Source: an uncultured Kiritimatiellota bacterium | GTDB taxonomy: Bacteria; Verrucomicrobiota; Kiritimatiellia; RFP12; DVOR01 | Reading direction: 5' to 3' | Assembly: GCA_944389945.1 (NCBI GenBank) | Contig: CALXOF010000001.1 | Span: 3,016-67,015, forward strand | Length of the DNA: 64,000 bases | Part shown: positions 1 through 64,000 of the stretch, one piece after another | Numbering within the stretch: position 1 is the first letter of the stretch | Layout: each line of letters opens with the position of its first letter | The notes under the pieces: model-generated | What the model saw: the letters and a program-made list of their open reading frames with translations, nothing else | The model's database searches: none | Told to the model about the DNA's origin: nothing | Translations under genes and position numbers: made by a program

Positions 1-1
1 C

Positions 2-1054
2 CGCGAGGATGATGCCAAGAACGCCGAAGCGCAAATTGCAGAGGTCAAGAAGGTCCTTGCTAAGGGCAACGATGTTCTTGCTCGTTCCGTAGGCCAGACA
101 TCCTCGAAATCTAATTTCCAAGAGTTCGTTAGTGAGAGCACTAAATCGGAATCTGGTTTCCAAGAGGTCATTCGTACGCGCGTTGATGAGCTTAATCGGC
201 GTCAGAAGACTCCCACTGCCCAGCGCGTGCGTGGGCAGACCGCTCAGAATCTGCAGGAGGAGATGAACTACTCCTTTGAACGTTATATCAAAGATAAGAA
301 GTTGCCTGATAAACCGAACATCCCGCGTTTGGCTCGCCAGTTCGCCACCATTTATCACGTTTGTGACACCCTTGTGGATAACGGCACCATTCTGATTACC
401 GATGTCCAGCGTACGCGCTTTGACGGTGGCGCCGCCGAGGAAGAGGAAGAGACCACCACCCGCCGTCGTCGTTCCTCCCGCCGCAATGAGCCCGCGGAAG
501 CGACCACGTCCACCTATCCCTTGCCGGTCATCCAGGCCGCCGCGGAAGCGGATGGTGAGGGAACGGCGAAGACTGCGAAACCGGTCGACGTTGCCAAGGT
601 CGCCAAGGCCCTCAAGGACGACGGCGTGGTCTGTGAGAGCTACGCCATCACCTTCCGTGCGCCCTACGCCACCATCGCCAAGACCCTCAACGACTTCGCC
701 GCCGACGACCTCTTCATCGTCGTCACCGACCTCTCCATCACCAGCCAGAGCCTGGTCGAGACCAAGGCCGAAGAGCTCGTTCGCAAGCGCCGCACCATCC
801 GTGACTCCGCGCTCAATCGCGCCCGGGCCTCTGCCGAGAATGCCGCGCGCGCCGAGGAGCTCGCCAAGCGCGGACTCTTCGAGGGTGTCGCCGTCGACCA
901 GCGCCTCGTCTCCGACCCCGAGACCGCTGATCCTCTCCAGATTGTCCTCCGTTTCGACGTCTACACCGTCGAAGCTCCCAAGGCTGACGAAGCACCCGAC
1001 GCTCCCACGGCCCCTGAAGCCGGCGCGGCCGCACCCGAGAAGGAAGGGAACTGA
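2..1054 (+). CDS. Hypothetical protein, 5'-partial (open from window start); acidic/Arg-rich linker 'EEEEETTTRRRRSSRR', Ala/Pro-rich tail
   Basis: Frame of ORF 227..1054 stays open back to nt 2. Coding-like codon usage. Stop TGA at 1052-1054 is 2 nt before the next ATG, indicating translational coupling. Confidence 0.5.
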   Translation, partial: REDDAKNAEAQIAEVKKVLAKGNDVLARSVGQTSSKSNFQEFVSESTKSESGFQEVIRTRVDELNRRQKTPTAQRVRGQTAQNLQEEMNYSFERYIKDKKLPDKPNIPRLARQFATIYHVCDTLVDNGTILITDVQRTRFDGGAAEEEEETTTRRRRSSRRNEPAEATTSTYPLPVIQAAAEADGEGTAKTAKPVDVAKVAKALKDDGVVCESYAITFRAPYATIAKTLNDFAADDLFIVVTDLSITSQSLVETKAEELVRKRRTIRDSALNRARASAENAARAEELAKRGLFEGVAVDQRLVSDPETADPLQIVLRFDVYTVEAPKADEAPDAPTAPEAGAAAPEKEGN

Positions 1055-1056
1055 CC

Positions 1057-2325
1057 ATGGCCAAAGATCTTCCACCCATCCTGCGTCAATACGACCGCCT
1101 CATCGCTGTCGGCGTCTTGGCTGCCGTCGCAATCTCCTTGATTTACCTTGTTGTCTTCGGCATCAAGGCCAGGGACGATGAGGAGAAATTCAAGACCAGC
1201 GTCGCCGCGCCGGACAGCGAGGTGAAGCCCCTCGAGGACTTCTCCGCCCTCTCTGCGGCAATCGCCGCCGTTGGCAAGCCCGATCGTGCCTCCACCCTCA
1301 AGGTGCGCGCCTCCGCCGCGGAGCCCGACCTCTTCACCCCCGAGCGCCGCGTCTTCTGCATCAAGTGCGCCAGCCCCATCACCTTCGAGGGCGAGGACCG
1401 CGACGAGGCGCAGAAGTGCTCCATCTGCGGTGCCGATCAGCCCGTCAAGGAGAAGATCGACTACACCACCGTCGACAGCGACGAAGACGGCCTGCCCGAT
1501 GTCTGGGAGACCGCCAACAAGCTCGACCCCAACGACCCCGCCGACGCCGATGCCGACAACGACAGCGACGGCTTCACCAACATCCAGGAATACCAGGCCA
1601 AGACCGACCCCAACGACCCCAAGAGCCACCCCTCCTACGATGGCTTCCTCCGCGTGGGCGAAATCACCGGCACCAAGGTCCCCCTGCGCATCATCAACGC
1701 CATGCGCCTCCCCGATGAGACGGGCGCCGACGGCAAGCCGAACCAGGCCTACCGCGTGACCTTCGTCTCCGTCGCCGAAGACGGCACCCCCGGCACCGCG
1801 AACATCGTCGCCAAGACCGGCAAGCCCGTCTACAAGAGCAAGGGCGTCATCGAGACCAGTTCCGCAATCGGCAAGAGCGGTTTCTCTATCGTCAGCTACA
1901 ACCGTGTGGACAAGAAGCCCATCAAGGTTGGTCCGCATGGCACCACGCAGCTGATTGAGGTCTCCACCGCCGTTGTCAAGCGCGACTCCGATGGCAAGAC
2001 CGCCACCCTCACCCACTGGGATAGGAACAACCCTGATTGGCCCGGCGAGCCCCTCCTCGAGCAGAAGGTCGAGCTTTCCTGCGAGCTCTCCGGCGTTGAG
2101 CCCGCCACCCTCATCGAAGGCGGCACCTACCGCGTCAAGAGCGACACCTACGTCGTCAAGAAGATCAATCCCGACGCCAAGACCGTCACCCTGGTGCATC
2201 GCGCGGATAAGCGCGAGGTCGTCGTCGGCGAGTCTGGGCCGGTCGCGGCCGCCGCCAAGCCTGCGGCCGCCAAGCCCACCCCGGCCCCGGCCGCGGCTCA
2301 GCCTTCGGGAGGTCAGAAGAAATGA
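1057..2325 (+). CDS. Membrane-anchored protein with Cys4 zinc-ribbon (CIKC...CSIC) and thrombospondin-type-3/dockerin-like Ca-binding repeats (DSDEDGLPDVWE, DNDSDGFTNIQE)
   Basis: N-terminal TM helix 'LIAVGVLAAVAISLIYLVVFGI'. CxxC...CxxC motif. Repeated DxDxDGxxDxxE motifs. Ala/Pro-rich C-terminus. Coupled to the upstream gene. Confidence 0.6.
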   Translation: MAKDLPPILRQYDRLIAVGVLAAVAISLIYLVVFGIKARDDEEKFKTSVAAPDSEVKPLEDFSALSAAIAAVGKPDRASTLKVRASAAEPDLFTPERRVFCIKCASPITFEGEDRDEAQKCSICGADQPVKEKIDYTTVDSDEDGLPDVWETANKLDPNDPADADADNDSDGFTNIQEYQAKTDPNDPKSHPSYDGFLRVGEITGTKVPLRIINAMRLPDETGADGKPNQAYRVTFVSVAEDGTPGTANIVAKTGKPVYKSKGVIETSSAIGKSGFSIVSYNRVDKKPIKVGPHGTTQLIEVSTAVVKRDSDGKTATLTHWDRNNPDWPGEPLLEQKVELSCELSGVEPATLIEGGTYRVKSDTYVVKKINPDAKTVTLVHRADKREVVVGESGPVAAAAKPAAAKPTPAPAAAQPSGGQKK

Positions 2326-2475
2326 CCTCAACCCTTGATTTTGCGGGCTTCCAGCCCGTTGTCGTAGCCCCACGCGCAACCTTTGCCGCCAAGGGCAAAA
2401 CCGCAAAAAGCAATTTTTTCGCCACCGCCGGGTTACCCGGCTTGGCGAAAAAATAAGCCCGATGCGGTTTTTGAG

Positions 2476-2504
2476 TTGAAATAATCGTTGCGATGGGCTA
2501 TACT
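2476..2504 (+). promoter_or_regulatory. Sigma70-like promoter for the secretin gene (TTGAAA-17 nt-TATACT)
   Basis: TTGAAA at 2476-2481 and TATACT at 2499-2504 with a 17-nt spacer. GGAG Shine-Dalgarno at about 2541. ATG at 2558. Confidence 0.35.
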
Positions 2505-2557
2505 GACATCACGATTTGGATTTGGGCGAGGCCCAATAAAAGCGGAGAACACGTGCT

Positions 2558-5500
2558 ATGACACACTTTGTGCGCTATGCAATGGTCGGCGTGATGGTCG
2601 CCGGGGCGTCTTACTGCGCCCACGCGCAAGAAGATGACCTCGATGCGCTCTTGAGCGATTTGCTCGCCGAAGAGTCCGCCGTCGAGCAGGAGGAGCCTCA
2701 GGCCGAGCCGGCCCCTGAGGTCCCCGCCGAGCCCGAGGTCGCCGAACTTCCCGAGGCTCCCGCGCCAGAGGTCTTGGACGACGTGCCCGCGCCCGTTGTG
2801 GAAGCGGCCGACGAAGTGGCTGGGGAGGCGTTGGATGCCGCCCTCGACACGCTCGTCGATGAAGCCGAGACCCCCGCCGAGCCCGAAGTGCCCGCCCCTG
2901 TCGAGGAAGTCGCCGAGGTGGCCGAGGAGCCCGCGCCTGAGGTGCCCGCCCCCGCCCCCGTTGAGGAGGCCGTCGCTGAGGTGGTCGAGGAGCCCGCGCC
3001 CGAAGTCCCCGCCGAGGAAGTCGCCGAGATCCCCGCTGAGGTGCCTGCGCCTGAAGTTCCTGCCGAGGAAGTCGCTGAGGTTCCCGCTGAGGAGCCTGCG
3101 CCTGCCGCCCAAGCCGACGAAGCGGCTGGTGCTTTGCTGGCAGGTGTCGATGCCGAAGCCCCCGCCGTTGAGCTCTCCGAAGAGGACAAGGCTTTCAACG
3201 AACTCGAGGCGCTCATGCGCCTCAAGAATCTGGGCCTCGACAACCACGCCAAGGCTTGCCTCAACCGAGCCCGTGAAATCATGAGCACGCCGCCCGAGCC
3301 CGGCAAGGCCATGGATCACTACAAGGCCGCCATCAAGATGTACACCGACGCCAAGGAGTACTTCCGCGAGCTCGAGGCCAACCTCCCCCTCAAGGATGAG
3401 TGCGACCGCGGCATCCGCGAGGCTCGCTACCGTCAGGCCTTCTCCCTCTTCGCCAACGACAAGGATTACGGCGCCGCCCTCAACCTCGCCCAGCAGGTGC
3501 AGCGCGAAGGTCACCCCAAGGCCGCCGCCCTCATCGCCGCCATCAACGCTGAGGTCAATCGTCCGCCGGAAATCCGTCCCACCCCCGTTCTCCCCGAGTT
3601 CGCTCAAGAGGATTACCAGCAGGCCCGCCTCGACGTGATGGAGCGTTACAAGCGCGCCACCGTCTACTACCACCTCGCCAAGTACAAAGAGGCCATCGAC
3701 CAGCTCGACCTCATCCTCCGCGATGACCCCAACAACGAGGATGCCATCAGCCTCCGCGAGCGCATCGCCAAGCGCAAAGATAGCCGCGACCGTCAGCTCC
3801 AGGCCTCCACCCACGCCGAGATGATCGACCAGGTCTCCTTCAACTGGACCCCTGTCGGCGCTCTCGCCCGTGACTCCGAGGAGCTCTACGCGCCCACCGT
3901 CTCCACCGGTACCGCCGCCCCCGTCGACGAGCAGGGCCAGCGCGACGAGCAGGCCGTCATCGCCAAGCTCCAGTACATCCGCCTCCCCGAGTTCTCCATT
4001 CGCCCGCCGAGCACCCTCGCCGACGCCGTGCAGATGTTCGCCGAGATGTCCCGCACCTATGACCGTCCCGAGCTTCCTCCGGAAGAGCGCGGCCTCTCCT
4101 TCGTGCTGAACATGAACTCCGGCGCCCCCACTCCCGCCGCCGACGTCGAGGCCGATCCCTTCGCCACCACCGACACTTCCGCCTCCAGCGGCCTGCCGCC
4201 CATCCAGAACATCAGCCTCACCTGGGTCACCCTCAAAGAGGCGCTCGACATGGTCTGCATGGTCACCAACACCAAGTACATCGTCCGCGGCAAGAACGTC
4301 ATCGTCGTTCCCAACACCTTCGTTGAAGGTGAGATGGAGACCCGCACCTACAACGTCATGGGCGACCTGATGGACAAGGTCAGCGGCGTCCAGGCCGACC
4401 TCCAGGCCTCCTCCGACTTCGGTTCCTCCTCCGGCGACGACTGGGGTAGCATGGACACTGCCTCCCTCTCCTCCGGCGGCGGCTCCGCCACCCCCGATCA
4501 GCTGAAGAGCTTCTTCCAGGAGCTCGGCGTGCCCTTCGAGGGCGATGCGCGCATCGTTTACCTCCCCACCATCGGTAAGCTCCGCGTCACCAACACCGCC
4601 CAGAACCTCGCCATCTTCGAAGGCATCCTCGAAGAGCTCAACGTCACCCCCTATCAGATCGAGGTTGAGGCTCGCTTCGTCGAAGTCAGCCAGGAAGACC
4701 TCAACTCCCTCGGCTTCGAGTGGCAGCTCAATAGCGACATCGTCGGCACCATCGGTTCCGGCATCGACTGGGCTGACAGCGCCATCACCGGCAACCCCTC
4801 CGGCGGTTCTGGTGCGGGCGGCATCGGCGCCACCGGTGACCACGTCTTCCGTCCCGGCTCCATCAGCGGTACCGGCGATGGCAACGTTGCCATCCACGGA
4901 GGCTCCTTCAACAACGGCATGCGCTTCCTCGGTGACTCCTCCACCTACGCCAACCGCATCAACTTGAGCGGCGCCACCCTCGCCCCCAACGACGAGTTCC
5001 TCGGCTTCTCCGCCGTCTTCGGCCAGATGGATGTCTCCCTCATCCTCCATATGCTCGCCCAGCGCACCGACACCGACATGCTCTCCAGCCCGAAGGTGCT
5101 CGCCCGCCCGAACGAAGAGGCCCTCATCCGCGTCGTGACCGAGTGGATTTACCCCACCGAGTTCGACGTCACCGAGCTCGACAACGACGACAACAACGAC
5201 AACAACAACAACTGGGGCATCGGCAACGGCGGCACCACCGTCCAGGCCCCGCCCGTCAAGTTCGCCGTTGAGCCTCAGTCCTTCGAGAAGCAGGATGTCG
5301 GTGTCTCCCTCCAGGTCATCCCGCAGGTCTCCCAGGAAGGCCAGATGATCAACCTCACCGTCGCCCCCAAGGTCGTGGAATATCTCGGCGACTTCGAGTA
5401 CGGCATGCAGGTCCCCTACGTGCAGTACGGCATGACCGGTGGCGTCGTCACCTCCGCCGAGGTCGAGTACTACCAGGTCTCCATGCCTCAGCCCATGTTC

Positions 5501-5809
5501 CACTTCCGCGAGATCAACACCTCCCTCTCCGTCTACAACGGCTCCACCGTGGTCATGGGCGGTTTGATCACCGAGAACCGCAACTCCTTCGAGGATAAGA
5601 TTCCGATTCTGGGTGACCTGCCCTTCATCGGCTTCCTCTTCCGCTCCACCGGTGAGTACAGCGAGAAGCGCAACCTCCTCGTCTTCCTCACCGCCCGCCT
5701 CGTCGATCCCGCCGGCCGTCCCCTCAAGACCGCCACCGATGGTCGCATGGGTGCCGGCGCCATGAACACCAGCGCCTCCGACACCATGTCCTCCACCGTC
5801 CAGCCCTAA
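2558..5809 (+). CDS. Giant secretin (GspD/PilQ family) with N-terminal acidic PEVPA-type repeat region and TPR-like segment
   Basis: Signal peptide 'MVGVMVAGASYCAHA'. Approx. 2690-3120 encodes tandem (E/A)P(A/E)PEVPA repeats. TPR-like 'YYHLAKYKEAIDQLDLIL'. C-terminal secretin domain motifs 'VVMGGLITE...IPILGDLPFIGFLFRS...NLLVFLTARLV'. Confidence 0.85.
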   Translation: MTHFVRYAMVGVMVAGASYCAHAQEDDLDALLSDLLAEESAVEQEEPQAEPAPEVPAEPEVAELPEAPAPEVLDDVPAPVVEAADEVAGEALDAALDTLVDEAETPAEPEVPAPVEEVAEVAEEPAPEVPAPAPVEEAVAEVVEEPAPEVPAEEVAEIPAEVPAPEVPAEEVAEVPAEEPAPAAQADEAAGALLAGVDAEAPAVELSEEDKAFNELEALMRLKNLGLDNHAKACLNRAREIMSTPPEPGKAMDHYKAAIKMYTDAKEYFRELEANLPLKDECDRGIREARYRQAFSLFANDKDYGAALNLAQQVQREGHPKAAALIAAINAEVNRPPEIRPTPVLPEFAQEDYQQARLDVMERYKRATVYYHLAKYKEAIDQLDLILRDDPNNEDAISLRERIAKRKDSRDRQLQASTHAEMIDQVSFNWTPVGALARDSEELYAPTVSTGTAAPVDEQGQRDEQAVIAKLQYIRLPEFSIRPPSTLADAVQMFAEMSRTYDRPELPPEERGLSFVLNMNSGAPTPAADVEADPFATTDTSASSGLPPIQNISLTWVTLKEALDMVCMVTNTKYIVRGKNVIVVPNTFVEGEMETRTYNVMGDLMDKVSGVQADLQASSDFGSSSGDDWGSMDTASLSSGGGSATPDQLKSFFQELGVPFEGDARIVYLPTIGKLRVTNTAQNLAIFEGILEELNVTPYQIEVEARFVEVSQEDLNSLGFEWQLNSDIVGTIGSGIDWADSAITGNPSGGSGAGGIGATGDHVFRPGSISGTGDGNVAIHGGSFNNGMRFLGDSSTYANRINLSGATLAPNDEFLGFSAVFGQMDVSLILHMLAQRTDTDMLSSPKVLARPNEEALIRVVTEWIYPTEFDVTELDNDDNNDNNNNWGIGNGGTTVQAPPVKFAVEPQSFEKQDVGVSLQVIPQVSQEGQMINLTVAPKVVEYLGDFEYGMQVPYVQYGMTGGVVTSAEVEYYQVSMPQPMFHFREINTSLSVYNGSTVVMGGLITENRNSFEDKIPILGDLPFIGFLFRSTGEYSEKRNLLVFLTARLVDPAGRPLKTATDGRMGAGAMNTSASDTMSSTVQP

Positions 5810-5826
5810 ACGCGGCGAAACACACC

Positions 5827-5857
5827 AAAAAGCCCCGGCACCGCCGGGGCTTTTTTG
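5827..5857 (+). terminator. Rho-independent terminator after secretin
   Basis: Hairpin agccccggc-acc-gccggggct followed by TTTTTTG. Confidence 0.7.
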
Positions 5858-5902
5858 TTCTTCCCCACCGACTTTTCCTCCACCGCCAAAAGGGTCTCGG
5901 CG

Positions 5903-6009
5903 AAACCCTTAAGGGTCCGCCCTGAGACCCTATAGTGGTCCGAGGTCAACCACTATAGTGGTCGGGGTCGAGACCCTATAGTGGTCCAGGTCGAAACCCT
6001 TAAGGGTTC
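5903..6009. repeat. MITE-like palindrome array (copy 1): aacccttaagggt ends flanking 3 x gacc(c/a)ctatagtggtc
   Basis: Perfect 16-bp palindrome GACCACTATAGTGGTC and variants at a 24-25 bp period. Terminal 13-bp palindrome AACCCTTAAGGGT. Same element at 21688, 35648 and (variant) 51724. Confidence 0.8.
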
Positions 6010-6099
6010 TCTAGGGACGGCTCAAGCCTCCCCTTGGCAGTCCTGCGTGTGGTCAGTAGTGTCCGGGGAAATCGGCAAGCCTCCTTTTTCGCAAAAACG

Positions 6100-6370
6100 C
6101 CGGTGCGCGCGAAGCCAGATGGGCTAACGCCGGTCGCTTTGCGGGCTAAACGCCCGCTGATCGCTCCTTCCCGCCCATCGTCTTCGCGCTTGAAGGAGAG
6201 AAGGAGGGGTGTGGGGCAAAGCCCCTCCCCGACAAAACCAAACTTCCAAGCCTCCAAGCTTCTAAACTTCCTCATTTCCTTTTGGCGCAGGAAAGTGGGG
6301 CGCGGGAGGGCGCACGACTGTGCGCCCGGCGTTAGCGCCCCACCTTTCCTGCAAGATTTGCTTCTTTGCG
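6100..6370. repeat. Left arm of about 250-bp inverted repeat flanking the lipoprotein gene
   Basis: The stretch gccggtcgctttgcgggctaaacgcccgctgatcgctccttcccgcccatcgtcttcgcgcttgaagg...gcgcccggcgttagcgccccacctttcctgcaagatttgc reappears reverse-complemented at about 7205-7420. A related copy lies at about 12095-12215. Confidence 0.6.
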
Positions 6371-6408
6371 GTTCTTTCATTTTTCCGGATTGTATTGGCG
6401 GGGGCTTA

Positions 6409-6438
6409 CTTGACAGGGATGGGGAGGTGTGCTAGAGT
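6409..6438 (+). promoter_or_regulatory. Sigma70-like promoter (TTGACA-18 nt-TAGAGT) for lipoprotein gene
   Basis: TTGACA at 6409-6414 and TAGAGT at 6433-6438. AAGGAG ribosome-binding site at about 6511. Confidence 0.35.
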
Positions 6439-6525
6439 ATAGCCGTTTTGGACGTAAGTCCCGGGGTGGCATTCCCCTTTCCGTGCCGCGCCGTGTCTGT
6501 AGGAAAGGGAAGGAGAAACCAACCA

Positions 6526-7142
6526 TGAAACTCACTCCGTTCGCCTGCGCGGCGTTGGGCCTCATTGCCCTCACCGGTTGCACGTCTTATTACACCGAGC
6601 GCGGCGCTCAGCCGCTCGTCAACCCCGGCGCGTTGGCCGGCCCCGAATACCACACCGATTGGCAGGTCGCCGACAAGAAGGTCTCCGCCGAAGGCTCCGC
6701 CAAGGTCATCTTCTGGGTCTTCACCAGCGGCGAGCCCAAGTACGCCGAGGTCCCCGGCTTCACCGCCGGCATCTTCCCCATCGACCGCGCCATCTACAAG
6801 GCCAAGGCCGCCGCCACCTATGAGGCCTGCGCCGCCAACAAGGCCGACGCGCTCCTCGGCGTGACCTACTCCTACAAAATCACCGACTACTTCTTCACCT
6901 CCGTCGTCGAGTGCCAGGTGCAGGGCTTCCCGGCCACCATCACCGGTGTCAAGATTCAGGAAGACCGCCCCGTCCTCATCGACAAGACCAAGGAGCTCAT
7001 CCGCGTCAAGCCCTATGAGTCCATTCAGGATCTCTCCGGCACTCCGCGTATCGGCGTCTACGATTACCGTGGTGCCAAGACTTCCGTCGGTGGCGCCGCC
7101 GCCACGTCCGACTATCCCTGGCCGCTCTCCCTCTTCATGTGA
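6526..7142 (+). CDS. Lipoprotein of unknown function
   Basis: Start chosen at ATG 6526 ('MKLTPFACAALGLIALTGC', lipobox LTGC) with an AAGGAG Shine-Dalgarno, rather than the track start at 6429. Confidence 0.65.
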
Positions 7143-7163
7143 GCCCCAGGCGATTGCCCAAAA

Positions 7164-7194
7164 GGCCCTCGGCTCCCCGCCGAGGACCTTTTTT
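7164..7194 (+). terminator. Rho-independent terminator after lipoprotein gene
   Basis: ggccctcggc-tcccc-gccgaggacc stem (one mismatch) followed by TTTTTTG. Confidence 0.55.
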
Positions 7195-7204
7195 GTGTCG
7201 GGCC

Positions 7205-7420
7205 AAGCCTTTTTCCGGAGACTGCGCTCAATACTGTCCAGGGAAAATAGGCCGCAAAGACGCGACTCTTGTAGGAAAGAAGGGGCGCCAACGCCGGGCG
7301 CATATCCGTGCGCACTCCCGCGCCCCACTTTCCTGCGCCGAAGATACTTGAGAGACGGCCCAAGCGCGAAGACGATGGACGGGAGGGAGCGGTCAGCGGA
7401 CGTTTAGCCACAAAGCGACC
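7205..7420. repeat. Right (inverted) arm of the repeat flanking the lipoprotein gene
   Basis: Reverse complement of the 6115-6360 segment. Confidence 0.6.
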
Positions 7421-7755
7421 GCTGAAGCCTCTATTGTTCAGTTAGGGCACGTTGCAGACGTGCCGGGGGTGCAAAGAGAACGAAGGGGCGTGCCCCTGCC
7501 ACCCCTGCCGGGCTGTGGGGCAGCGCCCCACAGCCTTCTAATCAGCCAATCAGCCAATTTCTTTATGTGCCTTCGTGTCTTTTGTGATTTAAAATATTCT
7601 GGCAGTCCTGCCGGCGGTAGCCGGCCCCAAATCTGCCAAAATCTGCGAAATCTGCGGTTCCCCTTTGCACCGTGTTCTCTGTGTTCCTCTGTGAACCACT
7701 CTGTGAGTCTCTGTGATCTAAAACCAACGGCGGGAAGTTTGGTAAAATAGGAGGG

Positions 7756-10700
7756 ATGTATCTAAAGGCGCTGGAGATTCAGGGCTTCAAAAGCTTCGCG
7801 GACAAGACGCGGCTCACGTTCGAGCCGGGGATGATTGCCATTGTGGGGCCGAATGGCTGCGGCAAGAGCAACGTCTCGGACGCGATTCGGTGGGTGCTCG
7901 GCGAGCAACGCCCCAGTGCCCTGCGTTGCGCCAAGATGCAGGACATCATCTTCAACGGCACAGACGCGCGCAAGCCTTTGGGTATGGCCGAGGTGACGCT
8001 CGTCTTTGCCGAATGCGAACAGGCCCTGGGGACGGAGTTTGACGAGGTCTCCATCACGCGGCGCGCCTATCGCGACGGCGCGAACGCCTACTTCCTGAAT
8101 AAGACCCCTTGCCGCCTGAAGGACATTCAGCGTCTCTTCATGGGCACGGGCGTGGGTACCACGAGCTACTCTGTCTTGGCCCAAGGCCAAATTGATGCCA
8201 TCCTCTCCTCGCGTCCCGAGGATCGCCGCGCCGTCTTCGAAGAGGCCGCCGGCGTGACCAAGTTCCGCGCCGACCGCCGCGAGGCCCTCCGTAAAATCGG
8301 CCAGACCGAAGAGAACCTCACCCGCCTCACCGATATCCTGCGCGAACTGCGCCGTCAGGCCAACCAACTGCAACGTCAGGCCGAGAAAGCCGAACAGGCT
8401 CGCACCCTCCGCACGGAGCTGCGCGGCATCGACCTGGCCTTGGCCAAGCGTCAGGCCGGCGCCCTCGAGGCGGCTATCGCCGCCCAAGGTATGGCCCTGG
8501 CCGAGGCCGCAAACAAGATTCTTTCCATCCAAGCCGAGGCTGAGGCCGGTGAGCGCGCCATTGCCTCCGCCAACGCCCGTATCCAGGCCGGCGAGGACGC
8601 CATCGCCAAGCTCTCCGAGGAGGCCGCTGCCTCCGCCGCACGCCACACCCGCGCCCAGGAAATCATCCAGACCAACCTCGCGCGTATCGCCGAATATCGC
8701 GCCTGGGCCGAAGGTCAGGCCGTTGAACTCGAGGCCGCCCGTAAACGCTTGGAAGAGGGCGAGCGCGAGCAGGACGAAGGTCCCGACCCCGACGACTTTG
8801 AGGACGAGCGCGAGACCCTTCAGAACCTCTTGGACGACGCCCAGGACGCCTTCGACGCGCGCAAGGCCGCTCTCGACGCCGCCCGTGCCGAACTCCAAGA
8901 GGCCCGCGACGCCTTGGCCGACTGCGACCGCCGTCAGCTGGCTTGGCAACAGGCCCTGGCCAAGGCCGATGCCGGGCGCGAGGCACGTCTCCTCAAACGC
9001 GAACGTCTGGCTGCCGAGGTCGCCGAAGCCGAGCGCCTCCGCGACGAACGTACCGCCGCCCGTGATGCCGCCGCCGCCGAGGCCGAGTCCAACCGTCAGA
9101 CCGCTGACGAGGCCCGCGAGGACGTCATCACCATCGACGAAGACCGCTCCTTCGCGGCGGACGACATCGCCCAGGCCCAGGCCCGTCAGGCCAAGAGCCG
9201 ACAGGAGCGCGCCGCCATCGAGGCCCGCCGCGACCTGCTCTCCCGTCCCGCTCCCGGCGAACGTCCCGACGCGGGCCGCCGTCTCTTGGACCCCGAGAAT
9301 CCCTTCGGCCTCTCGGCCGGTGATGTGTTGGGGCCGTTGGCCGAAGCTGTGGACCCGCCGGTGGAGTTGCGCCGCGCCGTGGAGGCCGTGTTGGCGCCTT
9401 GGGCACATGCTTGGGTGGTGCGCACGCCGGAGACGGCCCGCAGGATTTTGGACACGGTGGCCGAGCGTTGGCCCGAGGAATCCATCCAGGTGCTCGTGGC
9501 GCAGGAAGGCGCCGCACCGGCGGGGTCGCTTGCCGCGCAGGTGCCCGTCAAGCCCGGTTTCGAGGGGCTTGCCGCGCGCCTCTTGGGTGGATGGTCCGTG
9601 GGGGATTCCGCCGAGGGCGCGTGTGTCTCTCTGGATGGGACGCTCTATTATAAAGAAGGCGGTGGTCTGCGGTCGGTCGGCGATGGCGCAGACCCCTTGG
9701 CGCGCCGCCTGGCGTGCGAGGAACTCGACGCCCAGGCCGATGAACTCTTGCGCGCCGAGCAGGCCGAGGAGCACACTATCGCCGATGCCCAGGCCCGTAT
9801 GGAGGCCTTGGGGTCGCGGTTGCGCGAGACCCAGCGGACCCTCGAGAAGGCCCAGCGCGCCGCCAACCAGGCCGAGGGCGCCCTTGTCGCCGCCGAGCGC
9901 GACGCCTCCGCCGCCGAGGCTCGCCGCGCCGAATTGGCCGCACGCTTGGCCGAAGCCGAGGCCGACCTGGGCCGTGAGGACGCCGGTTGCGAGGAGGCGC
10001 GTCAGGGATTGGCCGGCCTGGCCGACGAACGCGAGCGTCTGACCGCCGCCGCCGGCGAGGCCACCGCCCGTATGCCCGCCCTCGAGGGCGAGGTCGACGC
10101 CGCTAGCACGCGTCTGAGCGAGGCGCGCTTCCGCATGGCCGGCTTCGTCCAGCGCCGCGAGCACGCCCTGGCCCAACGGCGCGACCGCGAGGCCCGTCTC
10201 AAGGAGTTGCGCGAGACCATTGCCCAGCGCGAGGCCTCCGGGGCCTCCTGCCAGGCGAACATCGAGCGTCTGGAGGGCGACAACGCCCGCATCGTCGCCT
10301 CCCTCGACGGCATGGAACAGGAGACCCTCGCCCTGCAAGCCCAGATCGAGAAGGCCCGCGCCGACCGTCTGGAACTCAACGCCCTGCGCGAGCGCCTCGA
10401 GGCCGCCAGCGCCGGCGCGCGCCGTACCCTACAGGAGGCCCAAGAGGCCAAGGCCAAGGCCGAGGTCGCCATGGCCGAGGGCCGTACCCGCCACCAAGCC
10501 CTCATGGAGCGCCTCCTGCGCGACTACGGCGTCCAGCCCGGCACGCTCAACGACGAACCCTGCGCCGAGTGGCCCGAGGGCGAGGCCCCCGAAGATGCCG
10601 CGCTCGAGTCCCGCCTGGCCGAGCTCCGCGCCGCACTCGACCGTATCGGCCCCGTCAACCTCCTGGCCATCGACGAATACAAGCAGCTGGAGGAGCGCCA

Positions 10701-11250
10701 CGCCTTCTACCAGGCGCAGGCCGACGACCTCTCCCGTTCGCGCGACGAGCTTCTGGGCCTCATCAAGACCATCAACGAGACCTCCGGCAAGATGTTCCGC
10801 GACACCTTCGCGCGGGCCGACGCCAACTTCCGCGAGATGTTCACCCGCCTCTTCAACGGCGGCGAGGCCCGTCTCGCCCTCCTCGAGAACGACGAAGACC
10901 CCCTCGAGTGCGGCATCGACATCATCGCCCGTCCCCCCGGCAAGAAGCCGCAGACCATCAGCCTGCTCTCCGGCGGCGAGCGTACCATGACCGCCGTCGC
11001 CCTCCTCTTCGCCATCTTCCTCATCAAGCCCGCACCCTTCTGCCTCCTCGACGAGCTCGATGCCGCCCTCGACGACAGCAACATCGGCCGCTTCGTCGAC
11101 GCACTCAAGGACTTCCTCGTCCACTCGCAGTTCCTCATCATCACCCACAACCAGCACACCATCGCCGGCTCGGACATCGTGTACGGCGTGACGATGCCCG
11201 AAAAGGGCGTCTCGCGCACCCTCTCGATGCGTTTTGACCGACGCGCCTAG
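7756..11250 (+). CDS. smc: Chromosome partition protein SMC
   Basis: N-terminal Walker A 'IVGPNGCGKSN'. Long coiled coils. Hinge region. C-terminal signature 'LSGGERTMTAVALLFAIFLIKPAPFCLLDELDAALD'. Confidence 0.95.
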   Translation: MYLKALEIQGFKSFADKTRLTFEPGMIAIVGPNGCGKSNVSDAIRWVLGEQRPSALRCAKMQDIIFNGTDARKPLGMAEVTLVFAECEQALGTEFDEVSITRRAYRDGANAYFLNKTPCRLKDIQRLFMGTGVGTTSYSVLAQGQIDAILSSRPEDRRAVFEEAAGVTKFRADRREALRKIGQTEENLTRLTDILRELRRQANQLQRQAEKAEQARTLRTELRGIDLALAKRQAGALEAAIAAQGMALAEAANKILSIQAEAEAGERAIASANARIQAGEDAIAKLSEEAAASAARHTRAQEIIQTNLARIAEYRAWAEGQAVELEAARKRLEEGEREQDEGPDPDDFEDERETLQNLLDDAQDAFDARKAALDAARAELQEARDALADCDRRQLAWQQALAKADAGREARLLKRERLAAEVAEAERLRDERTAARDAAAAEAESNRQTADEAREDVITIDEDRSFAADDIAQAQARQAKSRQERAAIEARRDLLSRPAPGERPDAGRRLLDPENPFGLSAGDVLGPLAEAVDPPVELRRAVEAVLAPWAHAWVVRTPETARRILDTVAERWPEESIQVLVAQEGAAPAGSLAAQVPVKPGFEGLAARLLGGWSVGDSAEGACVSLDGTLYYKEGGGLRSVGDGADPLARRLACEELDAQADELLRAEQAEEHTIADAQARMEALGSRLRETQRTLEKAQRAANQAEGALVAAERDASAAEARRAELAARLAEAEADLGREDAGCEEARQGLAGLADERERLTAAAGEATARMPALEGEVDAASTRLSEARFRMAGFVQRREHALAQRRDREARLKELRETIAQREASGASCQANIERLEGDNARIVASLDGMEQETLALQAQIEKARADRLELNALRERLEAASAGARRTLQEAQEAKAKAEVAMAEGRTRHQALMERLLRDYGVQPGTLNDEPCAEWPEGEAPEDAALESRLAELRAALDRIGPVNLLAIDEYKQLEERHAFYQAQADDLSRSRDELLGLIKTINETSGKMFRDTFARADANFREMFTRLFNGGEARLALLENDEDPLECGIDIIARPPGKKPQTISLLSGGERTMTAVALLFAIFLIKPAPFCLLDELDAALDDSNIGRFVDALKDFLVHSQFLIITHNQHTIAGSDIVYGVTMPEKGVSRTLSMRFDRRA

Positions 11251-11259
11251 GAGCCCGCC

Positions 11260-11901
11260 ATGCCTGCCCTCATCATCGAGTTCGACCCCCTCTTCCTCGG
11301 CGGCTTCGCTCTCCCCGCAGAAGTCCTCTCCGAGCGCCTCCTCAAATACGGCCTCCCCGACGACGACCCCTTCCGCTTTGTCCGTCGCCTCTACGGCAAG
11401 CCCAGCGGCGACGCCCTCCGCGCCCTCCTGCCCGCTAGCGTCGATGTCGCGCACGTGGAGCGCCGTCTCGCCGCCACCTACGCCGCCCTCCTCCAGCAAA
11501 ACGCCCAACAGGCCGTCCGCGGCGTTCGCGCCTTCCTCCGCCCCTTCGCCAAGCAAGGCGTCCGCCTCGCCCTCGTCACCCGCCTCCGCCAGCCCATCGT
11601 TGATGAACTGGTCGAAGGCGTCCCCGGCGGTGCGCTTGCCGTGCTCGACCCCCAGCCCCTGGCCGTCGGCCTCATGCCCGAGACCCTCCAGGCCGCCATC
11701 GTCGCGCTCGGCCTGCCCGTGCGCCAATGCTTCGGCCTGATGGCCTGCGGCGCCAGTGTCCGCGCCGCGCTCCGCGTGGGCCTCCGCGCCGCCGCCGTGC
11801 CCGACCCCATGGTCGCCTTCGAAGGCTGCGCCGGCGCCGATTTCGTCTGCGACACCTTCTCCCGCTCCCTCGTCTCCAAGCTCCGCGCTAAGCTCAGCTG
11901 A
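11260..11901 (+). CDS. Hypothetical protein co-transcribed with smc
   Basis: Start is 10 nt after the smc stop. Coding-like. N-terminus 'ALIIEFDPLF' superficially resembles HAD motif I but lacks the DxD. Confidence 0.5.
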   Translation: MPALIIEFDPLFLGGFALPAEVLSERLLKYGLPDDDPFRFVRRLYGKPSGDALRALLPASVDVAHVERRLAATYAALLQQNAQQAVRGVRAFLRPFAKQGVRLALVTRLRQPIVDELVEGVPGGALAVLDPQPLAVGLMPETLQAAIVALGLPVRQCFGLMACGASVRAALRVGLRAAAVPDPMVAFEGCAGADFVCDTFSRSLVSKLRAKLS

Positions 11902-12232
11902 TTGGCTGATTAGCTGATTGGTGGGGCGGCGGTGCCGCCCCGGGAGGGAACCGCAGATTTCACAGATTTTGAGCAGATTAAGGGCGTGCTAGCGCACGCA
12001 GGACGCTCATTGGAAGCTTAGAGGCTGACCGTGGAAGGTTTGGCGCGTTGCGCCTGCACGGGCTTTCTTGATGGGGCTCCGCCCCGCGCCCTGTAGTTTC
12101 TTTGTCGCCCCGCAGGGGCGCTCCTGAATCTCCTGTGCCGCCTTTGCATCGTGGTAGAACGACAGCGCCCCCTCTTTCCTGCAAGAGTTGCGTCTTTACG
12201 GGTCCCCATTTTCCAGGGCACGACCGGGCGAC

Positions 12233-12259
12233 TTGACTCGGGGGGGGGTAAGCTATACT
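12233..12259 (+). promoter_or_regulatory. Promoter-like TTGACT-15 nt-TATACT with G9 homopolymer in the spacer
   Basis: TTGACT at 12233-12238. The G run spans 12240-12248. TATACT at 12254-12259. The ATG of the downstream gene is at 12285. Confidence 0.4.
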
Positions 12260-12284
12260 AGTCTTTTCTGTGTTATGAAAGGAC

Positions 12285-13175
12285 TTGATGATGGCCCACT
12301 CCGGTAACATTCTCTTTTTGGGTGGCGATGACGCCCAACGCAAGGCAATTCAGGCCGCGCTGAAACAGGCGTGCATGGGGCATGCGCTCTGGGACTTCTC
12401 TGAAGATGTCGAGAGGGGCAAGCAGACGCTCTCTTTTATTAATGGGACGCGTGTCTGCACCTTTGCATTTCGCCCACTTCCCGAAGACGTCCTTGCTTGC
12501 CGCAAGGCGGCTGCAGGGGTGGGCGTGACCTTTTTGGTTTGCATGGTGGAGGCCTCCGGTGAACCGTCCCAGTCCGTCTCACAGGCGTTGGAGGCGTTGC
12601 GGCAAGACCCGGCCTCCCCGACCGTCTATCCGCTTCTTTTGCTCGGAGCGAACCCCACGCAGATGGAGCGCGCGCTTCTGAAGTGGGGTGGGATGGGGCT
12701 TTCTCTTGGGGGCTCGCCGGATGCGCCTTATGGCATGAATGCTCTCTTGGCTCGTTGTCTGCCGTGGATGGCGATGGGCGAGGCACAGGGTGAGCTCACT
12801 GTTGCGGAGGTCGAGACGTTCTGGGGCGACTATTGCCGCTATGGCACCCTCAAGGCCCTCAATCGCTTGACGTTGCGCCTCAAGGACGAAGGCATTCTCG
12901 CGCCGCTTGACTATGCCTGGTTCCTTCCGCAAGGGACGCGCACCGTGCTCTCAGAGGACGTCCGCGCCGACCTCACAAAGTTGGTGTCGCTCTTGCCAAA
13001 GAGCGGTTGTAGCGCCCTCACCGTGGCCGCTCGCAAGCAATACATCGCGCGAATCGACCGCTTGGAACTCAACACCTTCCAAGTGCGGGAGTGGCGCACC
13101 GCTTTCACGATAGCGCTAAAGGCCGCAAAGTTCGAGAAGGAAAAGCCCGCCCTGCCCGCGCGGGGGGAGGGGTAA
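12285..13175 (+). CDS. Hypothetical protein (lower-GC gene)
   Basis: 296-aa ORF with no recognisable motifs. Local GC is clearly below the window average. Confidence 0.5.
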   Translation: MMMAHSGNILFLGGDDAQRKAIQAALKQACMGHALWDFSEDVERGKQTLSFINGTRVCTFAFRPLPEDVLACRKAAAGVGVTFLVCMVEASGEPSQSVSQALEALRQDPASPTVYPLLLLGANPTQMERALLKWGGMGLSLGGSPDAPYGMNALLARCLPWMAMGEAQGELTVAEVETFWGDYCRYGTLKALNRLTLRLKDEGILAPLDYAWFLPQGTRTVLSEDVRADLTKLVSLLPKSGCSALTVAARKQYIARIDRLELNTFQVREWRTAFTIALKAAKFEKEKPALPARGEG

Positions 13176-13253
13176 TCCGCTTCGACAACCGCTCCTTCGA
13201 GTGCCAAAGAAGACGCCGTTGCGGGGAGTTTTCTCTTTTCGTTTGAGGGGCGC

Positions 13254-13655
13254 ATGAGCCCTCGCGCTTGGTTTGGTGCCAGTCTCTTGCTGGGCCTTTT
13301 AGGCGTTCCTGTCATTGCAATTTTGGCAGTGACTTCCGAGGAAGAAAGGTTCGTGCTTTTGATCACTTTTGGCATACCTCTGGGAATTGCGTGGATATGG
13401 GGGATATGCGCCACATCGGTGAGGCGCTTGCACGACATGGGTGCTCCGGGTGCCTTGATTTTGCCGGAGGCGGTTGCGCTGGTGGCAAGCCTCATTAAAG
13501 TGTGTGTGATGCTGTGCGCCGCGGATGATACGGTTGTCGCAGTGGAAAGCGGGTGGTCGCGCATGATCAGCTTTGTCATCGCGGTCGTTGGTTTTATTGT
13601 GATGATGATGCCGGGAGACCCAAAGGAAAATAAATACGGCGCCCCGTCGGTGTGA
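13254..13655 (+). CDS. DUF805-family inner-membrane protein
   Basis: Multiple TM helices. Hallmark 'RRLHDMG' and C-terminal '...KENKYGAPS' (DUF805 ends in N-YG). Confidence 0.65.
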   Translation: MSPRAWFGASLLLGLLGVPVIAILAVTSEEERFVLLITFGIPLGIAWIWGICATSVRRLHDMGAPGALILPEAVALVASLIKVCVMLCAADDTVVAVESGWSRMISFVIAVVGFIVMMMPGDPKENKYGAPSV

Positions 13656-13885
13656 GCCTCGTGATTCTCCAAGTATTCTGGCAGTCCTGCGTGCGCTAGC
13701 ACGCCCTTAATCTGCTCAGAATCTGAGGAATCTGTGGTTTCTCCATTCTGGCAGTCTGTCCGTCGCGCTTACTGCGCGTTCCGTAGCCGTGGAAGGTTTG
13801 CGGCTTCGCCGCTGCACGCTTCGTTTTCCGTTCTCCGGGGCGCGTCAGCGCCCCTTATGTTATACTGTATGCAAGGAGCTGAGCC

Positions 13886-15463
13886 ATGGAAGAAGAGAAA
13901 ATTGCACAGGGAACCTATAACTTCCGCAATATGCGGGAGGATGGCTATCGCTATGTGGACAAGACAGCAGTGCTCTATCCGCTTGTCACGCGCGGGCGAG
14001 ATTCCTTCTTTTTCATCTCCCGTCCGCGGCGCTTCGGCAAGTCGCTGATGCTCTCCACCTTGGAGTGCCTCTTCCGCGGCGAGCGCGACCTCTTCAAGGG
14101 CCTCGCCATCGACAAGATGGACTATGACTGGAAATCTTATCCTATCCTCCACTTCAATTTCGCGGGGCTCAAGGTAGAGACGCTCGAGACCTTCAAGATT
14201 GACTTTCGCAGTTACGTCAAGGAGACGTTGACCAAGGCCGGATGTACATGGAATGAAGCGGACTTCCCCGGCGCCAACTTCAGCCGAGCCATTAACACGC
14301 TGGCGGAAGCCTCGGAACAGAAGTCGGTGGTTATCCTCATCGACGAGTACGACGCGCCCGTTGGCCACGCACTGAACGATATCAAAAAGACCGAAGCCAT
14401 TCGGCAAGAACTGTCGGATTTCTACATCCAAATCAAGAACAATGTCGGCGCCATCCGCTTCATGCTGATGACCGGCGTCACGCGGTTCACTCAGCTCTCC
14501 GTCTTCTCGGCCCTCAACAATCTCACCGACCTCACGATGGACGAGCGCTATGCCACGCTTCTCGGCTACACCGATGAGGAGTTGGAGGCCAACTTCAGTA
14601 AGACGCTGCACCGCCATGCCGAGGTCATGGGGCTCTCCTATGAAGATTACCGCGAAAAACTCCGCTGGTGGTTCAACGGCTACCGTTTCTCTCCGGATTG
14701 TGAGGATAAAGTTTACAATCCCTATGCCATTGGGCAAACCCTTGGCGCATTGAAGCGTCGCTTCGTCGGCACCTGGATCCGTTCCGGCACGACCTCCACC
14801 GTCGTCAACTATTTCGCGAATAACCAACTCGCCGAACAGGATTACGAAAACGTTGAGGATATCTCCGAGGAGGATTTGGACGTTTGCGGGCTGAAGAACA
14901 TCCTTCCCATCGCCATGCTCTACCAAAGCGGCTACCTCACCATCAAAGATTTCCAAGACGGTGTCTTCACCCTCGGCATCCCGGACGAAGAGGTCCGCCG
15001 CGCCTTCAACTCGCAACTCGTTCAGAAATTCGCCGAGAAAGATGGGGATCAGTACCGTAACGCCACCTGCCGGGCCTTGAAACAGGCCGACTTCGATACC
15101 TTCTTCGGCAACCTCTCCGACCTCTACGCCCATCTCACTTACGGCTCCAAAGAAAAACGCGTGCAGGAATTCTCCTTCCAGCGTATCCTCTACGTTCTGC
15201 TGACTTCCAGCGGCTTCTTCCGTGTCACCGCCGAAGACCGGCAGTCCCACGGCCGCGCAGACTTGGTCGCCGAGACCCCCGAACGCGTCTTTGTCTTCGA
15301 GTTGAAAGTCGATGGCACGCCCCAAGAGGCCCTTGCCCAAATCAAAGAAAAAGGCTACGCCGAGCCCTATCGCCACTCCGGCAAGGAAGTCCACCTCATC
15401 GGCCTTTCCTTCGACGGCCAAACCCGCCGCCTCACCGGCACCGTCGCCGAGCCGTTGGCCTGA
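13886..15463 (+). CDS. AAA-ATPase-like (PF09820) / PD-(D/E)xK nuclease (PF08011) family protein
   Basis: 'YVDKTAVLYPLV...FFISRPRRFGKSLMLSTLECLF' N-terminal hallmark. About 525 aa. Preceded by TATACT -10 and an AAGGAG Shine-Dalgarno. Confidence 0.8.
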   Translation: MEEEKIAQGTYNFRNMREDGYRYVDKTAVLYPLVTRGRDSFFFISRPRRFGKSLMLSTLECLFRGERDLFKGLAIDKMDYDWKSYPILHFNFAGLKVETLETFKIDFRSYVKETLTKAGCTWNEADFPGANFSRAINTLAEASEQKSVVILIDEYDAPVGHALNDIKKTEAIRQELSDFYIQIKNNVGAIRFMLMTGVTRFTQLSVFSALNNLTDLTMDERYATLLGYTDEELEANFSKTLHRHAEVMGLSYEDYREKLRWWFNGYRFSPDCEDKVYNPYAIGQTLGALKRRFVGTWIRSGTTSTVVNYFANNQLAEQDYENVEDISEEDLDVCGLKNILPIAMLYQSGYLTIKDFQDGVFTLGIPDEEVRRAFNSQLVQKFAEKDGDQYRNATCRALKQADFDTFFGNLSDLYAHLTYGSKEKRVQEFSFQRILYVLLTSSGFFRVTAEDRQSHGRADLVAETPERVFVFELKVDGTPQEALAQIKEKGYAEPYRHSGKEVHLIGLSFDGQTRRLTGTVAEPLA

Positions 15464-16025
15464 GGCTCCCTGTTTCCACGAAGCCACGGGCGTTCTGCTG
15501 GAGCGCCCGGCTGAATAGAAAGCTCGTCGCAGATCGGGTTAGGCTCAATAGCCCGATAAATAATGCTACATTCAGTTGTCAAAGATCGGTCAGCGCGTGG
15601 ACGCTTGGTGATTGCACCACGCACCCTTGCTAAAGACCTGTCATTCATCTCCCCTAAATCACAAGCAATCCCATCCAACTCCTCAGGATACGCCATCTCC
15701 CAGACCTGTCATTTGGAATAACGAGGGGTGTATGGCGTGAAACAAAGGGGAGCGGTCGCAATCTGCGGCGAAGTTGTAGCGCATCTAATGAAGCCAGAGG
15801 CATTTCGTGCCTCACGGTGTCTTTACGGTCTCTATTTTCCTCGGACACTATTGGTCGCGCGCTTGCCGCGCGTTCCGTTCTCCGTTTTCCGTTCTCCGCA
15901 GGGGGCGGTGGGGCGCGCCCCACCGCCCCCTGCTGTAGGCAGAGGAAAAAAGATGGTGAAATGGAAGACACGGAGGGGTGGAGTGTGGCATAATGGTGAA
16001 GTAAACAAGAAAAAGGAGGCACGCA

Positions 16026-16924
16026 TGAAGAGTGTACTGGCGATGGTGGCCGCGGTGACCGCGGCAGTGGCGTTTGGACAGAGCGGCGAGGTACAGGCGC
16101 AACGTCAGGCGCGGAGCGTGCATCTGCAGCATCAGGGCTACGCGGAGCCGGCGAAGGTCTTCTATTTGGAGGCGACGGCGGACCGTTTCTGGCCGGGTTC
16201 CTATCTCTGCCTCTTGGGTTTTGACGGCGGCTACGCCGGCGTGCAGGAACTGGTCGATGGCCGGCACATCGCCATCTTCTCGGTCTGGGAGCCGAGCAAT
16301 TCCTTTGACTTCAAGGCGCACCCCGACGCGGTACACGAGGAGAAGCGCACCAAGGTGCTTTACGGCGGCGAGGGCGTGGAAGTCAGCCGCTTCGGCGGCG
16401 AGGGCACGGGCGGCAGGTCGATGACGCTCTGGCCCTGGAAGCTCGGCCAGCCCATCCCCATCGCGGTCTCTTGCGCGCCGGACGGCCCCTTCCGCACGGC
16501 CTACACCTGTTGGCTGTGGGACGAGGCGAAGTCCGATTGGTTCCGCATGGCCACCTTCTCCACGCTGGTCGGCGGCGACAAGGCCACCCTGCGCGGCCCC
16601 TATTCCTTCCTCGAGGACTTCCACCGCAACGTGAAGAGCAAGGCGGGCGTCCGCACGGCCCGTTTCTCGCGCCTCTGGGCGTGGGACGGCCAGAAGTGGG
16701 GCGCCAGCACCCAGGCGCGTTTCACCGCCGATGCCAACATCCTCACCACCATCGACGCCGGCCCCTCGGCGGACGGCTTCTGGCTGGCCACCGGCGGCGA
16801 CACCCGCAACGTGACCGTCCCGCTCTGGGGCACCATCCGCCCCGGCGGCGTGCCCGACGCCTCGGCCGAACGCCGCGGCAAGCTCATCAAGGCCATCCAA
16901 GCCGCCCAGCCCGCGCAGTCCTGA
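16026..16924 (+). CDS. Secreted protein of unknown function (possibly DUF3472-like)
   Basis: Start taken at ATG 16026 (signal peptide 'MKSVLAMVAAVTAAVAFGQ', AAGGAGG Shine-Dalgarno). Trp-rich mature domain. Confidence 0.55.
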
Positions 16925-16927
16925 TTC

Positions 16928-18277
16928 ATGCGCGTCGCCTTCTTCTCGGACATCCACGCGAACCTCCCCGCCCTGGAGGCCGCGCTTGACGATGCCCGCG
17001 CGCATGGCGCCACGCACCTCATCAACCTGGGTGACGTGGTGGGCTATGGCCCGGAGCCGGCTGAATGCGTCGCGCGCGTCCGCACCGTCGCCTCGGCCTC
17101 GGTGCTGGGCAACCACGACGCCGCCGCCTGCGGGCTGCTCGACCCCAAGCGCTTCAACGCCTTCGCGCGGGAGACCGCCGAGCGCGCCGCCCTGGCCCTC
17201 GATGGCGAGGCCCGCGAGTGGCTCGCCTCGTTGCCCTATGTCCTGGAGGGCGATGGCTTCGCCTGTGTCCACGGTAGCTTTGAGGCCCCCGAGCAATTCC
17301 ACTATCTGGAGACGAAGGAAGACGCAGCGCTCAGCCTGGCGGCCATGCCGGGCCAGCGCCTCTTGGTCGTCGGCCACACGCACCTGCCCTGCATCTACGC
17401 CGAGGAGGGGGGCGTCATCCGCCAGCTGACGCCGGAAGACGTCCTCCTGCGCCCCAGCGCGCGCTACGTGGTCAACCCCGGCTCCATCGGCTTCCCGCGT
17501 GGCGACCGCCTCACCGCCGACTACCTGCTCTACGACACCGTCACCGGCCTCCTCGCCTTCCGCGCCGTGACTTACGACCTCGCGCCCTACCGCCTCGCCC
17601 TGGTGCGCAACGGCTACAACCCGCTCAACTATTGGTTCCTCAGTCCCTCCGCCCGTCGCCGCCGCGCGGAACAGGCCTTCCTCAACCCCTCCCGCGCCTC
17701 GGACGCGCCCCTCAAAGGCCCCTTCCGTCCCCGCCACCGCAAAGTCCTGCCCAATACCGCCTGGACGCTCCTGGCCGTCTTGGCGCTCCTCTTGTTGGTG
17801 GGCGTGGTCGTCTTGATTGTCTATAGCCGCCCGACTTCCTCGCCCGTCGCCTCCACCGCGGCCATTTCTGCCGAGCCCGCGCCGGACATGGGCCTCCTCC
17901 CGCCACTCGTGGATTGGACCCTCTCCGGCGGCGCGATTGAAGGCCACAACTACGTCCTCACCCCCGCCCGTCCGCGCGTCACCACCAACGGTTCCCTGAC
18001 CAGCGACCTCATCGAACTCCCCAAAGGCGCCAAGCGCCTGCGCCTGGACTTCAACGTGACCGGTGTCCCCGCCGATGGCCTCCGCTACAGCGCACGCGTC
18101 CTCTTCCTCCGCGCCAACGGCACCCAGCGCAAGGACGACCTGCACGAATACAAGACCTTCCGCGAGTCCGCCTACACCATCACCGTCCCCAAAGACGCCA
18201 CCCAGTTCCGCGTCCTCTTCTCCTTCACCACCCCCGTCCGCCTCACCCTCTTGCCCCCCAGTCTCACGGTTCTCTGA
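16928..18277 (+). CDS. Metallophosphoesterase (calcineurin-like) with C-terminal TM helix and extracytoplasmic domain
   Basis: 'VAFFSDIHANLPALEA...LGDVVGYGPEP...GNHD...VVGHTH' motifs. TM 'AWTLLAVLALLLLVGVVVLIVY'. Start is 4 nt after the upstream stop. Confidence 0.75.
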   Translation: MRVAFFSDIHANLPALEAALDDARAHGATHLINLGDVVGYGPEPAECVARVRTVASASVLGNHDAAACGLLDPKRFNAFARETAERAALALDGEAREWLASLPYVLEGDGFACVHGSFEAPEQFHYLETKEDAALSLAAMPGQRLLVVGHTHLPCIYAEEGGVIRQLTPEDVLLRPSARYVVNPGSIGFPRGDRLTADYLLYDTVTGLLAFRAVTYDLAPYRLALVRNGYNPLNYWFLSPSARRRRAEQAFLNPSRASDAPLKGPFRPRHRKVLPNTAWTLLAVLALLLLVGVVVLIVYSRPTSSPVASTAAISAEPAPDMGLLPPLVDWTLSGGAIEGHNYVLTPARPRVTTNGSLTSDLIELPKGAKRLRLDFNVTGVPADGLRYSARVLFLRANGTQRKDDLHEYKTFRESAYTITVPKDATQFRVLFSFTTPVRLTLLPPSLTVL

Positions 18278-18589
18278 GGCGGCAGGAGGAACCGCAGATT
18301 CCGAAGAATACAGCGCTCACAGAGAAGACAGAGGGGCACAGAGACGGGCGACGTGCTCCCGCACGCAGGACTGCCAGAATGTTTTTCAATCACAAAGGAC
18401 ACGAAGGACACAAAGGGATTGGTTGATTGGAGGGGTGTGGGGCGCTGCCCCACACCCCGGCAGGGAGAAGTTCTCCCTGCACCCCCGGCACGTCTGCGAC
18501 GTGCCAAAATTGAATGACTGGATGGCGGTTTCGTCAGTCGCCCCGTAGGGACGCTCCTGCATCTCCTGTTGGCTTGCTTTTCCAAGAAA

Positions 18590-18665
18590 CCGACAGAGAC
18601 GCAAGGGATGGGTACGGTAGAGAGGCCCGCTGGGCCGAACGGTGAAGTGCCCAGTCCCTTGCGTC
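18590..18665. repeat. Structured about 65-nt repeat (cgcaaggg...gggcac..ggccgaacggtgaagtgccc...cccttgcg), copy 1
   Basis: Same element at 19150-19215 and 54375-54442 in the opposite orientation. Terminal inverted repeat cgcaaggg/cccttgcg and internal hairpins. Confidence 0.6.
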
Positions 18666-18699
18666 CCTTCGTGTTTTCGTGGAGAAACAGGGTGGGGAA

Positions 18700-18728
18700 A
18701 ACAAAAAACCCGTGGCCGAAGCCACGGG
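18700..18728 (-). terminator. Terminator downstream of tRNA-Tyr
   Basis: cccgtggc-ttcg-gccacggg hairpin followed by a T-run on the minus strand. Confidence 0.6.
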
Positions 18729-18734
18729 CGAAAA

Positions 18735-18819
18735 ATGGTGGTGGGTCTACGATTCGAACGTAGGAAGGCAAAGCCAGCGGATTTACAGTCCGCCCCAGTT
18801 GGCCACTTTGGTAACCCAC
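18735..18819 (-). tRNA. tRNA-Tyr (anticodon GTA), type II with long variable arm, CCA encoded
   Basis: Reverse complement GGTGGGTtaCCAAAGTGGCCAACTGGGGcGGACTGTAAATCCgctggctttgccttCCTACGTTCGAATCGTAGACCCACCACCA folds as a cloverleaf. T-loop is TTCGAAT. Anticodon loop is CT-GTA-AA. Confidence 0.85.
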
Positions 18820-19356
18820 CGGAAAACGTCGCATATGATAGCACACCCCTATCTCCCAAAGCAAGCACTTTTTTGCGCCCGGCACAAAAAAGCCAGGGGT
18901 CGAGGGAGGACGGCTCTATTCGGTCTGAATGTGCGCACAAACGACCACGCTCGTTCCATCCCAGCCCCTGGCGGGCCAAGGCGCGGAACAATACGGCGTG
19001 CGCGGGGTGGGGTGGGTGGTTGCACGCCTAGGGGAACGTTCGCGTTCGCCTTGACATCCATAAAGTAACACAAGCCCTTCCATAAAGTCAAGGGGCGGCG
19101 TTTGCCGCCCCGGAGAACGGAACGCCCCATTTCCACGAAGACACAAAGGAGCGCAAGGGCTTGGGCACTTCACCGTTCGGCCCTGCGGGCCTCTCTCCCT
19201 ATCCCCATCCCTTGCGCTTCTGTGATTTCTTAGGAAATGCCAAGGCGCGAAACGGAGGGCGGCGGTCGCGGTCAGCGGCGGAGCCGCAGAGCGACCGATG
19301 GAGCCCGAAACGGTTCGCGCCCTCATCGCGTCTTTGCAGTTTCTCCGACGACGGTT

Positions 19357-19989
19357 TTACGAGGGGGCGGAGAGTGCTTCGTAGAGATCTGCGGCCCACG
19401 CGTGTTCGGGACGGGGATATTTGGCAACGAGGCGGCCCTCCACGGTGCGGAAGAGGGGGACCCAATCGGGCTCCTCCCCCGGGGCGACATCTGTCGAGTT
19501 GTCGTAGAAATAGGCACGGTCCACGAAAGTGGCGGCCTCTCCGGCATTGGCCATCGAGCGTGCGTAACGGGTGACAATCTTGTCGATGGGGACAGCGTGG
19601 CCGCCTTGCAAATACCGCGCGGCTACGCGTTTGGCGTTGATCGTGGGCGAATCGGTGCCCACGAAGAAGAGACGAATGAAAAAACCGGCTTGGTGGGCTC
19701 GGAAGAGGAAGTCTAGCTTCTCTTGCGTGGAGAAGACGGTTTCAAAGGCAAAGTCGCGTCCTTCGCGCAGACACGCCTCGCGTCGTTCTGTGGCCAGGCG
19801 TGCGGCAGTCAATATGGATGCTTGGTCGTTCCAACCATTCAACTCTCGTTCCGCGATGTCGTCGGGGTTGATATAGTCGCACCCCACCATCCATTTGTGG
19901 CGCAGGTCGTGCAATTGATGGGTAATGGAAGTCTTGCCGGAACCGTTCGGTCCGGCGACGACGACCAAGCGGGGGCGGAGGGCGCTCAT
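19357..19989 (-). CDS. Zeta-toxin-like / COG4185-type P-loop kinase (putative toxin)
   Basis: Walker A 'VVVAGPNGSGKTS'. About 210 aa. Stop/start overlap (ATGA) with the small upstream ORF. Confidence 0.65.
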   Translation of the reverse strand: MSALRPRLVVVAGPNGSGKTSITHQLHDLRHKWMVGCDYINPDDIAERELNGWNDQASILTAARLATERREACLREGRDFAFETVFSTQEKLDFLFRAHQAGFFIRLFFVGTDSPTINAKRVAARYLQGGHAVPIDKIVTRYARSMANAGEAATFVDRAYFYDNSTDVAPGEEPDWVPLFRTVEGRLVAKYPRPEHAWAADLYEALSAPS

Positions 19990-20165
19990 GAGCGGGCACG
20001 GCCTCTTGCTACGGCGGCGAAGATGCGGCGGCGGAGCTCCGCGTCAAACCGCGCCTGAGCCTCTTGGCCTTTGCGCAAGGTTTCGGCGCCGAAGGCCTTG
20101 ATGACGGCCTCCCATTGCGCCTGGGCCTCCGGGTCGCTTGTGATGGGCTCGCGATTCGCTTTCAT
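19986..20165 (-). CDS. Small protein (59 aa), putative antitoxin partner of zeta-like ATPase
   Basis: 'MKANREPITSDPEAQAQWEAVIKAFGAETLRKGQEAQARFDAELRRRIFAAVARGRARS'. Overlaps the downstream start by 4 nt. Confidence 0.4.
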   Translation of the reverse strand: MKANREPITSDPEAQAQWEAVIKAFGAETLRKGQEAQARFDAELRRRIFAAVARGRARS

Positions 20166-20713
20166 GACAATAGTGTAGCACATTGGAAGGTTGGAAGCTT
20201 GGAGGCTTGGAAGTTTGGCTTTGTTGGTGGGGCTCCGCCCCACACCCCAGCGGAGGAAGTTTGGAAGCTTGGCTTCTCCACGAAGACACGAAGGAGCGCA
20301 AGGGCCTGGGCACAAGGGGCGGCTTGCGCCGCCCCGGAGAACGGAAAACGGAGAACAGAGAACAGAGAGCGCGCGGCAAGCGCGCGATGGGCAAGGCGCT
20401 GTACAGGGCGGCGTCAGCCGCCGTCCTATTCCTCCTACCGCATCGTCTGAGGGCGGTTTTCTTGGGAAAGCGACAAGGCGCGAAGCGGAGGGCGACGGGC
20501 GCGGTCAGCGGCGGAGCCGCAGAGCGACCGATGGAGCCCGAAGCGGTTCGCGCCCCATAGCGTCTTTGCGGTTCGGCGGGGAGCTATTCCTCGGGAGGGG
20601 AGGGGGAATAAAACACGGGTATTAAAAATAAAACTTGCCCCCCCCTTGTGTTATGTTAGCATAATGGTGTTTTCGGACACCTCGCCCGAAGGAATTCAAG
20701 GATTGATGAAATC

Positions 20714-21358
20714 ATGAAACGACTGTTGTTTGCCTCGCTCGTCGCTGTCGCGGCGACCACCCTCCAGGCTGTAAATTACAACTGGACAGCTGTCAATACC
20801 AACAATGCCGCCACCGGCCAGGTGACGCTCGAGAACGGCCTTAGCCACACCAAGGGCTTCGCCGTCAGCCTCACCATCAACGTCACCCAAGTGCCGGCGT
20901 CCATCACCGGTGACTGGTGGCCGGCGATTCTCAGCTTGGGAACCTCTACGGAGAACCGGCCGAACATCACTGCCAACATGGCGGGGGATAACGTCATCCG
21001 CCTTGACACGAAGGCCGGCGACACGGGGAGCACCGCGACCACCATCACGACAGAGTCCTCATTGACCACTGGTAAGCACACGATTGTTCTGGCCTACGAT
21101 GGTACGAATATGACGCTGACTCTGGATGGGACCCAGATTGCCACGACCGCTTACACCCTGACCTACGACCCGAACCTCGTGGCTTGGGGCCAGCAGGCCG
21201 GATATCCGAATGACACGTACCTGAACGCCAACGACCAGTTCCAGTACACGATTGAGTCGTTGCAGGTCGGTCGGGTGGAGACCATCCCCGAGCCGACGGC
21301 GCTGGCGTTGCTCGCCCTTGGCGTGGCCGGCGTGGCCCTCCGCCGCCGCGTGGCTTAA
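20714..21358 (+). CDS. PEP-CTERM sorting-domain secreted protein (LamG-like)
   Basis: Signal peptide 'MKRLLFASLVAVAATTLQA'. C-terminus 'PEPTALALLALGVAGVALRRRVA'. C8 tract in the promoter at 20656-20663. Confidence 0.85.
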   Translation: MKRLLFASLVAVAATTLQAVNYNWTAVNTNNAATGQVTLENGLSHTKGFAVSLTINVTQVPASITGDWWPAILSLGTSTENRPNITANMAGDNVIRLDTKAGDTGSTATTITTESSLTTGKHTIVLAYDGTNMTLTLDGTQIATTAYTLTYDPNLVAWGQQAGYPNDTYLNANDQFQYTIESLQVGRVETIPEPTALALLALGVAGVALRRRVA

Positions 21359-21380
21359 GCGGACTTCGGTCCTTTGCAAG

Positions 21381-21407
21381 GCGCCCCACCCGGGGCGCCT
21401 TTCTTTG
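21381..21407 (+). terminator. Rho-independent terminator after PEP-CTERM gene
   Basis: gcgcccc-accc-ggggcgc hairpin followed by TTTCTTTG. Confidence 0.55.
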
Positions 21408-21687
21408 TGCACGATGCCAGGACTCATAGGCTCCACAGGAGATTCAGGAGGTTCAGGAGATACAGGAGCGCGCACAAGTGCGCGACGGTGGAGGCACTGT
21501 ACAAGGCGGCGTAAGCCGCGAAAAGCCAAGCCTCCAAACCTCTAAACTTCCAAGCTTCCTTGGTGCGTCCTGCGTGCGGTAGCACGCCCTTAATCTGCCC
21601 AAAATCTGCGAAATCCGCGGTTTCCCCTCTGGCCGCCCTTTGCTCCGTTCTCCGGGGCGGCAAGGCCACCCTAGGGGGTGGTTTCTG

Positions 21688-21795
21688 GACCCTTAAGGGT
21701 TTCGGGTCGGACCACTATAGGGTCTCGACCCCGACCACTATAGTGGTTGACCTCGGACCACTATAGGGTCTCAGGGCGAACCCTTAAGGGTCTCT
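21688..21795. repeat. MITE-like palindrome array (copy 2, inverted relative to copy 1)
   Basis: gacccttaagggtttc ... gaccactatagggtc ... gaccactatagtggtt ... gaccactatagggtc ... aacccttaagggtc. Confidence 0.8.
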
Positions 21796-21862
21796 CAGAG
21801 AGGGGGTGAGGACAACAAAAAAGGGAGGCTGAGGGCCTCCCTTTGGGTGAGTTGGCGCGGGG

Positions 21863-22000
21863 TTATTCCGCGGGGGCGAAGTCGGACTTGCCGACGCCGC
21901 AGGTGGGGCAGACCCAGTCATCGGGGAGCTGCTCGAAGGGGATGTTGTCGTTCTCGGCGGGGTCGTAGACGTAGCCGCAGACTTGGCAAACGTATTTCAT
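21863..22000 (-). CDS. Rubredoxin
   Basis: 45 aa '[45 protein letters not shown]' with two CxxCG motifs. Not present in the ORF track because it is under 60 aa. Confidence 0.85.
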
Positions 22001-22371
22001 GATGGGTTCCTTTCGGGTTGTGACTGGGAGAATGATAGCATAATTCAGGGCCCTTTGTCCTGCCCTGAGTTTTACCGCGAAGACGATTTGCGTGGAAACC
22101 CTGCGGGCTCCATCGCTCCCGTTGGTCGCGCCGCCCTTGGGATTTCCACGCTATCGCGCCCTTGAAGGGCGATCAAAAGGGGAATTGGGAAGTTTAGAGG
22201 CTTGGAGGCTTAGAAGTTTGGTTTTGTTGGTGGGGCTCCGCCCCACACCCTGACTTCTTATCTCAAGGCGCGAAACGGAGGGCGGCGGTCGCGGTCAGCG
22301 GCGAAGCCGCAGAGCGACCGATGGAACCCGAAGCGGTTCGCGCCCACCCTCGCGTCTTTGCGGTTAAAACT

Positions 22372-23442
22372 TTACAGCCTGTCGCCGGAGAGAGGGTCGA
22401 AGAGGCAGGCGTGGGTGTAGTCGGGCAGGAGGAAGCGGCGGTCGCCGTGGCGGAGGGGGGCTTCGGCGGGGATGCGGGCAATGACGGGGGGGCAGCCGGC
22501 GGGGGTGAGGTGGGCGTAGGCCTCGGCACCCATGCGCTCAACGAGGTCGACGGTCGCGGGGAGGGCGCCCGGGGCGGGGGCGTCTTGGAGGGTGAGGGCC
22601 TCGGGGCGGATGCCGAAGAGGACGTCGCGCGGGGCGTCGGGCAGGGGCCAGCCGGGGGGCGGGAGGAGGTCGCCGGCGGGGGTGCGGAGGCGGCCGACTT
22701 CGGCGCGGGCGGGGAGGATGTTCATCGGCGGGGTGCCGATGAAGCCGGCGGAGAAGCGGTTGCGGGGGTGGTTGTAGAGGGTGATGGGGTCGTCGATCTG
22801 GCGGATGCGGCCGGCCTCCATGACGACGATGCGGTCGCCGAGGGTCATGGCCTCGGTTTGGTCGTGGGTGACGTAGAGGATGGTGGCGCCGAGGCGGAGG
22901 TGGATGCGGTGGATCTCTTGGCGCATCTCCACGCGCATCTTGGCGTCGAGGTTGGAGAGGGGTTCGTCGAAGAGGAAGACTTTGGGCTGACGGACGATGG
23001 CGCGGCCGAGGGCGACGCGTTGGCGTTGGCCGCCGGAGAGCTGTTTGGGCAGACGGTCGAGGAGCGCGGTCAGGCCGAGGGTTTCGGCGGCGGCGGCGAT
23101 GCGCGTGGCGATCTCGGCCTTGGGGGTGTGGCGGAGGCGCAGGCCAAAGGCCATGTTCTCGCGGACGGTCATGTGGGGGTAGAGCGCGTAGTTCTGAAAG
23201 ACCATCGCGATGTCGCGGTCTTTGGGAGGGAGGTCGTTGACGATGCGCCCATCGATGGCGACGGTGCCGGCGGTGATGGTCTCCAGTCCCGCGACCATCC
23301 GCAACGTGGTGCTCTTGCCGCAGCCCGAGGGCCCCACGAGCACCAGAAATTCCCCGTCACGCACGGCGAGGTCAAAGTCCTCCACGGCCACGGCCCCATT
23401 GGGGTAGACCTTGCGCAGATGTTGGAGTGTGACTGCCGACAT
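22372..23442 (-). CDS. ABC transporter ATP-binding protein, MalK/UgpC-type (sugar import)
   Basis: Walker A 'GPSGCGKST', signature 'LSGGQRQRVALGRA', Walker B 'FLFDEPLSNLD', and a C-terminal MalK-like regulatory domain. Confidence 0.9.
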   Translation of the reverse strand: MSAVTLQHLRKVYPNGAVAVEDFDLAVRDGEFLVLVGPSGCGKSTTLRMVAGLETITAGTVAIDGRIVNDLPPKDRDIAMVFQNYALYPHMTVRENMAFGLRLRHTPKAEIATRIAAAAETLGLTALLDRLPKQLSGGQRQRVALGRAIVRQPKVFLFDEPLSNLDAKMRVEMRQEIHRIHLRLGATILYVTHDQTEAMTLGDRIVVMEAGRIRQIDDPITLYNHPRNRFSAGFIGTPPMNILPARAEVGRLRTPAGDLLPPPGWPLPDAPRDVLFGIRPEALTLQDAPAPGALPATVDLVERMGAEAYAHLTPAGCPPVIARIPAEAPLRHGDRRFLLPDYTHACLFDPLSGDRL

Positions 23443-23699
23443 AACCGTGGGAGCGGGGGTGTTGAGTGGGGAGAACGGAAAACGGAGAACGGAGAACGGA
23501 GAACAGAGAACGGAGCGTGCAGGCGCGAAGCGCCAAACCTTCCACGGCTACAGAACGCTCCTGCGGGGCGACGGTCAGGCCGTGTGCATTACTGTTTGCA
23601 GCCTTTGCTTTGCCATGCTGACCGAGGAATAATTTGGCGCCCGCTTGCCGGACGCATCTGTTCTCCGTTCTCTGTTCTCTGGGGCGGCAACGCCGCCCC

Positions 23700-24290
23700 T
23701 TACGAACCGGGATGGACGAAGGGTTCGCCGGCCTTGCAGAGGGGGCACTCGGCGGGTTCCCAGGTTACGGGCTCGATGTGCAGGAGCGCGAAGGTGGGAT
23801 AGGGGAACTTGGCCTTGCCGCCGGAACGGTCGACTAGCACGAGGACGGCGGCGACTTCGGCGCCGGCGGCCTTGACGATGTCGATGGTCTCCTGGACGCG
23901 GCCGCCGCGGGTGATGACGTCTTCGGCGACGACGTAGCGCTGGCCGGGGAGGAGCTTGAAGCGGCGCATGGTGAGCGCGCCCTCGGCGTTCTTCTCGGCG
24001 AAGACGCACTGCGTGCCGAGGGCCTTGGCGACCTCGTGGCCGACCAGGATGCCGCCCAGCGCGGGGGAGATGACGCCGTCAACGGGGCCGATGTCGGCCT
24101 CGGCCTTCATGCGGCGCACGAGCTCGGAGCAGAGCGTCTGGGCGTGGTGCGGCCAACGCAGGACCTCGGCGCACTGGAAGTAACGGTTGGAGTGGAGTTT
24201 GGAGCGGAGCTCGAAGTGGCCCTCCAGCAGGGCCTTCGTCTCCTTGAAGATTGCGAGCACTTCGTCGTCGGTCATGGGAATCCCTTTCAT
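23700..24290 (-). CDS. pyrE: Orotate phosphoribosyltransferase (short type)
   Basis: PRTase motif 'VVAEDVITRGGRVQETIDIV'. About 190 aa. The true start may be Met6, at 24275. Confidence 0.7.
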   Translation of the reverse strand: MKGIPMTDDEVLAIFKETKALLEGHFELRSKLHSNRYFQCAEVLRWPHHAQTLCSELVRRMKAEADIGPVDGVISPALGGILVGHEVAKALGTQCVFAEKNAEGALTMRRFKLLPGQRYVVAEDVITRGGRVQETIDIVKAAGAEVAAVLVLVDRSGGKAKFPYPTFALLHIEPVTWEPAECPLCKAGEPFVHPGS

Positions 24291-24648
24291 TGACTGGGCC
24301 TAGTATACCATATTTGGGGCGGCGAGGCCGCCCCGGAGAACGGAAAACGGAACGCGCGGCAAGCGCGCGACGGACGAGGGTGCTGTGCAAGCGGCGTTAG
24401 CCGCCGCCCTAGTCGTCCTATTGGTCCTATACGTCCTACCACATCGCCAGAGACTGCGAGTAGGGGAACCGCAGATTTCGCAGATTAGAGCAGATTTTTG
24501 GGTCGGCTACCGCCGACAGGACTGCCAGAATGGGGAAACGCAATCTTTGCGGTCTCGGTCTCATCGCCGCCAAGGGCGGCGGGCCGGGCCTCAACCTCTG
24601 GGGCTCCTCCAAGCTTCCAAGCCTCTAAACTTCCAAACTTCCACTCTC

Positions 24649-24824
24649 ATTGAAAACTTTTGCCCTTTTTACCGCTACTTTTCAATGAAAGGGTCCTTTT
24701 GGGCAGGTAAGAACCTTGTTTCACCCTCTCCAAGCCCCTTAAAACGAGCCTTCCCCCACTAAAGTGGGGGAAGGCTCGCTCTTTCATTGAAAACTTTTGC
24801 CCTTTTTACCGCTACTTTTCAATG
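24649..24824. repeat. Low-GC pair of 40-bp direct repeats, each itself palindromic (cattgaaaa...ttttcaatg), flanking a perfect hairpin
   Basis: DR1 at 24649-24687 and DR2 at 24785-24824. Hairpin gagccttccccca-ctaaag-tgggggaaggctc at 24746-24777. Confidence 0.7.
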
Positions 24825-24890
24825 GAGGCGGGAAAAGGGCCTCTTTTTTTGGTACACTTCCTCTTGTCAGACCTAGCAGGGAGGATGTGT

Positions 24891-26183
24891 ATGGCCATCC
24901 AGCGCGACTTTTATCTTCGACAGCTCATTGACCGTCAATGGAATGGGCAAGTCAAAATCATCACCGGTATCCGGCGGTGCGGCAAATCGTTTCTGCTGAA
25001 TGTCCTCTTCCGGGATTATTTGGTCAAGAACGGTACGCCGGAGAATTGCATCCTCTCCATCGAGCTGGATCAACTCAAGAACCTGCGGTATCGCAATCCG
25101 CTGGAGTTGGCGGCCTATGCGCGGGGATGGGCGGAGGCGAACCCGGAGGCGCGCCATTTCCTCTTTGTGGATGAGATTCAGCTTTCCGAACGCGTGCCCA
25201 ATCCTGCGCTGCCCAGCGGAGCGTCCATCACCTTTTATGACGCGCTCAATGATCTGCGCTCGCTTCCCAACCTAGACGTGTACGTCACCGGCAGCAACTC
25301 CAAGTTGCTTTCCAACGACATCGCGACCGAGTTCCGTGGGCGCGGAGACCCCATTCGCCTGCATCCTCTTTCCTTCGCTGAATATTATGCGGCTATTGGC
25401 GGGGGAGATAAGCAAGTGGCCCTACACGATTACCTCACCTATGGCGGGATGCCTAAGCGGTTGGAGTTTAAGGACGACGAGGAGCGGGTGGCGTATCTCT
25501 CCAACCTCATTACCGAGATTTACCTGCGCGACATCGTGGAGCGCAACAGATTGGCGCACCCCGAGCTGCTCGAGCGTATCCTCCACCTGCTTTGCTCCAC
25601 CATCGGCTCCCTCACAAACCCCAAGCGCATCGCCGATACGCTCACTTCCGTCTCTGGCAAGGGGGGGCACCATTCGCCAACCACCGTCCAATCCTATCTC
25701 ACCGCGCTGGAGAACGCCTTTTGTTTCAGCAAGAGCCTGCGTTATGACATCAAAGGAAACACCTACCTCGCCTATCCGGCCAAATACTATTGCGAGGACC
25801 TCGGCCTGCGCAACGCAGCGCTAGGGTTCCGGCAACTCGAGGAACCCCACCTGATGGAGAACGCGGTCTACAACGAGCTTCGTCGGCAGGGATTCTCCGT
25901 GGATGTCGGCGTGGTGGAGGAGCGGCGTGACGGGAAGCGCGTCTCGCGGGAGATCGACTTCGTAGCCAATCTCGGCAACCGTCGGCTCTACGTCCAGTCC
26001 GCCTACGCCATGCCCACGGAGGAGAAGCGCTTTGCGGAGAACCGCCCCTTGGAGCTTGTCCGCGACGACTTCCCGAAGATTGTCGTCCGTAACGACTTTG
26101 TCGGTGTGCGGAACGACGAGCGTGGCATCCGCAATGTGGCTCTGACAGACTTCCTGCTTGACGCCGGGGCCTTCCTCGCGTAA
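24891..26183 (+). CDS. AAA+ ATPase, COG1373/DUF4143 family
   Basis: Start chosen at 'MAIQRDFYLRQ...'. Walker A 'GIRRCGKS', Walker B 'FLFVDEIQ'. GC is below the genome average. Confidence 0.75.
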   Translation: MAIQRDFYLRQLIDRQWNGQVKIITGIRRCGKSFLLNVLFRDYLVKNGTPENCILSIELDQLKNLRYRNPLELAAYARGWAEANPEARHFLFVDEIQLSERVPNPALPSGASITFYDALNDLRSLPNLDVYVTGSNSKLLSNDIATEFRGRGDPIRLHPLSFAEYYAAIGGGDKQVALHDYLTYGGMPKRLEFKDDEERVAYLSNLITEIYLRDIVERNRLAHPELLERILHLLCSTIGSLTNPKRIADTLTSVSGKGGHHSPTTVQSYLTALENAFCFSKSLRYDIKGNTYLAYPAKYYCEDLGLRNAALGFRQLEEPHLMENAVYNELRRQGFSVDVGVVEERRDGKRVSREIDFVANLGNRRLYVQSAYAMPTEEKRFAENRPLELVRDDFPKIVVRNDFVGVRNDERGIRNVALTDFLLDAGAFLA

Positions 26184-26204
26184 TCCCGCCGCAGCATGGC
26201 CCGC

Positions 26205-27221
26205 TCAGGGGCGTTGCGACACGAAGCGGAGGAGGGTGTCGGGGCCGAGGGGGAGGCGGTCGAGAGGGGTGAGGGTGAGGGCGCGGGAGAGGGGGCGGGG
26301 GGCGATGGCGAGGCCGCGGACGGCGGCGGGGTCGCCGAGGATCTTGGGGGCGTAAATCACGAGGAGTTCGTCGACGAGGCCGGCATCGAGGAGGGCGCCG
26401 GCGAGGGTGCCGCCGCCTTCGCAGAGGACGTCGTTGACGCCTTTGGCGCAGAGGGCGCGGAGCAGGGCGGCGAGGTCGTGGCCGGTGTAGCCTAGGTCGC
26501 GGGTGGCGAGGAGGGTGCGGTCATCGAGGTCGCGGGGCTCGATGGAGGTGTGGCGGTCGACGAGGACGCGCCATTTGCGGGGGGCATCGGGGAGGTGGGG
26601 CTGGAGGGAGGGGTGGTCGTCGCGGACGGTGCCGGCGCCGACCATGACGGCGTCGACGCGGGCGCGGAGGCGTTGCACCCAGTCGCGGGCCTCGGGGCCG
26701 GTGATCCAGCGGGCGGCGCGTGTGCCGTCGGCGATATAGCCGTCGAGGGTCAGGGCGAGTTTGAGGCGGAGGTAGGGCAGGCCGGTGACGATGGCCTTGG
26801 CGAAGGGGGCGATGAGGGCGCGGCAACGGTCGGCGATGGGGCCTTCGGCGACGTCCACGGCGATGCCGGCTTCGCGCAGGAGGTCGACGGCGCGGCCGGC
26901 GTGGCGTGGGTTGGGGTCGAGGCACCCGATGACGACGCGGCCGAGGCGTTTGGCGCGGATGAGGTCGCAGCAGGGTGGGGTGCGGCCGGTGGTGGAGCAG
27001 GGCTCGAGGGTGACGTAGAGGGTGGCGCCGGCGGGGTCTTCCGTGCAACTGTTGAGGCAGTTGACCTCGGCGTGGGGGCCGCCGGCGCGGAGGTGCGCGC
27101 CTTCGCCCAGGAGACGTCCATCGCGTACGCAGACGGCGCCGACGGCGGGGTTGGGCGCGGTGCGTCCGACCTGCGCATCGGCCAAATCGGCGGCGCGCGC
27201 CAACCAGTCCGCGTCAGTCAT
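26205..27221 (-). CDS. ribD: Bifunctional riboflavin biosynthesis protein RibD (deaminase/reductase)
   Basis: CMP/dCMP deaminase zinc motifs 'HAEVNCL' and 'PCSTTGRTPPCCD'. C-terminal reductase domain. Confidence 0.9.
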   Translation of the reverse strand: MTDADWLARAADLADAQVGRTAPNPAVGAVCVRDGRLLGEGAHLRAGGPHAEVNCLNSCTEDPAGATLYVTLEPCSTTGRTPPCCDLIRAKRLGRVVIGCLDPNPRHAGRAVDLLREAGIAVDVAEGPIADRCRALIAPFAKAIVTGLPYLRLKLALTLDGYIADGTRAARWITGPEARDWVQRLRARVDAVMVGAGTVRDDHPSLQPHLPDAPRKWRVLVDRHTSIEPRDLDDRTLLATRDLGYTGHDLAALLRALCAKGVNDVLCEGGGTLAGALLDAGLVDELLVIYAPKILGDPAAVRGLAIAPRPLSRALTLTPLDRLPLGPDTLLRFVSQRP

Positions 27222-27375
27222 ACTGATCGATGAGCGAGGAGGGGAGGGCCCCGGTGGCCTCGGAGCGGGAGGGTTGGTTCCAGGGGATGTCCGAACGCCG
27301 CGCGGCGATGTCTTGGTTCACGCAACCGCAAACCGCCAACGCCGCGAGTCCGAGCAAAAGAAGTGTCGCTTTCAT
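27214..27375 (-). CDS. Small lipoprotein (53 aa), overlaps ribD start
   Basis: 'MKATLLLLGLAALAVCGCVNQ...' lipobox. Its stop overlaps the ribD ATG (ATGACTGA). Not in the ORF track. Confidence 0.35.
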   Translation of the reverse strand: MKATLLLLGLAALAVCGCVNQDIAARRSDIPWNQPSRSEATGALPSSLIDQYD

Positions 27376-27436
27376 GGCCTTATTATAGCATAGTGGGGCG
27401 CGTCAGCGCCTACTCACGGGGCGCGTCAGCGCCTAC

Positions 27437-28318
27437 TCACGGGGCGAGCCAGACGCGGCGGGCTTTGGCGTCGATGATGAGGTCGTTCATCTTGAGGAGG
27501 CTGTCAGCGCCGAGGATGGGTTCTTCGCCGGGGCGGAGGAGGGGTTCGAGGGTGAGGGTGTGGGTGCCGAGGCGGAGGGTGTCTTTTGCGCCGCGCTGGA
27601 GGGAGACGTTGGCGGCTTCGTTGACGCCGGTGGTGGTGAGGGCGGCTTCGCCTTCGGCGGCGGGCCAGCGCTCGCTGTCCATGAAGGTGAGGGAGGCGCC
27701 GGAGTCGAGGAGGACGGGGAAGGTGGTGGACTGGGCGTCGCCCGCGCGGCTGGCGACGAGGTGGAGGGAGTTGTCGCCGAGGGTCTGGAGCACGGGGAGC
27801 TCGGTGGCGCCGGTGAGGTCGGGCACGGAGGAATACCAGGTGACGGCGCGGTCGCGCAGGGAGAGGCGGAAGGGCGCGTAGGCGAGGGCGTTCATGCCCA
27901 GGATGCCGTCGATGCGGGTGCCGGCGGACTGGGCGAGGTGGCCGAGGGGAAGCGCCATGCCGACAAAACGCTTGAGCTCGGTCTCGCCGAGCTTGAGGGA
28001 GTGGATGGGGAAGGCGAGGGGGGCGGTCTCGACGTTGGTGTCGCCGCCGAGGGCGACGGGCTGGGTGGGGAGGTCCGGGAAGGTCTTGGCGAGGAAGTCG
28101 CGGTCCAGCGTGGTGTGGCTGGCGCCGGTGTCGAGGAGGAGGACGCAGGGCTTGCCGTTGAGGGTGGCCTGGACGGTCTGCAGGTTGTTGCCCGGCAGGA
28201 CGGTGAAGGTGAGGCGGTTGATGGGGACGCCGGCGACGGTGGGGGTGAAGAGCTCCTCCTGGGCGGGGAGGGCGGCGGCGAGGGCGAAGGCGGCGGCGAA
28301 GAGGAGGGTCAGTCGCAT
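27437..28318 (-). CDS. Secreted retropepsin-like aspartyl protease (two DTG/DSG lobes)
   Basis: Signal peptide. 'LLLDTGASHTTL' and 'VLLDSGASLTFM' active-site motifs. Confidence 0.7.
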   Translation of the reverse strand: MRLTLLFAAAFALAAALPAQEELFTPTVAGVPINRLTFTVLPGNNLQTVQATLNGKPCVLLLDTGASHTTLDRDFLAKTFPDLPTQPVALGGDTNVETAPLAFPIHSLKLGETELKRFVGMALPLGHLAQSAGTRIDGILGMNALAYAPFRLSLRDRAVTWYSSVPDLTGATELPVLQTLGDNSLHLVASRAGDAQSTTFPVLLDSGASLTFMDSERWPAAEGEAALTTTGVNEAANVSLQRGAKDTLRLGTHTLTLEPLLRPGEEPILGADSLLKMNDLIIDAKARRVWLAP

Positions 28319-28319
28319 G

Positions 28320-28904
28320 TCAGTTCCCTTTCAGATGGAAGAGGGTGAGGAAGAGGATGCGGAAGTCGAAGGCGGTGGAGCGCCTTGCGACGTATTCCAA
28401 ATCATAGCGGATTTTCTCGGCGCGGTCAATGGCGTTTCGGCCATGGATCTGGGCCCAGCCGGTGATGCCGGGGCGGACGTCGTGGCGGTGGTGCTCGGCG
28501 GGGGTGTACTCGGCGAGGTATTGCATGAGGAGGGGCCGCGGGCCGACCAGGGCCATCTCGCCGCGCAGGACGTTGATCAGCTCGGGCAGTTCATCGAGGC
28601 TCGTGGCGCGGAGGATGCGGCCCACGCGGGTGACGCGCTCGGCGTCCGTGCCCGGCCCGGGGCGCATCGTGCGGAACTTCAGGATGGTGAAGGGCCGGCC
28701 GTGGAGGCCCGGGCGCACCTGCCGAAAGAGCAAGGGCCGCCCCCCCGGCAGCAACGCCAGGGCAACGGCCCCCATCAGGCACCCCCACAGGGGCGCGGTC
28801 AGCAGGACAATCAAGAGCTCCAACGCGCGCGGCATGGCCAGGCGAAGCGGTCCAGAGACAAGCAAACAGAACCAAAGGGACGCGCGTCCCCTTGGTTCCG
28901 CCAA
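28320..28904 (-). CDS. Sugar-phosphate (polyprenyl-phosphate hexose-1-phosphate) transferase, Bac_transf family
   Basis: 'GRPFTILKFRTM...LDELPELINVLRGEMALVGPRP' hallmark of WbaP/WcaJ C-terminal domain. N-terminal TM helix. Confidence 0.85.
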   Translation of the reverse strand: MAEPRGRASLWFCLLVSGPLRLAMPRALELLIVLLTAPLWGCLMGAVALALLPGGRPLLFRQVRPGLHGRPFTILKFRTMRPGPGTDAERVTRVGRILRATSLDELPELINVLRGEMALVGPRPLLMQYLAEYTPAEHHRHDVRPGITGWAQIHGRNAIDRAEKIRYDLEYVARRSTAFDFRILFLTLFHLKGN

Positions 28905-28922
28905 CAGTCCGCCGGGCGGCGC

Positions 28923-29276
28923 TTAGAGGGCGCGCAGGCGGGCAGCCTTGCCCGTGCGGGAGCGGAGGTAGTAGAGCTTGGCGCGGCGGACCTTCGCGTG
29001 GCCGGTCACCTCGATCTTTTCGATGGAGGGGGAGGCGAAGGGGAAGACCTTTTCGACGCCGACGCCGAAGGAGATGCGGCGCACGGTGAAGGTTTCGGTG
29101 ATGCCGCGGCCGTCGCGGGCGATGACGTCGCCGGCGAAGACCTGGACGCGCTCCTTGTCGCCTTCCTTAATGCGCACGGAGACGCGCACGATGTCGCCCA
29201 CCTGGAGCTCGGGGCACTTCTTCGGGTTCTTTTCCGCCGTGAGGGCGTTCACTTTTTCCAAGGCTTTCGCAATCAT
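28923..29276 (-). CDS. rplS: 50S ribosomal protein L19
   Basis: '...[54 protein letters not shown]'. Confidence 0.95.
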
Positions 29277-29287
29277 TGCCGTAGTCC

Positions 29288-29971
29288 TTATCGTTGCTTC
29301 AAATCTGGTCGATGCCGGGCCGTCCGGTCAAGCATCTGGTTTTTGCGCCAGCGGGCCGCTTGTGCGTGGTCGCCGCGCAGGAGGGCCGGGGGGACGGCCT
29401 GCCCGCGCCAGACGGGCGGGCGGGTGTACTGGGCCTGTTCCAGGAGTCCGTCTTCCTCGAAGGACTCATGCTCGGTGGCTTCCTCGCCGCCGCCGAGCAC
29501 CCCGGGCAGGAGCCGCACCACCGCGTCGGTCACGACGGCGGCGGGCAGGGCGCCGTTGGTCAGCACATAGTCGCCGATGCTGAGCTGCTCGTCGGCCAAA
29601 ATCTCGAGCACGCGCTCGTCAATCCCTTCGTAATGTCCGCAAAGGAAGACGAGGTGGCTCTCTTTGGCCAGGCGCCGGGCGGTCTCTTGCCGGAAGGGGC
29701 GGCCCTGGGGCGACATCGCGATGACGCGTGTGCCGGGGCGGCGGAGGCTTTCGACGGCCTCAAAGATCGGCTCGGGCTTCATCAGCATGCCCGCGCCCCC
29801 GCCATAGGGCTTGTCGTCCAGCGTGCCGCGGGCATCGTGCGCGAAGTCGCGCAGATCGATGGCCCGGAGCTCTGCGGCGCCCATGGCCGCGGCCCGACGC
29901 AGGATGCTCTGCCCGAAGAAGCCTTCCAGCATCCCCGGGAAGATGGTCACCACGTCGATGCGCAGCGGCAC
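29288..29971 (-). CDS. trmD: tRNA (guanine37-N1)-methyltransferase
   Basis: '[11 protein letters not shown]...[13 protein letters not shown]...[12 protein letters not shown]'. Confidence 0.95.
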
Positions 29972-29989
29972 CGTGGGCCTCCCGGCGGC

Positions 29990-30253
29990 TTAGGCCTCGA
30001 CGGGAGCGGCCGCGGCGGCCTTCTTCGCCTGCTTGACGAGGGAGGCGACGGTCTCCGAGACCTGGGCGCCCTGGCTCGTCCAATAGGCGATGCGATCGAG
30101 GTTCAGGCCGAACTTGTCCGCCGTCTTGCGGGGGTCGTACCAACCCAGGATCTCCAGGAACTTGCCGTCACGGGGGCTACGCGAATCGCAGGCCACCACG
30201 CGGAACGTGGCCACGCGGTTGCACCCGGTCTTACGCAATCTGATCTTGACCAT
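29990..30253 (-). CDS. rpsP: 30S ribosomal protein S16
   Basis: 'MVKIRLRKTGCNRVATFRVVACDSRSPRDGKFLEILGWYDP'. Confidence 0.95.
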   Translation of the reverse strand: MVKIRLRKTGCNRVATFRVVACDSRSPRDGKFLEILGWYDPRKTADKFGLNLDRIAYWTSQGAQVSETVASLVKQAKKAAAAAPVEA

Positions 30254-30480
30254 TCTTCAGTCTCCAAGCCTCACCGCGCGTCGCTACCCCGCGGATGGGC
30301 GCTGTTGTGTTGCAATCCAATCATTCGGATGAATGAGTGATAAAGTATGCCAAATTCGCCGCCCTTCGCGCAAGCAAAAAGTGATGCGTGCCCCAAAAAG
30401 TTGTGCGGCCGCCCCGGCATGGGGGCGCTGGGGGGAGTGCCGCGGGCCCGCGCGGGGCGGGCCGTGCGGCGTGCGGGGGC

Positions 30481-31236
30481 TTACTCTTCCTCGGCTTCGA
30501 GGGCCGCCTCGACCTCGTCGGAGAAGTCGGCGGTGTGATAGACGTTCTGGACGTCCTCATTGTCCTCGAGGGCGGCGATGAAGCGGTTGAGGGCCTTGGC
30601 CTGCGCCACGTCGGTGACGGGGGTGGTGGCCATGGGGATGAGCTTCACCTCGGCCTCGGAGGTCTCGATGCCGGCCTTGTTGAGCGCGTCGCAGACGGCC
30701 GCGAAGGCGTTGGGGGCGGTGAGGATCTCGAAGCCTTCGTCGTCGGCGTTCACGTCGTCGGCGCCGGCGTCGAGGGCCAACATCATCACGTCGTCCTCGT
30801 TCAGGTCGCCTTTGGGCAGGAGGATCTGGCCCTTGCGCTCGAAGTTACGCGTCACGGAGCCGGACTGGCCGAGCTCGGAGTTGTTCTTCTTGAAGATGTT
30901 GCGGATTTCGGCCGCGGCGCGGTTCTTGTTGTCGGTGAGGACCTGGACCACCAGGCCCACGGTGCCGACGTAACCTTCGTAGGTGATCTCCTCGAGGGCC
31001 TCGGCCTGGAGCTCGCCCGTGCCCTTCTTGATGGCGCGGTCGATGTTGTCCTTAGGCATGTTGATGCCCTTGGCCTTCGCGATGAGGTTGCGCAGGGAGG
31101 GGTTGGTGTTCGGGTCGCCGCCGCTTTTGGCCACCAGCATGATTTCCTTGGCCAGACGGCTGAACATCTTGCCGCGCTTGGCGTCAGCCGCGCCCTTGGC
31201 GTGCTTGATGGTGGCCCATTTACTGTGTCCGCTCAT
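30481..31236 (-). CDS. yebC: YebC/PmpR-family transcriptional regulatory protein
   Basis: Start at 'MSGHSKWATIKHAKGAADAKRGKMFSRLAKEI'. The track ORF extends spuriously upstream. Confidence 0.9.
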   Translation of the reverse strand: MSGHSKWATIKHAKGAADAKRGKMFSRLAKEIMLVAKSGGDPNTNPSLRNLIAKAKGINMPKDNIDRAIKKGTGELQAEALEEITYEGYVGTVGLVVQVLTDNKNRAAAEIRNIFKKNNSELGQSGSVTRNFERKGQILLPKGDLNEDDVMMLALDAGADDVNADDEGFEILTAPNAFAAVCDALNKAGIETSEAEVKLIPMATTPVTDVAQAKALNRFIAALEDNEDVQNVYHTADFSDEVEAALEAEEE

Positions 31237-31294
31237 GATCTCTTCCTTTCTGAAGGGTATGAAGTCGTTGCTCGTCGTTAGTCTGTCAAAAAGT

Positions 31295-32209
31295 CTACCG
31301 CACCTCACCGTAGCCGGCGGCCATGTCGTCGCCCAGCATCCGTTCGGCGGTCTCGTCCTCGCACGGCTGCACCCAGCCCTGCTCGAAACCCAAATCCTCC
31401 ACCAGCCCCGCCAGCGGCTCAAAGGCCTCCGGCGACACCCGGCGGTTCCACCCCGGCAAATCCTTGGCCTTGCCCACGGGGTTGTACTGCGCCATCAGGC
31501 TCACCGCCACCCCGGCGCCCAACGCGTTGCGCAGCCACGTCAGGCTCTCGGCCGCCTCATCCTCGCGCCCCGGCAACACGAGGATGCGCACGATCAGGCC
31601 GCGCCGCGCGATGCCTTCGTCGTCCAGCTCCAACGGCCCCAGGCGGTCCCAGAACCAACGGATGGCCTGCCGCGCCGCGTCCACATAGTCCGCCGCGCCG
31701 CTTCCCTCCGCCGCCGTCGCGGACTTCGCGTAGCGCAGATCCGCCAACGCCACATCCGCCAGCTGCGGAAAGGTCGCCAACGTCTCCGTCCGCTCATAGC
31801 TCGACGTGTTGTAGACGAAAGGCAAACGGATGCCCTCGGCCAAGAGCGGCGCCGCCGCCTCCGCGATCTGCGGCAACCACGGCGTGGGCGACACCAGGTT
31901 CCAGTTGTGGCACCCCTGCTCCGCCAACGCGCGCATCCGCGCCGTCAGCTCCGCGATCGGGATGTCCTCGCCCAGTCCGCCGCTGCTCCACTTCGCGTTC
32001 TGGCAATAGACGCACCGCATCGTGCAATGCGAAAAGAAGAGCGTCCCGCTCCCCCGCGTCCCGGAAATCGGTGGTTCCTCCCCAAAATGCGGGCCCCAGC
32101 GGAAGAGCCGCGGCAACGCGCCGCTCCCGCAATACCCCACCTGCCCGTGCGCGCGATCGACGCCGCACCGGCGGGGGCAGAGCTCACAAGATGCCAAAGA
32201 GAAATCCAT
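31295..32209 (-). CDS. Radical-SAM protein, PflX-like (homolog of pyruvate formate-lyase activating enzymes)
   Basis: 'CELCPRRC' and CX3CX2C 'CTMRCVYCQN'. Confidence 0.7.
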   Translation of the reverse strand: MDFSLASCELCPRRCGVDRAHGQVGYCGSGALPRLFRWGPHFGEEPPISGTRGSGTLFFSHCTMRCVYCQNAKWSSGGLGEDIPIAELTARMRALAEQGCHNWNLVSPTPWLPQIAEAAAPLLAEGIRLPFVYNTSSYERTETLATFPQLADVALADLRYAKSATAAEGSGAADYVDAARQAIRWFWDRLGPLELDDEGIARRGLIVRILVLPGREDEAAESLTWLRNALGAGVAVSLMAQYNPVGKAKDLPGWNRRVSPEAFEPLAGLVEDLGFEQGWVQPCEDETAERMLGDDMAAGYGEVR

Positions 32210-32769
32210 AAGCACAATAGTATAGCACATCTCCCTCCGCTTTGCTTGCGCCCGATTTTCAAGAGGAAGTTTGGAGGCTTGGAAGTTTGGAGGCTTGGAG
32301 GAGCCACAGAGGTTGAGTCCCGGGCTGCCGCCCTTGGCGGCGATGAGAGCGGACGTTGCATGGCAAGCGCAGGACTGCCAGAATAGAGAAACCGCCGATT
32401 AGATTGGAAGTTTGGAAGCTTGGAGGTTTGGAAGTTTGGCTGGGCACACCAATTGTCTTGCTGAAGACTGCCAGAATGGGAAAACCGCCGATTACGCAGA
32501 TTAAAGCAGATTAGGGGCCGGCTACCGCCGGCAGGACTGCCAGAATAGGAAACCGCAGATTTCACAGATTTTGGGCAGATTAAGGGCGTGCTGGCGCACG
32601 CAGGACGCGCAATTGGAAGTTTAGAAGTTTGGAGGCTTGGAGGCTTGGCCTTTTTGCGGCTTACGCCGCCCTGTACAGCGCCTCGTCCATCGCCCGCTTG
32701 CGGGCGGTCCTGAATCTCCTGCATCTCCTGAATCTCCTGTTGGGCCATCTGAGGAGTGCGTCCCAAAGA

Positions 32770-32797
32770 AAAAGCCCCGCGGGGCGGGGCTTTTTGG
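32770..32797 (-). terminator. Terminator after PEP-CTERM gene (gccccgcggggcggggc + T-run)
   Basis: Identical hairpins also follow the PEP-CTERM genes ending at 33907 and 34814. Confidence 0.65.
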
Positions 32798-32812
32798 GGA
32801 TTGGGCGGGGGC

Positions 32813-33544
32813 TTAGGCCACGCGGCGGCGGAGGGCCACGCCGGCCACGCCCAGGGCGAGCAACGCCAGCGCCGTCGGCTCGGGGACGGAGGGATCTGGG
32901 TCGGAAGCTTCAGAGGCCGCAATCACTTGGTCGTAGGTCATCCCGGCCACGTAGTCGATGTCCATCGTGTAGGTATCCGCATTATTGTCCCACAGGTTCA
33001 TCCGCACATCGGTGCCGGAATCGCTCGTGCCCTGCTGCCCCCAGACGATGTGGGTCAGCGACTGGGTGGTGGTGTACGTGCCGTACAGGGTGCCGTCGAG
33101 GTAGAAGCTCAGCGTGTTGTTACCGTTCCAAGAGAGGACAAACTCATGGGTCGAGTTCGAGGTGAGCGTGACTTGTTCGCCAATCACCGACGGCGCGTCG
33201 CTCGCGGCCCCAAAGCCAATCGTGCCGCTGCTTTTGTCCGCGCAGTCGGCGTTGAACCGAATCGCCTGGCTGTTACCCTGGAAGGCGGCACCAATGATCG
33301 ACGGGTATTTCTGCCCACCGTTCGTGTAGGCGTTGATTGTTCCGGCGCTGAGGACGGCGGAGAGGGTCCATGAGCCGGAGCCAAGGTTGACCTGGTTCGA
33401 GCCAGTTCCGACGGTCATGGAACCGGAACTGGTCTTTGTGCCGAGGTCAACGTGGCCGGTGATCTTGTCCCAGTTGATGTTTGCCGCTTGGGTGGCGCCG
33501 AAGGCGAGTGCGGCGAGAGCGAGGGTGAGGAGTTTGCGTGTCAT
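32813..33544 (-). CDS. PEP-CTERM sorting-domain secreted protein (LamG-like)
   Basis: Signal peptide 'MTRKLLTLALAALAFGATQA'. C-terminal 'VPEPTALALLALGVAGVALRRRVA'. G9/C9 tract in the promoter at 33625-33633. Confidence 0.85.
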   Translation of the reverse strand: MTRKLLTLALAALAFGATQAANINWDKITGHVDLGTKTSSGSMTVGTGSNQVNLGSGSWTLSAVLSAGTINAYTNGGQKYPSIIGAAFQGNSQAIRFNADCADKSSGTIGFGAASDAPSVIGEQVTLTSNSTHEFVLSWNGNNTLSFYLDGTLYGTYTTTQSLTHIVWGQQGTSDSGTDVRMNLWDNNADTYTMDIDYVAGMTYDQVIAASEASDPDPSVPEPTALALLALGVAGVALRRRVA

Positions 33545-33865
33545 CTATGTCCCAACTTTCCGGTGTGTACACCTATCTTACAGGAAGGAATCCTGAAGAC
33601 TGTTTGCATATTAGCATAACTTTAGGGGGGGGGCAAGTGTTATTTAGAGGAAGCTTGGAAGTTTGGAGGCTTGGAAGTTTGGTTCTCGGGGAGGGGCGTT
33701 GCCCCACACCCTGCTTTTCTTCTTTAGAAAAGGTTGCAAGGCGCGAAACGGAGGGCGGCGGGCGCGGTCAGCGGCGAAGCCGCAGGGCGCCCGATGGAGC
33801 CCGAAGCGGTTCGCGCCCACAGTTGCGTCTTTGCGGTTCTCATTAATGGTGAGTGGGCAAAGAAA

Positions 33866-33893
33866 AAGCCCCGCGGGAGCGGGGCTTTTTGGG
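33866..33893 (-). terminator. Terminator after PEP-CTERM gene
   Basis: aaaaagccccgcgggagcggggcttttt. Confidence 0.65.
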
Positions 33894-33906
33894 GATTGGC
33901 GGGGGC

Positions 33907-34602
33907 TTAGGCCACGCGGCGGCGGAGGGCCACGCCGGCCACGCCAAGGGCGAGCAACGCCAAGGCCGTCGGCTCGGGGACGGAAGGATCCGGGTCGGGT
34001 TCCGGCAGGACAGCGGTCATCTGGGCGACCATGCGATCAATCTCCTCTTGGGTGAGGATGCCTTCATAGGCCGCCGTCTCATTGATGGTCCAGGCATCGT
34101 TCGCGAAGGTGGAGACAATGATATTTTCGGACGTGTTCGTATCCAAGACGGAGAAGAGCTGCACACCATTCGCGTAGCCGGTGATGGTGGCTTGATTGTT
34201 CGCGTTGCGCTCAATCGTGATGGTGAGCAGGTATTTCGTACCGACCGAAAGGGTTGGGGTATTGCTTGTGGTTCCCCAGCCAGTCTCAGAACCACCCTTC
34301 TTTTCCACGCCGATATGGCCATTGAGGGCATTCCCGGAGCCATACATATAGGCATAGGCGTGTCCGGCATCCCAGAGGCCGAGATCTGCGATGGCGGCTT
34401 GTTCTGTGCTGGCAGCCGTCGCATTCGCGGTCACCACCATGGCATAGGAGAGCGTTTTGGTGGAGGTAGAACCTTCCGTGGCGAAGTATTTATCGGTGTA
34501 GATGCTGTTCTCGGCTCCGGTTTGCCACTGCATGGTGACAGCCTGGGCGGAGAGGGCGAGGCCGGCGGCGGCACAAGCCAAGGCAAAACGTACGCATTTC
34601 AT
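33907..34602 (-). CDS. PEP-CTERM sorting-domain secreted protein
   Basis: Start at Met160 of track ORF 33907..35079 ('MKCVRFALACAAAGLALSAQA'). PEP-CTERM tail. G8 tract at 34680-34687 upstream. Confidence 0.8.
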   Translation of the reverse strand: MKCVRFALACAAAGLALSAQAVTMQWQTGAENSIYTDKYFATEGSTSTKTLSYAMVVTANATAASTEQAAIADLGLWDAGHAYAYMYGSGNALNGHIGVEKKGGSETGWGTTSNTPTLSVGTKYLLTITIERNANNQATITGYANGVQLFSVLDTNTSENIIVSTFANDAWTINETAAYEGILTQEEIDRMVAQMTAVLPEPDPDPSVPEPTALALLALGVAGVALRRRVA

Positions 34603-34768
34603 GGGTGTGTCCTTCGTCCCACGGGGGGCAGGACATCTGCCCGATTCACATGGAACGCCATTAAGATAGCACAAGTGACGGGGGGGGCAAGTGTTATTTA
34701 TTGTGTCAAGGCGCAACAAGGGAAGATTGGGGGCTTGGAAGGTTGGTTTCAAGCGGAGAATGGCAAAG

Positions 34769-34797
34769 AAAAAGCCCCGCGGGGGCGGGGCTTTTTG
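34769..34797 (-). terminator. Terminator after PEP-CTERM gene
   Basis: aaaaagccccgcgggggcggggcttttt. Confidence 0.65.
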
Positions 34798-34813
34798 GGG
34801 GATGGGCGGGGGC

Positions 34814-35491
34814 TTAGGCCACGCGGCGGCGGAGGGCCACGCCGGCCACGCCGAGGGCGAGCAACGCCAGGGCGGTCGGCTCAGGGATGTTGGTCGGCAT
34901 AATCGCGGATCCCGCGTCAACCAGCTTGGTGATCTCATCCGTGGTGAGGGTGCCATCATAAGTGGCCGCATCGTTGAAGGTCCACGCGGCATTGTTGGCG
35001 AAGGTCGCCGTGAGGGCGCCATCGGTGGGCTCAAGGATGGGATTGGCGTTGCCATTGAACGTAATTGGGGTCGTCCCATTGTTGATATAGAGCGTCACGT
35101 TCCAACGGTTGTTGGTGGAATCCCAGGTGCCATTGATCACCACGATGTGCGAGCCGGACGCAAGCGAACTATTGTTGTCCGTCCAAGTCGTAGCGTTAGA
35201 AGTCGTACTGTCGAAGTGGGCGCCAAAGCCATTCGCGGCGGAATAGGCCAAGAGACCGACAGCAGTGTCATCTCGCGTGGAGGTCCCGAAGGTCACCATG
35301 CTGGAGTTCTCGAGAGACTGGCCGGAGAAGGTCGTCGTGATCTTCACGGCGAGGGCGAAGTCGGCCTTCGCGTCACTCGAGCCGAAGATTTCCTGCGAGC
35401 CAGGGACGGTCGTGCTGCTCCAGGTCATATTCGCGGCGGAGGCAACCGTCGCCAGGCCAAGGGCCGCAATCAATCCAAGACAACGTTTCAT
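34814..35491 (-). CDS. PEP-CTERM sorting-domain secreted protein (LamG-like)
   Basis: Signal peptide 'MKRCLGLIAALGLATVASA'. PEP-CTERM tail. TTGACG-N18-TATTAT promoter with a G9 spacer tract (plus-strand C9 at 35573-35581). Confidence 0.85.
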   Translation of the reverse strand: MKRCLGLIAALGLATVASAANMTWSSTTVPGSQEIFGSSDAKADFALAVKITTTFSGQSLENSSMVTFGTSTRDDTAVGLLAYSAANGFGAHFDSTTSNATTWTDNNSSLASGSHIVVINGTWDSTNNRWNVTLYINNGTTPITFNGNANPILEPTDGALTATFANNAAWTFNDAATYDGTLTTDEITKLVDAGSAIMPTNIPEPTALALLALGVAGVALRRRVA

Positions 35492-35647
35492 GTCCTGCTA
35501 TCCTTTCTGTGTCGCGGCAACCACGTCGCGATTTATCAGCAATTCCATACTGATGAAGTAAATAATAGTCTACCCCCCCCCGTTTCGTCAAGTCTTTTTT
35601 TGCCTCTTGTGGGGCTTCGCGACTCCGGCCTCAAAAGGGGTCTTGGA

Positions 35648-35754
35648 GAAACCCTTAAGGGTCCGCGGTGAGACCCTATAGTGGTCGGAGGTCAACCACT
35701 ATAGTGGTCGGGGTCGAGACCCTATAGTGGTCCGACCCGAAACCCTTAAGGGTC
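35648..35754. repeat. MITE-like palindrome array (copy 3)
   Basis: aacccttaagggtc ... gaccctatagtggtc ... gaccactatagtggtc ... gaccctatagtggtc ... aacccttaagggtc. Confidence 0.8.
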
Positions 35755-36037
35755 GGCTGACGCCGCCCCTGGAGAACGGAAAACGGAGCGTGTAGGCGCG
35801 AAGCGCCAAACCTTCCACGGCCACGGAGAACAGAGAACGCCCCTTTGGGGCGACCGGCGAAGCCATTGTACAAAGCGGCGAAGCCGCCGTCCTATAGGTC
35901 CTATATGTCCTACCGCGATGCCTATTGGCACGTCGCAGACGTGCCGGGGGTGCAGGGAGAACTTCTCCCTGCCGGGGGGTGGGGCAGCGCCCCACATTCT
36001 TCCAATCTTCCATTCTTCCAATCAGCTAATCAGCCAA

Positions 36038-36997
36038 TCAGCTTCCCGCCCTTCCTGGGGCGGGAGGAGGTGGCGGGGTGCGGTCGAAGCGGCGGGTGGC
36101 GAGGGCGAGGTAGTGGCGCCAGGTGGGGCGAATGGTGACGCGGGGGAGGAGGTCGCGTTCCGTACGGCGGCGGTGGAAGGGCATGGGGTCGCGTCGGGGG
36201 AGGGGAAGGACGGCGTGGCGGAGGGCGCAGAGGGTGACGCAGAGGAGGAAGGGGAGTCCGCGGGTGAGCCAGAGGCGGGGTCCCCAGAGGCTGCAGGCGG
36301 TGGAGAGGAGGTTGGAGAGGTAGCGGCGCCAGACGCGGCGGCCGGGGAGTGCGCGGGCGGTGGTGCCTTCGGCGTGGGGGACGGGCGGGGGGGGGACGTA
36401 CCAGCATTCCCAGCCGGCGAGCCAGAGGCGGTGGCAGAGGTCGATGTCTTCGCCGTAGCAGAAGTAGGAGGGGCGGAAGAGTCCGCCGGCGGTCTCGATG
36501 GCGGCGCGGCGGAGGAGGAGGCAGGCGCCTTTGCCGGCGAGGACGGGGTGGGGGCGCTCGGCGTGTGGGCCGGGGGGGCGGCGGTAGCCTTGGTGCCAGA
36601 GGATGCCGAGCGGGGTGAGGTATTCGCCGCAGGTGTCGAGGGTGCCGTCGGGGAGGATGAGGGTGGGCTGGAGGGCGGCGAGGTGGGGGTAGGTGTCGAG
36701 GGCGGCTTGGAGGATGCGGATGGGTTCGGCGGCGGGGAGGGTGACGTCGGTGTTGAGGAGGAGGATGTGTTCGCCTTCGGCATGGGGGAGGGCGAGGTTG
36801 TTGCCGCCGGCAAAGCCGAGGTTGCGGGGGGCGCGGAGGAGGGTGACGCCGTCGGGGACGGTGAGGGGGGGCTCGCTGGCGTTGTCGACGACGAGGACTT
36901 GGGCTTCGGGCAGGTGGCGCAGGACGGCGGCCAAGCACCCTGAGAGGAGTTCGGGGTGATTCCAAGCGACAATGATGACGGTCAGCCGCGCATGCAT
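36038..36997 (-). CDS. Family-2 glycosyltransferase
   Basis: 'TVIIVAWN', 'VVDNAS', 'NLGFAGGNN', 'YGEDIDLCHRL'. Confidence 0.85.
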   Translation of the reverse strand: MHARLTVIIVAWNHPELLSGCLAAVLRHLPEAQVLVVDNASEPPLTVPDGVTLLRAPRNLGFAGGNNLALPHAEGEHILLLNTDVTLPAAEPIRILQAALDTYPHLAALQPTLILPDGTLDTCGEYLTPLGILWHQGYRRPPGPHAERPHPVLAGKGACLLLRRAAIETAGGLFRPSYFCYGEDIDLCHRLWLAGWECWYVPPPPVPHAEGTTARALPGRRVWRRYLSNLLSTACSLWGPRLWLTRGLPFLLCVTLCALRHAVLPLPRRDPMPFHRRRTERDLLPRVTIRPTWRHYLALATRRFDRTPPPPPAPGRAGS

Positions 36998-37939
36998 GGG
37001 GAGATTATAACAAAGGAGAACGGAAAACGGAGAACGGAGAACGGAACGCGCGGCAAGCGCGCGACGGGTGAGGGCGCTGGGAGGGCGTGGAAGGTTTGCC
37101 CTGCGGGGCTGACACGAAGGTGCACGAAGGACAAGGGGCGCTGACGCGCCCCGGAGAACGGAGCGTGCAGGCGCGAAGCGCCAAACCTTCCACGGCCACA
37201 GAGAACGGAGAACAGAACGCCCCTGCGGGGCGACGGGTGGAGTGGTGTGCCAGGGCTTCTCGGTCTCATCGCCGCCAAGGGCGGCGGTCCAGGCTTCAAC
37301 CTCTGTGGCTCCTCCAAGCCTCCAAGCTTCTAAACTTCCAAGCTTCCCATAGCCCCTGCACCCCCGGCACGTCTGCGACGTGCCAGAAGGACGACGAGGT
37401 AGGACATATAGGACATATAGGACCTATAGGACGGGGCTACGCCGGAGGACTCCCCAAAACCAAAGCGTGGCGTACGAAGCCCGCCATGCTCCTACAGGCC
37501 CCCGGGCCGGACGTGCGCCTTGCGCGCACGCACGGCCCGCCTTCAGCGTCGCCTTTCTTTGTGTCCTTTGTGAGACCTTGTGTCCTTTGTGATAAATCCA
37601 CACTAGCAGTCCTGCGTGCGCTAGCACGCCCTTAATCTGCAACAAATCTGTGAAATCTGCGGTTCCCCTGCGTCGTGCTCTTAGCCGTGGAAGGTTTGGC
37701 GCTTCGCGCCTGCACGGTGTCTCTTTGTGGTCCTTCGTGTTCTTTGTGATAGCCGCGCAGCGTTCGGTCTCATCGCCGCCAGGGGCGGCGGCCCGGGCTT
37801 TCACCTCTGCGGCTCCTCCAAGCCTCTAAACTTCCAAACTTTCAAGCTTCTACGGGGGCGCTTTGCGCCCCCGTAAGCGGCGCGACGGCACAAAAAAAGG
37901 CCCCCGGATGGGGGGCCTTTTGTGCCGAGTCAGCGACGC
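36998..37939. repeat. Mosaic repeat block (heptad GAGAACG tracts, gcgcgcggcaagcgcgcg hairpin, ggtctcatcgccgccaagggcggcgg module, cacg..ctagcacgcccttaatctgc module)
   Basis: All modules recur elsewhere in the window in different orders (see findings). Confidence 0.7.
37893..37920 (-). terminator. Terminator after gap
   Basis: Minus strand: ggccccccatccgggggcc followed by T7. Confidence 0.7.
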
Positions 37940-39722
<1,783 letters not shown>

Positions 39723-40148
39723 TCACGCGTCTTCCAGGAAGTGCTTGGCTTTGGCGAGGCGGGAGTAGAGGGACGCGAGGGTGTCGGGGGTGACGGAGGA
39801 GGCGGGGACGCGGATGAGGACGAAGAGGGGGTGGTCGTCGGTGGCGAAGCCTTGTTCCACGAGGGTGACGCCGGGGGGAAGCTCGGCGGCGGCGCCGAGG
39901 AGGGCGTGGGCGTCATCAAGGGTGCGGACGGGGGGAAGGTCGAGGGCGAGGGAGAGGGCGAGGGTGGCGGTTTCGCCGGGGCGGTCGGGGACGTCGGAGA
40001 GTTCCAGGAGGCCGTCTCCGAGGGCGTCGCGGCGGAAGGTCCAGAGCCAGTCGGCGGGTTCGGCGATGAGGGCGTCGGTGTGTTGGCAGGCGGCGAGCCA
40101 GGCTTGGACGTGGGTGTGGGCGGAGAGGAGGGTGTCGGCGGGGGTCAT
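39723..40148 (-). CDS. Hypothetical small protein (141 aa), translationally coupled to GHL10 gene
   Basis: ATGA overlap with the upstream gene. Coding-like. Confidence 0.45.
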   Translation of the reverse strand: MTPADTLLSAHTHVQAWLAACQHTDALIAEPADWLWTFRRDALGDGLLELSDVPDRPGETATLALSLALDLPPVRTLDDAHALLGAAAELPPGVTLVEQGFATDDHPLFVLIRVPASSVTPDTLASLYSRLAKAKHFLEDA

Positions 40149-42052
40149 GGGGCTTTCCTTGCCTTGAGGAGGGGGAGAATCTCGGTGCGGAGGGTCTCGT
40201 CGAGGTCGAAGAGGGCGAAGCCGCGGCAGCCGGCCTTGGCGGCGGCGTCGATCTGGCGGAGGGTCTCGAAGGGGGTGAGGGTGCTCTCAGCGGCGGTGAC
40301 GCCCACGCCGCTGACGACGCGGCGGGCGAGGGCGCGGTCGGCGGTCTGGGTGGTGAGCCACTCGCGGAGTTTGGCGGCGTCCTCGGTGTAGTTCATGGGG
40401 AGGGCGGCGTCGAGGAGGCCGCGGCGGAGCCAGCCGAGCCAGTCTTGGCCCACGCTGTCGATGCATGTGGGATACTTGCCGTAGACAGCGGCGGAGAGGG
40501 CGATGGCGGGTTTTTCGGCGCGGAGCCAGGTGCGGACGTCGCGCACGGCGGCTTCGATTTGGTCGGCGCGCCAGCGAAGGAAGTCCGCGCGGCGGGCGCC
40601 GCCGGGGCGGGAGACGCAGTCGGGCCAGTTGGGGGCTTTGCCGCAGGCGGCCTCGAAGCGGGCCTTGGTGCGCGGGCCGAGGCTTTGCGGCAGGCCGGGG
40701 AAGCGGATGAAGTCCAGGTGGATGCCGTCGACGTCGTAGCGCGTGGCGATTTCTTTGACGGCGGCGAGGAGGCGCGCGCGGACGGCGGGGTGGGTGGGGT
40801 CGAGCCAGCCGAGGTCCTTGCCGGCGGCGTCTTGGAGCGTCCAACCGCGGCGGCGGAAGTCGGCCACGGCCTCGGGGCTTGCGGCGCGTTCGCAGGAGAA
40901 ACAGAGGATCCAGGCGTGCACGCGGAGGCCGTGGCGGTGGCAGGCGGTGAGGGCCTCGGACAAGAGGTCGTCCTGGCCTTTGCGCGGCAGGGTCTTGGAG
41001 GGGTAGAGCGCGAAGGCGGCGCCGGCGACATTGACGTAGACATCGGTGACGCCGGCGGCGGCGAGCTCGCGTGCGGTGCGATCCCAGTCGCCGGGCCAGA
41101 GGCCGAGCGCGAAGTGGTCCCATACGCCGATGGTTTCGCCGGGGCGCGCGGAGAAGGTCTGCGCGTAGGCGCGGGCCGTGAGGGCGCGGAAGTCGCGGGC
41201 CGCCTGATAGGCGTCGGCGCCGCCCTTGCGGAGGGCCTGGCGCGCGGACTCCTGCTGCGCCTCGACGAGGGCGAGGGTGCGTTGGGCGGCGATGCGGCGC
41301 GGCGACCCCGCGGGGAGGGCGCGGACGCGGGTGCGGAGGGCGGGGAGTTCCTTGGCGGCGTCGTCCAAGACGCGGTTGGCGGCGGCGGTCCACACGCCGG
41401 GAATCTGCTCGGCGGCGATGGCCAGGAGGAGACGGCGCTTGCCGTCCTCATCGCCGTCGCCGGTGAGGATGTGGGTCATCCAGCAGTGTCCGGCAGGGGT
41501 GCGCCACCAGGCGACGCCCGCGCGGCGGCCGGCGTCGTTGATCCACCAGGCCAGGGGGGCGGCGGCGCCGGACTTGGCGGGCTTGACCTCAAAGCGGTTG
41601 GCGCTGGTCTGGACGATACGCGTCGGCGCGCCTTTGGGGCGGTTCGACAGGAAGTCCATCGCGCGGCGCGGGCCGTCGGCGCGGTAGCCCACGGTGCGCA
41701 AGCCGAAGAGGCGTGCCAGGGCGTCGGAGCCCGAGTAGCAGACCACGAAGCGCGTGCCGGCGTCCATGCCGCGCCGGACCTGCGTCAGGAGGGCGGGGGT
41801 GGGGGTGTAGCAATCCACCAGCACCGCCACGCGGTGGCCGTCGCCCCCGCGAAAGGCTGTGTCCGCCACCAGATCGGTCTCCACGCCGCATTCGCCATAC
41901 CAGCGCTGGACGTGGCCCGCGAGGGCTTTGGCGTAGGCGCGCTCGCCGGGCGCCACCGCGTCCACGGGATAGACGACAGCAATGTCCGCCGCCCACAGGC
42001 AGAGGGCCCAAAGGCAGAGGAAGAGAGAAAAGAGGAGGCGGGGCGCCCGCAA
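40145..42052 (-). CDS. Glycoside-hydrolase-like family 10 (GHL10/DUF187) secreted protein
   Basis: Signal peptide. 'GVTDVYVNV', 'HGLRVHAW', 'VDGIHLDFIRFP' motifs typical of PF02638. Confidence 0.7.
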   Translation of the reverse strand: MRAPRLLFSLFLCLWALCLWAADIAVVYPVDAVAPGERAYAKALAGHVQRWYGECGVETDLVADTAFRGGDGHRVAVLVDCYTPTPALLTQVRRGMDAGTRFVVCYSGSDALARLFGLRTVGYRADGPRRAMDFLSNRPKGAPTRIVQTSANRFEVKPAKSGAAAPLAWWINDAGRRAGVAWWRTPAGHCWMTHILTGDGDEDGKRRLLLAIAAEQIPGVWTAAANRVLDDAAKELPALRTRVRALPAGSPRRIAAQRTLALVEAQQESARQALRKGGADAYQAARDFRALTARAYAQTFSARPGETIGVWDHFALGLWPGDWDRTARELAAAGVTDVYVNVAGAAFALYPSKTLPRKGQDDLLSEALTACHRHGLRVHAWILCFSCERAASPEAVADFRRRGWTLQDAAGKDLGWLDPTHPAVRARLLAAVKEIATRYDVDGIHLDFIRFPGLPQSLGPRTKARFEAACGKAPNWPDCVSRPGGARRADFLRWRADQIEAAVRDVRTWLRAEKPAIALSAAVYGKYPTCIDSVGQDWLGWLRRGLLDAALPMNYTEDAAKLREWLTTQTADRALARRVVSGVGVTAAESTLTPFETLRQIDAAAKAGCRGFALFDLDETLRTEILPLLKARKAP

Positions 42053-42054
42053 GG

Positions 42055-42276
42055 TCAGGCCTTGTGGCGGTAGATGATGCGGCCCTTGGTGAGATCGTAG
42101 GGGGAGATCTCGAGCGTCACTTTGTCGCCGGTCGCAATCTTGATGAAGAACTTGCGCATCTTACCGGAGATATGGGCCAACACTTCGTGGCCGTTCTCCA
42201 GCCGCACCCGATACATCGTGGCCGGCAAAACCTTGACCACTACGCCGTTGACCTCAATCGCGTCGTCACTCGCCAT
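42055..42276 (-). CDS. infA: Translation initiation factor IF-1
   Basis: '[73 protein letters not shown]'. Start at Met52 of the track ORF. Confidence 0.95.
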
Positions 42277-42948
42277 AAGCATTCCTTTTGAGTTGAAACA
42301 ATGTAGGTTATTGTAGCACATTCTGAAGGAGAGCGTGAGTGGGCGCAACGGGCGAGGGCGCTGGGAGGGCGTGGAAGGTTTGCCCTGCGGGGCTGACACG
42401 AAGGTGCACGAAGAACCACGAAGGTTCACGAAGGGTGAAGGACTGCCAGAATGGGAAACCGCCGATTACGCAGATTAAAGCCGATTAGGGGCCGGCTACC
42501 GCCGACAGGACTGCCAGTGTGGATTTACCACAAAGGACACAAAGAGCCACAAAGGACACAAAGGGGACTGGATGAATGGGTGATTAGCTGATTGGAGGGG
42601 TGTGGGGCGCTGCCCCACGCCCCAGCAGGGAGAAGTTCTTCCTGCACCCCCGGCACGTCTGCGACGTGCCAGAAGGACGGACCAGCAGGAGATACAGGAG
42701 ATTCAGGAGATGCAGGAGCGCGCGTAAACGCGCGACGGACGGGGCCGTGAACCAAGCTTCTCAGTCTCCACAAACGTTCACTTTGTGTCCTTTGCGAGCC
42801 TTTGTGCCTTTGTGGGTGCCGCGCAGCGATGCATAGCGGCTTCGCCGGTCGCGCGCTTGCGCGCGTTCTGTTCTCCGTGGCCGTGGAAGGTTTGGCGCTT
42901 CGCGCCTGCACGCTCTGTTCTCCGTTCTCCGGGTCGGCAGGGCCGCCC
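42277..42948. repeat. Mosaic repeat block
   Basis: Contains gattacgcagattaaagccgattaggggccggctaccgccgacaggactgccag, tgattagctgattgg, the triple-hairpin module (ggtgtggggcgctgccccac / gcagggagaagttcttcctgc / ggcacgtctgcgacgtgcc) and GAGAACG tracts. Confidence 0.7.
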
Positions 42949-44367
42949 CTAATCCCGAAGGATGGCGCGGAGGGCGTCGGGGGGTTGGGGCCAGGGGCGG
43001 ACTTCGACGCGCATGCGGCCATATTCGGCGCGGCGGCTGGGCTCCATGCCGGGCGAGAGGATAAGGATGGGGGTCGGGGCGAGGCGGGCGTCGCCGCGGA
43101 TTTGGCAGACGAGGTCGCCGAGGTAGGACTCGGGGAGGGAACCATCCAAGAGGAAGCGTGCAGGGGTGACGCCTTCGCAGCCTTTGGGCACGTCGATGGC
43201 CTCGCGGTCGACGCGAACGCTGAGGCCGACGTCCTCGGCCGCGCGGGAGACCTCTTCGATGAGGGCCTCGTCGCCGGAGACGATGACCTGGAGTGGGCCG
43301 GGGCAGGTGGGCAGTGTGGCGGTGACGCGGGTGCCGCAGTCGGTGCCGGGAACGGGGGACTCGATGTGGAGTTTGCCGCCGTGGAGGGTGACGATTTCGC
43401 GGACGATGGAGAGGCCCAGGCCCGTGCCGGTGACTTGGTCGCCCACGCGGAAGTAGCGTTGGGAGACGCGGGGGAGGGCCTCGGGCGGGATGCCGATGCC
43501 GTTGTCGTCGACACGGAGGAGGGCCTGGCCGTCTTGCTCGGTGACGGAGACGGTGATGGCGCCGCCCTCGGGGGTGTACTTGATGGCGTTGGAGAGGATG
43601 TTGAAGCAGACGCGCTCGATTTTGTGGCGGTCGGCTTCGGCGTAAATCTCCTTCGGCGCGGGGGCGAGGGTGAGGGTCTGGCGCTTGGTCTGGGCCTGGA
43701 TGGAGAGGGAGTCGACGACCTCGCCGAAGAGTTTGGTGAGGGGGACGCAGGATTTGCGCAGGGTGAGGGTGCCGTTCTCCATCTGGCGGAGGTCGAGGAT
43801 GTCGTTGACGGTGGTGAGGAGGCGCTTGACATCGACTTGGAGACGCCCGACGTAGTCCTTCGCTTTGTCCGGGAGCGGGCCGCAGAGGCCGCGGGTCATG
43901 TTGGTGAGAGCGTAGGACATGGAGGTGAGCGGGGTGCGGAGCTCGTGGGAGACGTTGGAGACGAACTCGGTGCGGTCGCGGACGGCGGCGCGGAGGCGCT
44001 CGTTGGCTTCTTCCAGACGGTGGAGGCTCTCGACGCGGACGGAAACGTCGCGCAGGGTGACAAAGACGCGACCATCCTCTAGGCGATGGAGGATGGTCTC
44101 AGCGACGAAGGTGGAGCCGTCCAGACGCTTGGCGTAGTTCTCCAGGACGACGAAGGGGACAGCGGTGAGGCGCTCGCGCAGATAGGTGGGGAACTCGGCG
44201 GAGAGGTCGTGGTCGTTGGGGAAGTCGGTCGCGGTCAAGCCGATGAGGGCCTCGCGGTTCGGGGCGCGGAAGAGCTCGATGGCGCGGGCGTTGCAGTCGA
44301 TGACGCGGAAGTCAGCATCGGTGACGAAGGCGGCCTCGCCGATGGCGTCCAGGGGGATGTCAGTCAT
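42949..44367 (-). CDS. Sensor histidine kinase (PAS-HisKA-HATPase) with C-terminal receiver-like extension
   Basis: H-box 'SHELRTPLTSMSYAL'. 'RVDDNGIGIPPEAL', 'GTGLGLSIV'. Confidence 0.8.
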   Translation of the reverse strand: MTDIPLDAIGEAAFVTDADFRVIDCNARAIELFRAPNREALIGLTATDFPNDHDLSAEFPTYLRERLTAVPFVVLENYAKRLDGSTFVAETILHRLEDGRVFVTLRDVSVRVESLHRLEEANERLRAAVRDRTEFVSNVSHELRTPLTSMSYALTNMTRGLCGPLPDKAKDYVGRLQVDVKRLLTTVNDILDLRQMENGTLTLRKSCVPLTKLFGEVVDSLSIQAQTKRQTLTLAPAPKEIYAEADRHKIERVCFNILSNAIKYTPEGGAITVSVTEQDGQALLRVDDNGIGIPPEALPRVSQRYFRVGDQVTGTGLGLSIVREIVTLHGGKLHIESPVPGTDCGTRVTATLPTCPGPLQVIVSGDEALIEEVSRAAEDVGLSVRVDREAIDVPKGCEGVTPARFLLDGSLPESYLGDLVCQIRGDARLAPTPILILSPGMEPSRRAEYGRMRVEVRPWPQPPDALRAILRD

Positions 44368-46219
44368 TGGGGGTCTCCTTCATGGGCCAGCGGAGGAAGA
44401 GGTCGACGTCCTCCGGGGCGAGCTCGTAGAGGAGGGGGCCGCCCTGGATGAGGGCGGGTGCGGCGCCGGTGGCGGGGTCGCGGTCGCCGATGAGCAGCAC
44501 GCGGCGGAGGGCGCCGTCGGAGGAGGCGTCAAAATCGAGCGTGAGGCGGAGGAGGGGCGGGTCGAGGCCGTAGGTGCTGAGGCCGTTAAGTGCGACGGGG
44601 GCATCGCGCAGGACGCGCTTAGCCTTGAGTCCGGAGAGGCGGGCGAGCCAGGCGTTGACGATGTCCATATCGGCAAAGAGGCCGGCGGGGAGGCGCGTCT
44701 CCCAAGCGAAGGTATCGATGTCGCCGCGGGCAATTGCGCAGTGGGCGCCGTCGCGGCGGCTGACGTCAATCTGGCGGATTTGCGTGGCGGGCACGGCCAA
44801 GACGGTGCGGTCGACCAGGGCATGGCGCAGACCGGGGCTCAGCAGACGTGCGGGGAAATCCTCCGCGCGGACGCGGTAGAGACGGGATTGGTCGGCGCGC
44901 CAGATGAGGGTGTCGCCGTTGGGTGCGCCGAAGCACGCCAAGGAGATGTCGCCATCCGGGCCCTCCAACGCGATGACGCAGTTGGGCTTGCCGGTGGGAC
45001 GCTCCGAGCCGGCCTGCGCGCCCGCCAGGGCGGTGAGGTCCTTCAGGAGTGCCTTGACGCCGGCGGTGTCGGCGCGTTGGCCGGCGGGCCGGTCGAGGAA
45101 CCAGGCGTCGTTGCGGAGGGAGAGCCCGACGGCGGCATCCGGGGCGTCCGGGCGCGTGACGGAGAGGCGCGTGACCTGGGTGTTCGCGCCGAGAATCTGT
45201 AGGTCGCCGAGGTCCGGTGCGAAGGGGCCCTTCGCGCCAAAGTAGTCGGGCAGATCCGCCGAGACGGCGACGACGGCGGTGGGCTCGGCGTCGTTGGGCA
45301 GACAGAAGACGGTGCCGGGGTGGTTGGGGTCTGGGTTGGGGCGGCCGAAACGCAGGGTGATGGGGGCATCCCGGCCCTGCACGTGGACGGTGATGCGGAG
45401 CGCGTTCTCATCGTCCAATCCGCACGCGCTCAACTCCTTGTCCGAGACGGGGGGGCGTCCGTCGGGCGGGGTGGCGGTCTCGGGCAGGCAGTAGTCGTCA
45501 ATGGCGTCCGCCGCGGTCAAGGCGTTGAGGACCTCGGCGACTTTGGCGTTCGAGACCTCGAAGCGGAAAGGTTGCGAGACCTCCCACTGGCCGTTGGACT
45601 TGTGGGTGAGGCGCGTGAGGGGGGAGCCCGGGGCAAGCCACTCCAGCGCGCGGATGCGGCTTGGGGCGAGTGGCAGCAGGGTCCGCGTCCGCAGGGATTC
45701 CGGCGTACGGTCGAGCAACGCGGCCACGGCATCGGCATCGACGGTCACCAGCGCGCCGTTGACCTCGGCCAGGGTCTGTGCCAGGGGCATGCGTTGGGGG
45801 GCGCCGAAGCCGCGGGCATAGGAGGCCTCTGTGGTGCGGACGGTCAGGTGGCGCGCCACGCGGAAATCACTGTCCGCAATGGGCCCCAGATAGGCACCCG
45901 CGCGCAGGGATTGGAGTGCGTCGAGCAGGTCGGCGACGGCGGCATCGTCACACCGCACGCCGGGGTAGGGGCGTTCCATGCGCCAAGACTCGCCGTCGCG
46001 GCGAATCCGGATGGCCGTCGAGCCCTCCTCAGAGCCCTCCCACACGATTTCGGAGATGGTCTCCGTCTGGACGGGGAAGAGCGGCATGCCCTCGGGAAGG
46101 GGGGTGACCGGGCGCATTCGGCGCTCGACCACCAGGGCCACCGCCAAGGCGATGACCACCACGAGCAGAATCAAGATGTTGCGGCCGAATCTCATCCCCG
46201 CCTCCTTGTCGCCAACCAC
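44360..46219 (-). CDS. DUF4340-like membrane-anchored protein
   Basis: N-terminal TM helix. Large periplasmic domain. Position after the GldG-like gene matches the usual GldG/DUF4340 pairing. 8-nt overlap with the histidine kinase gene. Confidence 0.5.
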   Translation of the reverse strand: MVGDKEAGMRFGRNILILLVVVIALAVALVVERRMRPVTPLPEGMPLFPVQTETISEIVWEGSEEGSTAIRIRRDGESWRMERPYPGVRCDDAAVADLLDALQSLRAGAYLGPIADSDFRVARHLTVRTTEASYARGFGAPQRMPLAQTLAEVNGALVTVDADAVAALLDRTPESLRTRTLLPLAPSRIRALEWLAPGSPLTRLTHKSNGQWEVSQPFRFEVSNAKVAEVLNALTAADAIDDYCLPETATPPDGRPPVSDKELSACGLDDENALRITVHVQGRDAPITLRFGRPNPDPNHPGTVFCLPNDAEPTAVVAVSADLPDYFGAKGPFAPDLGDLQILGANTQVTRLSVTRPDAPDAAVGLSLRNDAWFLDRPAGQRADTAGVKALLKDLTALAGAQAGSERPTGKPNCVIALEGPDGDISLACFGAPNGDTLIWRADQSRLYRVRAEDFPARLLSPGLRHALVDRTVLAVPATQIRQIDVSRRDGAHCAIARGDIDTFAWETRLPAGLFADMDIVNAWLARLSGLKAKRVLRDAPVALNGLSTYGLDPPLLRLTLDFDASSDGALRRVLLIGDRDPATGAAPALIQGGPLLYELAPEDVDLFLRWPMKETPND

Positions 46220-47649
46220 AGAAGCAGACAGAGCGTTGCGGGCACGAAGAGAACGGCGATGGCGAAATCCTTCCGCCAGGCCCGCGAGTCTTGTCCCACC
46301 CGCAAGACACCGGCGCCGCTGCTCGCGCCGCTGCCGGGCAATTCAACCAGCCACCGGACGGCATTGACGGCGAGGTCGCGGTTGGCCGAGGCGTGCCCCC
46401 GGGTGAAGCGATTGGTGGCGAAGCCGGATTCGCCCACCACGACCACGCGGCCGCGATGGAAGGCCAAGTCCGCGCCCATGCCGCTGCCGCTTTCTGCGGC
46501 CATCATCACGGTGGCCACGCGGTCGGGCAGGGTCTCGGTGGGCAGAGTGTCGATGGAGACCAACGGCGTGACCGTGACGGAGCCGTGGTCCGACGAGACC
46601 GCCCGCGGGGTGGATGCCGAGGCGTCGCTGGGCTGCGAGACGGCGGCAGAGCCATGGTCCGCGGCCACCATCCGCAGGGCGCGCGGCGCGACGAAGGTGA
46701 CCTGTGCGCCACCCTCGGTCAGCTCGCGGGTGATGGGGTGGTTGTCGGCCAGCCGGTCGGCCAGCCCCGTGCCATCCGCGCCGTTGCGGGAAGGCACGCG
46801 CGGGGTCGTCTCCACACGGATGCCCCATTGCTCCAAGAGCGGCGCCAGGCCAACGTCACCCGCCGGCGGCAATGCGCACAACAGGCGTCCGCCGCGATCC
46901 AGCCACTCCTCCAGGCGTACCCGCTCGGCGGCGGAGAGGTCGTGGTGCGGCCCCATGATGAGGAGGGCCGAGACGGATTCCGGAATCTCCCCGGCCTGCT
47001 GGAGCGAGACCGGAATAATTCGGATACCCTCGCGCTCCAAGGCGCGACGGAAGCCGGAGAAGCCGTCCATGGGGTCTGTGTCGGCATAGGCCGGCCGCCC
47101 CTCGGCGGCGCCTTCGGTGAGCCACCCCACCGTCACGCCCTCGGCGCTCAGGCGCATCAGCGCGGCGGTGACGGCAGATTCTGCCTCAACGGGGTCATAG
47201 ATGCCTCCTTGCGCGGCTAGCAGGTCCCGCTCTGGGACAAAGACGCGCCGCCCGGCCTGGCGGAACAGCAGGCCGGGGCCATCGGCGCCCTGCGCCATGA
47301 GGCGCGCCGCGGTGCCGGCATCCTCGCGCGGGTCGACATATTCCAGCTCGATGGTGGCGCCGGCGACCTCGCGCGAGACTTGCGCGAACTTGCGCAACAG
47401 CTGCCCGACCGGCGCGGCGGCGGGCGATTCTGAGGGGAGCACGCATGCCACCGAGATGGTGCCGGAGGTCTCCGTCAATGTGGTACGTCCCCGTTCCGAG
47501 ACGGTGGGCTCGCCGCAATAGGCGCTCAAGTTAAGCGTCGGGCGCAGACGCGCCAGCAACGTGTCGGCCAGGATGGCGGCAAGCAAGGCGAGCGCCACAC
47601 AGATGATGGCGCCGCAAAACCACTTCCGCTGGCCTTTGGAAAGCCTCAT
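46192..47649 (-). CDS. GldG-like ABC-transporter auxiliary component (ABC_transp_aux)
   Basis: N- and C-terminal TM helices. Periplasmic domain 'GIRIIPVSL...LLIMGPHHDLSAAE'. 4-nt overlap with cdaR. Confidence 0.55.
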   Translation of the reverse strand: MRLSKGQRKWFCGAIICVALALLAAILADTLLARLRPTLNLSAYCGEPTVSERGRTTLTETSGTISVACVLPSESPAAAPVGQLLRKFAQVSREVAGATIELEYVDPREDAGTAARLMAQGADGPGLLFRQAGRRVFVPERDLLAAQGGIYDPVEAESAVTAALMRLSAEGVTVGWLTEGAAEGRPAYADTDPMDGFSGFRRALEREGIRIIPVSLQQAGEIPESVSALLIMGPHHDLSAAERVRLEEWLDRGGRLLCALPPAGDVGLAPLLEQWGIRVETTPRVPSRNGADGTGLADRLADNHPITRELTEGGAQVTFVAPRALRMVAADHGSAAVSQPSDASASTPRAVSSDHGSVTVTPLVSIDTLPTETLPDRVATVMMAAESGSGMGADLAFHRGRVVVVGESGFATNRFTRGHASANRDLAVNAVRWLVELPGSGASSGAGVLRVGQDSRAWRKDFAIAVLFVPATLCLLLWLATRRRG

Positions 47650-48641
47650 GGTTCAGACTCCTGGGGTTGGGGTTCCGGCAACAGCCGCACCAGCGGAGGC
47701 CGCACCACCACACTGTTCACGCGATTGGAGCTCGGGAAAATAATCTGTGGCTCGCAGGGCAGACCGTCCGGACACTCCGCCACCAACGCCACCACGCCGG
47801 CTGGGTCGATGGTCTCCAGCTCGCTGCTGATGCCCCGCGCCGTCACCTCCACGGTCGTGGCGTCCGGCACATAGCGTGCGCCGGAGGCCGACTGCAACAC
47901 GCGCACCGGCACCTCCGTGAAGATCCGCGCGCCGTTCTCGCGTTGAAGGATGACCTCCGCCCGCACACGCTCCGGGTGCACCGTCCAGCCGGAACGTTCG
48001 TCCGGCGGCAGCACGCGTAGCATTGCGGTCTTGTCGCTTGAGAGGTTCGCCACGTCCATCAGCTCCGTGCGTAATGGCCGGTGCGGGTCTATCTCCTCAA
48101 AGAGCGCGCTCGGGCCCGACACCAGCACCTCCTCGGGCTTGATGTAGACCTTGGCCTCGGTGAAGGCCGGGAGGCCAATCACCTCCGGCTTCGCCACGCG
48201 GAAGGTCCGCTCCTCGCGCGGCGAAAAGGTCACCGTCAGCTCCGCCTGCTCGATGGAGGCCACGCGCAAGCCGGCGGGGCATGACACATCGCTCCGTGAC
48301 AGGTGGAAGTTCAGTGTTTTGTTACCGTCTTGTGGACGCTCTGGGCGCACCCGCACGCGGGGCCGCTCGGCCCCCGGCACCGACAGTTGGCGGATGGCCT
48401 CCTCGGACCCGCGGAAGGTGATGTCCACCACCCCGGGCTCCACGCTGGGGATGGCCGTCGCGCCCTCTTCCATCTCCAGTTCCACTGGCAGGGTCAACGT
48501 CTGCGTATAGCTGGTCGATTGGCGGATGGTCAGGAAGACGACCAATGCCACTGCCAGGGCCGCCACCTTCCACGGCCAGTTGTTGCGCAGCGTCGCCCAC
48601 AGGGCACGGACATTCCATCGGAATTTAGGCACGGCGCTCAC
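47646..48641 (-). CDS. cdaR: YbbR-like CdaA regulatory protein
   Basis: N-terminal TM helix plus YbbR-type beta repeats. Immediately downstream of cdaA, overlapping it. Confidence 0.7.
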   Translation of the reverse strand: MSAVPKFRWNVRALWATLRNNWPWKVAALAVALVVFLTIRQSTSYTQTLTLPVELEMEEGATAIPSVEPGVVDITFRGSEEAIRQLSVPGAERPRVRVRPERPQDGNKTLNFHLSRSDVSCPAGLRVASIEQAELTVTFSPREERTFRVAKPEVIGLPAFTEAKVYIKPEEVLVSGPSALFEEIDPHRPLRTELMDVANLSSDKTAMLRVLPPDERSGWTVHPERVRAEVILQRENGARIFTEVPVRVLQSASGARYVPDATTVEVTARGISSELETIDPAGVVALVAECPDGLPCEPQIIFPSSNRVNSVVVRPPLVRLLPEPQPQESEP

Positions 48642-49500
48642 GCTCCTTTGTCACAAATGGCTTGAGGAACCACGGCACCGCGTGGCGCGGTCCGAAGACG
48701 GCCTTGAAGAAGTTGCCCTGCCCCTCCGGCGGCACGAACGCTGCGCGCAGCAGACGCTCCAGCTGGCGGTCGTTTAGGTTCTTCATCAGGTTCCCGTCGC
48801 GCGCCACCGAAATCTGCCCTCGCTCCTCCGAGACCACCAGAATCAGGGCATCGCACTCCGCCGAGAGCGAGAGCGCCGCCCGGTGGCGCGTCCCCATCCC
48901 CTGCAAGCGCAGTTCGTTGTCGATGGGCAGGATGCACCGCGCCGCGCGGATTCGGTTCCCGCGCAGAATCACCGCGCCGTCGTGCAACGGCAGGGGCGGC
49001 GTAAAGATACTGAAGAGCAGGTCCTCGCTGATGAGCGCGTCCAGTTGCGTCCCCGTCTCGCACCACCGGTCCAACGCCACCGCGCGCTCCACCACCAGCA
49101 ACGCCCCTAGCCGGCGGTTGGCCAGACTGCGCGTCACCCGCACCAAGAGTTCCGCCGGCGTCTCCGGCAACTTCCCTTGCAGGAGCTGCACCGAGGCGTT
49201 CTTGCCCAAAACCGACAGCATCCGGCGCAGTTCCGGCTGGAAGACCACCAGGAGCGCCAACATCAGCACAATCGTGATCCACCGCAACACCACGTTCACC
49301 ACGTCCAAATCCAGGAACGAGGTCACCAGAAAGATCGCCAGGAAGACCGAGCCCACCCCCAGCAGAATCTGCGCCGCGCGCGTCCCCTTCAGCCAGAGAA
49401 ACGCATAATAGATGCCGGTGGTCAAGAGCGCCACCTGCAACACATCCATCACCGTCGGCCACCACGCGCTAAACATGGGCCGCCTCCTCCGCGCGTTCAA
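48625..49500 (-). CDS. cdaA: Diadenylate cyclase CdaA (c-di-AMP synthase)
   Basis: Three N-terminal TM helices. DAC domain 'HDGAVILRGNRIRAARCILP...GMGTRHRAALSLSAECDALILVVSEERGQISV'. Confidence 0.9.
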   Translation of the reverse strand: MNARRRRPMFSAWWPTVMDVLQVALLTTGIYYAFLWLKGTRAAQILLGVGSVFLAIFLVTSFLDLDVVNVVLRWITIVLMLALLVVFQPELRRMLSVLGKNASVQLLQGKLPETPAELLVRVTRSLANRRLGALLVVERAVALDRWCETGTQLDALISEDLLFSIFTPPLPLHDGAVILRGNRIRAARCILPIDNELRLQGMGTRHRAALSLSAECDALILVVSEERGQISVARDGNLMKNLNDRQLERLLRAAFVPPEGQGNFFKAVFGPRHAVPWFLKPFVTKERERRA

Positions 49501-50275
49501 AGGCCCGCAGGGCCCCCACCGTCTCGGCCACGTCGTGCACGCGCACCAAATCCGCGCCCTGCGCCGCCGACCAGAGCGCTACGCCCACGCTCGCCGCGGC
49601 CGTCCCGCCCAGAAAACGTTTCCGCGAGGCCGCCACTAGCCAGGGGCGTTCCCCCGCCGCGAACCGCGCCGTCGCCCCCACCAAGCGCCACGAATCCGCG
49701 TGCGACTTCTCAAATCCCAGACCCGGGTCCAAAGCCACCTGCCGCACGTCCACCCCGGCCTCGGCCAGGTGCGCCACGGCCGCCGCGAGTTCGGATTCTA
49801 TTTCCGCCGCCGCGTCCGCGCGGTCTGCGACCTCGCCCCGCGGCGTCCACCCGCGTCCATGCATCAAGACATAACCCGCACCGGTCTCTGCCAAGAGCGT
49901 TGCCATTCCCGCGTCGGGATTCAGACCCTGCACGTCGTTCACGATGTCCGCGCCCGCCTCGATGGCCGCTCGCGCCACCGCCGTGCGCCGCGTGTCTACC
50001 GAGATCAATCCCTCCGGACACGCCCGGCGCAACATCCGGATGGCCGGCGTCACCCGCGCAATCTCTTCCTCGATGGAGACCGCCGCCGCCCCAGGCCGCG
50101 TCGATTCTCCGCCGATATCCACAATCAACGCGCCCGCCTCAAAGGCCGCCGCGCCACGCGCCGCCGCGTCCTCCGCGCTCGCCGCGCGACTCCCCGCGAA
50201 GAACGAATCCGGGGTTACATTGACAATAGCCATCACCTCCGGCCCGCGCAACCGCACGGCCCGTCCACGGCACAT
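49469..50275 (-). CDS. folP: Dihydropteroate synthase
   Basis: 'VMAIVNVTPDSFFAGS', 'VDIGGESTRPGA', 'ISVDT'. Start chosen at 'MCRGRAV...' (cat at 50273-50275). Confidence 0.9.
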   Translation of the reverse strand: MCRGRAVRLRGPEVMAIVNVTPDSFFAGSRAASAEDAAARGAAAFEAGALIVDIGGESTRPGAAAVSIEEEIARVTPAIRMLRRACPEGLISVDTRRTAVARAAIEAGADIVNDVQGLNPDAGMATLLAETGAGYVLMHGRGWTPRGEVADRADAAAEIESELAAAVAHLAEAGVDVRQVALDPGLGFEKSHADSWRLVGATARFAAGERPWLVAASRKRFLGGTAAASVGVALWSAAQGADLVRVHDVAETVGALRAFERAEEAAHV

Positions 50276-51300
50276 CCAAATCTTATCCGCCTTCCTCTGC
50301 ATTAGCAGAAGTATAGCAAATCCACCCCCGCCCACAAAACGGTTTTTTGGAAGTTTGGAAGCTTAGAAGTTTGGAGGAGCCACAGAGGTGAAAGCCCGAC
50401 CCGCCGCCCCTGGCGGCGATGAGACCGAACGCTGCGCGGCTATCACCGTGCAGGCCCAAAGGGCCAAACCTTCCACGGCTAAGAACACGAAGAACCACAA
50501 AGGTACACAAAGAGCACGACGCAGGGGGCGGGCCGTGCGTGTGCGCAAGGCGCACGTCTGGCCCGGGGGCCTGAAGGGGCATGGCGGGCTTCGCACGCCA
50601 TGCTTTGGTTTTGGGGAGTCCTCTGGCGTCAGCCCCGTCCTATAGGTCTTATACGTCCTATATGTCCTACCGCGTCGCCATTTGGTACGTTGGTGCAGGG
50701 GCGGCTTGGAAGTTTGGTCAACGGCCTTGTCCGTCGCGCGTTTACGCGCGCTCCTGCATCTCCTGCATCTCCTGCATCTCCTGCTGGGGTGTCCTTCTGG
50801 CACGTCCGCAGGGCGTGCCGCCGGTGCAGGTGCAACTTGCACCTGCCGGGGTCAAGGGGCGGCGCCCCTTGCGGGGCGTGGGGCAGCGCCCCACACCCTT
50901 CAATCAACCAATCAGCTAATCAGCCAAAATCCCCTTTGTGTCCTTAGCCGTGGAAGGTTTGTCGCTTCGCGCCTGCACGGTGTCCTTTGTGATTTCCAAT
51001 CCATTCTGGCAGTCCTGCCGGCGGTAGCCGGCCCAAAAATCTGCTCTAATCTGCGCAATCTGCGGTTCCTCACACTGGCAGTCCTTCTCCCTTCGTGCCC
51101 CTTCGTGCACCTTCGTGTCAGCCCCGCAGGGTAAACCTTCCACACCCTCCCAGCGGCTCCGTCCCTTGCGCCTTTTTGTGTCTTCGTGGAAAGAGGGAAG
51201 CGATTTTTCTTGCATACTGGCTCACGTTATGCTATCTTCTTCACCCGCAATGGAAACCCAGCCAGGTTTCCGTCACCCATTTGTTTACGAGAAAGCAAGG
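50276..51300. repeat. Mosaic repeat block
   Basis: ttggaagcttagaagtttggagg octads, ggtctcatcgccgcc module reverse-complemented, ataggac octads, degenerate triple-hairpin module, aatcagctaatcagcc heptads, gattagagcagattttt module. Confidence 0.7.
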
Positions 51301-51308
51301 ACCATAAC

Positions 51309-51572
51309 ATGCCTAACATCAAGAGCGCCGCCAAGCGTGTGAAGACCGCCGCCAAGGCCAACCTGCGCAACCGCTCCGTCAAGAGCGAGCTCCTTACCTA
51401 CCGCAAAAAGGTCGAGGCCGCCATCGCCGGTGGCGACAAGACCGCCGCCTTCGCCGCCGTCTCCGCCTACGCTTCCAAGCTGGACAAGGCCGCCAAGAAG
51501 GGCGTGATCAAGCGCAACACCGCTGACCGCAAGAAATCCCGCACCGCCCAAGCCATCGCCAAGATGGCCTAA
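51309..51572 (+). CDS. rpsT: 30S ribosomal protein S20
   Basis: 'MPNIKSAAKRVKTAAKANLRNRSVKSELLTYRKK...' with an AAGGA ribosome-binding site. The track start at 51186 is rejected. Confidence 0.95.
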   Translation: MPNIKSAAKRVKTAAKANLRNRSVKSELLTYRKKVEAAIAGGDKTAAFAAVSAYASKLDKAAKKGVIKRNTADRKKSRTAQAIAKMA

Positions 51573-51612
51573 CCCGCCCGCGCCGCCGCGCGGCGTAGGC
51601 CGGTCCATGGCT

Positions 51613-51662
51613 CAATGGGACAAGAGAAGGGGCGCCCTCAGGCGCGCCTCTTCTCTTTTTTT
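51613..51662 (+). terminator. Probable terminator after rpsT
   Basis: GC hairpin ggggcgccctcaggcgcgcc followed by tcttctcttttttt. Confidence 0.5.
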
Positions 51663-51723
51663 GTCTTTTCTCCCCTCGCGCAAGGGTCAATGCGCACCCC
51701 AAAATCCCTAAATCCCCCTTCCC

Positions 51724-51834
51724 AGACCCTATAGGGGTCGGCCCCGAGACCCTATAGTGGTCCGGGTTGAGACCCTATAGTGGTCCGGGTTGAGACCCTA
51801 TAGTGGTCCACTGCGAGACCCTATAGTGGTCCGG
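51724..51834. repeat. Palindrome array (copy 4, variant): five gaccctatagtggtc units at a regular 24-bp period, without the aacccttaagggt ends
   Basis: Units begin at about 51724, 51747, 51771, 51795 and 51819. Spacers of 9 nt are ggccccgag, cgggttgag, cgggttgag, cactgcgag. Confidence 0.8.
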
Positions 51835-52620
51835 GAAGGGGTGGCGTGCACCACCCCGGAGAACAGAGAACGGAGAACAGAGAACAGAACGCGCGGCAAG
51901 CGCGCGACGGACAAGCCGCTGGAAGGGTGTGGAGGGTTTACCCTGCGGGGCTGACACGAAGGTTCACGAAGAACCACGAAGGCACACGAAGACTGCCAGA
52001 ATAGTTGAAATCACAAAGGACACCGTGCAGGCGCGAAGCGACAAACCTTCCACGGCTAAGGACACAAAGGGGATTTTGGCTGATTAGCTGATTGGTTGAT
52101 TGAAGGGTGTGGGGCGCTGCCCCACCCCCCGGCAGGGAGAAGTTCTCCCTGCACCCCCGGCACGTCTGCGACGTGCCAGAAGGACAGCGCGGTAGGACAT
52201 ATAGGACGTATAGGACCTATAGGACGGAGCTGATGCCGGAGGACTCCCCAAAAACCAAAGCATGGCGTGCGAAGCCCGCCATGCCCCTACAGGCCCCCCG
52301 GGCCGGACGAGCGCCTTGCGCGCACGCACGGCCCGCCCCCTGCGCCGTGCTTTGTGTCCTTCGTGTCCTTTGTGATTTCCAATCCATTCTGGCAGTCCTG
52401 CCGGCGGTAGCCGGCCCCGAATCGGCTCCAATCGGCGTAATCGGCGGTTTCCTTATTCTGGCAGTCTCAGGCATCGCGGTAGGACATATAGGACCTATAG
52501 GACATATAGGACGGCGGCTGACGCCGCTTGCACAACGATTTTGCCCGTCGCGCGCTTGCCGCGCGCTCTGTTCACTGTTTTCTGTTCTCTGTTCTCTGGG
52601 GCGCGTCAGCGCCCCAATTG
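51835..52620. repeat. Mosaic repeat block
   Basis: GAGAACG tracts, gcgcgcggcaagcgcgcg hairpin, tgattagctgattgg, triple hairpin, ataggac octads, gattacgccgattggagccgattcgggg module. Confidence 0.7.
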
Positions 52621-52662
52621 TGGTATCATTAGAGGCGACTTTGAGAGAAGGAGCAGACCGCG

Positions 52663-53463
52663 ATGACTTGGGGATTTTCCTCATTTGAGACGCGCTTCCG
52701 CTGGGCGGCGGCGCTATGGGCGATTCTGATGACGGTGTGGTGCATGAGCCCGCTGCCGTGGCAGGCACGCGCCATTGGCGGTTTGGTGTGGGTGGCCATT
52801 ACGATTGGTGTTTCGTTGCGCTTCTCCTGGTGGCGTCCGCGTTTGCCGCGCGATGTGCCCATCTGCCTGGTGGCGGGGGTCGACGTTGCGCTCTTGGAGC
52901 CGCTTGTGCGCAACCTTTTGGCCGCCGGTTACCGTTTTCAGACCGTGGGCGAGGCGTTGGAATCCCCGGCGCGCAAGGCTGTGGTGCTGACCTTCGATGG
53001 CGGCACGCGCGACCACTTCACCATCTTGCTTCCCTTCTTGCGCCGGATGGGCGTGAAGGCCACCTGCTTCGTCTCCGACAGCGGCATGCGTGACGCCGAG
53101 CACCTCAAGCCTATGGAGATGCAGGAAATGGTCCGCTCCGGCCTCATCGAGCTCGGCGGCTGGCTGGATGTCGCGACGGACGATCCCGCGGCTCTGCGCC
53201 AGGCCGTCGTGCGCGGACGCCGCTGGCTGACCGGCGTCACGGGGCGTCTGCCTATGGCCTTTGCTTACGCGCCCGGTCCCCATGCCGCGGCCCTTGCCCA
53301 AGCGGCACAAGAGGCCCATTACCGTCTGGCCCTTACCGAGGGCACGGGGCGGCCGCAACCCTTCGACAAGGCTCCCTTCGCGGTGACGCGCCACCGTATT
53401 CCCGCCGGACTGCGTCCGTGGCAGGCCTATCTTCTGGCGACGCGGGGGCGTTACCGGTGGTAA
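52663..53463 (+). CDS. Polysaccharide deacetylase (CE4/NodB-homology) with N-terminal TM helices
   Basis: 'VVLTFDGGTRD' motif 1 and an Asp/His-rich catalytic region. Preceded by an extended -10 TGTGGTATCAT and a GAAGGAG Shine-Dalgarno. Confidence 0.7.
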   Translation: MTWGFSSFETRFRWAAALWAILMTVWCMSPLPWQARAIGGLVWVAITIGVSLRFSWWRPRLPRDVPICLVAGVDVALLEPLVRNLLAAGYRFQTVGEALESPARKAVVLTFDGGTRDHFTILLPFLRRMGVKATCFVSDSGMRDAEHLKPMEMQEMVRSGLIELGGWLDVATDDPAALRQAVVRGRRWLTGVTGRLPMAFAYAPGPHAAALAQAAQEAHYRLALTEGTGRPQPFDKAPFAVTRHRIPAGLRPWQAYLLATRGRYRW

Positions 53464-54356
53464 GGCGGGCGCTTAACTTCTGCGCGGCGGTCGCCGTCGC
53501 GGCGATGGTGGGGTGCGAACGCCCCACTGTGGAGCCGCCCGCGAACCCCGATGCCCCGCTAGAATCCGACGTGGTCGCCGCGGTGGACGATGTCACGCTG
53601 ACCTGGGGCGAATTGGCGCGTCTGGCCCCGGAGGGCAACACCGATGCACGCCGTCAGGCTGTCCAACTTTTCCTTTACGAATCCCTGATTGCCAAGGAGG
53701 CGCAGGCCCACGGTATTGTCTTGGACGATGCCGCGTGGCGCACCTTCTCCGCTCAGTTCGCCGAGGCGACCGGCCTCTCTCCGGAGGCCTATGCCCGAGC
53801 TCACGGCGACGCGGAAATCTTGGCGGCTTTGCGCAGGGAGGCGCTGTCGCGTCTCTTCCTGGAACGCGTTGTCTACAAAGACATCAAAGTGCCTCCCTCG
53901 GTGGAAGAGGAGAACCGCGCGCGGGCCGAGGCCGAGGCGAATGAGGTGCGCCGCAAGATGGTGAGCCTACAGACGCAGGTCGCCATGGGTGCGGACTTCG
54001 AGGCCATCGTGCGCGAGCACTCCACCGCCACCGAGCCTATTCGCGTCTCGGTGCAGGAGATGGAAGAGAGTTGGCCTCCGGAATTGATGCGGGTCGTGAC
54101 GAGTCTGCCCATCGGCGCCGTGACGGATGTCGTGGAGATGCTGGGCGGACTGCTCATGTATCAGGTGGTGGCACGCGAGGGCGACGTCTTCACCCTGCGC
54201 GTCCTCTCCATGAACCTGCCGTTGCCCAACAAACAGGTGGCCGACTACATCTTCCAACAACTCCGCGAAGAGGCCTACTGGGCGTGGTTCCAGGATGCCT
54301 TCACCCGCCATCACGTCCGTTGCCCCCTCTTCCCAGACCTCGCCCCAGCGCAGTGA
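53457..54356 (+). CDS. SurA-N/PpiD-like periplasmic chaperone, probable lipoprotein
   Basis: GTG start overlapping the upstream stop. 'RRALNFCAAVAVAAMVGC' signal. SurA-N-like helical domain followed by a PPIase-like segment 'VVTSLPIGAVTDVVEMLGGLLMYQV'. Confidence 0.5.
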   Translation: MVRRALNFCAAVAVAAMVGCERPTVEPPANPDAPLESDVVAAVDDVTLTWGELARLAPEGNTDARRQAVQLFLYESLIAKEAQAHGIVLDDAAWRTFSAQFAEATGLSPEAYARAHGDAEILAALRREALSRLFLERVVYKDIKVPPSVEEENRARAEAEANEVRRKMVSLQTQVAMGADFEAIVREHSTATEPIRVSVQEMEESWPPELMRVVTSLPIGAVTDVVEMLGGLLMYQVVAREGDVFTLRVLSMNLPLPNKQVADYIFQQLREEAYWAWFQDAFTRHHVRCPLFPDLAPAQ

Positions 54357-54563
54357 TTCTCCACGAAGACACGAAGTGACGCAAGGGCCTGGGCACTTCA
54401 CCGTTCGGCCCGTTGGGCCTCACTACCGTGCCCATCCCTTGCGTCTCTGACGTTTCTTGGAGACTCTGCTTTTAAGATAAGAAAGGCGTGCGCGAGCACG
54501 CCCGAGATCTACGTTGCCCAATCTGGCAGTTTGCAAGCCTTTTCTTACGCCTAATGGCACGCT

Positions 54564-55892
54564 TTAGTGAAGTTTGTAACGAAGTCGCAACGGAAGCTCG
54601 CGCTTGGCATCTTCGTTACCATTCTTCGCACTTTCATAAAGCCACGTTTCTGCCAATTCCCGAGATTGAGGAACGCCCCATCCCATCTTGTAGCACTCCG
54701 ATAATTCATATTGGGCCCTGGCATGGTCTTGATTTGCGGCTTTTTGGAACCACTCTGCCGCGACTTTGCGGTCGCGTTCAACGCCATCGCCGACCTTATA
54801 TCGGATTCCAAGCGTAAATTGCGCATCGGCGTTCCCGGCGTCTGCGCTCTCCCGCAAATACGTCACTTGTTCCTCTGGCGTTCCTTCATCCCATTGCCCT
54901 TTAGCAAGCAATGCACCAAGGCAACCCTGCGCGACGTAATCCCCCTGTTGGGCGAGCGCTTCCACCCATGTAAGGACGAGTGGGAACTGCTGTAGGTCAG
55001 ACGAGGACATCTCCGTCACTCTATCAATCAACGCCTGCTTGGCCGTTTCATCGCCTTGTTTGGCGGCGGAGAGGAGATAACGAGTCGCGGTCTCTTGTGA
55101 GAGAGGAAGGTCTTCCCCTTGCGCGAGCTTGATAGCGACGCGGGCTTGGGCCGCGGTATTGTCGTTTTGGGCGGCGGCGAGGAGCCAGTCGCTGGCCTCC
55201 GGGTGTTTTGCCAGGGCCTCATCGCCGGCGGCGATGCGCCTGCCGAGGAGGATACGTGCCATAAGCATATCCTTCATGTTGAGCAACCATGCCGAAGGAA
55301 GTTCTTCCGGGCTAGGTTCCCATTGCTGGCGATAGGCCATGGCGATCAGTTGCCGTTGAGCATCCAGTCGACCCCGAACGGCGGCCATGCGATACCATGC
55401 CGCGGCCTCCTTGTAGGAGCGCGGCACAGTGAGATAATTGTTCGTGTAAACCGCGTTGTAGCGCGACTGAGAGCTAGACCCATTCAGGTAGGTCGTGGCG
55501 ACCCAGATTATCAGATCGGTCGAACCGACGTCGGCGAGTCTCTGCTTGGCCGCCTCGAAAACGAGCTTCGCCGACACTTTGCTTGCCACAAGGCAATCGG
55601 AGAACGCGTCCCCATGCAAGGGGCAGTTCTCTATCTGTGCGGCGGGTGCGACGCCCAGACCGAAGTCTTTGCAGAGGGTTAGACGACAAGCCACGCTCGC
55701 TTTCACGGCGTCATTGTCGCGGCGTGCCGCCTCTTGATAATACGCGTAGGCTTGGCCCCAGTCGCCCGCTTGCAATGCCGCATTGCCCTTGTCAAAGAAC
55801 TGCTCGGCGCGATATTCGCGAAGTTTCAGATAACCGACGGGGGCCGCAATCAGCGCCACCACTTCAATACCGAACAAGATTTTCGAAAGCAT
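54564..55892 (-). CDS. Membrane-anchored Sel1-like repeat (SLR/TPR) protein
   Basis: N-terminal TM helix 'ILFGIEVVALIAAPVGY'. Multiple Sel1 repeats ('AQFTLGIRYKVGDGVERDRKVAAEWFQKAANQDHARAQYELSECYKMGWGVPQS'). Confidence 0.75.
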   Translation of the reverse strand: MLSKILFGIEVVALIAAPVGYLKLREYRAEQFFDKGNAALQAGDWGQAYAYYQEAARRDNDAVKASVACRLTLCKDFGLGVAPAAQIENCPLHGDAFSDCLVASKVSAKLVFEAAKQRLADVGSTDLIIWVATTYLNGSSSQSRYNAVYTNNYLTVPRSYKEAAAWYRMAAVRGRLDAQRQLIAMAYRQQWEPSPEELPSAWLLNMKDMLMARILLGRRIAAGDEALAKHPEASDWLLAAAQNDNTAAQARVAIKLAQGEDLPLSQETATRYLLSAAKQGDETAKQALIDRVTEMSSSDLQQFPLVLTWVEALAQQGDYVAQGCLGALLAKGQWDEGTPEEQVTYLRESADAGNADAQFTLGIRYKVGDGVERDRKVAAEWFQKAANQDHARAQYELSECYKMGWGVPQSRELAETWLYESAKNGNEDAKRELPLRLRYKLH

Positions 55893-55902
55893 GGCCGCCT
55901 CC

Positions 55903-57120
55903 TTACGCGAGGACCCAAACCACGGCCCAAGCCGCGACGGCGGCCACGCCGCCCAACGTGGAGAGCGTCGCCCAGACGCGTTTGGAACGGCGTTCGTCCA
56001 GGATGGACTGCTTGGTCTTAAGCAGTTTCGTGATGGCTTCCTGTTTCCATCCCGCGGCCCGTGAGGTCGGCGCGGTCAAGGCCTTGAGCGCTTCGACGGT
56101 CTTATCGATGGCAGGAAGGATCTGCGGCTTACGTACCTCCGCGATGGTGGGTCGCAGGGTCTTGCACAAGGTTTCAGCGAAATTACACTCGTCGTCTGTG
56201 GTGGCGATGCCATCGTCGCTCTCACCCGAAGCTTCCAAGAACCAATGCAAACGCAAGGTTTCGGTTGCTGCACGGCAGGCACGCAAAGTCTCCTTAAGCA
56301 CATTAAAATCACTTTGTCGAAGCTCTTGGCAGAAAAGTCGGACCCGTGAGACAAAGGCTTTACGCGTCTGCCGACAGGCCGCGATGGCCTGTTGTACCAC
56401 CGGCGTATCCACCAAGCACCGGAGCATCAGATTATCCATGCCGATGGTCGTGTCGGCCGTGCCAAGGGCCGAGACCGCAAGCACGTCCAGATTCGGATAG
56501 TTCCCCGCAATCAAGGGTAGGTGCTGCGCCACGAAGGCGCGCGGGTCCAGCTCCACCGTGTCGGGGCTGAGATAGCGGTCAATCTGCGTGAGGAGCAGGG
56601 TCACCTTCGGGTGCGTGTGGAGACGGAAGAGGAAGTCCAGGCACGCGTTCGTCACCCACACCGCGTCCAAGTTACTCGGGGTTGTCTCCAGATTCTCCGC
56701 GTCCGCCAGATTGAAGAGCACGAAGACTTGGTCGGACTGCGTCAGGTGGCCCAAGAAGGCATCCAATTCCTCTTGGTTCGCGGCAATACGCTCCGAGAAG
56801 GAGACGGGATCCTGGTTGTCCACCTCATCCAAGAAGGCCAAGCGATAAATCTCGCCCGGATAGTCCAGGATGTCGCAGGTGCGCTGGGGCTTGCCGCCAT
56901 AGCACGCACTCCAGGCCAGGCGCCGCAAACTCGTGGTCTGGTGCGGCAACGACTCCCCTTCCAGTTGCTCCGGGAGCAACGTCAGGAAGCGGAAGGCCTC
57001 ACGCGTCTCCGGTCGCAACGACCATCCCGTCCGCTCATGCGCCTTGAAGGTCTTGACCAACGCCATCGTCAGCACCGACTTACCGGAGCCCTCAACGCCC
57101 AAAAAGGTAATGTTTCCCAT
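55903..57120 (-). CDS. Tail-anchored Ras-like small GTPase (TRAFAC class) of unknown function
   Basis: G1 'GVEGSGKS', G3 'DYPGE', G4-like 'LLTQID', G5 'VSALG'. About 180-aa helical region, then a C-terminal TM helix 'TLGGVAAVAAWAVVWVLA'. 10-nt gap to the Sel1 gene. Confidence 0.6.
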   Translation of the reverse strand: MGNITFLGVEGSGKSVLTMALVKTFKAHERTGWSLRPETREAFRFLTLLPEQLEGESLPHQTTSLRRLAWSACYGGKPQRTCDILDYPGEIYRLAFLDEVDNQDPVSFSERIAANQEELDAFLGHLTQSDQVFVLFNLADAENLETTPSNLDAVWVTNACLDFLFRLHTHPKVTLLLTQIDRYLSPDTVELDPRAFVAQHLPLIAGNYPNLDVLAVSALGTADTTIGMDNLMLRCLVDTPVVQQAIAACRQTRKAFVSRVRLFCQELRQSDFNVLKETLRACRAATETLRLHWFLEASGESDDGIATTDDECNFAETLCKTLRPTIAEVRKPQILPAIDKTVEALKALTAPTSRAAGWKQEAITKLLKTKQSILDERRSKRVWATLSTLGGVAAVAAWAVVWVLA

Positions 57121-57456
57121 GGTTCTCCAACGCTTTCTGCTTTGGGCCGACGCACTGCACGCGCCCGCCTCAATACGGTACGTATGCTAGCACATTAAGT
57201 GAAGCTCTGGCAAACCGTGGGAGGCTGGTGAGTAGAGGGGAGAACGGAAAACGGAAAACGGAGCGTGCAGGCGCAAGGCGCCAAACCTTCCACGGCTACG
57301 GAGCGCCCCTGCAGGGCGACGGGTGAGAGCGTTCTATGGAGCGGCTCTTTGCCAGTCGCGCGCTTGCCGCGCGTTCCGTTCTCTGTTCTCCGTTCTCCGT
57401 TCTCCGGGGCGGCGCAAGCCGCCCTATTTGCCTAGGGGGCGGGGATTTGATAGACT
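57121..57456. repeat. Divergent promoter region built of repeat modules (GAGAACG tracts, gtgcaggcgc(a/g)aggcgccaaaccttccacggc module)
   Basis: Lies between the GTPase gene (minus strand) and gspF (plus strand). Confidence 0.6.
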
Positions 57457-58707
57457 GTGGGCATTATGGCGACGTTCAGTTACGTGGCGCTGAATAAACA
57501 AAAGGCGAAGGTGTCGGGGGCGATAGAGGCCGCCGACCGGCGGGGTGCACTCGCGTCGCTGAAGGGGCAGGGGTTGATGCCGCTCTCCATCACGGAGGAA
57601 CAGGGCGCGAAGAAGGCGTCGCAGACGCAGGCTTCGTTTTGGAAGCTTTCGTCGGGCCCGGCGAAGAAGATGAAGCCGGGCGAAGTGTTGCTCTTTACCT
57701 CCGAGCTGGCAGACCTGATTGAGGCCGGCATGACGTTGGGGGCGGCGCTGAACTCCTTGGCGAACCAGGGCGACCCGAACAGCGGCATCTGCGTGGTTGC
57801 GGCTGATTTGCGCGACCGGATTATGCGCGGCGAGGCCTTCTCGGACGCGGTGGGGGCGCACCCGGATACCTTCCCGGCGATTTATGGCAACATGGTGCGC
57901 GCGGGCGAGGCCTCGGGCGCGATGGTGGAGGTGTTGCGGCGTCTGGGCGAGCACTACGAGCGCAACCAGTCGATGCGGAGCAAGATTATCTCGGCGCTGA
58001 CCTATCCGTGCATTGTGTTGGGTATGGGCGTGCTGGCGGTGATCTTTGCGATGGTCAAGATCGTGCCGCAGTTCACGGAGCTTTTCTCGAGCATGGGCAA
58101 GGAGCTGCCTTTGCCGACGCGGATGCTGATGGGGATGAGCGAGGGGCTCATCAAGTATGGCGTCTTCATCGGCATCGGGCTGGTCTTTGGCGTCGTCGCC
58201 CTGCGGAAGTGGTGCAAGGGCGCGGGGCGCGCGCGGTGGGACCGCTTCAAGCTTCGGATGCCGTTGGTGAAGGGCTTGGTGGCGAGCGGGGCGTACGCGT
58301 CGCTGGCCTATACGTTGCAGACGCTCTTGGCCAACGGCGTGAACGTGCTTCAGGCGCTGCGCATCTCCGAGGAGACCTGCGGCAACGCCGTGATCGAGGC
58401 CGAGTTGCGCAAGGCTCGCGAACGCGTGACCGACGGCACCACCATCTCCGGTCCGCTGGCGCAGAGCGGCGTCTTCCCGCGCTTGATGACCGACATGATG
58501 GCCCTGGGCGAGCAGACGGGCAACCTGCCCGGCGCCCTTGGCCGCATCGGCAAGCGTTATGAGGCCGAGCTTAATCGCAACATCAAGATTTTCACCACCG
58601 CCTTGGAGCCCATCTTGATTCTCTTGGTGGCGCTGGTGGTGGGTTTCGTGGCCATCGCCATCCTCTCGGCGGTCTTCTCCGCCACCTCGGCGATGGGCCA
58701 GGCCTAA
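57457..58707 (+). CDS. GspF/PilC-family inner-membrane platform protein (T2SS/T4P)
   Basis: Two T2SSF domains. 'FSYVALNKQKAKVSG...' N-terminus typical of GspF. Three TM segments. Start may be Met4, at 57466. Confidence 0.85.
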   Translation: MGIMATFSYVALNKQKAKVSGAIEAADRRGALASLKGQGLMPLSITEEQGAKKASQTQASFWKLSSGPAKKMKPGEVLLFTSELADLIEAGMTLGAALNSLANQGDPNSGICVVAADLRDRIMRGEAFSDAVGAHPDTFPAIYGNMVRAGEASGAMVEVLRRLGEHYERNQSMRSKIISALTYPCIVLGMGVLAVIFAMVKIVPQFTELFSSMGKELPLPTRMLMGMSEGLIKYGVFIGIGLVFGVVALRKWCKGAGRARWDRFKLRMPLVKGLVASGAYASLAYTLQTLLANGVNVLQALRISEETCGNAVIEAELRKARERVTDGTTISGPLAQSGVFPRLMTDMMALGEQTGNLPGALGRIGKRYEAELNRNIKIFTTALEPILILLVALVVGFVAIAILSAVFSATSAMGQA

Positions 58708-58728
58708 CTTGAAGGAAAGGGACAGAAC

Positions 58729-59118
58729 ATGAAGGTCAAGAACCGCAAACTCCGCCGCGCAGGCTTCACCCTGGTGGAACTCCTGCTCGTGATCACCATT
58801 CTGGGCATCCTCGGCACCGTGGTGGTGATGAACTTCGGTGATGTGGGTGGCGATGCCCGCAAGGAAACCACACGCCAGTCCATCCTGGCCATCGACCAGG
58901 CCGTGACCGTCTACAACACCAAGGTCGGCCATATGCCCAAGGACATCAGCGATCTCACTAAGCCTATCAACGATAGCAAACAAGGGTTGCTGAAGTCCAA
59001 AGATGTCAACGATGCCTGGGGCAATCCCTTCGAGTTCAAGATGGAAGACGGTTCGTACACCATCCGTTCCGCCGGCCCTGACGGCCAGATGAACACCGAA
59101 GACGACATCACGAATTGA
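58729..59118 (+). CDS. GspG-like major pseudopilin with class-III (prepilin) signal
   Basis: 'RRAGFTLVELLLVITILGILGTVVV' cleavage/methylation motif. 'DAWGNPFEFK...YTIRSAGPDGQMNTEDD' GspG-type C-terminus. Confidence 0.8.
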   Translation: MKVKNRKLRRAGFTLVELLLVITILGILGTVVVMNFGDVGGDARKETTRQSILAIDQAVTVYNTKVGHMPKDISDLTKPINDSKQGLLKSKDVNDAWGNPFEFKMEDGSYTIRSAGPDGQMNTEDDITN

Positions 59119-59127
59119 GGACCGGCC

Positions 59128-59559
59128 ATGAAGCGAATCTTTGCCTTGTTTTGCCTTGTCGCAGTGGGTGCCTCCATCGGGTGCGATGGAGAGTCGTCCT
59201 CTGCGGACAAGGACGCCCAATTCAAAGAGGACGTCCACACTATCGCGGACTTTATTCGGGCCAATGAGGAAAGAAGCGATGAGATGGCCTCGCAAGCTCG
59301 CGTGGAGACAACGGGTAAAGCCATTGAAGCCCTCGACCAGGCCGTTCTTATCTATCAAATCAAAGTCGGGCGCTTGCCTATGAGTCTTCGTGATCTCACC
59401 AAGGGCATCAACGACGACGACGAGGGCCTGCTGAAGTCCAACGACGTCATCGACGCTTGGGGCAATCCCTTCGAGTACAAGGTGGACGGTAAGAAGTACA
59501 CCATCCGCTCCGCCGGCCCCGACGGCCAGATGAACACCGAAGACGACATCACGAACTGA
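59128..59559 (+). CDS. GspG-like globular domain fused to a lipoprotein signal peptide (paralog 2)
   Basis: 'MKRIFALFCLVAVGASIGC' lipobox replaces the prepilin helix. C-terminal 90 aa are about 70% identical to the upstream pseudopilin ('DAWGNPFEYKVDGKKYTIRSAGPDGQMNTEDDITN'). Confidence 0.7.
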   Translation: MKRIFALFCLVAVGASIGCDGESSSADKDAQFKEDVHTIADFIRANEERSDEMASQARVETTGKAIEALDQAVLIYQIKVGRLPMSLRDLTKGINDDDEGLLKSNDVIDAWGNPFEYKVDGKKYTIRSAGPDGQMNTEDDITN

Positions 59560-59568
59560 GGACTAGCA

Positions 59569-59913
59569 ATGAAGCGGATTTTGGGCTTGCTTTGCCTTCT
59601 TACCGTGGGCGCCTCCATCGGGTGCAATGGCGATGATTTGGACACGGCCGTCCGTAAGGAGACCACGCGCCAGACTATCGCCGCCATCGATTTCGCCATC
59701 TCTACCTATAAAGCCAAGAACAACAAGGTGCCCACGAGCCTGACTGATTTGGCCGTAGGTGTCGCCGGAGAGCAACCGCTTGTGAGTGCGGAGATGTTCA
59801 ACGATGCCTGGGGTAATCCCTTGGAGCTCTCGGTCAATGCGGCGATGAAGTACACCATTCGCTCCGCCGGCCCCGATGGCAAGATGAACACCGAGGACGA
59901 CATCACGAACTGA
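59569..59913 (+). CDS. GspG-like globular domain fused to a lipoprotein signal peptide (paralog 3)
   Basis: 'MKRILGLLCLLTVGASIGC'. 'NDAWGNPLELSVNAAMKYTIRSAGPDGKMNTEDDITN'. Confidence 0.7.
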   Translation: MKRILGLLCLLTVGASIGCNGDDLDTAVRKETTRQTIAAIDFAISTYKAKNNKVPTSLTDLAVGVAGEQPLVSAEMFNDAWGNPLELSVNAAMKYTIRSAGPDGKMNTEDDITN

Positions 59914-59919
59914 GGCATC

Positions 59920-61593
59920 ATGACGCTGGACGACACCATCGAAATCGCCATCGAGGGCGAGACGCAAGAGCGCGTCGTGGACTATGGCACGCCGTTGGGG
60001 GACCTTCTGCCGAAGGAGGTGGGGGGCCTGCCCGTGCTGGCGGCCTTGGCGAACAATGACGTGGTGCCGTTGGACGCGCCGGCCATCGTGGACCTGCGGG
60101 TGCGTCCGCTGACGTTGGCCGACGAGGAGGGGTGGCAGGTCTATCGCAGGACGCTCTGCTTCCTCTTGGCCGCGGTGTTGCACGCGGAGTTTCCGGGGAC
60201 CGATTGTCGGGTGCGGCAGAGTTTCGGCCACAATGCGCTCTTCTGGACGTGGGACGTGCCGCACGCGGAGCGCGAGGCGAAGGTGGCGGCGTTGCGCGGG
60301 CGCCTGGCGGCGCTCGTGGCGCGCGACGCGCCCATCAACCATCGCGTGGTGGGCTACGAACAGATGCTCCAGGGGTTCCGCGAGCATGGGCAGGAAGATA
60401 AGGCGATGCTGTTGGAGCACCGCAATCCGCCCTATCTGGGGATGGCTGTCTGCGAGGAGTTTTACGACCTGCCGCAGGGGGTGCTGGCTACGCACTCGGG
60501 CGTCATCCGGCTCTTCGACATTGTGCCGCTGCGGGATGGGTTCGTGCTGGAGTTCCCGGGCTTCAAGACGCCCATGGAGCTCGACCCGATGCCGCCCTAC
60601 GACTTCCTCTTTGAGGTTTATGCCGAGCATCTGCGTTGGGGGGAGATTATCGGCATCCGCAATGCGGGTGAGCTGAACGCCGCCATCGCCGATGGGTCGG
60701 TGGCGGACGTCATCAACACGGTGGAGGCCCTGCACGAGAAGCGTCTCTCCGGTTTCGCCGACCGTATCGCGGCGCGGGTGCCGCGTCCGCACGTGGTGTT
60801 GGTGGCCGGACCGAGCTCGTCGGGCAAGACGACCTTTGCTATGCGTCTCTGCACCCACCTGCGCGTCTTGGGGTTGCGGCCGACGTTGCTCTCCACGGAC
60901 AACTACTTCGTGGGGGACAAGCGCAACCCGCGCGACGAGCATGGGAATCTGGACTACGAGTGCCTGCAGGCGGTGGACGTGCCGCGCCTGAACGCCGACC
61001 TGTTGAAGTTGATCAAGGGCGAGACCATCCCGTTGCGCAAGTTCAACTTCCGCGAACACGAGGGCTACGACTCCGACGAGACGGTGTCGCTCGACCCGCA
61101 GCTGGGCGTGCTCGTCATCGAGGGCATCCATGCGTTGAACCCGGATCTGACTCCGCAGATTCCGCGCGAGGAGAAGTTCCTCATCTATGTCAATGTCCTT
61201 ACCCAGGTCTCCATCGACAGCCACAACCGCGTCTCGACCCTCGACAACCGCTTGCTCCGCCGCATGGTGCGCGATGGACAGTTCCGCGGGCGCAGTCCCC
61301 TGGAGACGCTCCGTCTGTGGCCCAGCGTGCGCGCCGGCGAGGAGAAGTGGGTCTTCCCCTTCCAGCATTACGCCGACGCCGTCTTCAACACCGCATTGGA
61401 CTACGAAATCCCCGTGCTGAAGACCCTCGCGCGCCCCTTGCTCAACCAAATCAAGCCCCATCACCCGGAGTACGTCGTGGCCCGGCGCCTCTCCTGCTTC
61501 TTGCAGAACTTCGCCTCCATGCCGATGGCCGACGTCCCCACCAACTCCATTTTGCGCGAATATCTCGGCGCCTCGCGCCTGCGCTATAAGTAA
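59920..61593 (+). CDS. Uridine-kinase/phosphoribulokinase-family nucleoside kinase with N-terminal TGS-like domain
   Basis: P-loop 'VLVAGPSSSGKTTFAMRL'. 'LLSTDNYF', 'VLVIEGIHALNP', 'YVNVLTQVSID'. About 270-aa N-terminal extension. Confidence 0.7.
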   Translation: MTLDDTIEIAIEGETQERVVDYGTPLGDLLPKEVGGLPVLAALANNDVVPLDAPAIVDLRVRPLTLADEEGWQVYRRTLCFLLAAVLHAEFPGTDCRVRQSFGHNALFWTWDVPHAEREAKVAALRGRLAALVARDAPINHRVVGYEQMLQGFREHGQEDKAMLLEHRNPPYLGMAVCEEFYDLPQGVLATHSGVIRLFDIVPLRDGFVLEFPGFKTPMELDPMPPYDFLFEVYAEHLRWGEIIGIRNAGELNAAIADGSVADVINTVEALHEKRLSGFADRIAARVPRPHVVLVAGPSSSGKTTFAMRLCTHLRVLGLRPTLLSTDNYFVGDKRNPRDEHGNLDYECLQAVDVPRLNADLLKLIKGETIPLRKFNFREHEGYDSDETVSLDPQLGVLVIEGIHALNPDLTPQIPREEKFLIYVNVLTQVSIDSHNRVSTLDNRLLRRMVRDGQFRGRSPLETLRLWPSVRAGEEKWVFPFQHYADAVFNTALDYEIPVLKTLARPLLNQIKPHHPEYVVARRLSCFLQNFASMPMADVPTNSILREYLGASRLRYK

Positions 61594-61605
61594 AGGAATC
61601 TCCAC

Positions 61606-62634
61606 ATGGCAGACCCTATCATCGGACGTTTGGTAGCCGGCGAGGAATCGCAGGTCCGCCGCGCCTATGAGCGGTTCGAGGCCCAGCCCGTCACCGAGCA
61701 GCGCCTCACCGAAAACAAGTGCCCCTATGGCGAGCAGGAGACCACCCTCGCGGGCGAGGCCAGCGCTGAGGGCGTCGGCACCTTCGAGCGCAAGCACCGC
61801 CCCATTCTCACCTTCGGCCCCTCGCACATCCGCGGCTGGTGGATTCATCGCAACGACCTCCGCGAGCAGCTCGATGTCAAGGTCTCCGTCCGCAACGTGT
61901 GGACCAGCGCCCGCAACATTGTCCTGCGCGCGGGCTCCCCGCACAACTACCTGCGCATGGTCGAGCACATCGTCGCCCTGCGCCTGGGCCTGGGCGTTGA
62001 CAACGTGCGCCTCTCCATCGCCGGCGGCGATCCGCCCCTCTTCGACCGCTCCAGCCTCGACCTGGTGGAGGCCATCGACCGCGCCAAGATTGTCCCCACC
62101 GGTGCGCCCGCCCGCTACGTCACCGTCCGCGAGCCCGTCACCATCGGCGGCACGCGTGGCGACTTCGTCACGCTCCTCCCCGCCGAGCCCGGTGACCGCC
62201 GTCTACGTCTGGACGTCGCCATCTCCTGGGACACCGTCATCGGCGACCAGCGCCTGCAAGTCGACCTCACGCCCGAGACCTTCACCCGCGGCGCCGGCGC
62301 CCGCACCAACGCCACCCAGACGCAGTACATCCTCTCCAAAACCATCGGCCGCCTCTTCGCCGAGACGCGCAACATGGGCTACACCCCCGCCAATATCCTA
62401 ATTCACGGCAAGAAGGGCTTCATCACCCCGCCGCGTCCGGAGTTCGACCTTGGCGAGGGCCGCAGCTGCGAGCCCGTCTGGCACCGCACCATGCTCGACC
62501 TCGTTGCCGCCATCGCACTCGTCGACCGCGGACGCTTCGTCGGCACCGTCAAGTCCTACCGCGCCGGCCACACCCTTGACGTTCGCCTCATGACCCTCCT
62601 CTACATGCTTGACCTGTTGGAGCCCCTCCCATGA
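61606..62634 (+). CDS. lpxC: UDP-3-O-acyl-N-acetylglucosamine deacetylase
   Basis: 'YLRMVEHIVALRLGLGVDNVRLSIAGGDPPLFDRSSLDLVEAIDRA' aligns to E. coli LpxC '[41 protein letters not shown]'. 'KSYRAGHTLDVRLMTLL' aligns to 'YKSGHALNNKLLQAVL'. Confidence 0.75.
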   Translation: MADPIIGRLVAGEESQVRRAYERFEAQPVTEQRLTENKCPYGEQETTLAGEASAEGVGTFERKHRPILTFGPSHIRGWWIHRNDLREQLDVKVSVRNVWTSARNIVLRAGSPHNYLRMVEHIVALRLGLGVDNVRLSIAGGDPPLFDRSSLDLVEAIDRAKIVPTGAPARYVTVREPVTIGGTRGDFVTLLPAEPGDRRLRLDVAISWDTVIGDQRLQVDLTPETFTRGAGARTNATQTQYILSKTIGRLFAETRNMGYTPANILIHGKKGFITPPRPEFDLGEGRSCEPVWHRTMLDLVAAIALVDRGRFVGTVKSYRAGHTLDVRLMTLLYMLDLLEPLP

Positions 62635-63704
62635 AAACCGTCCTCTTCTGGGGCCGCTTTGGGCCCGAATACTCCCGCAACCGCGTCTACATCTCCCTCT
62701 TCAAGGAGTTGGGGTGGGATGTCCGCCTCTTCATGGTCAAATACTGCTGCGCCTTCGGCGACGTCGAGTGGCGCCTGCGCGGCGACAAATCCGTCAAGCC
62801 CGACCTCGTCTGGGTTCCCGTCTGCCGCCAGCGCGACGCCGCCGCCGCCACCCGTTGGGCCCACAAGCGCGGCATCCCCGTCGTCTTCGATCCCATGATT
62901 TCCTACTGGGACAAGAAGGTGCTCGAGCAGGGCAAGTGGCGCGCCGAGGAAGGCCGCGCCAAGCGCCTCCTCGCCTGGGAGACCAAGCTTTTCAACGGCG
63001 TCGACCGCCTCCTCTGCGACACCTCCTGCCACGCCGACTTCTTCCACGCCCACATGGGCGTCCCCCGCGAGAAGCTCCGCGTCCTCTTCACCGGCACCGA
63101 CGAGACCGTCTTCAAGCCCGCCGACCGCCCCGAGGACGACCCGCCGCACGACCCCAAGGCGCCCCTTCGCATCCTCTATCACGGCGCCTATCTCCCCCTT
63201 CACGGCACGGAATACATTGTCGAGGCCGCCCGCCGCACCCAGAACCTCAACATCCACTGGGACTTCCTCGGCTGGGGCGCCTACAAGGCCGCCACCGAGG
63301 AAAAGGCCAAGGGCATCTCCAACATCACCTTCCTTGAGCGCGTCCCCTACGTCGAGGTCCCCCGCGTCATCCGCACCGCGGATATCGTCCTGGGCGTCTT
63401 CGGCACCACCGAGAAGGCCTCGCGCGTCATCGGCAACAAGGTCTACGAAGCCATGGCCTGCTGCCGTCCCGTCATCAACGAGTTCTGCACCGGCTATCCG
63501 CCCGAGGCCAAGGACTGCCCCGCCATCACCTTCGTGCCCCCCGGTGACCCCCAGGCCATCGTCGACGCCGTTCTCCCTTGGATTGACCGCCGCGAAGAAC
63601 TCTTCGCCCTGCGCAAGACCGCCCGCGACTTCTTCGAGCAGTGCCTCTCCATGGCCGTCATCAAGCAGCAGCTCGCCGACATCCTCGCCGACCTCGGCCT
63701 CTGA
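62631..63704 (+). CDS. Family-1 (GT4-type) glycosyltransferase
   Basis: C-terminal 'KVYEAMACCRPVINEF' (E-x7-E region of glycos_transf_1). ATGA overlap with lpxC. Confidence 0.75.
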   Translation: MKTVLFWGRFGPEYSRNRVYISLFKELGWDVRLFMVKYCCAFGDVEWRLRGDKSVKPDLVWVPVCRQRDAAAATRWAHKRGIPVVFDPMISYWDKKVLEQGKWRAEEGRAKRLLAWETKLFNGVDRLLCDTSCHADFFHAHMGVPREKLRVLFTGTDETVFKPADRPEDDPPHDPKAPLRILYHGAYLPLHGTEYIVEAARRTQNLNIHWDFLGWGAYKAATEEKAKGISNITFLERVPYVEVPRVIRTADIVLGVFGTTEKASRVIGNKVYEAMACCRPVINEFCTGYPPEAKDCPAITFVPPGDPQAIVDAVLPWIDRREELFALRKTARDFFEQCLSMAVIKQQLADILADLGL

Positions 63705-63745
63705 CCCGCCACGGTTTGCTATACTGGCGGCGAAGGAGACTTAGC

Positions 63746-64000
63746 ATGAGCCATATCGCGCAAGATATCGCCGACTTTGCCAAGTTGCGGACCAACGACT
63801 GCATCTACGTGGACAAAACCGCGATTTTGCACGAGTTGATTTGCGACCCGGGGCGGAGCCTGTACTTTATCTCGCGCCCCCGCCGTTTTGGCAAGTCCCT
63901 CATGCTCTCCACGCTGGCGTGTATCTTCCGCGGCGAGCGCGAGCGCTTCAAGGGCCTTGCCATCGACAAGTTGGACTACGACTGGACGCCTTACCCCGTC
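63746..64000 (+). CDS. AAA-ATPase-like/PD-(D/E)xK family protein, paralog of 13886..15463 (3'-partial)
   Basis: 'YVDKTAILHELI...YFISRPRRFGKSLMLSTLACIFRGERERFKGLAIDKLDYDW' is about 75% identical to the first copy. Preceded by TATACT and an AAGGAG Shine-Dalgarno. Confidence 0.8.
   Translation, partial: MSHIAQDIADFAKLRTNDCIYVDKTAILHELICDPGRSLYFISRPRRFGKSLMLSTLACIFRGERERFKGLAIDKLDYDWTPYPV

What the first reader, a model, noticed from the sequence alone, without database searches (positions are those of the whole stretch)
2..5809. Secretin with fused acidic PEVPA-repeat and TPR N-terminus, preceded by a Zn-ribbon/TSP3-repeat membrane protein operon
The 1083-aa secretin lacks the usual neighbouring PilMNOP or GspC genes. 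Instead it follows a 2-gene operon (hypothetical of about 350 aa or more, then a TM protein with a Cys4 ribbon and Ca-binding DxDxDG repeats). The secretin itself carries about 140 aa of (E/A)PAPEVPA repeats and a TPR-like block. TPR pilotins are normally separate (Tgl/PilF), so this may be a fusion. The repeat region is encoded by imperfect tandem DNA repeats that could vary in length.
Basis: partly seen in the sequence, partly recalled or inferred. Interest (0 to 1): 0.5.

Follow-up and report, generated by a model that had tools for sequence, protein, structure and literature searches.

The report
Kiritimatiellia copy of Akkermansia pilus-like operon
The region is the last three genes of a five-gene operon already known from the gut bacterium Akkermansia (Amuc_1098-1102, "MUL2"). 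It builds the outer-membrane pore and inner-membrane scaffold of a pilus or secretion machine, so it is a fairly ordinary new member with a few unexplored details.

Summary
The sequence features are real, but the framing as an orphan secretin is wrong. The window cuts a conserved five-gene operon: Amuc_1102-like, PilM-like, Amuc_1100-like (ORF1, cut at the window edge), Amuc_1099-family (ORF2), then an Amuc_1098-family secretin.

- **PilM:** it lies two genes upstream, just off the window.
- **TPR-secretin fusion:** it is confirmed, but it is a family trait published for Akkermansia PilQ in 2016.
- **Cys4 ribbon and two TSP3 calcium-type repeats in ORF2:** they are invariant or nearly so across 36 homologues.
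- **Acidic Pro/Glu/Ala/Val linker:** it spans 171 aa with net charge -52. It is hypervariable, and near-identical strains differ by exactly one 51-nt (17-aa) repeat unit.
- **N-terminal motif:** a short DDLDxLL motif at the mature N-terminus is conserved.

Gene order holds in Kiritimatiellia relatives whose secretins are only about 30% identical. Three such loci have CoaE and Rho downstream, the two genes also drawn beside Akkermansiaceae MUL2 loci.

Verdict: a new member of a known kind, of modest interest.

The parts
2..1054 (+). ORF1: the C-terminal 350 aa of an Amuc_1100-family protein, cut by the window edge. Full length is 400-415 aa in L006 and L007, with an N-terminal TM helix, giving a PilO/GspM-like bitopic topology.
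   Evidence: NCBIfam Amuc_1100_fam scores E 3.8e-6 on the fragment and E 8.4e-17 on the full-length L007 copy. Both are below the curated cut-off. Pfam PF28028 is precomputed on the L006, L007 and L011-L013 copies. The TM helix is at aa 8-33 of the L007 copy.
1057..2325 (+). ORF2: an Amuc_1099-family protein of 422 aa. It has a TM anchor, a Cys4 ribbon, two TSP3 repeats, beta domains that include a GspC/PilP-like HR domain, and an Ala/Pro tail.
1096..1167 (+). ORF2 transmembrane anchor, about aa 14-37.
   Evidence: The hydropathy scan peaks at 2.86 over aa 11-39. AF2 models a helix at aa 7-47.
1357..1428 (+). ORF2 Cys4 ribbon-like motif: C101-x2-C104 ... C121-x2-C124.
   Evidence: All four Cys are invariant in 36 homologues down to 22% identity. 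They are also kept in L011-L013. Zn_Ribbon_1 and DZR each match 14 of 36 members, with a best E of 4.5e-5.
1468..1626 (+). Two TSP3-type (DxDxDG) calcium-binding-type repeats in ORF2, aa 138-190.
   Evidence: Pfam TSP3_bac scores E 1.4e-4 here and matches 36 of 36 homologues, with a best E of 4.2e-12. D140, E151, D167, D169, D171, G172, F173, N175 and E178 are invariant.
1636..2229 (+). ORF2 beta-rich periplasmic region, aa 194-391. It contains the HR-like domain. Placing that domain in the last ~65 aa is my inference from strand count.
2326..2557 (+). Spacer of 232 nt between ORF2 and the secretin. It holds a sigma70-like promoter match (TTGAAA-17-TATACT at 2476-2504) and a GGAG ribosome-binding site.
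   Evidence: The small ORF at 2322-2456 that is called in L006 and L007 has no counterpart among the genes called in L011-L013 and is probably spurious.
2558..5809 (+). Amuc_1098-family secretin of 1083 aa.
2558..2626 (+). Sec signal peptide, aa 1-23, with cleavage at AHA|Q. It has no lipobox.
   Evidence: Read directly from the sequence. The same pattern appears in homologues.
2633..2665 (+). Conserved acidic amphipathic motif DDLDALLSDLL at the mature N-terminus, aa 26-36.
   Evidence: Q24, D27, L31 and L32 are conserved in at least 90% of 41 homologues. The motif [DE][DEASG]L[DE][DASTE]LL occurs 75 times in the N-terminal 520 aa of 120 homologues and never in the remainder. AF2 models a short helix at aa 27-36 with low confidence.
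2666..3178 (+). Acidic Pro/Glu/Ala/Val disordered linker, aa 37-207. It includes the polymorphic 51-nt tandem repeat at 2987-3122.
   Evidence: pLDDT is below 50. Length varies between strains.
3179..3847 (+). Three-TPR helical domain flanked by two long helices, aa 208-430.
   Evidence: AF2 gives pLDDT 83-95. The profile hits consensus TPR proteins in the PDB at E 1.6e-13. TPR_2 matches 22 of 26 homologues.
3929..4702 (+). Periplasmic N domains, aa 458-715: an N0/STN-like domain followed by two ring-building-type alpha/beta domains.
5054..5707 (+). Secretin beta-barrel domain (Pfam aa 833-1050), with an Asp/Asn-rich loop at aa 877-896.
5827..5855. Bidirectional intrinsic-terminator-like hairpin with a 13-bp stem, 18 nt after the secretin stop codon. 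It marks the end of the operon.

Best explanation
The finding is the distal part of a five-gene operon in a Kiritimatiellia (PVC superphylum) bacterium. The operon is the counterpart of Akkermansia muciniphila Amuc_1102-Amuc_1098, the 'MUL2' pilus-like locus.

It encodes the envelope-spanning scaffold of a type IV filament machine (type IV pilus or type II secretion class):
- Off-window lies a PilM actin-fold protein fused to a TM helix and a periplasmic tail. This is a GspL-like, or PilM+PilN-like, topology.
- ORF1 is a bitopic Amuc_1100-family protein, described in the literature as PilO/PilN-like.
- ORF2 is a bitopic protein. Its periplasmic part carries a Cys4 knuckle, two calcium-type TSP3 repeats and a GspC/PilP-type HR domain.
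- The last gene is a secretin with N0 and N domains and a three-TPR domain on its N-terminal side.

Inferred mechanism: the ORF2 HR domain docks on the secretin N0 domain, as GspC does on GspD and PilP on PilQ. This couples the outer-membrane pore to the inner-membrane PilM/Amuc_1100 platform. The ATPase, platform protein and pseudopilins are encoded elsewhere. One GspF plus GspG cluster lies at 57.4-59.9 kb of this window.

The acidic linker is a disordered tether of variable length. It carries a conserved N-terminal DDLDxLL peptide whose partner is unknown.

Shown here: homology, synteny, domain content and repeat polymorphism. Inferred: the docking interaction, the topology and the physiological role. 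By analogy with MUL2, that role would be glycan acquisition or attachment.
For: - **Family matches:** all five genes match the five Akkermansia-named NCBIfam families: Amuc_1098 E 5e-118, Amuc_1099 64 bits (cut-off 50), Amuc_1100 E 8e-17, Amuc_1101 E 2e-127 and Amuc_1102_rel E 6.5e-4. The PilM TIGR01175 model scores 151 bits against a cut-off of 133.
- **Gene order:** it is identical in L006 and L007, which carry the same or a nearly identical secretin. It is also identical in three distant Kiritimatiellia loci with 29-35% secretin identity.
- **Flanks:** those three loci have CoaE and Rho downstream. These are the genes drawn next to Akkermansiaceae MUL2 loci (PMC13174399).
- **Secretin N0:** the N0/STN fold is detected.
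- **Topologies:** from the hydropathy scan.
- **Literature:** TPR plus secretin in Amuc_1098 (PMC4960237). The Amuc_1098-1102 cluster is abundant in envelope fractions (PMC5332112). Amuc_1100 is described as PilO/PilN-like and the cluster as MUL2, important for mucin acquisition (bioRxiv 10.64898/2025.12.30.696933).
- **Operon boundary:** a terminator lies directly after the secretin.
Against: - Four of the five NCBIfam scores are below the curated equivalog cut-offs, so these are distant relatives and not strict equivalogs.
- No ATPase, prepilin peptidase or class III-signal pilin is in the operon. The Amuc_1102-like protein has an ordinary Sec signal peptide. The filament, if any, is unidentified.
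- The link to the GspF/GspG cluster 52 kb away is conjecture.
- I could not retrieve Akkermansia sequences to compare directly. I also could not read Davey 2023 or Hughes 2025.
Confidence: 0.8

Rival explanations
1. The operon is a type II secretion-type outer-membrane and assembly-platform module (GspL/M/C/D equivalents). It exports folded enzymes such as glycoside hydrolases or sulfatases and does not assemble a surface pilus.
For: - The best generic secretin model is GspD (E 1.1e-43), ahead of PilQ (4.8e-30).
- The best structural match for ORF2 is the GspC HR domain from the GspC-GspD complex.
- A PilM fold fused to a TM helix and a periplasmic tail is the GspL topology.
- A GspF gene and a GspG pseudopilin with a canonical class III signal are in the window.
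- The operon has no pilin with a class III signal.
Against: - The PilM domain passes the PilM cut-off, not a GspL model.
- The Akkermansia literature treats the locus as pilus-like or attachment-related.
- The secretin is below the GspD cut-off (149.6 against 351).
- T2SS and T4P are one superfamily, so this rival differs from the best explanation only in the machine's output.
Confidence: 0.35
2. The N-terminal TPR block is a fused pilotin that lets the secretin target and assemble itself in the outer membrane without a separate lipoprotein.
For: - The TPR domain is conserved in all homologues.
- No conserved pilotin-like lipoprotein accompanies the operon. The lipoprotein ORF at 6522-7142 is absent from L001 and is not among the genes called in L011-L013.
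- Ottman 2016 made the same comparison.
Against: - The profile search of PDB sequences gives only generic TPR proteins.
- The domain has no lipid anchor. It sits at the end of the secretin that faces the inner membrane in solved secretins (established secretin architecture).
- Known TPR pilotins are lipoproteins with about six TPRs (my own knowledge).
Confidence: 0.25
3. The acidic repeat tract is only a lineage-specific, functionally neutral disordered spacer that expands and contracts by replication slippage.
For: - Sequence and length are hypervariable. The TPR domain starts anywhere from aa 113 to aa 490 in 112 homologues.
- Indels match whole repeat units between strains that are 99.5-99.9% identical elsewhere.
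- pLDDT is below 50.
- The Amuc_1098 profile begins aligning only at aa 251, so the tract lies outside the Akkermansia-based model.
Against: - An acidic tract (11-44% D/E, at least 25% in most, and in most of them almost no K or R) is present in every one of 112 homologues down to about 25% identity.
- It always tethers the conserved DDLDxLL motif, which in some lineages is repeated inside the tract.
- This pattern suggests selection on composition and on the terminal motif.
Confidence: 0.4

Closest known systems
Akkermansia muciniphila Amuc_1098-Amuc_1102 cluster (MUL2 locus; Ottman 2016/2017, Davey 2023)
   Same: - Same five gene families in the same order: Amuc_1102-like, PilM-like, Amuc_1100, Amuc_1099, then secretin.
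- Same secretin architecture, with an N-terminal three-TPR domain and a C-terminal secretin domain.
- In distant Kiritimatiellia loci, the same downstream CoaE and Rho neighbours.
   Different: - The host is Kiritimatiellia, not Verrucomicrobiales.
- Scores for four of the five families are below the equivalog cut-offs.
- The secretin is about 180 aa longer than the 907-aa Amuc_1098 (length from PMC4960237). A long acidic linker precedes the TPR block, which starts at aa 208 here and at aa 71 in Akkermansia.
- I could not check whether Akkermansia Amuc_1099 has the Cys4 ribbon. The NCBIfam alignment starts only at the TSP3 repeats, at profile position 105.
Type IVa pilus PilMNOPQ alignment and secretin subcomplex (Pseudomonas, Myxococcus, Neisseria)
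   Same: - A PilM-fold cytoplasmic protein.
- Bitopic inner-membrane partners.
- An HR-domain protein that is expected to contact the secretin N0 domain.
- A secretin encoded last in the operon.
   Different: - PilM is fused to a TM and periplasmic segment.
- ORF2 is anchored by a TM helix, whereas PilP is a lipoprotein. ORF2 also carries Cys4 and TSP3 modules that PilP lacks.
- The secretin has a TPR domain and an acidic tail where PilQ has AMIN domains.
- The secretin is below the PilQ model cut-off (104.9 against 284).
Type II secretion GspC-GspD (with GspL/GspM)
   Same: - PilM plus a TM helix plus a periplasmic tail resembles GspL.
   Different: - ORF2 has no PDZ or coiled-coil domain.
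- No sequence-level GspC, GspL or GspM match was found.
- The secretin is below the GspD cut-off.
Polymorphic N-terminal repeat region of Neisseria meningitidis PilQ (octapeptide 'small basic repeats'; from my own knowledge, not checked here)
   Same: A copy-number-variable, low-complexity repeat tract sits near the N-terminus of a pilus secretin, and its length differs between strains.
   Different: The tract here is strongly acidic (net -52) and Pro/Glu/Ala/Val-rich, with 17-aa units. It precedes a TPR domain.
TPR pilotins PilF, PilW, Tgl and TadD
   Same: TPR proteins associated with secretin biogenesis. Ottman 2016 drew this comparison.
   Different: Those proteins are separate lipoproteins. 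Here the TPR block is part of the secretin, has no lipobox, has only three repeats and shows no specific structural or sequence match to pilotins.

Membership tests
Secretin superfamily (Pfam PF00263) | The C-terminal secretin domain scores above the gathering threshold. | tested here: met
   [not shown]
Amuc_1098 family type IV pilus outer membrane protein (NF042912) | The score reaches the curated equivalog cut-off of 750 bits. | tested here: not met
   395.3 bits, E 5e-118, aligned nearly end to end (profile positions 53-804 of 805). It is a clear homologue but below the equivalog threshold.
Amuc_1098 family type IV pilus outer membrane protein (NF042912) | The architecture is an N-terminal three-TPR domain plus a secretin domain, as described for Amuc_1098. 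| tested here: met
   compared with PMC4960237.
Amuc_1098-1102 / MUL2 locus | The five-gene synteny is Amuc_1102, PilM, Amuc_1100, Amuc_1099, secretin. | tested here: met
   L006 and L007 and L011-L013. The window itself holds only the last three genes.
Amuc_1099 family pilus-like system protein (NF042425) | The score reaches the curated cut-off of 50 bits. | tested here: met
   64.1 bits. All 36 homologues match, with a best E of 9.4e-28.
Amuc_1100 family (NF038287 / PF28028) | The score reaches the curated cut-off of 180 bits. | tested here: not met
   26.5 bits for the window fragment and 61.6 bits for the full-length L007 copy. Precomputed Pfam PF28028 hits exist in all related loci.
PilM (TIGR01175), off-window gene | The score reaches the curated cut-off of 133 bits. 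| tested here: met
   151.2 bits. The Amuc_1101_fam score of 426.7 bits is below its cut-off of 650.
GspC/PilP HR-domain proteins | An HR beta-sandwich domain is present. | tested here: inconclusive
   [not shown]
GspC/PilP HR-domain proteins | The HR domain binds the secretin N0 domain. | not testable with these tools
   This needs a complex prediction or an experiment. Both partner folds are present.
GspD (TIGR02517) / PilQ (TIGR02515) | The score reaches the curated cut-off. | tested here: not met
   GspD scores 149.6 against 351.35, and PilQ scores 104.9 against 284.35.
TPR pilotins (PilF, PilW, Tgl, TadD) | A separate outer-membrane lipoprotein with a specific pilotin TPR fold. | tested here: not met
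   [not shown]
Bacterial TSP3 repeat (PF18884) | The repeat scores above the gathering threshold of 25 bits. | tested here: inconclusive
   22.1 bits in the window protein, just below the cut-off. All 36 homologues match at E <= 1, with a best E of 4.2e-12. The DxDxDG residues are invariant.
Zinc ribbon | A CxxC...CxxC knuckle pair that binds metal. | tested here: inconclusive
   The four Cys are invariant, and 14 of 36 homologues hit Zn_Ribbon_1 or DZR. Metal binding as opposed to two disulfides in the periplasm cannot be decided here.

The most novel reading that the evidence does not exclude
Two linked proposals. First, the Amuc_1099 family, which the papers I could read call uncharacterised, is the missing PilP/GspC-type coupler of the PVC 'MUL2' machine. 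It would be stiffened by a periplasmic Cys4 knuckle and calcium-binding TSP3 repeats. Second, the secretin regulates or pilots itself through a conserved N-terminal DDLDxLL peptide. That peptide hangs on a polyanionic tether of strain-variable length and would dock into the adjacent three-TPR domain, either its own or a neighbour's, or onto an inner-membrane partner. The TPR domain most resembles the EEVD-peptide-binding class.
Probability: 0.15. Interest if true: 0.55.

Novelty: new member of a known kind. Interest (0 to 1): 0.3.

Why it matters
- **Distribution:** the Akkermansia MUL2/Amuc_1100 locus, much studied for host effects and mucin foraging, also occurs in Kiritimatiellia. There it keeps the same gene order and, in distant members, even the same flanking genes. 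The locus is therefore probably ancient in the PVC group and not an Akkermansiaceae speciality.
- **A testable role:** ORF2 receives a proposed function as a GspC/PilP-like coupler. That would complete a PilMNOPQ-like set.
- **Handles for experiments:** the invariant periplasmic Cys4 motif, the calcium-type repeats and the conserved N-terminal peptide on a variable acidic tether can all be mutated.
- **Limits:** none of this changes the overall picture of type IV filament machines.

Tried and rejected
- **Profile search of 1.84 billion representatives with the ORF2 alignment.** Giant multi-TSP3 proteins swamped it (48,009 hits), so it said nothing about distant Amuc_1099 relatives.
- **Third homologue search, with the PilM-like protein.** It was meant to reach Akkermansia or Verrucomicrobia loci. 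The 120 listed hits carried only Kiritimatiellae, Candidatus Spyradenecus or no name, so a direct comparison with Akkermansia was not possible.
- **Foldseek of the ORF2 model against the PDB.** It found no hit at E <= 0.001. The afdb50 library was not available.
- **Sequence searches of the PDB.** The Amuc_1100-like protein found nothing. The ORF2 profile gave only non-significant zinc-ribbon and EF-hand hits.
- **Papers.** Davey 2023 and Hughes 2025 are not held, so what I say about them is second-hand.
- **Lipoprotein ORF at 6522-7142 as a candidate pilotin: rejected.** It is absent from L001, whose ORF2 is 93% identical, and it is not among the genes called in L011-L013. It is bracketed by inverted copies of a dispersed intergenic repeat.
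- **Small ORF at 2322-2456, called as a gene in L006 and L007: rejected.** It has no counterpart among the genes called in distant loci.
- **Rfam scan of the whole window.** No match.
- **Electrostatic pairing of the linker with the TPR domain.** The TPR domain is not basic (net -4 here, -5 to +7 across homologues), so simple charge complementarity is not supported.

Full report
**What is in the window**

Three co-directional ORFs occupy 2..5809.
- ORF1 (2..1054) runs off the left edge of the window.
- ORF2 (1057..2325) encodes 422 aa.
- ORF3 (2558..5809) encodes 1083 aa.

All three have the high third-position G+C typical of real genes in this 63-68% G+C sequence. A 13-bp-stem terminator-like hairpin at 5827-5855 follows the ORF3 stop codon. 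A sigma70-like promoter match sits in the 232-nt spacer upstream of ORF3.

**Identity of the genes**

NCBIfam assigns the three ORFs to three families named after consecutive Akkermansia muciniphila genes.
- ORF3 matches Amuc_1098_fam at E 5e-118, with aa 251-1057 aligned to profile positions 53-804 of 805.
- ORF2 matches Amuc_1099_fam at 64.1 bits, above the cut-off of 50.
- ORF1 matches Amuc_1100_fam weakly, at E 3.8e-6 on the fragment.

Contigs that carry the same or a nearly identical secretin (L006, L007) show what the window cuts off. The operon begins with an Amuc_1102-like gene (271 aa), followed by a PilM_2/FtsA-fold gene (578-592 aa). Then come the Amuc_1100-family gene (400-415 aa), ORF2 and the secretin.

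Scanned directly, the upstream L007 proteins give these scores:
- Amuc_1101_fam: E 1.8e-127.
- PilM TIGR01175: 151 bits, above the cut-off of 133.
- Full-length Amuc_1100_fam: E 8.4e-17.
- Amuc_1102_rel: E 6.5e-4.

The organism belongs to the Kiritimatiellia. ORF2 is 93% identical to a gene in MAG CALXMT01, 'uncultured Kiritimatiellaeota bacterium'. The few homologues that carry a source name are labelled Kiritimatiellia or Kiritimatiellae.

**Synteny**

Three distant loci have secretins only 29-35% identical to this one: L011 (GCA_018001225.1), L012 and L013 (GCA_046766155.1). All keep the order Amuc_1102, PilM, Amuc_1100, ORF2 homologue (353-368 aa), secretin. All three are followed by CoaE and Rho.

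The legend of the Akkermansiaceae MUL2 synteny figure lists dephospho-CoA kinase and Rho among the neighbouring genes (PMC13174399). This points to an old, vertically kept locus in the PVC group. That paper does not mention Kiritimatiellia.

**What the literature already says**

[quoted passage not shown] They described it as an N-terminal BAM-like domain with three TPRs 'resembling the pilotin proteins' plus a C-terminal secretin domain. They called this structure 'unique but conserved' in Verrucomicrobia and Lentisphaera.
- Ottman 2017 (PMC5332112) defined the Amuc_1098-1102 cluster.
- Later work calls the cluster MUL2. It reports that the locus is important for mucin acquisition and describes Amuc_1100 as structurally similar to PilO/PilN. 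Amuc_1101 is described as PilM, Amuc_1102 as archaeal-pilin-like (PDB 7DSZ), and Amuc_1099 as uncharacterised.

**The secretin in detail**

The AF2 model was built from 41 sequences and has mean pLDDT 62. It gives the following layout.

| Residues | Feature | Confidence |
|---|---|---|
| 1-23 | Signal peptide, cleaved at AHA\|Q | low pLDDT |
| 27-36 | Short helix | low pLDDT |
| 37-207 | Disordered linker | pLDDT < 50 |
| 208-430 | Helical domain: three helical hairpins between two long helices | pLDDT 83-95 |
| 458-715 | alpha/beta N domains | mostly moderate to good |
| about 815-1050 | Secretin barrel | mixed |

A profile of aa 205-440 from 26 homologues hits consensus TPR proteins in the PDB at E 1.6e-13. 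Individually, 22 of the 26 sequences hit Pfam TPR_2.

- Generic three-TPR peptide-binding co-chaperone domains: FKBP38, Tah1, STI-1 and Tom70.

No pilotin (PilF, PilW, TadD or BamD) is in the top 60. A pilotin role is therefore possible but has no specific support.

**The acidic tract**

Residues 37-207 are A 26%, E 26%, P 18% and V 15%. The tract has no basic residue and net charge -52. The DNA carries imperfect tandem repeats. The clearest has a 51-nt period at 2987-3122.

All 112 homologues with an alignable TPR domain have such a tract. The TPR domain starts anywhere from aa 113 to aa 490 (median 226). The tracts are 11-44% D/E (at least 25% in most), and in most of them K and R are nearly absent.

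Length varies at strain level.
- Among relatives about 97% identical in the TPR domain, whose C-terminal parts all measure 868-871 aa, the tract measures 154-210 aa.
- Inside the window protein's own 90%-identity cluster, 15 listed members range from 1053 to 1089 aa. One of them, P0513, is simply shorter at the N-terminus. ORF2 in its cluster is 422-423 aa.
- Nearly all alignment gaps fall within aa 1-200. Outside the tract, identity is 99.2-100%.
- Two variants (P0505, P0514) lack exactly one 17-aa (51-nt) unit, and another (P0503) has a 22-aa insertion.

The predicted length variability is confirmed between samples. Read-level variation within one sample could not be tested.

The mature N-terminus carries a conserved acidic amphipathic motif, AQ|DDLDxLLxDL.
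- Q24, D27, L31 and L32 are at least 90% conserved in 41 sequences.
- Variants of the motif persist in homologues with about 29% identity.
- In some lineages the motif recurs inside the tract, for example 'GDLDDLLGEL' three times in L013.
- The pattern occurs 75 times in the N-terminal 520 aa of 120 homologues and never in the remainder.

A conserved peptide on a hypervariable tether suggests a docking motif, but its partner is unknown. The TPR domain is not basic (net -4), so simple charge pairing is not the explanation.

**ORF2**

The alignment of 36 homologues, down to 22% identity, shows invariant C101, C104, C121 and C124. The core of two TSP3-type repeats is also invariant: D140, E151, D167, D169, D171, G172, F173, N175 and E178. 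Both features hold in L011-L013.

Across the 36 members, all hit TSP3_bac and all hit Amuc_1099_fam. Fourteen hit the zinc-ribbon models.

The AF2 model (pLDDT 82) has a TM helix, a small ribbon, the repeat region and about 200 aa of beta structure at pLDDT about 90.

This clustering of secretin-coupling HR domains is specific. It rests, however, on one predicted model and one program. Foldseek found nothing significant, and no Pfam PilP or T2SSC match exists.

With its N-terminal TM anchor, ORF2 has the GspC layout. The Cys4 motif would lie in the periplasm. Whether it binds zinc or forms disulfides cannot be decided here.

**Overall mechanism**

Shown here:
- A PilM-fold protein with an added TM helix (aa 375-400) and a periplasmic tail of about 180 aa.
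- A bitopic Amuc_1100-family protein.
- A bitopic protein whose model contains an HR domain.
- A secretin with an N0 domain.

Inferred: these four form the trans-envelope scaffold of a type IV filament machine. They would be equivalent to PilM(N)-PilO-PilP-PilQ or GspL-GspM-GspC-GspD, with the HR domain docking on N0.

The operon has no ATPase, no platform protein and no class III-signal pilin. The Amuc_1102-like protein has an ordinary Sec signal peptide. Those parts must be encoded elsewhere.

The window does contain a GspF/PilC gene (57457-58707) and a GspG pseudopilin with a canonical G|FTLVE signal (58729-59118). Linking them to this secretin is conjecture. Whether the machine makes a pilus or secretes proteins is open. 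The generic models slightly favour GspD over PilQ.

**Surroundings**

The rest of the window holds housekeeping genes, PEP-CTERM proteins and toxin-antitoxin-like genes. It has no Rfam match.

The spacer between the secretin and SMC varies between relatives.

**Verdict**

The 'orphan secretin' framing reflects the window edge and sequence divergence. The TPR fusion is already known. This is a new, distant member of the Amuc_1098-1102/MUL2 kind in Kiritimatiellia.

The modest new points are these:
- The HR-domain assignment for the Amuc_1099 family.
- The invariant Cys4 motif and TSP3 modules.
- The strain-variable acidic tether with a conserved terminal motif.

Noticed in passing
window 59128-59559 and 59569-59913 (next to 57457-58707 and 58729-59118): A GspF/PilC gene and a canonical GspG pseudopilin (..RRAG|FTLVELLLV) are followed by two paralogues. 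These keep the GspG globular domain (..AWGNPFE..YTIRSAGPDGQMNTEDDITN) but replace the hydrophobic pilin helix with a lipoprotein signal (..VGASIGC). They look like lipid-anchored pseudopilin heads, which is unusual.
   Followed up: partly
window 6144-6371 and 7252-7409 (inverted copies); further copies near 12.2, 20.2, 22.2, 24.6, 32.3-32.6, 33.7 and 37.3 kb: A dispersed intergenic repeat family. Two inverted copies bracket a 205-aa lipoprotein gene (6522-7142, LTGC lipobox). That gene has its own promoter-like site (6410-6438) and terminator-like hairpin (7167-7185). The cassette is absent from the close relative L001, and L006 has two extra genes at this spot.
   Followed up: partly
window 5914-6000: A 23-nt tandem repeat of about 3.3 copies lies just downstream of the operon terminator, overlapping a 32-nt imperfect inverted repeat (5927-6007). 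Related copies occur near other loci (L001 1-110, L006 3620-3735).
   Followed up: no
window 440-520 (ORF1 aa ~148-175): The Amuc_1100-like protein contains an odd charged low-complexity insert, GGAAEEEEETTTRRRRSSRRNEPAE. It is also present in the L007 copy.
   Followed up: no
window 5179-5212 (secretin aa ~875-886): An Asp/Asn-rich loop (DNDDNNDNNNN) inside the secretin barrel domain is encoded by a 9-nt tandem repeat of 3.8 copies. A Gly-rich, low-confidence insertion (aa 728-821) precedes the barrel.
   Followed up: no
window ~20.7-21.4 kb and ~32.8-35.5 kb (L008 13787-14431; L009 13448-16126): Several small PEP-CTERM (PF07589) proteins, one with a Laminin_G_3 domain. PEP-CTERM proteins are also prominent in the Akkermansia literature.
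   Followed up: no
L002-L004 (Woesearchaeota MAG contigs): The paired TSP3 module of ORF2 (aa 130-190) is about 60% identical to segments in archaeal (Woesearchaeota) contigs. It also matches tens of thousands of giant multi-TSP3 proteins, so it is a widely shared module and not a family marker.
   Followed up: no

What the first reader, a model, noticed from the sequence alone, without database searches (positions are those of the whole stretch)
5903..6009. MITE-like palindrome-array element family (4 copies in window)
The element is about 107 bp. Its ends are the 13-bp palindrome AACCCTTAAGGGT. Inside are three GACC(C/A)CTATAGTGGTC palindromes at a 24-25 bp period. Copies lie at 5903-6009, 21688-21795 (inverted) and 35648-35754. 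A variant at 51724-51834 has five units at a strict 24-bp period and no terminal palindromes. Evenly phased 16-bp palindromes resemble iteron/operator or centromere-like arrays (e.g. parS-like sites) as much as MITEs, so they could serve as binding-site arrays for a dimeric HTH protein.
Basis: seen in the sequence. Interest (0 to 1): 0.55.

Follow-up and report, generated by a model that had tools for sequence, protein, structure and literature searches.

The report
Dispersed hairpin-palindrome arrays between genes
Short non-coding arrays of 2-7 head-to-tail copies of a 14-16-bp hairpin-forming palindrome lie between ordinary genes in one lineage of uncultured Kiritimatiellia; they look like a lineage-specific cousin of the REP/BIME repeats of other bacteria, not a classical MITE or a gene-specific operator, and their function is not shown.

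Summary
All four arrays are at the stated coordinates and far exceed chance (11-12 motif hits against 0.02-0.03 expected). Corrections: the common unit is the 15-nt GACCCTATAGTGGTC, only the central unit has 16 nt, and the period is 22-24 bp (a strict 23 bp in the variant). The "terminal" AACCCTTAAGGGT palindromes are units in the same register.

The window is chromosomal DNA of an uncultured Kiritimatiellia. I found 37 arrays in related genomes, none of them inside a predicted gene. Relatives whose secretin is 79% identical or less had none in about 23 kb each.

A roughly 110-bp composite recurs at 14-21 sites with unrelated flanks. It shows no target-site duplication, and no transposase was found nearby. 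One orthologous site carries 5, 2 or at least 4 units in three lineages.

Within arrays the palindromes almost never decay, whereas the 7-8-nt spacers vary freely. No compensatory stem changes were seen. That points to sequence-specific recognition.

Best reading (0.42): REP/BIME-like repeats, spread by an unidentified trans-acting DNA enzyme and resized by slippage. A host protein-binding array is not excluded.

The arrays are one family among more than ten intergenic short-repeat families in this genome.

The parts
5904..6008 (+). Array copy 1. Five units in a 22/22/24/23-bp register: TTAA unit 5904-5917, F unit 5926-5940, S unit 5948-5963, F unit 5972-5986, TTAA unit 5995-6008. A degenerate outer module CCAAAAGGGTC lies at about 5889-5899.
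   Evidence: Folds into one long hairpin: z -6.8 and -7.7 (RNA, the two strands) and -6.5 (DNA).
21688..21792 (-). Array copy 2, the reverse complement of copy 1. Units at 21688-21701, 21710-21724, 21733-21748, 21756-21770 and 21779-21792.
   Evidence: (I3 and I4, 93-94% complementary to copies 3 and 1). Identical in another strain (L044).
35650..35754 (+). Array copy 3. Units at 35650-35663, 35672-35686, 35694-35709, 35718-35732 and 35741-35754.
   Evidence: (D5, 90% to copy 1).
51725..51831 (+). Array copy 4. Five head-to-tail F-type units at a strict 23-bp period, without TTAA units. Two adjacent spacers are identical (cgggttga), which suggests local unit duplication.
   Evidence: TRF: period 23, 4.8 copies. 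Identical in strains L049-L053.
5827..5855 (+). Context: terminator-like hairpin of the secretin gene (2558-5809), 48 nt upstream of copy 1.
21820..21844 (-). Context: terminator-like hairpin of a 45-aa rubredoxin gene (about 21863-22000, minus strand). It ends 27 nt before copy 2 on that strand.
51622..51657 (+). Context: terminator-like hairpin of rpsT (ends 51572), 67 nt upstream of copy 4.
35838..35852 (-). Context: terminator-like hairpin after the GT2 gene (36038-36997, minus strand). Copy 3 lies between it and a promoter-like site at 35591-35562 for the PEP-CTERM gene.

Best explanation
These are REP/BIME-like selfish or semi-domesticated repeats: a lineage-specific family of repetitive extragenic palindromic units arranged as short, mostly head-to-tail arrays.

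Shown:
- Each unit is a GC-rich 4-6-bp inverted repeat (GACC(C)/(G)GGTC) around an A/T-only centre. The commonest form carries one unpaired T.
- Units recur every 22-24 bp, separated by variable 7-8-nt linkers.
- A composite of about 110 bp (TTAA unit or hairpin, F, S, F, TTAA unit) has been copied to many unrelated intergenic sites.
- Arrays gain and lose units in place.

Inferred mechanism:
- The palindrome is read sequence-specifically by a trans-acting DNA enzyme, most likely as a single-strand hairpin.
- The enzyme would be a RAYT/IS200-type HUH nuclease or a dRS3-type recombinase, encoded elsewhere in the genome.
- That enzyme copies or converts the composite into the gene-free zone between a terminator and the next promoter.
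- Hairpin-promoted slippage or unequal exchange between the near-identical units then changes the unit number.
- No benefit to the host is required.
For: 1. Repetitive, extragenic and palindromic, which is the operational REP definition (PMC3116915). 37 arrays with about 150 units were found, and none lies inside a predicted gene.
2. Restricted lineage. Arrays occur in the window species, in the sister MAG BRZ_EK_bin27 and in the L037 lineage. They are absent from about 23 kb each of four relatives whose secretin is 62-79% identical.
3. Dispersal of a composite. 14-21 copies share an 84-nt core that is almost invariant, spacers CGAGGTC and GGGGTCGA included. Their flanks are unrelated.
4. No target-site duplication, as expected for HUH-type single-strand transposition.
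5. Hairpin potential is far above shuffled controls on both strands.
6. The commonest unit has an unpaired T. For E. coli REP, a mismatch bulge in the stem is essential for RAYT binding (PMC3479197).
7. Interior units almost never decay: 3 of 120 intervals skip a unit. By contrast, 95 spacers have 51 different sequences. No compensatory stem changes were seen, which points to sequence-specific recognition rather than structure alone.
8. Turnover in place. The site downstream of galK has 5 units in L035, 2 in L037 and at least 4 locally homogenised units in L007.
9. Placement just after gene ends and terminator-like hairpins in the four window copies.
Against: - No RAYT, Y1 or any other transposase was found. 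This covers 40 window proteins and 581 kb of held sequence, searched with tblastn queries written from memory and with a motif scan. It also covers 30 ORFs next to arrays. These are weak tests, because only a fraction of the genome is held.
- There is no conserved GTAG 5' of the hairpin.
- Units are 15-16 nt, shorter than the 20-60 nt given for REPs in PMC3116915, which puts the stems at the lower limit for stable hairpins.
- Arrays are head-to-tail (F:R about 62:5 after orienting each array by its majority), not alternating as in BIMEs.
- No insertion/empty-site pair was found, so mobility is inferred only from the dispersed near-identical copies.
- The same data fit recognition by a host DNA-binding protein.
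Confidence: 0.42

Rival explanations
1. Double-stranded binding platforms for a lineage-specific, sequence-specific host protein. Candidates are a Noc/ParB-like protein, a nucleoid-associated protein or a roadblock protein. It would coat 2-7 adjacent sites after gene ends and act as an insulator, a transcription roadblock or a chromosome-organising site.
For: - Palindromes are invariant while spacers are free, without compensatory changes.
- Spacing is regular at 22-24 bp.
- Unit sequences are identical in two lineages that are only about 90-95% identical in coding DNA.
- One site is kept in three lineages.
- All four window copies lie between a terminator-like hairpin and the next promoter or gene.
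Against: - The outer half-sites GACC and GGTC lie 6, 7 or 8 bp apart in the 14-, 15- and 16-bp units. The asymmetric 15-mer is the commonest. A rigid symmetric dimer should not tolerate that.
- In the canonical copies the spacers are as conserved as the sites, which indicates copying rather than selection on each site.
- An array present in one strain lineage is absent from the orthologous intergenic region of another.
- No arrays were found in more distant relatives.
- There is no candidate protein.
Confidence: 0.22
2. A plain minisatellite. The arrays arise and spread only by slippage, unequal crossing-over and ectopic recombination within the repeat-rich intergenic mosaic, and nothing recognises the palindrome.
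For: - Unit number varies at an orthologous site.
- Locally identical spacers suggest unit duplication (copy 4, L007, L026).
- Degenerate units lie at the array edges, as expected when homogenisation is strongest in the centre.
- The genome is full of other short tandem arrays.
Against: - Neutral arrays should decay evenly across the 23-bp unit. Here 14-16 positions stay fixed while 7-8 positions vary freely.
- The same composite, with the same spacers, sits at 14-21 unrelated sites.
Confidence: 0.13
3. An RNA-level element. The arrays are transcribed as strings of small hairpins that stabilise 3' ends, back up terminators, or form a small RNA.
For: - Strong folding z-scores.
- Placement just downstream of genes.
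- Linkers are G-rich on the F strand.
- REP and ERIC elements are reported to act at the mRNA level (REP and mRNA turnover: PMC3479197; ERIC from my own knowledge).
Against: - Copies 1, 2 and 4 lie after a strong terminator-like hairpin with a T-run, so they should be little transcribed.
- Copy 3 is antisense to the local transcription direction.
- Orientation relative to neighbouring genes is mixed.
- The predicted fold differs from copy to copy, and there is no covariation.
- No Rfam family matches.
Confidence: 0.1
4. A classical MITE: a deletion derivative of a DDE-type insertion sequence, with terminal inverted repeats, cut and pasted by the parent transposase.
For: - TTAA-centred palindromes at both ends of copies 1-3.
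- Inward-facing CCCC-AAAA-GGGG(TC)-TTTC modules on both flanks of many copies.
- Size of about 110-160 bp and a long-hairpin fold.
Against: - No target-site duplication at any boundary (observed count no higher than the shuffled-pair control).
- The ends are fuzzy and variable.
- Copy 4 and many arrays in the sister MAG lack the end units.
- Unit number changes in place.
- No IS with matching ends was found in any sequence held.
Confidence: 0.06

Closest known systems
REP / BIME / REPIN elements with their RAYT (TnpA-REP) nuclease (Enterobacteria, Pseudomonas; PMC3479197, PMC3116915)
   Same: - Repetitive, extragenic, imperfect palindromic units that occur singly and in clusters.
- Clusters of up to 12 are reported in Pseudomonas fluorescens.
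- An unpaired base or mismatch in the stem.
- A composite that folds into a long hairpin.
- No target-site duplication.
- Lineage-specific sequence.
- Placement after gene ends.
   Different: - Units are 15-16 nt, against the 20-60 nt given for REPs.
- There is no 5' GTAG.
- Units are mostly head-to-tail with 7-8-nt linkers, not REP/iREP inverted pairs.
- No RAYT was found, though this was only partly testable.
Neisserial intergenic mosaic elements (NIMEs) with dRS3 repeats ATTCCC-N8-GGGAAT (PMC1797815)
   Same: - Short GC-armed inverted repeats reiterated in non-coding arrays.
- Arrays differ in repeat number and length between strains.
- Arrays are embedded in highly mosaic intergenic DNA that is exchanged wholesale between strains.
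- For NIMEs, recognition by a site-specific recombinase has been proposed.
   Different: - dRS3 copies are separated by 50-150-bp RS elements of more than 100 families. Here the linkers are 7-8 nt.
- No phage or recombinase link is known here.
MIRU-type dispersed minisatellites (VNTR loci) of Mycobacterium. Characterised from my own knowledge; only located papers.
   Same: One repeat family sits at many intergenic loci as short tandem arrays whose unit number differs between lineages.
   Different: - MIRU units are about 40-100 bp and are not palindromic.
- They often carry small ORFs in phase with the flanking genes.
- A 23-bp period cannot stay in a reading frame.
ERIC, Correia and RUP-type MITEs (Correia and RUP are named in PMC3479197; ERIC from my own knowledge)
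   Same: Imperfect palindromic intergenic elements of about 100-150 bp, with inverted ends and a long hairpin fold.
   Different: - Those have defined ends.
- Correia and RUP have target-site duplications and a plausible parent transposase.
- They are not built from a reiterated 23-bp unit.
Iteron, operator and centromere arrays, for example F sopC (43-bp repeats each holding a 16-bp palindrome) and plasmid origin iterons (from my own knowledge; one example seen in L043)
   Same: Reiterated short (often palindromic) sites at about 20-43-bp spacing that are bound by a specific protein.
   Different: - Those occur at a single locus next to their rep, par or regulator gene.
- Here dozens of arrays lie beside unrelated housekeeping genes.

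Membership tests
REP / REPIN | Repetitive and over-represented short sequence | tested here: met
   11-12 hits in the window against 0.02-0.03 expected. 37 arrays and about 150 units in the related loci held.
REP / REPIN | Extragenic placement | tested here: met
   None of the 37 arrays lies inside a gene predicted from third-codon-position GC. The gene calls are crude.
REP / REPIN | Imperfect palindromic core able to form a stem-loop | tested here: met
   GACC(C)-TATA-(G)(T)GGTC read directly from the sequence. Arrays fold well beyond shuffled controls.
REP / REPIN | Hundreds of copies per genome | tested here: inconclusive
   - 4 arrays (20 units) in 64 kb.
- 1-2 arrays per 23 kb in loci that were not chosen for arrays (L035, L037).
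- No complete genome is held.
REP / REPIN | Conserved 5' GTAG tetranucleotide at the hairpin foot | tested here: not met
   The bases 5' of F units are nnGA (TCGA, GTGA, CTGA). No GTAG occurs on either strand.
REP / REPIN | Cognate RAYT (HUH Y1) gene in the genome, flanked by the repeats | tested here: inconclusive
   - No hit in 581 kb held, using tblastn queries written from memory and an HUH...YxxNP motif scan.
- No Y1_Tnp among 40 window proteins.
- None among the 25 of 26 families listed for 30 array-adjacent ORFs.
- Most of the genome was not available.
REPIN | Two REPs in inverted orientation form the replicative hairpin unit | tested here: inconclusive
   - The canonical 107-nt copy folds into one long hairpin.
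- That is possible only because every unit is itself nearly palindromic.
- By the position of the unpaired T, the units are head-to-tail.
- The predicted folds differ between copies.
BIME | Alternating REP/iREP orientation with defined linker types | tested here: not met
   After orienting each array by its majority, 62 units are F and 5 are R. About 10 of 37 arrays contain any unit in the opposite orientation.
MITE (TIR type) | Target-site duplication flanking each copy | tested here: not met
   14 canonical copies were tested at all boundary offsets from 0 to 74 nt and for k = 2-8. The observed maximum was never above the shuffled-pair control.
MITE (TIR type) | Defined terminal inverted repeats | tested here: inconclusive
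   - TTAA palindromes are at both ends in copies 1-3 and L017.
- Inward-facing CCCC-AAAA-GGGG-TC-TTTC modules are present in many copies.
- The ends vary, and they are missing in copy 4 and other arrays.
MITE (TIR type) | Parent IS with matching ends | tested here: inconclusive
   None was found in the window or in any locus held. The whole genome was not searched.
MIRU-like VNTR | Tandem unit number differs between lineages at the same locus | tested here: met
   Downstream of galK: L035 has 5 units, L037 has 2 and L007 has at least 4. Strains of the same species are identical at copies 2 and 4.
NIME / dRS3 | Short inverted repeats separating diverse 50-150-bp RS elements | tested here: not met
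   The linkers are 7-8 nt.
Iteron / operator / parS-type array | One or few loci, next to the cognate rep, par or regulator gene | tested here: not met
   The neighbours are a secretin, rubredoxin and an ABC ATPase, PEP-CTERM and GT2 genes, and rpsT. The 30 array-adjacent ORFs in the sister MAG are unrelated housekeeping or defence genes.
Any Rfam RNA family | Covariance-model match | tested here: not met
   There were 0 matches at gathering score over the window. Around copy 4 there were only chance-level matches, with E 0.3-1.

The most novel reading that the evidence does not exclude
The palindrome arrays, and perhaps the whole grammar of 'GC hairpin + 3-5 short tandem units' that fills this lineage's long intergenic regions, are working parts of the host rather than junk.

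In this reading they are docking arrays for one or several lineage-specific nucleic-acid-binding proteins. Those proteins would mark the dead zone between a terminator and the next promoter. They could act as transcription roadblocks or insulators, or as recombination sites that let intergenic cassettes be swapped between strains.

That would be a modular non-coding code not described in bacteria.
Probability: 0.12. Interest if true: 0.75.

Novelty: new variant of a known kind. Interest (0 to 1): 0.42.

Why it matters
Nothing in the searched paper library describes intergenic repeats in Kiritimatiellota, and the unit sequence appears in no paper there. The composite has no match in the plasmid or phage collections or in Rfam.

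If the REP-like reading holds, this extends hairpin-based non-autonomous repeats to the PVC group in an unusual form: very short units in head-to-tail arrays.

Practical consequences:
- The arrays and their sister repeat families may explain why this organism assembles into fragments.
- They offer strain-typing (VNTR) markers.
- They are sites at which intergenic regions differ between strains, in one case replaced wholesale.

If a host protein reads the arrays instead, that would define a new chromosomal site system in an uncultured gut lineage.

Tried and rejected
As written it matched only the central units, so I corrected it.
2. **Known RNA.** Rfam gave nothing at gathering score or in E-value mode.
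3. **One conserved RNA or DNA fold.** The predicted structures differ among 15 copies because every unit can pair with every other. I therefore dropped covariation modelling and built no covariance model.
4. **Target-site duplication.** None was found.
5. **Transposase or RAYT.** This is a weak negative.
6. **A fixed link to terminators.** It holds for the window copies but not for most arrays in the sister MAG, judged with a strict home-made scan.
7. **Orientation rule relative to genes.** There is none, for the arrays or for the short-repeat modules.
8. **SD-like, CsrA-like or rut-like reading of the other short tandem repeats.** I considered it, but no strand bias supports it.
9. **Cross-phylum 'homologues'.**
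   - 22-23-bp arrays containing CTATAGTGGTC occur in Bacteroidia MAGs, Thiomargarita and metagenome contigs.
   - One viral contig looks like an iteron-type replication origin.
   - The number of such hits is compatible with chance among the many tandem arrays of period 21-25, and their neighbours gave no shared protein.
   - I treat them as unrelated.
10. **Resemblance to phage promoters.** The reverse unit GACCACTATAGGGTC resembles the T7/SP6 promoter core. This comes from memory only and has no supporting context, so I rejected it.
11. **Empty-site comparison.** Downstream of the secretin the whole intergenic region is replaced in sister strains, so no precise insertion boundary could be read.
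12. **Plasmid, phage and literature searches.** No match.

Full report
**1. The observation**

Reading the four places shows the described arrays.
- The common unit is the 15-nt imperfect palindrome GACCCTATAGTGGTC. I call it F, and its reverse complement GACCACTATAGGGTC is R.
- The central unit of copies 1-3 is the 16-nt AACCACTATAGTGGTC, which I call S.
- The 'terminal' AACCCTTAAGGGT(C/T) palindromes lie in the same register.

Unit starts in copy 1 are 5904, 5926, 5948, 5972 and 5995, giving steps of 22, 22, 24 and 23 bp. Copy 4 has starts at 51725, 51748, 51771, 51794 and 51817, a strict 23-bp period.

The motifs are far beyond chance:
- 11 hits against 0.02 expected for the F unit.
- 12 hits against 0.03 expected for the TTAA unit.
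- Copies 1-3 are 90-94% identical over 113-125 nt.

**2. Where the window comes from**

The window has about 64% G+C. It carries housekeeping genes:
- a type II/IV secretin, SMC, rpsT, rpsP, rplS, trmD, infA and GAPDH;
- folP, a cdaA-type diadenylate cyclase, and several PEP-CTERM proteins.

The secretin is identical to a protein on metagenome contigs (L035 and L036). Its more distant homologues are labelled Kiritimatiellia.

A scan of one genome per species found the array pattern in at least 29 loci of a single MAG, 'uncultured Kiritimatiellaeota BRZ_EK_bin27'. One locus of the MAG (L007) is 90-95% identical to window 190-4464, so the MAG is a sister lineage of the window organism.

**3. The family**

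In the window, the MAG loci and the loci of close strains I found 37 distinct arrays.
- Three of these are single units. The rest have 3-7 units by the looser unit definition. The stricter TATA-only motif gives 2-7.
- Steps between units are 22 bp (36 times), 23 bp (63) and 24 bp (18). Only three steps of 44-45 bp show a unit that has decayed.
- None of the arrays lies inside a gene predicted from third-position G+C.
- Within arrays the asymmetric units point the same way: 62 F against 5 R after orienting each array by its majority. About 10 of the 37 arrays contain a unit of the opposite sense.

Unit variants keep GC-rich arms and an A/T-only centre. Examples are GACCCTATAAGGGTC, GACCCTTATAGGGTC, GACCCCTATAGTGGTC, GACCCTATAGGGGTC and AACCCTTAAGGGTC.

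Beyond the TTAA units the register continues into degenerate palindromes of the type CCCC-AAAA-GGGG(TC)-TTTC. These face inward on both sides.

**4. A dispersed composite**

- An anchor on the S unit found 21 copies. A stricter full-core pattern found 14. I aligned 15 of them (A2).
- The shared core is GA-F-CGAGGTC-S-GGGGTCGA-F-sGGGTCGA-AACCCTTAAGGGTC.
- In that alignment 57 columns are invariant and 17 nearly so, almost all within an 84-nt core. The spacers are as conserved as the units.
- The flanks are unrelated.
- This holds across the window lineage and the sister MAG.

The composite has therefore been copied between sites, or is being homogenised between them. It did not arise independently at each site.

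**5. Mobility tests**

- No target-site duplication of 2-8 bp appears at any pair of boundary offsets. The observed count never exceeds the control in which left and right flanks of different copies are paired.
- No transposase domain is present among 40 window proteins.
- None is present among the 25 of 26 Pfam families listed for 30 ORFs that neighbour arrays in the MAG.
Nor did a scan for the HUH...Y-x-x-NP motif.
- These negatives are weak, because most of the genome is not in hand.
- Plasmid and phage collections have no match. The viral scan found only an unrelated contig whose repeats look like a replication origin with iterons.

**6. Comparison of orthologous sites**

*Downstream of galK.* The site lies between two convergent terminator-like hairpins.
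- L035 (the window lineage) has F-R-S-R-TTAA.
- L037 (secretin 90% identical) has only R'-TTAA. The difference is a 65-bp indel, about three units.
- L007 (the sister MAG) appears, by position and flanking sequence, to be the same site. It has at least four R units with the same spacer, tcacaccc.
- The site is therefore old, and the unit number changes in place.

*Downstream of the secretin.* L035 and L036 carry copy 1. In L037 and L038 everything after the terminator is replaced by other repeat modules. No clean empty site could be read there.

*Within the species.* Strains have identical arrays at copies 2 and 4.

*More distant relatives.* Relatives with a secretin 62-79% identical have no arrays in about 23 kb each. 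One of them (L042) has three CCC(C)TT(T)AGGGTT motifs after the secretin gene, a possible precursor.

**7. Structure**

- The 121-nt copy 1 folds into a single long hairpin centred on S, on either strand. The z-scores are -6.8 and -7.7 as RNA and -6.5 as DNA.
- Copy 4 folds as a string of hairpins, with z -5.3.
- The predicted fold differs from copy to copy, because all units can pair with each other.
- No stem position shows compensatory change.
- What is conserved is sequence. Interior units almost never decay, whereas 95 spacers have 51 different sequences and carry little information per position.

A neutral 23-bp minisatellite would decay evenly. A purely structural hairpin would show covariation. 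The pattern therefore points to sequence-specific recognition of the palindrome, or to homogenisation confined to it.

**8. Position**

- Copy 1 follows the secretin terminator-like hairpin at 5827-5855.
- Copy 2 follows that of a 45-aa rubredoxin gene, at 21844-21820 on the minus strand.
- Copy 4 follows that of rpsT at 51622-51657.
- Copy 3 lies between a terminator-like hairpin after the GT2 gene and a promoter-like site for the next gene, and is antisense to both.
- In the MAG, arrays tend to lie nearer the upstream gene's end than the downstream gene's start. A strict terminator scan found a hairpin with a T-run within 200 nt for only a minority.
- Orientation relative to neighbouring genes is mixed.

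Placement after terminators and mixed orientation argue against an RNA role.

**9. Explanation**

The features fit the operational definition of REP sequences, namely repetitive, extragenic and palindromic (PMC3116915).

They also fit several properties of the REP/RAYT system:
- an imperfect stem whose irregularity is essential for binding by the RAYT nuclease (PMC3479197);
- no target-site duplication;
- lineage specificity;
- clusters of variable size.

They differ in these ways:
- the units are very short;
- there is no GTAG;
- the order is head-to-tail;
- no RAYT has been seen so far.

The variable spacing of the outer half-sites (6, 7 or 8 bp) and the dominance of the asymmetric unit are easier to reconcile with a hairpin, where the change is an extra pair, a bulge or a mismatch. 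A symmetric dimer on duplex DNA fits less well.

I therefore favour a REP/BIME-like element, at 0.42. It would be recognised as a hairpin by a trans-acting DNA enzyme, dispersed as a composite of about 110 bp, and resized by slippage.

The dRS3 repeats of neisserial NIME arrays are the second closest analogue (PMC1797815). They are short GC-armed inverted repeats, in arrays that vary between strains, and are proposed recombinase targets.

Rival readings:
- a host protein-binding platform (0.22);
- a plain minisatellite (0.13);
- an RNA element (0.10);
- a classical MITE (0.06).

**10. Context that matters**

The arrays are one family among many.
- Intergenic DNA makes up 25% of the window.
- Dispersed repeats of at least 40 bp and at least 75% identity cover 52-59% of that intergenic DNA, against about 3% of genic DNA.
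- Tandem Repeats Finder lists more than ten families of 7-10-bp units in 3-5 copies: GGAGAAC, TTGGARGN, TAGGACNTA, CACAAAGGA, CAGGAGATW, CTCCTGCAT, GCTGATTR, AAATCTGCG, CACGAAGGNN and GTGTTCCTCT. They usually lie next to GC-rich hairpins and occur in both orientations.
- Palindrome arrays directly abut such modules. Copy 4 is followed by a hairpin and (GGAGAAC)n. L005 and L011 are preceded by (CAATCAGC)n or (GTTCTCC)n plus a hairpin.

Any final explanation should account for this whole mosaic.

**11. Novelty and score**

I found no paper on intergenic repeats in Kiritimatiellota, and the unit does not occur in the searched literature.

I rate the arrays a new variant of a known kind, the REP/BIME/NIME-type interspersed palindromic repeats. 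My interest score is 0.42. The family is real, abundant and unusual in architecture, but its mechanism is inferred and its kind is familiar.

Noticed in passing
window intergenic regions, e.g. 20183-20218, 23470-23515, 37400-37432, 39049-39083, 42397-42434, 50751-50784, 51859-51888, 52193-52225: More than ten families of 7-10-bp units occur in 3-5 tandem copies. They are GGAGAAC, TTGGARGN, TAGGACNTA, CACAAAGGA, CAGGAGATW, CTCCTGCAT, GCTGATTR, AAATCTGCG, CACGAAGGNN and GTGTTCCTCT. They usually lie next to GC-rich hairpins and occur in both orientations. Many carry GGA, GGAG or GGAGG on one strand. Dispersed repeats make up 52-59% of intergenic DNA, against about 3% of genic DNA.
   Followed up: partly
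window 51890-51906 (-) and 35838-35852 (-): GC hairpins followed by the heptamer array (GTTCTCY)n are scored as terminator-like sites. Some 'hairpin + heptamer' modules may act as terminators with an imperfect U-tract.
   Followed up: no
window 5856-6428 compared with L037 13210-13900 and L038 13240-13556: In sister strains whose secretin is 90-97% identical, the whole intergenic region after the secretin terminator is replaced by a different set of repeat modules. L035 also has two extra genes there compared with L036.
   Followed up: partly
window 6057-6378: An intergenic element of about 315 bp, containing an octamer array, is 82-92% identical to stretches in three loci of the sister MAG (L006, L026, L031). 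It ends about 30 bp upstream of a promoter-like site at 6410-6438.
   Followed up: no
window 39083-39270 / 52381-52568 and 50866-50996 / 52007-52137: Long inverted repeats lie between distant intergenic regions: 188 nt at 90% and 131 nt at 98% complementarity. They are larger composite repeat elements built from the short modules.
   Followed up: no
window 32764-32904, 33858-33998, 34765-34905: A 141-nt direct repeat (80-90% identity) recurs at the 3' ends of the PEP-CTERM protein genes at 32813-33544 and 34814-35491, both on the minus strand. A third copy overlaps the 3' end of the ORF 33907-35079 (minus strand), which I did not scan. The first gene also has a weak LamG-like match.
   Followed up: no
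window 27395-27446: A perfect 23-bp tandem repeat, GGGGCGCGTCAGCGCCTACTCAC x 2.3, has the same period as the palindrome arrays but an unrelated sequence. It lies mostly between the ribD-like gene and the aspartyl-protease-like gene.
   Followed up: no
L001 2939-2970; L009 525-556 and L010 7786-7817; L028 2529-2708; L057, L060, L064, L066, L067: Unrelated genomes also carry 22-23-bp-period arrays of TATA-centred palindromes containing CTATAGTGGTC. They include Bacteroidia MAGs, a Thiomargarita MAG and a set of 59%-GC metagenome contigs. One array lies downstream of a PEP-carboxykinase-like ORF in L009. The number of hits is compatible with chance, but the likeness extends beyond the searched bases.
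   Followed up: partly
L043 1300-1620: A viral contig has imperfect direct repeats (CTCTATAGTGGTCG-like) beside a GATC cluster, a DnaA-box-like GTGGATAA and a 338-aa ORF. It looks like a plasmid- or phage-type replication origin with iterons.
   Followed up: no
window 21863-22000 (-): A 45-aa rubredoxin gene is missed by any ORF list with a 100-aa cut-off. It is the true upstream neighbour of copy 2.
   Followed up: yes
L046-L048, L055-L056: Several metagenome contigs carrying window genes are only 1.2-1.8 kb long and end just outside the gene. This would be expected if the intergenic repeats break short-read assemblies.
   Followed up: no
window 2987-3122: The secretin gene contains a 51-bp coding repeat in 2.3-2.7 copies. 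Homologues differ in length there: many cover only 82-86% of the query.
   Followed up: no
L017, L019, L020 and L034, upstream of their arrays: A shared module, GC hairpin + TACCTTATTATATA (followed by GCAGAT in three of the four), lies about 65-90 nt upstream of four canonical arrays in the sister MAG. A reverse-complement copy lies next to the array in L030. Its A/T-rich box could be a promoter element.
   Followed up: no

What the first reader, a model, noticed from the sequence alone, without database searches (positions are those of the whole stretch)
20640..20700. C8 homopolymer inside the promoter (-35/spacer) of PEP-CTERM gene 20714..21358
The sequence aaaacTTGCCCCCCCCttgtgttatgttagcATAATGg places an 8-C run (20656-20663) fused to a TTGCCC -35-like hexamer. 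A similar motif (aacacTTGCCCCCCCC) precedes the PEP-CTERM genes at 32813..33544 and 33907..34602. Homopolymer slippage in promoter spacers is an established phase-variation mechanism (Bordetella fim poly-C, Neisseria poly-G). Surface or secreted PEP-CTERM proteins are plausible contingency loci.
Basis: partly seen in the sequence, partly recalled or inferred. Interest (0 to 1): 0.65.

Follow-up and report, generated by a model that had tools for sequence, protein, structure and literature searches.

The report
Slippery poly-C tracts in surface-protein promoters
A run of eight to nine C (or G) bases sits inside the promoter of each PEP-CTERM surface-protein gene of this uncultured gut Kiritimatiellota bacterium, and its length differs between otherwise identical assemblies, which suggests the familiar mutational "volume knob" of pathogens also works in this little-known phylum.

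Summary
It is fused to a TTG that sits 16 bp upstream of TATGTTAGCAT. That sequence matches TRTGnTAnnnT, the extended -10 motif of this genome (18 copies against 1.4 expected). The same core, AAATAAnACTTG-Cn-N5-TTATGYTAnnnT, precedes two more PEP-CTERM genes here. It also precedes PEP-CTERM genes in other Kiritimatiellota and Lentisphaeraceae MAGs. A second design, TTGAC-N-G9-N5-TATnnT, precedes the fourth PEP-CTERM gene and one unrelated gene.

I compared independent metagenome assemblies that carry identical proteins. Six of ten uninterrupted tracts differ in length: C8/C9, C8/C9/C10, C7/C8/C9 and G9/G13. In three alignment sets the tract is the only indel. An interrupted version (CCCTCCCC) is invariant in six assemblies, and of 24 other runs only one differs in length.

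The observed C lengths correspond to -35/-10 spacers of 15-18 bp. No expression data exist. This is a new member of a known kind (compare porA, opc, fim and vlp), in an uncultured PVC gut lineage. Interest is moderate.

The parts
20624..20634 (+). A-rich block AAAAATAAAAC just upstream of the -35 (UP-element-like); part of the conserved type A core
   Evidence: Columns A28, A29, T30, A32 and C35 are invariant in the alignment of 13 distinct promoters.
20635..20640 (+). -35-like hexamer TTGCCC of promoter P20
   Evidence: TTG is invariant in 13 promoters. The distance to the -10 hexamer is 16 bp with C8. Other promoters in the window have TTGnnn 17-18 bp from TAnnnT.
20638..20645 (+). C8 homopolymer, the flagged tract; it overlaps the -35 hexamer and the upstream part of the spacer
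   Evidence: It is C8 in 8 assemblies and C9 in 1. The 87% orthologue has C8, C9 and C10.
20652..20662 (+). Extended -10 TATGTTAGCAT (TRTG + n + TAGCAT)
   Evidence: It matches TRTGnTAnnnT, which occurs 18 times against 1.41 expected, with 0 of 100 shuffles reaching that count. The match is in register with all type A promoters.
20714..21358 (+). Gene for a 214-aa secreted Laminin_G_3 / PEP-CTERM protein
   Evidence: Pfam PF13385 (E = 8e-8) and PF07589 (E = 9e-7), both above their cut-offs. TIGR02595 is above its cut-off. Its own terminator lies at 21378-21401.
33608..33641 (-). Promoter P33: AACACTTG-C9 (33625-33633)-TAAAG-TTATGCTAATAT, spacer 17
   Evidence: The tract is C9 in 7 assemblies. 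Another strain carries a different allele with C8.
32813..33544 (-). PEP-CTERM gene (243 aa) driven by P33
34663..34695 (-). Promoter P34: AACACTTG-C8 (34680-34687)-GTCAC-TTGTGCTATCTT, spacer 16
   Evidence: The tract is C8 in 2 assemblies and C9 in 6. It is the only difference between L010 and L012 over 4.7 kb.
33907..34602 (-). PEP-CTERM gene (231 aa) driven by P34
35562..35591 (-). Promoter P35 (type B): TTGACG-aaac-G9 (35573-35581)-tagac-TATTAT, spacer 18
   Evidence: It is the best sigma-70-like match in the scan, 10 of 12. Motif. G9 in 9 assemblies.
34814..35491 (-). PEP-CTERM gene (225 aa) driven by P35
12233..12259 (+). Promoter P12 (type B): TTGACT-c-G9 (12240-12248)-taagc-TATACT, spacer 15
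   Evidence: G9 in 5 assemblies.
12291..13175 (+). Gene downstream of P12: a 294-aa protein with no family match and no PEP-CTERM tail
   Evidence: There is no Pfam or NCBIfam hit. The gene is called with this start in public assemblies.

Best explanation
The C8 run is a hypermutable simple-sequence tract built into a strong housekeeping-type (sigma-70-like) promoter. The promoter reads: A-rich block, TTG of the -35, C tract, 5 variable nt, then the extended -10 TRTGnTAnnnT. Slipped-strand mispairing during replication adds or removes a C. This changes the -35/-10 spacer by 1 bp, with spacer = tract length + 8, so C7 to C10 give 15 to 18 bp. It also rotates the TTG relative to the -10. The expected result is a heritable, reversible shift in transcription of the downstream monocistronic gene for a secreted, lectin-like PEP-CTERM protein. 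Each paralogue has its own tract, so a population would carry many combinations of expression levels, as with contingency loci.

Shown here: the position of the tract relative to a genome-wide over-represented -10 motif; conservation of the core across species and two phyla; length polymorphism between otherwise identical assemblies; and the stability of an interrupted tract. Inferred: use of this TTG and -10 by RNA polymerase; an effect of length on transcription; slippage as the cause; and an adaptive value.
For: 1. Anatomy. TRTGnTAnnnT occurs 18 times in the window against 1.41 expected. Nearly all copies lie just upstream of genes, and several have TTGnnn 17-18 bp away. The type A tracts sit in exactly that register.

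2. Conservation. A scan of 185,579 species genomes returned 13 hits. All 7 hits in the PVC group, from 3 Kiritimatiellota and 2 Lentisphaeraceae MAGs, lie 50-100 nt upstream of the start of a PEP-CTERM gene or, in two loci that end before the gene does, an ORF that could not be read through to its tail. All have C8 or C9, although C7-C11 was allowed. Thirteen distinct promoters share an invariant core while their flanks are not conserved.

3. Hypermutability. Tract lengths across independent assemblies are as follows: P34, C8 x2 and C9 x6; P20, C8 x8 and C9 x1; P0010, C8 x2, C9 x1 and C10 x2; P0068, C8 x4 and C9 x4; P0074, C7 x5, C8 x3 and C9 x1; P0051, G9 x2 and G13 x1. The tract is the only indel in three of four alignment sets, of 7733, 2869 and 3661 columns. 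L010 and L012 differ only at the tract over 4.7 kb. Both length variants occur in well-covered contigs, for example 29x against 39x.

4. Controls. An interrupted tract, CCCTCCCC, in the same promoter core is invariant in 6 assemblies. Of 24 other runs of 6-9 nt, including a T9, only one differs in length (A6/A7, between two haplotype groups).

5. Two unrelated promoter designs, with a C run next to the -35 and a G run next to the -10, share only the property of a long G/C run in the spacer. That fits selection for mutability better than selection for a specific binding sequence.

6. The products are secreted proteins with a PEP-CTERM sorting tail, the class of gene expected at contingency loci. 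Each gene has its own terminator.
Against: There is no transcription start site, expression or read-level data, so promoter use and the effect of length are inferred. Three tracts (P33 C9, P35 G9 and P12 G9) are invariant in 7, 9 and 5 assemblies. At P0068 the tract length mostly follows the SNP haplotype, with one low-coverage exception, so switching may be slow. The common states C8 and C9 both give near-optimal spacers (16 and 17 bp), and many promoters of this genome lack a -35 altogether, so the effect on expression could be small. In the 87% orthologue the key A of the proposed -10 is C (TCGCAT), which leaves the exact -10 of the P20 lineage uncertain. At least one PEP-CTERM gene of a related species has no tract.
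Confidence: 0.65

Rival explanations
1. The C-rich stretch is a fixed cis-regulatory element. The conserved block AAATAAnACTTGCCCCCCCC would be the binding site of a dedicated activator, repressor or alternative sigma factor for PEP-CTERM genes. The length polymorphism would then be a neutral by-product of having a long homopolymer, not a regulatory device.
For: The block upstream of the TTG is invariant in 13 promoters from two phyla, which is more than a generic UP element needs. In the cross-species scan and the window's own copies the C length stays within 8-9, and within 7-10 once assemblies of the orthologues and paralogues are included. The interrupted version remains C-rich. C8 and C9 may both be functionally equivalent.
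Against: Type B and P0051-type promoters carry G runs at a different position, and they lack the AAATAAnAC block. The length varies between otherwise identical genomes far more than anything else does. There is no sigma-54 signature (no GG at -24) and no conserved ECF-type -10 in the N5 region. A regulator site and a mutable spacer are not mutually exclusive.
Confidence: 0.2
2. The conserved promoter core, including the tract, together with the invariant PEP-CTERM tail, serves mainly as a homology handle for recombination. That recombination would swap the variable lectin-like gene bodies between paralogous loci and between strains. Tract-length differences would simply travel with the recombined segments.
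For: L030 and L031 are 100% identical except from just after the C tract to the start of the tail of gene 3. L010 and L015 diverge from tail to tail. L083 diverges from L078 exactly upstream of AAATAACACTTG. The tails are 100% identical although the gene bodies are only 31-40% identical.
Against: Several length differences occur with no flanking change at all. Recombination does not explain these cases, so the idea can only supplement the slippage model.
Confidence: 0.1
3. The finding is an artefact or chance. Homopolymer length calls in short-read assemblies are unreliable, and runs of C are common in a genome with 64% G+C.
For: Overall, C7 runs are not enriched (22 against 31.7 expected). 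The intergenic excess alone gives p of about 0.06. Two of the variant calls come from low-coverage contigs (L009, and L055 at 2.6x).
Against: Both length variants occur in long contigs with 25-96x coverage. G9, C9 and T9 runs in the same assemblies are perfectly stable. The motif is absent from all shuffles and is conserved across species.
Confidence: 0.05

Closest known systems
Neisseria meningitidis porA (poly-G in the -35/-10 spacer) and opc (poly-C next to or overlapping the -35)
   Same: A G/C homopolymer lies between or against the promoter hexamers of an outer-surface protein gene. A change of 1 nt alters the spacer and the transcript level (porA as summarised in PMC3899988; opc from my own knowledge).
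   Different: This is a different phylum (Kiritimatiellota and Lentisphaerota, uncultured gut bacteria). The promoter has an extended -10. The tract is shorter (7-10 nt). The gene family is PEP-CTERM lectin-like proteins. No expression data exist here.
Mycoplasma hyorhinis vlp family (poly-A tract in each promoter) (own knowledge)
   Same: A family of paralogous surface-protein genes in which each gene has its own promoter homopolymer between the -35 and the -10, allowing combinatorial variation. The 5' regions are conserved and the gene bodies are variable.
   Different: The tract there is poly-A rather than poly-C or poly-G. The products are lipoproteins rather than exosortase substrates. 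On/off behaviour has been demonstrated experimentally there but not here.
Bordetella pertussis fim2/fim3 promoter C-stretch and Haemophilus influenzae hifA/hifB TA repeat
   Different: The fim genes need the BvgA activator and have a longer C-stretch. The hif repeat is a dinucleotide repeat in a bidirectional promoter.
Akkermansia muciniphila poly-G tract in the fumarate hydratase promoter
   Same: It is a precedent within the PVC group for length variation of a promoter G tract between closely related strains (PMC8920140).
   Different: It is a single metabolic gene with a much longer tract (18-29 G). There is no conserved promoter core shared by a gene family.

Membership tests
Simple-sequence-repeat (homopolymer) promoter phase variation / contingency locus | An uninterrupted homopolymer long enough to slip (about 7 nt or more) | tested here: met
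   C8 at 20638-20645, C9 at 33625-33633, C8 at 34680-34687, G9 at 35573-35581 and G9 at 12240-12248.
Simple-sequence-repeat (homopolymer) promoter phase variation / contingency locus | The tract lies within the core promoter, between or overlapping the -35 and -10 | tested here: met
   This is met at the motif level only. The TTG sits 15-18 bp from TAnnnT, preceded by TRTG. That motif occurs 18 times against 1.41 expected. P35 scores 10 of 12 in the promoter scan. No transcription start site data exist.
Simple-sequence-repeat (homopolymer) promoter phase variation / contingency locus | Tract length differs between otherwise (near-)identical genomes | tested here: met
   Six of 10 uninterrupted tracts are polymorphic between assemblies. 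The tract is the only indel in 3 of 4 alignment sets. An interrupted tract is invariant.
Simple-sequence-repeat (homopolymer) promoter phase variation / contingency locus | High-frequency, reversible switching within a clonal population | not testable with these tools
   This needs raw reads or cultures. At P0068 the length mostly tracks haplotype, so the switching rate is unknown.
Simple-sequence-repeat (homopolymer) promoter phase variation / contingency locus | Expression level depends on tract length | not testable with these tools
   No transcriptome or reporter data are available.
Simple-sequence-repeat (homopolymer) promoter phase variation / contingency locus | The controlled genes encode surface-exposed or secreted products | tested here: met
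   Four of the five genes downstream of a tract in the window have an N-terminal signal-like sequence and a PEP-CTERM tail. The fifth (12291-13175) has neither.
PEP-CTERM / exosortase substrates | A C-terminal PEP motif, a hydrophobic helix and a basic cluster | tested here: met
   PF07589 scores 29 bits against a cut-off of 20.7, and TIGR02595 is above its cut-off of 16, in all four proteins. The tail is [IV]PEPTALALLALGVAGVALRRRVA.
PEP-CTERM / exosortase substrates | An exosortase (EpsH/Xrt) is encoded in the same genome | not tested
   None was seen among the window genes scanned. The rest of the genome was not available.
Extended -10 (TRTGn-TAnnnT) sigma-70-type promoters | A TG or TRTG motif one base upstream of a TAnnnT hexamer, located upstream of genes | tested here: met
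   There are 18 matches against 1.41 expected, nearly all of them intergenic and upstream of genes. The type A promoters fit the motif. The type B promoters (P12 and P35) lack TRTG.

The most novel reading that the evidence does not exclude
The tracts may be one half of a two-layer surface-variation system in gut Kiritimatiellota and Lentisphaerota. In the first layer, every lectin-like PEP-CTERM gene carries a conserved 40-nt promoter core with a mutable C tract, which tunes expression. In the second layer, that core and the DNA-identical PEP-CTERM tail plus terminator act as recombination handles, through which gene bodies are exchanged between paralogous slots and between strains, giving antigenic variation. 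This would be a commensal, PVC-group counterpart of the opa/pil systems of Neisseria or the vlp/vsp systems of Mycoplasma.
Probability: 0.3. Interest if true: 0.7.

Novelty: new member of a known kind. Interest (0 to 1): 0.5.

Why it matters
Promoter homopolymer switches are textbook for a handful of cultured pathogens. They have not been described for Kiritimatiellota or Lentisphaerota: no paper in the library combines Kiritimatiell* with phase variation. If the tracts tune expression, these uncultured gut bacteria diversify their exosortase-sorted, lectin-like surface proteins by the same contingency logic. That would bear on phage and host-immune evasion, on strain calling in metagenomes, and on why such loci break assemblies. 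The work also gives a first sequence-level picture of the housekeeping promoter of this lineage (TRTGnTAnnnT, with an optional TTG 16-18 bp upstream). It identifies a natural "locked" control, CCCTCCCC, that makes the hypothesis directly testable from public reads.

Tried and rejected
**Chance from G+C content.** C7 runs overall are not enriched, and a Markov test on intergenic DNA alone gives only p of about 0.06. The case therefore rests on context and conservation, not on run counts.

This gives a spacer of about 20 bp and is not conserved in the paralogues. I replaced it with TAGCAT preceded by TRTG. CATAAT at 20660-20665 stays as a possible alternative, because the orthologue has TCGCAT.

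**Sigma-54 or ECF promoter.** There is no GG at -24, and the N5 region is not conserved.

**Minus-strand promoter at 20653-20663.** This would start transcription at the G run, as in reiterative transcription. It arises from a near-palindrome that is unique to P20 and is absent from the orthologue and the paralogues.

**Structured RNA.** Rfam gave no hit in the window.

**PEP-CTERM genes in JGI metagenomes.** A scan with the conserved tail returned only 7 distant loci, none with a G/C run of 7 or more. These serve as a negative control but add no new examples.

**Look-up of the 12288 start.** This found nothing. The gene is on record with its start at 12291.

**Not attempted.** I judged structure prediction of the proteins unnecessary, because the Pfam and NCBIfam hits suffice.

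Full report
**1. What is in the sequence**

The quoted string is present at 20630-20667. The C8 run occupies 20638-20645, not 20656-20663. It lies 69 nt upstream of the ATG of a 214-aa protein (20714-21358). That protein has a signal-like N-terminus, a Laminin_G_3 domain and a PEP-CTERM tail, and its gene has its own terminator at 21378-21401.

AAMACTTGCCCCCCCC occurs three times against 0.00 expected.

It occurs at 12232-12256 (plus strand) and 35565-35592 (minus strand), again with none in the shuffles. The second of these precedes the fourth PEP-CTERM gene (35491..34814). Every PEP-CTERM gene in the window therefore has a tract. The fifth tract precedes a 294-aa protein with no family match.

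**2. Is it more than chance?**

By run counts alone, it is not. The C7 pattern gives 22 matches against 31.7 expected. The runs are unusual in where they sit. Five of the six G/C runs of 8 or more lie in the roughly 22% of the window that is non-coding. Coding DNA has 1 against 5.3 expected from a first-order Markov model, while intergenic DNA has 5 against 1.6 (p about 0.06). By my own binomial arithmetic, 5 or more of 6 falling in 22% of the sequence has p of about 0.002. The decisive evidence is motif context and conservation, described next.

**3. Organism**

The window is part of ENA scaffold ONAT22-1_SAMEA6814568_METAG-scaffold_22. It is collinear, at 94-99% nucleotide identity, with contig CALXMT010000029 of the MAG 'uncultured Kiritimatiellaeota bacterium BRZ_EK__bin27'. 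The neighbouring genes are ordinary chromosomal genes: SMC, GAPDH, IF-1, folP, cdaA, rpsP and trmD.

**4. Promoter anatomy**

TRTGnTAnnnT occurs 18 times in the window against 1.41 expected, and 0 of 100 shuffles reach that count. Nearly every copy lies just upstream of a gene. Five of the twelve copies that are not type A have TTGnnn 17-18 bp upstream of the TAnnnT hexamer. I take this motif to be the housekeeping extended -10 promoter of the organism.

The three type A sites fit it in register: an A-rich block, then TTG, the C tract, 5 unconserved nt, TTATG[CT] and TAnnnT. The spacer between TTGCCC and TAnnnT equals the tract length plus 8. C8 therefore gives 16 bp, C9 gives 17, C10 gives 18 and C7 gives 15.

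For P20 the -10 is TAGCAT (20657-20662), preceded by TATG.

The type B sites lack TRTG but have near-perfect TTGAC. P35 is the best sigma-70-like hit in its region (TTGACG, 18 bp, TATTAT; 10 of 12). P12 has a spacer of only 15 bp.

**5. Conservation**

I scanned one genome from each of 185,579 species for ACTTG-C7-N5-9-TTRTGYTA, which allows C7 to C11. The scan returned 13 hits.

- Seven hits are in the PVC group: three Kiritimatiellota MAGs and two Lentisphaeraceae MAGs.
- All seven lie upstream of an ORF; in the four loci where the nearest start is unambiguous it is 50-70 nt downstream. Four of these ORFs read through to a PEP-CTERM tail almost identical to the window's; a fifth locus ends within that tail, and two end before the gene.
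- All seven have C8 or C9.
- The other six hits have C7 to C9 and come from unrelated phyla. They look like ordinary promoters or chance matches.

An alignment of 13 distinct type A promoters shows an invariant core, AAATAAnACTTG-Cn-N5-TTATGYTAnnnT, with unconserved flanks.

Seven distant PEP-CTERM loci from JGI metagenomes have no G/C run of 7 or more. One PEP-CTERM gene of a related Kiritimatiellota species has only an interrupted G4CG5. The tract is therefore a property of this promoter family, not of PEP-CTERM genes in general.

The two Lentisphaeraceae loci also carry a G13 tract (TTGACA-G13-cgtga-TATCTT, upstream of a 1271-aa secreted protein) and a G11 tract (upstream of a PEP-CTERM gene).

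**6. Length polymorphism**

Exact-protein look-ups returned the same genes from many independent metagenome assemblies. The window's own contig is counted once.

| Promoter | Relation to the window | Tract lengths across assemblies |
|---|---|---|
| P20 | window gene 20714-21358 | C8 x8, C9 x1 |
| P34 | window gene 34602..33907 | C8 x2, C9 x6 |
| P33 | window gene 33544..32813 | C9 x7 |
| P35 | window gene 35491..34814 | G9 x9 |
| P12 | window gene 12291-13175 | G9 x5 |
| P0010 | 87% orthologue of the P20 gene | C8 x2, C9 x1, C10 x2 |
| P0041 | 73% orthologue | C7 x5, in two alleles that differ by one T beside the run |
| P0051 | 59% homologue, with a G tract before TGTGCTATTCT | G9 x2, G13 x1 |
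| P0068 | paralogue, 37% identity | C8 x4, C9 x4 |
| P0074 | paralogue family, 31% identity | C7 x5, C8 x3, C9 x1 |

Six of the ten uninterrupted tracts are polymorphic. In three of four alignment sets the tract is the only indel (7733, 2869 and 3661 columns). L010 and L012 differ only at the tract over 4.7 kb. Both states are found in long, well-covered contigs, for example 29x against 39x and 96x.

**7. Controls**

The P0062 promoter (51% homologue) has the same core with an interrupted run, CCCTCCCC. It is identical in six assemblies. Of 24 other runs of 6-9 nt in the same alignments, including a T9 and several A7 and C7 runs, one differs in length. That one is an A6/A7 difference between two haplotype groups of the P0010 species. 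One G8 run is broken by a SNP. My own Fisher-type arithmetic for 6 of 10 against 1 of 24 gives p of about 0.001. General homopolymer miscalling is unlikely, because G9, C9 and T9 runs in the same assemblies are stable.

**8. Limits**

- Three tracts never vary.
- At P0068 the length largely follows the SNP haplotype, with one exception at 2.6x coverage. The differences may be slowly evolving strain markers rather than rapid switches.
- C8 and C9 both give good spacers, and many promoters here work without any -35. The effect may be a modest change in expression level rather than on/off.
- The -11 A of the proposed -10 is a C in the 87% orthologue.
- No start-site, transcript or read data were available.

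**9. Mechanism and rivals**

The best explanation (0.65) is slipped-strand length change of a homopolymer in the -35/-10 spacer, which tunes transcription of individual surface-protein genes. This is the logic known from porA and hifA/B (PMC3899988) and, from my own knowledge, from opc, fim and vlp.

The fact that two or three unrelated promoter designs share only a long G/C run in the spacer argues for selection on mutability. Depletion of such runs in coding DNA shows that they are otherwise avoided.

The rivals are:

- a fixed regulator-binding block with neutral length variation (0.2), supported by the strikingly invariant AAATAAnAC;
- a recombination handle (0.1);
- artefact or chance (0.05).

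**10. Comparison and novelty**

The locus meets the testable criteria for a homopolymer promoter contingency locus: the tract itself, its position, polymorphism between near-identical genomes, and surface-protein targets. The two functional criteria, switching rate and expression effect, could not be tested.

It is a new member of a known kind. The mechanism is classical. The lineage (uncultured gut Kiritimatiellota and Lentisphaerota), the gene family (exosortase-sorted lectin-like proteins) and the cross-phylum conserved promoter core are new as far as the searchable literature shows. The only PVC-group precedent found is the fumarase poly-G tract of Akkermansia (PMC8920140).

**11. Side observation that raises the ceiling**

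The four paralogues are 31-40% identical in the body but 100% identical in the 23-aa tail. The tail and terminator are also near-identical at the DNA level (family D4). Between strains, alleles are swapped with break points just after the C tract and at the start of the tail (L030 against L031), from tail to tail (L010 against L015), or just upstream of the core (L083 against L078). This suggests cassette exchange layered on top of tract variation.

Noticed in passing
window 32764-32904, 33858-33998 and 34765-34905 (tails and terminators); loci L030/L031, L010/L015 and L078/L083: The PEP-CTERM paralogues share a DNA-identical tail plus terminator and a conserved promoter core, while the gene bodies are only 31-40% identical. 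Between strains, whole gene bodies are replaced, with break points at the C tract, at the tails or just upstream of the core. This looks like cassette exchange by recombination.
   Followed up: partly
window intergenic regions throughout, e.g. 18419-18566, 20185-20247, 23470-23515, 35670-35746, 37298-37445, 39321-39468, 51724-51833 and 52091-52238: Nearly every intergenic region is a mosaic. Short tandem repeats (periods 7-10 and 23; units such as GGAGAAC, TTGGAAGC, TAGGACATA, CACAAAGGA and GCTGATTG) are interleaved with small GC hairpins such as GCGCGCGGCAAGCGCGCG and GGCGCGAAGCGCC. There are 37 direct-repeat families in 64 kb. The arrangement resembles REP/BIME elements but is unusually modular. 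One 8-nt unit differs in copy number between assemblies.
   Followed up: partly
window 36387-36395 (minus strand), inside the GT2 glycosyltransferase gene 36997..36038: A C9 run lies on the coding strand of a glycosyltransferase gene next to the PEP-CTERM gene array. It is the only G/C run of 8 or more in coding sequence, and could be a frameshift-type switch. It is invariant in the three assemblies that cover it.
   Followed up: partly
window, 18 sites listed (e.g. 6428, 13856, 24302, 27382, 32219, 51228 and 52619): TRTGnTAnnnT is more than 12-fold over-represented and marks the likely housekeeping promoters of this Kiritimatiellota genome. Many copies have no -35 and sit directly after a GC hairpin.
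   Followed up: yes
window 20653-20663 (minus strand): The P20 -10 region is nearly palindromic, so the extended -10 motif also matches on the opposite strand. A transcript from that strand would start at the G run. This is not conserved in the orthologue or the paralogues, so it is probably coincidental.
   Followed up: yes
window 12240-12248 and 35573-35581; loci L057-L061: The two G9 tracts of the TTGAC-type promoters never vary (5 and 9 assemblies), whereas C tracts of equal length do. The P12 spacer is only 15 bp, which predicts a weak or silent promoter at G9.
   Followed up: partly
window 19357-20183 (minus strand): A Zeta_toxin/AAA_33 gene and a small 65-aa upstream ORF, possibly a toxin-antitoxin pair, lie directly upstream of the P20 promoter and diverge from it. 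In some strains of the orthologous locus this flank is replaced by a different gene.
   Followed up: no
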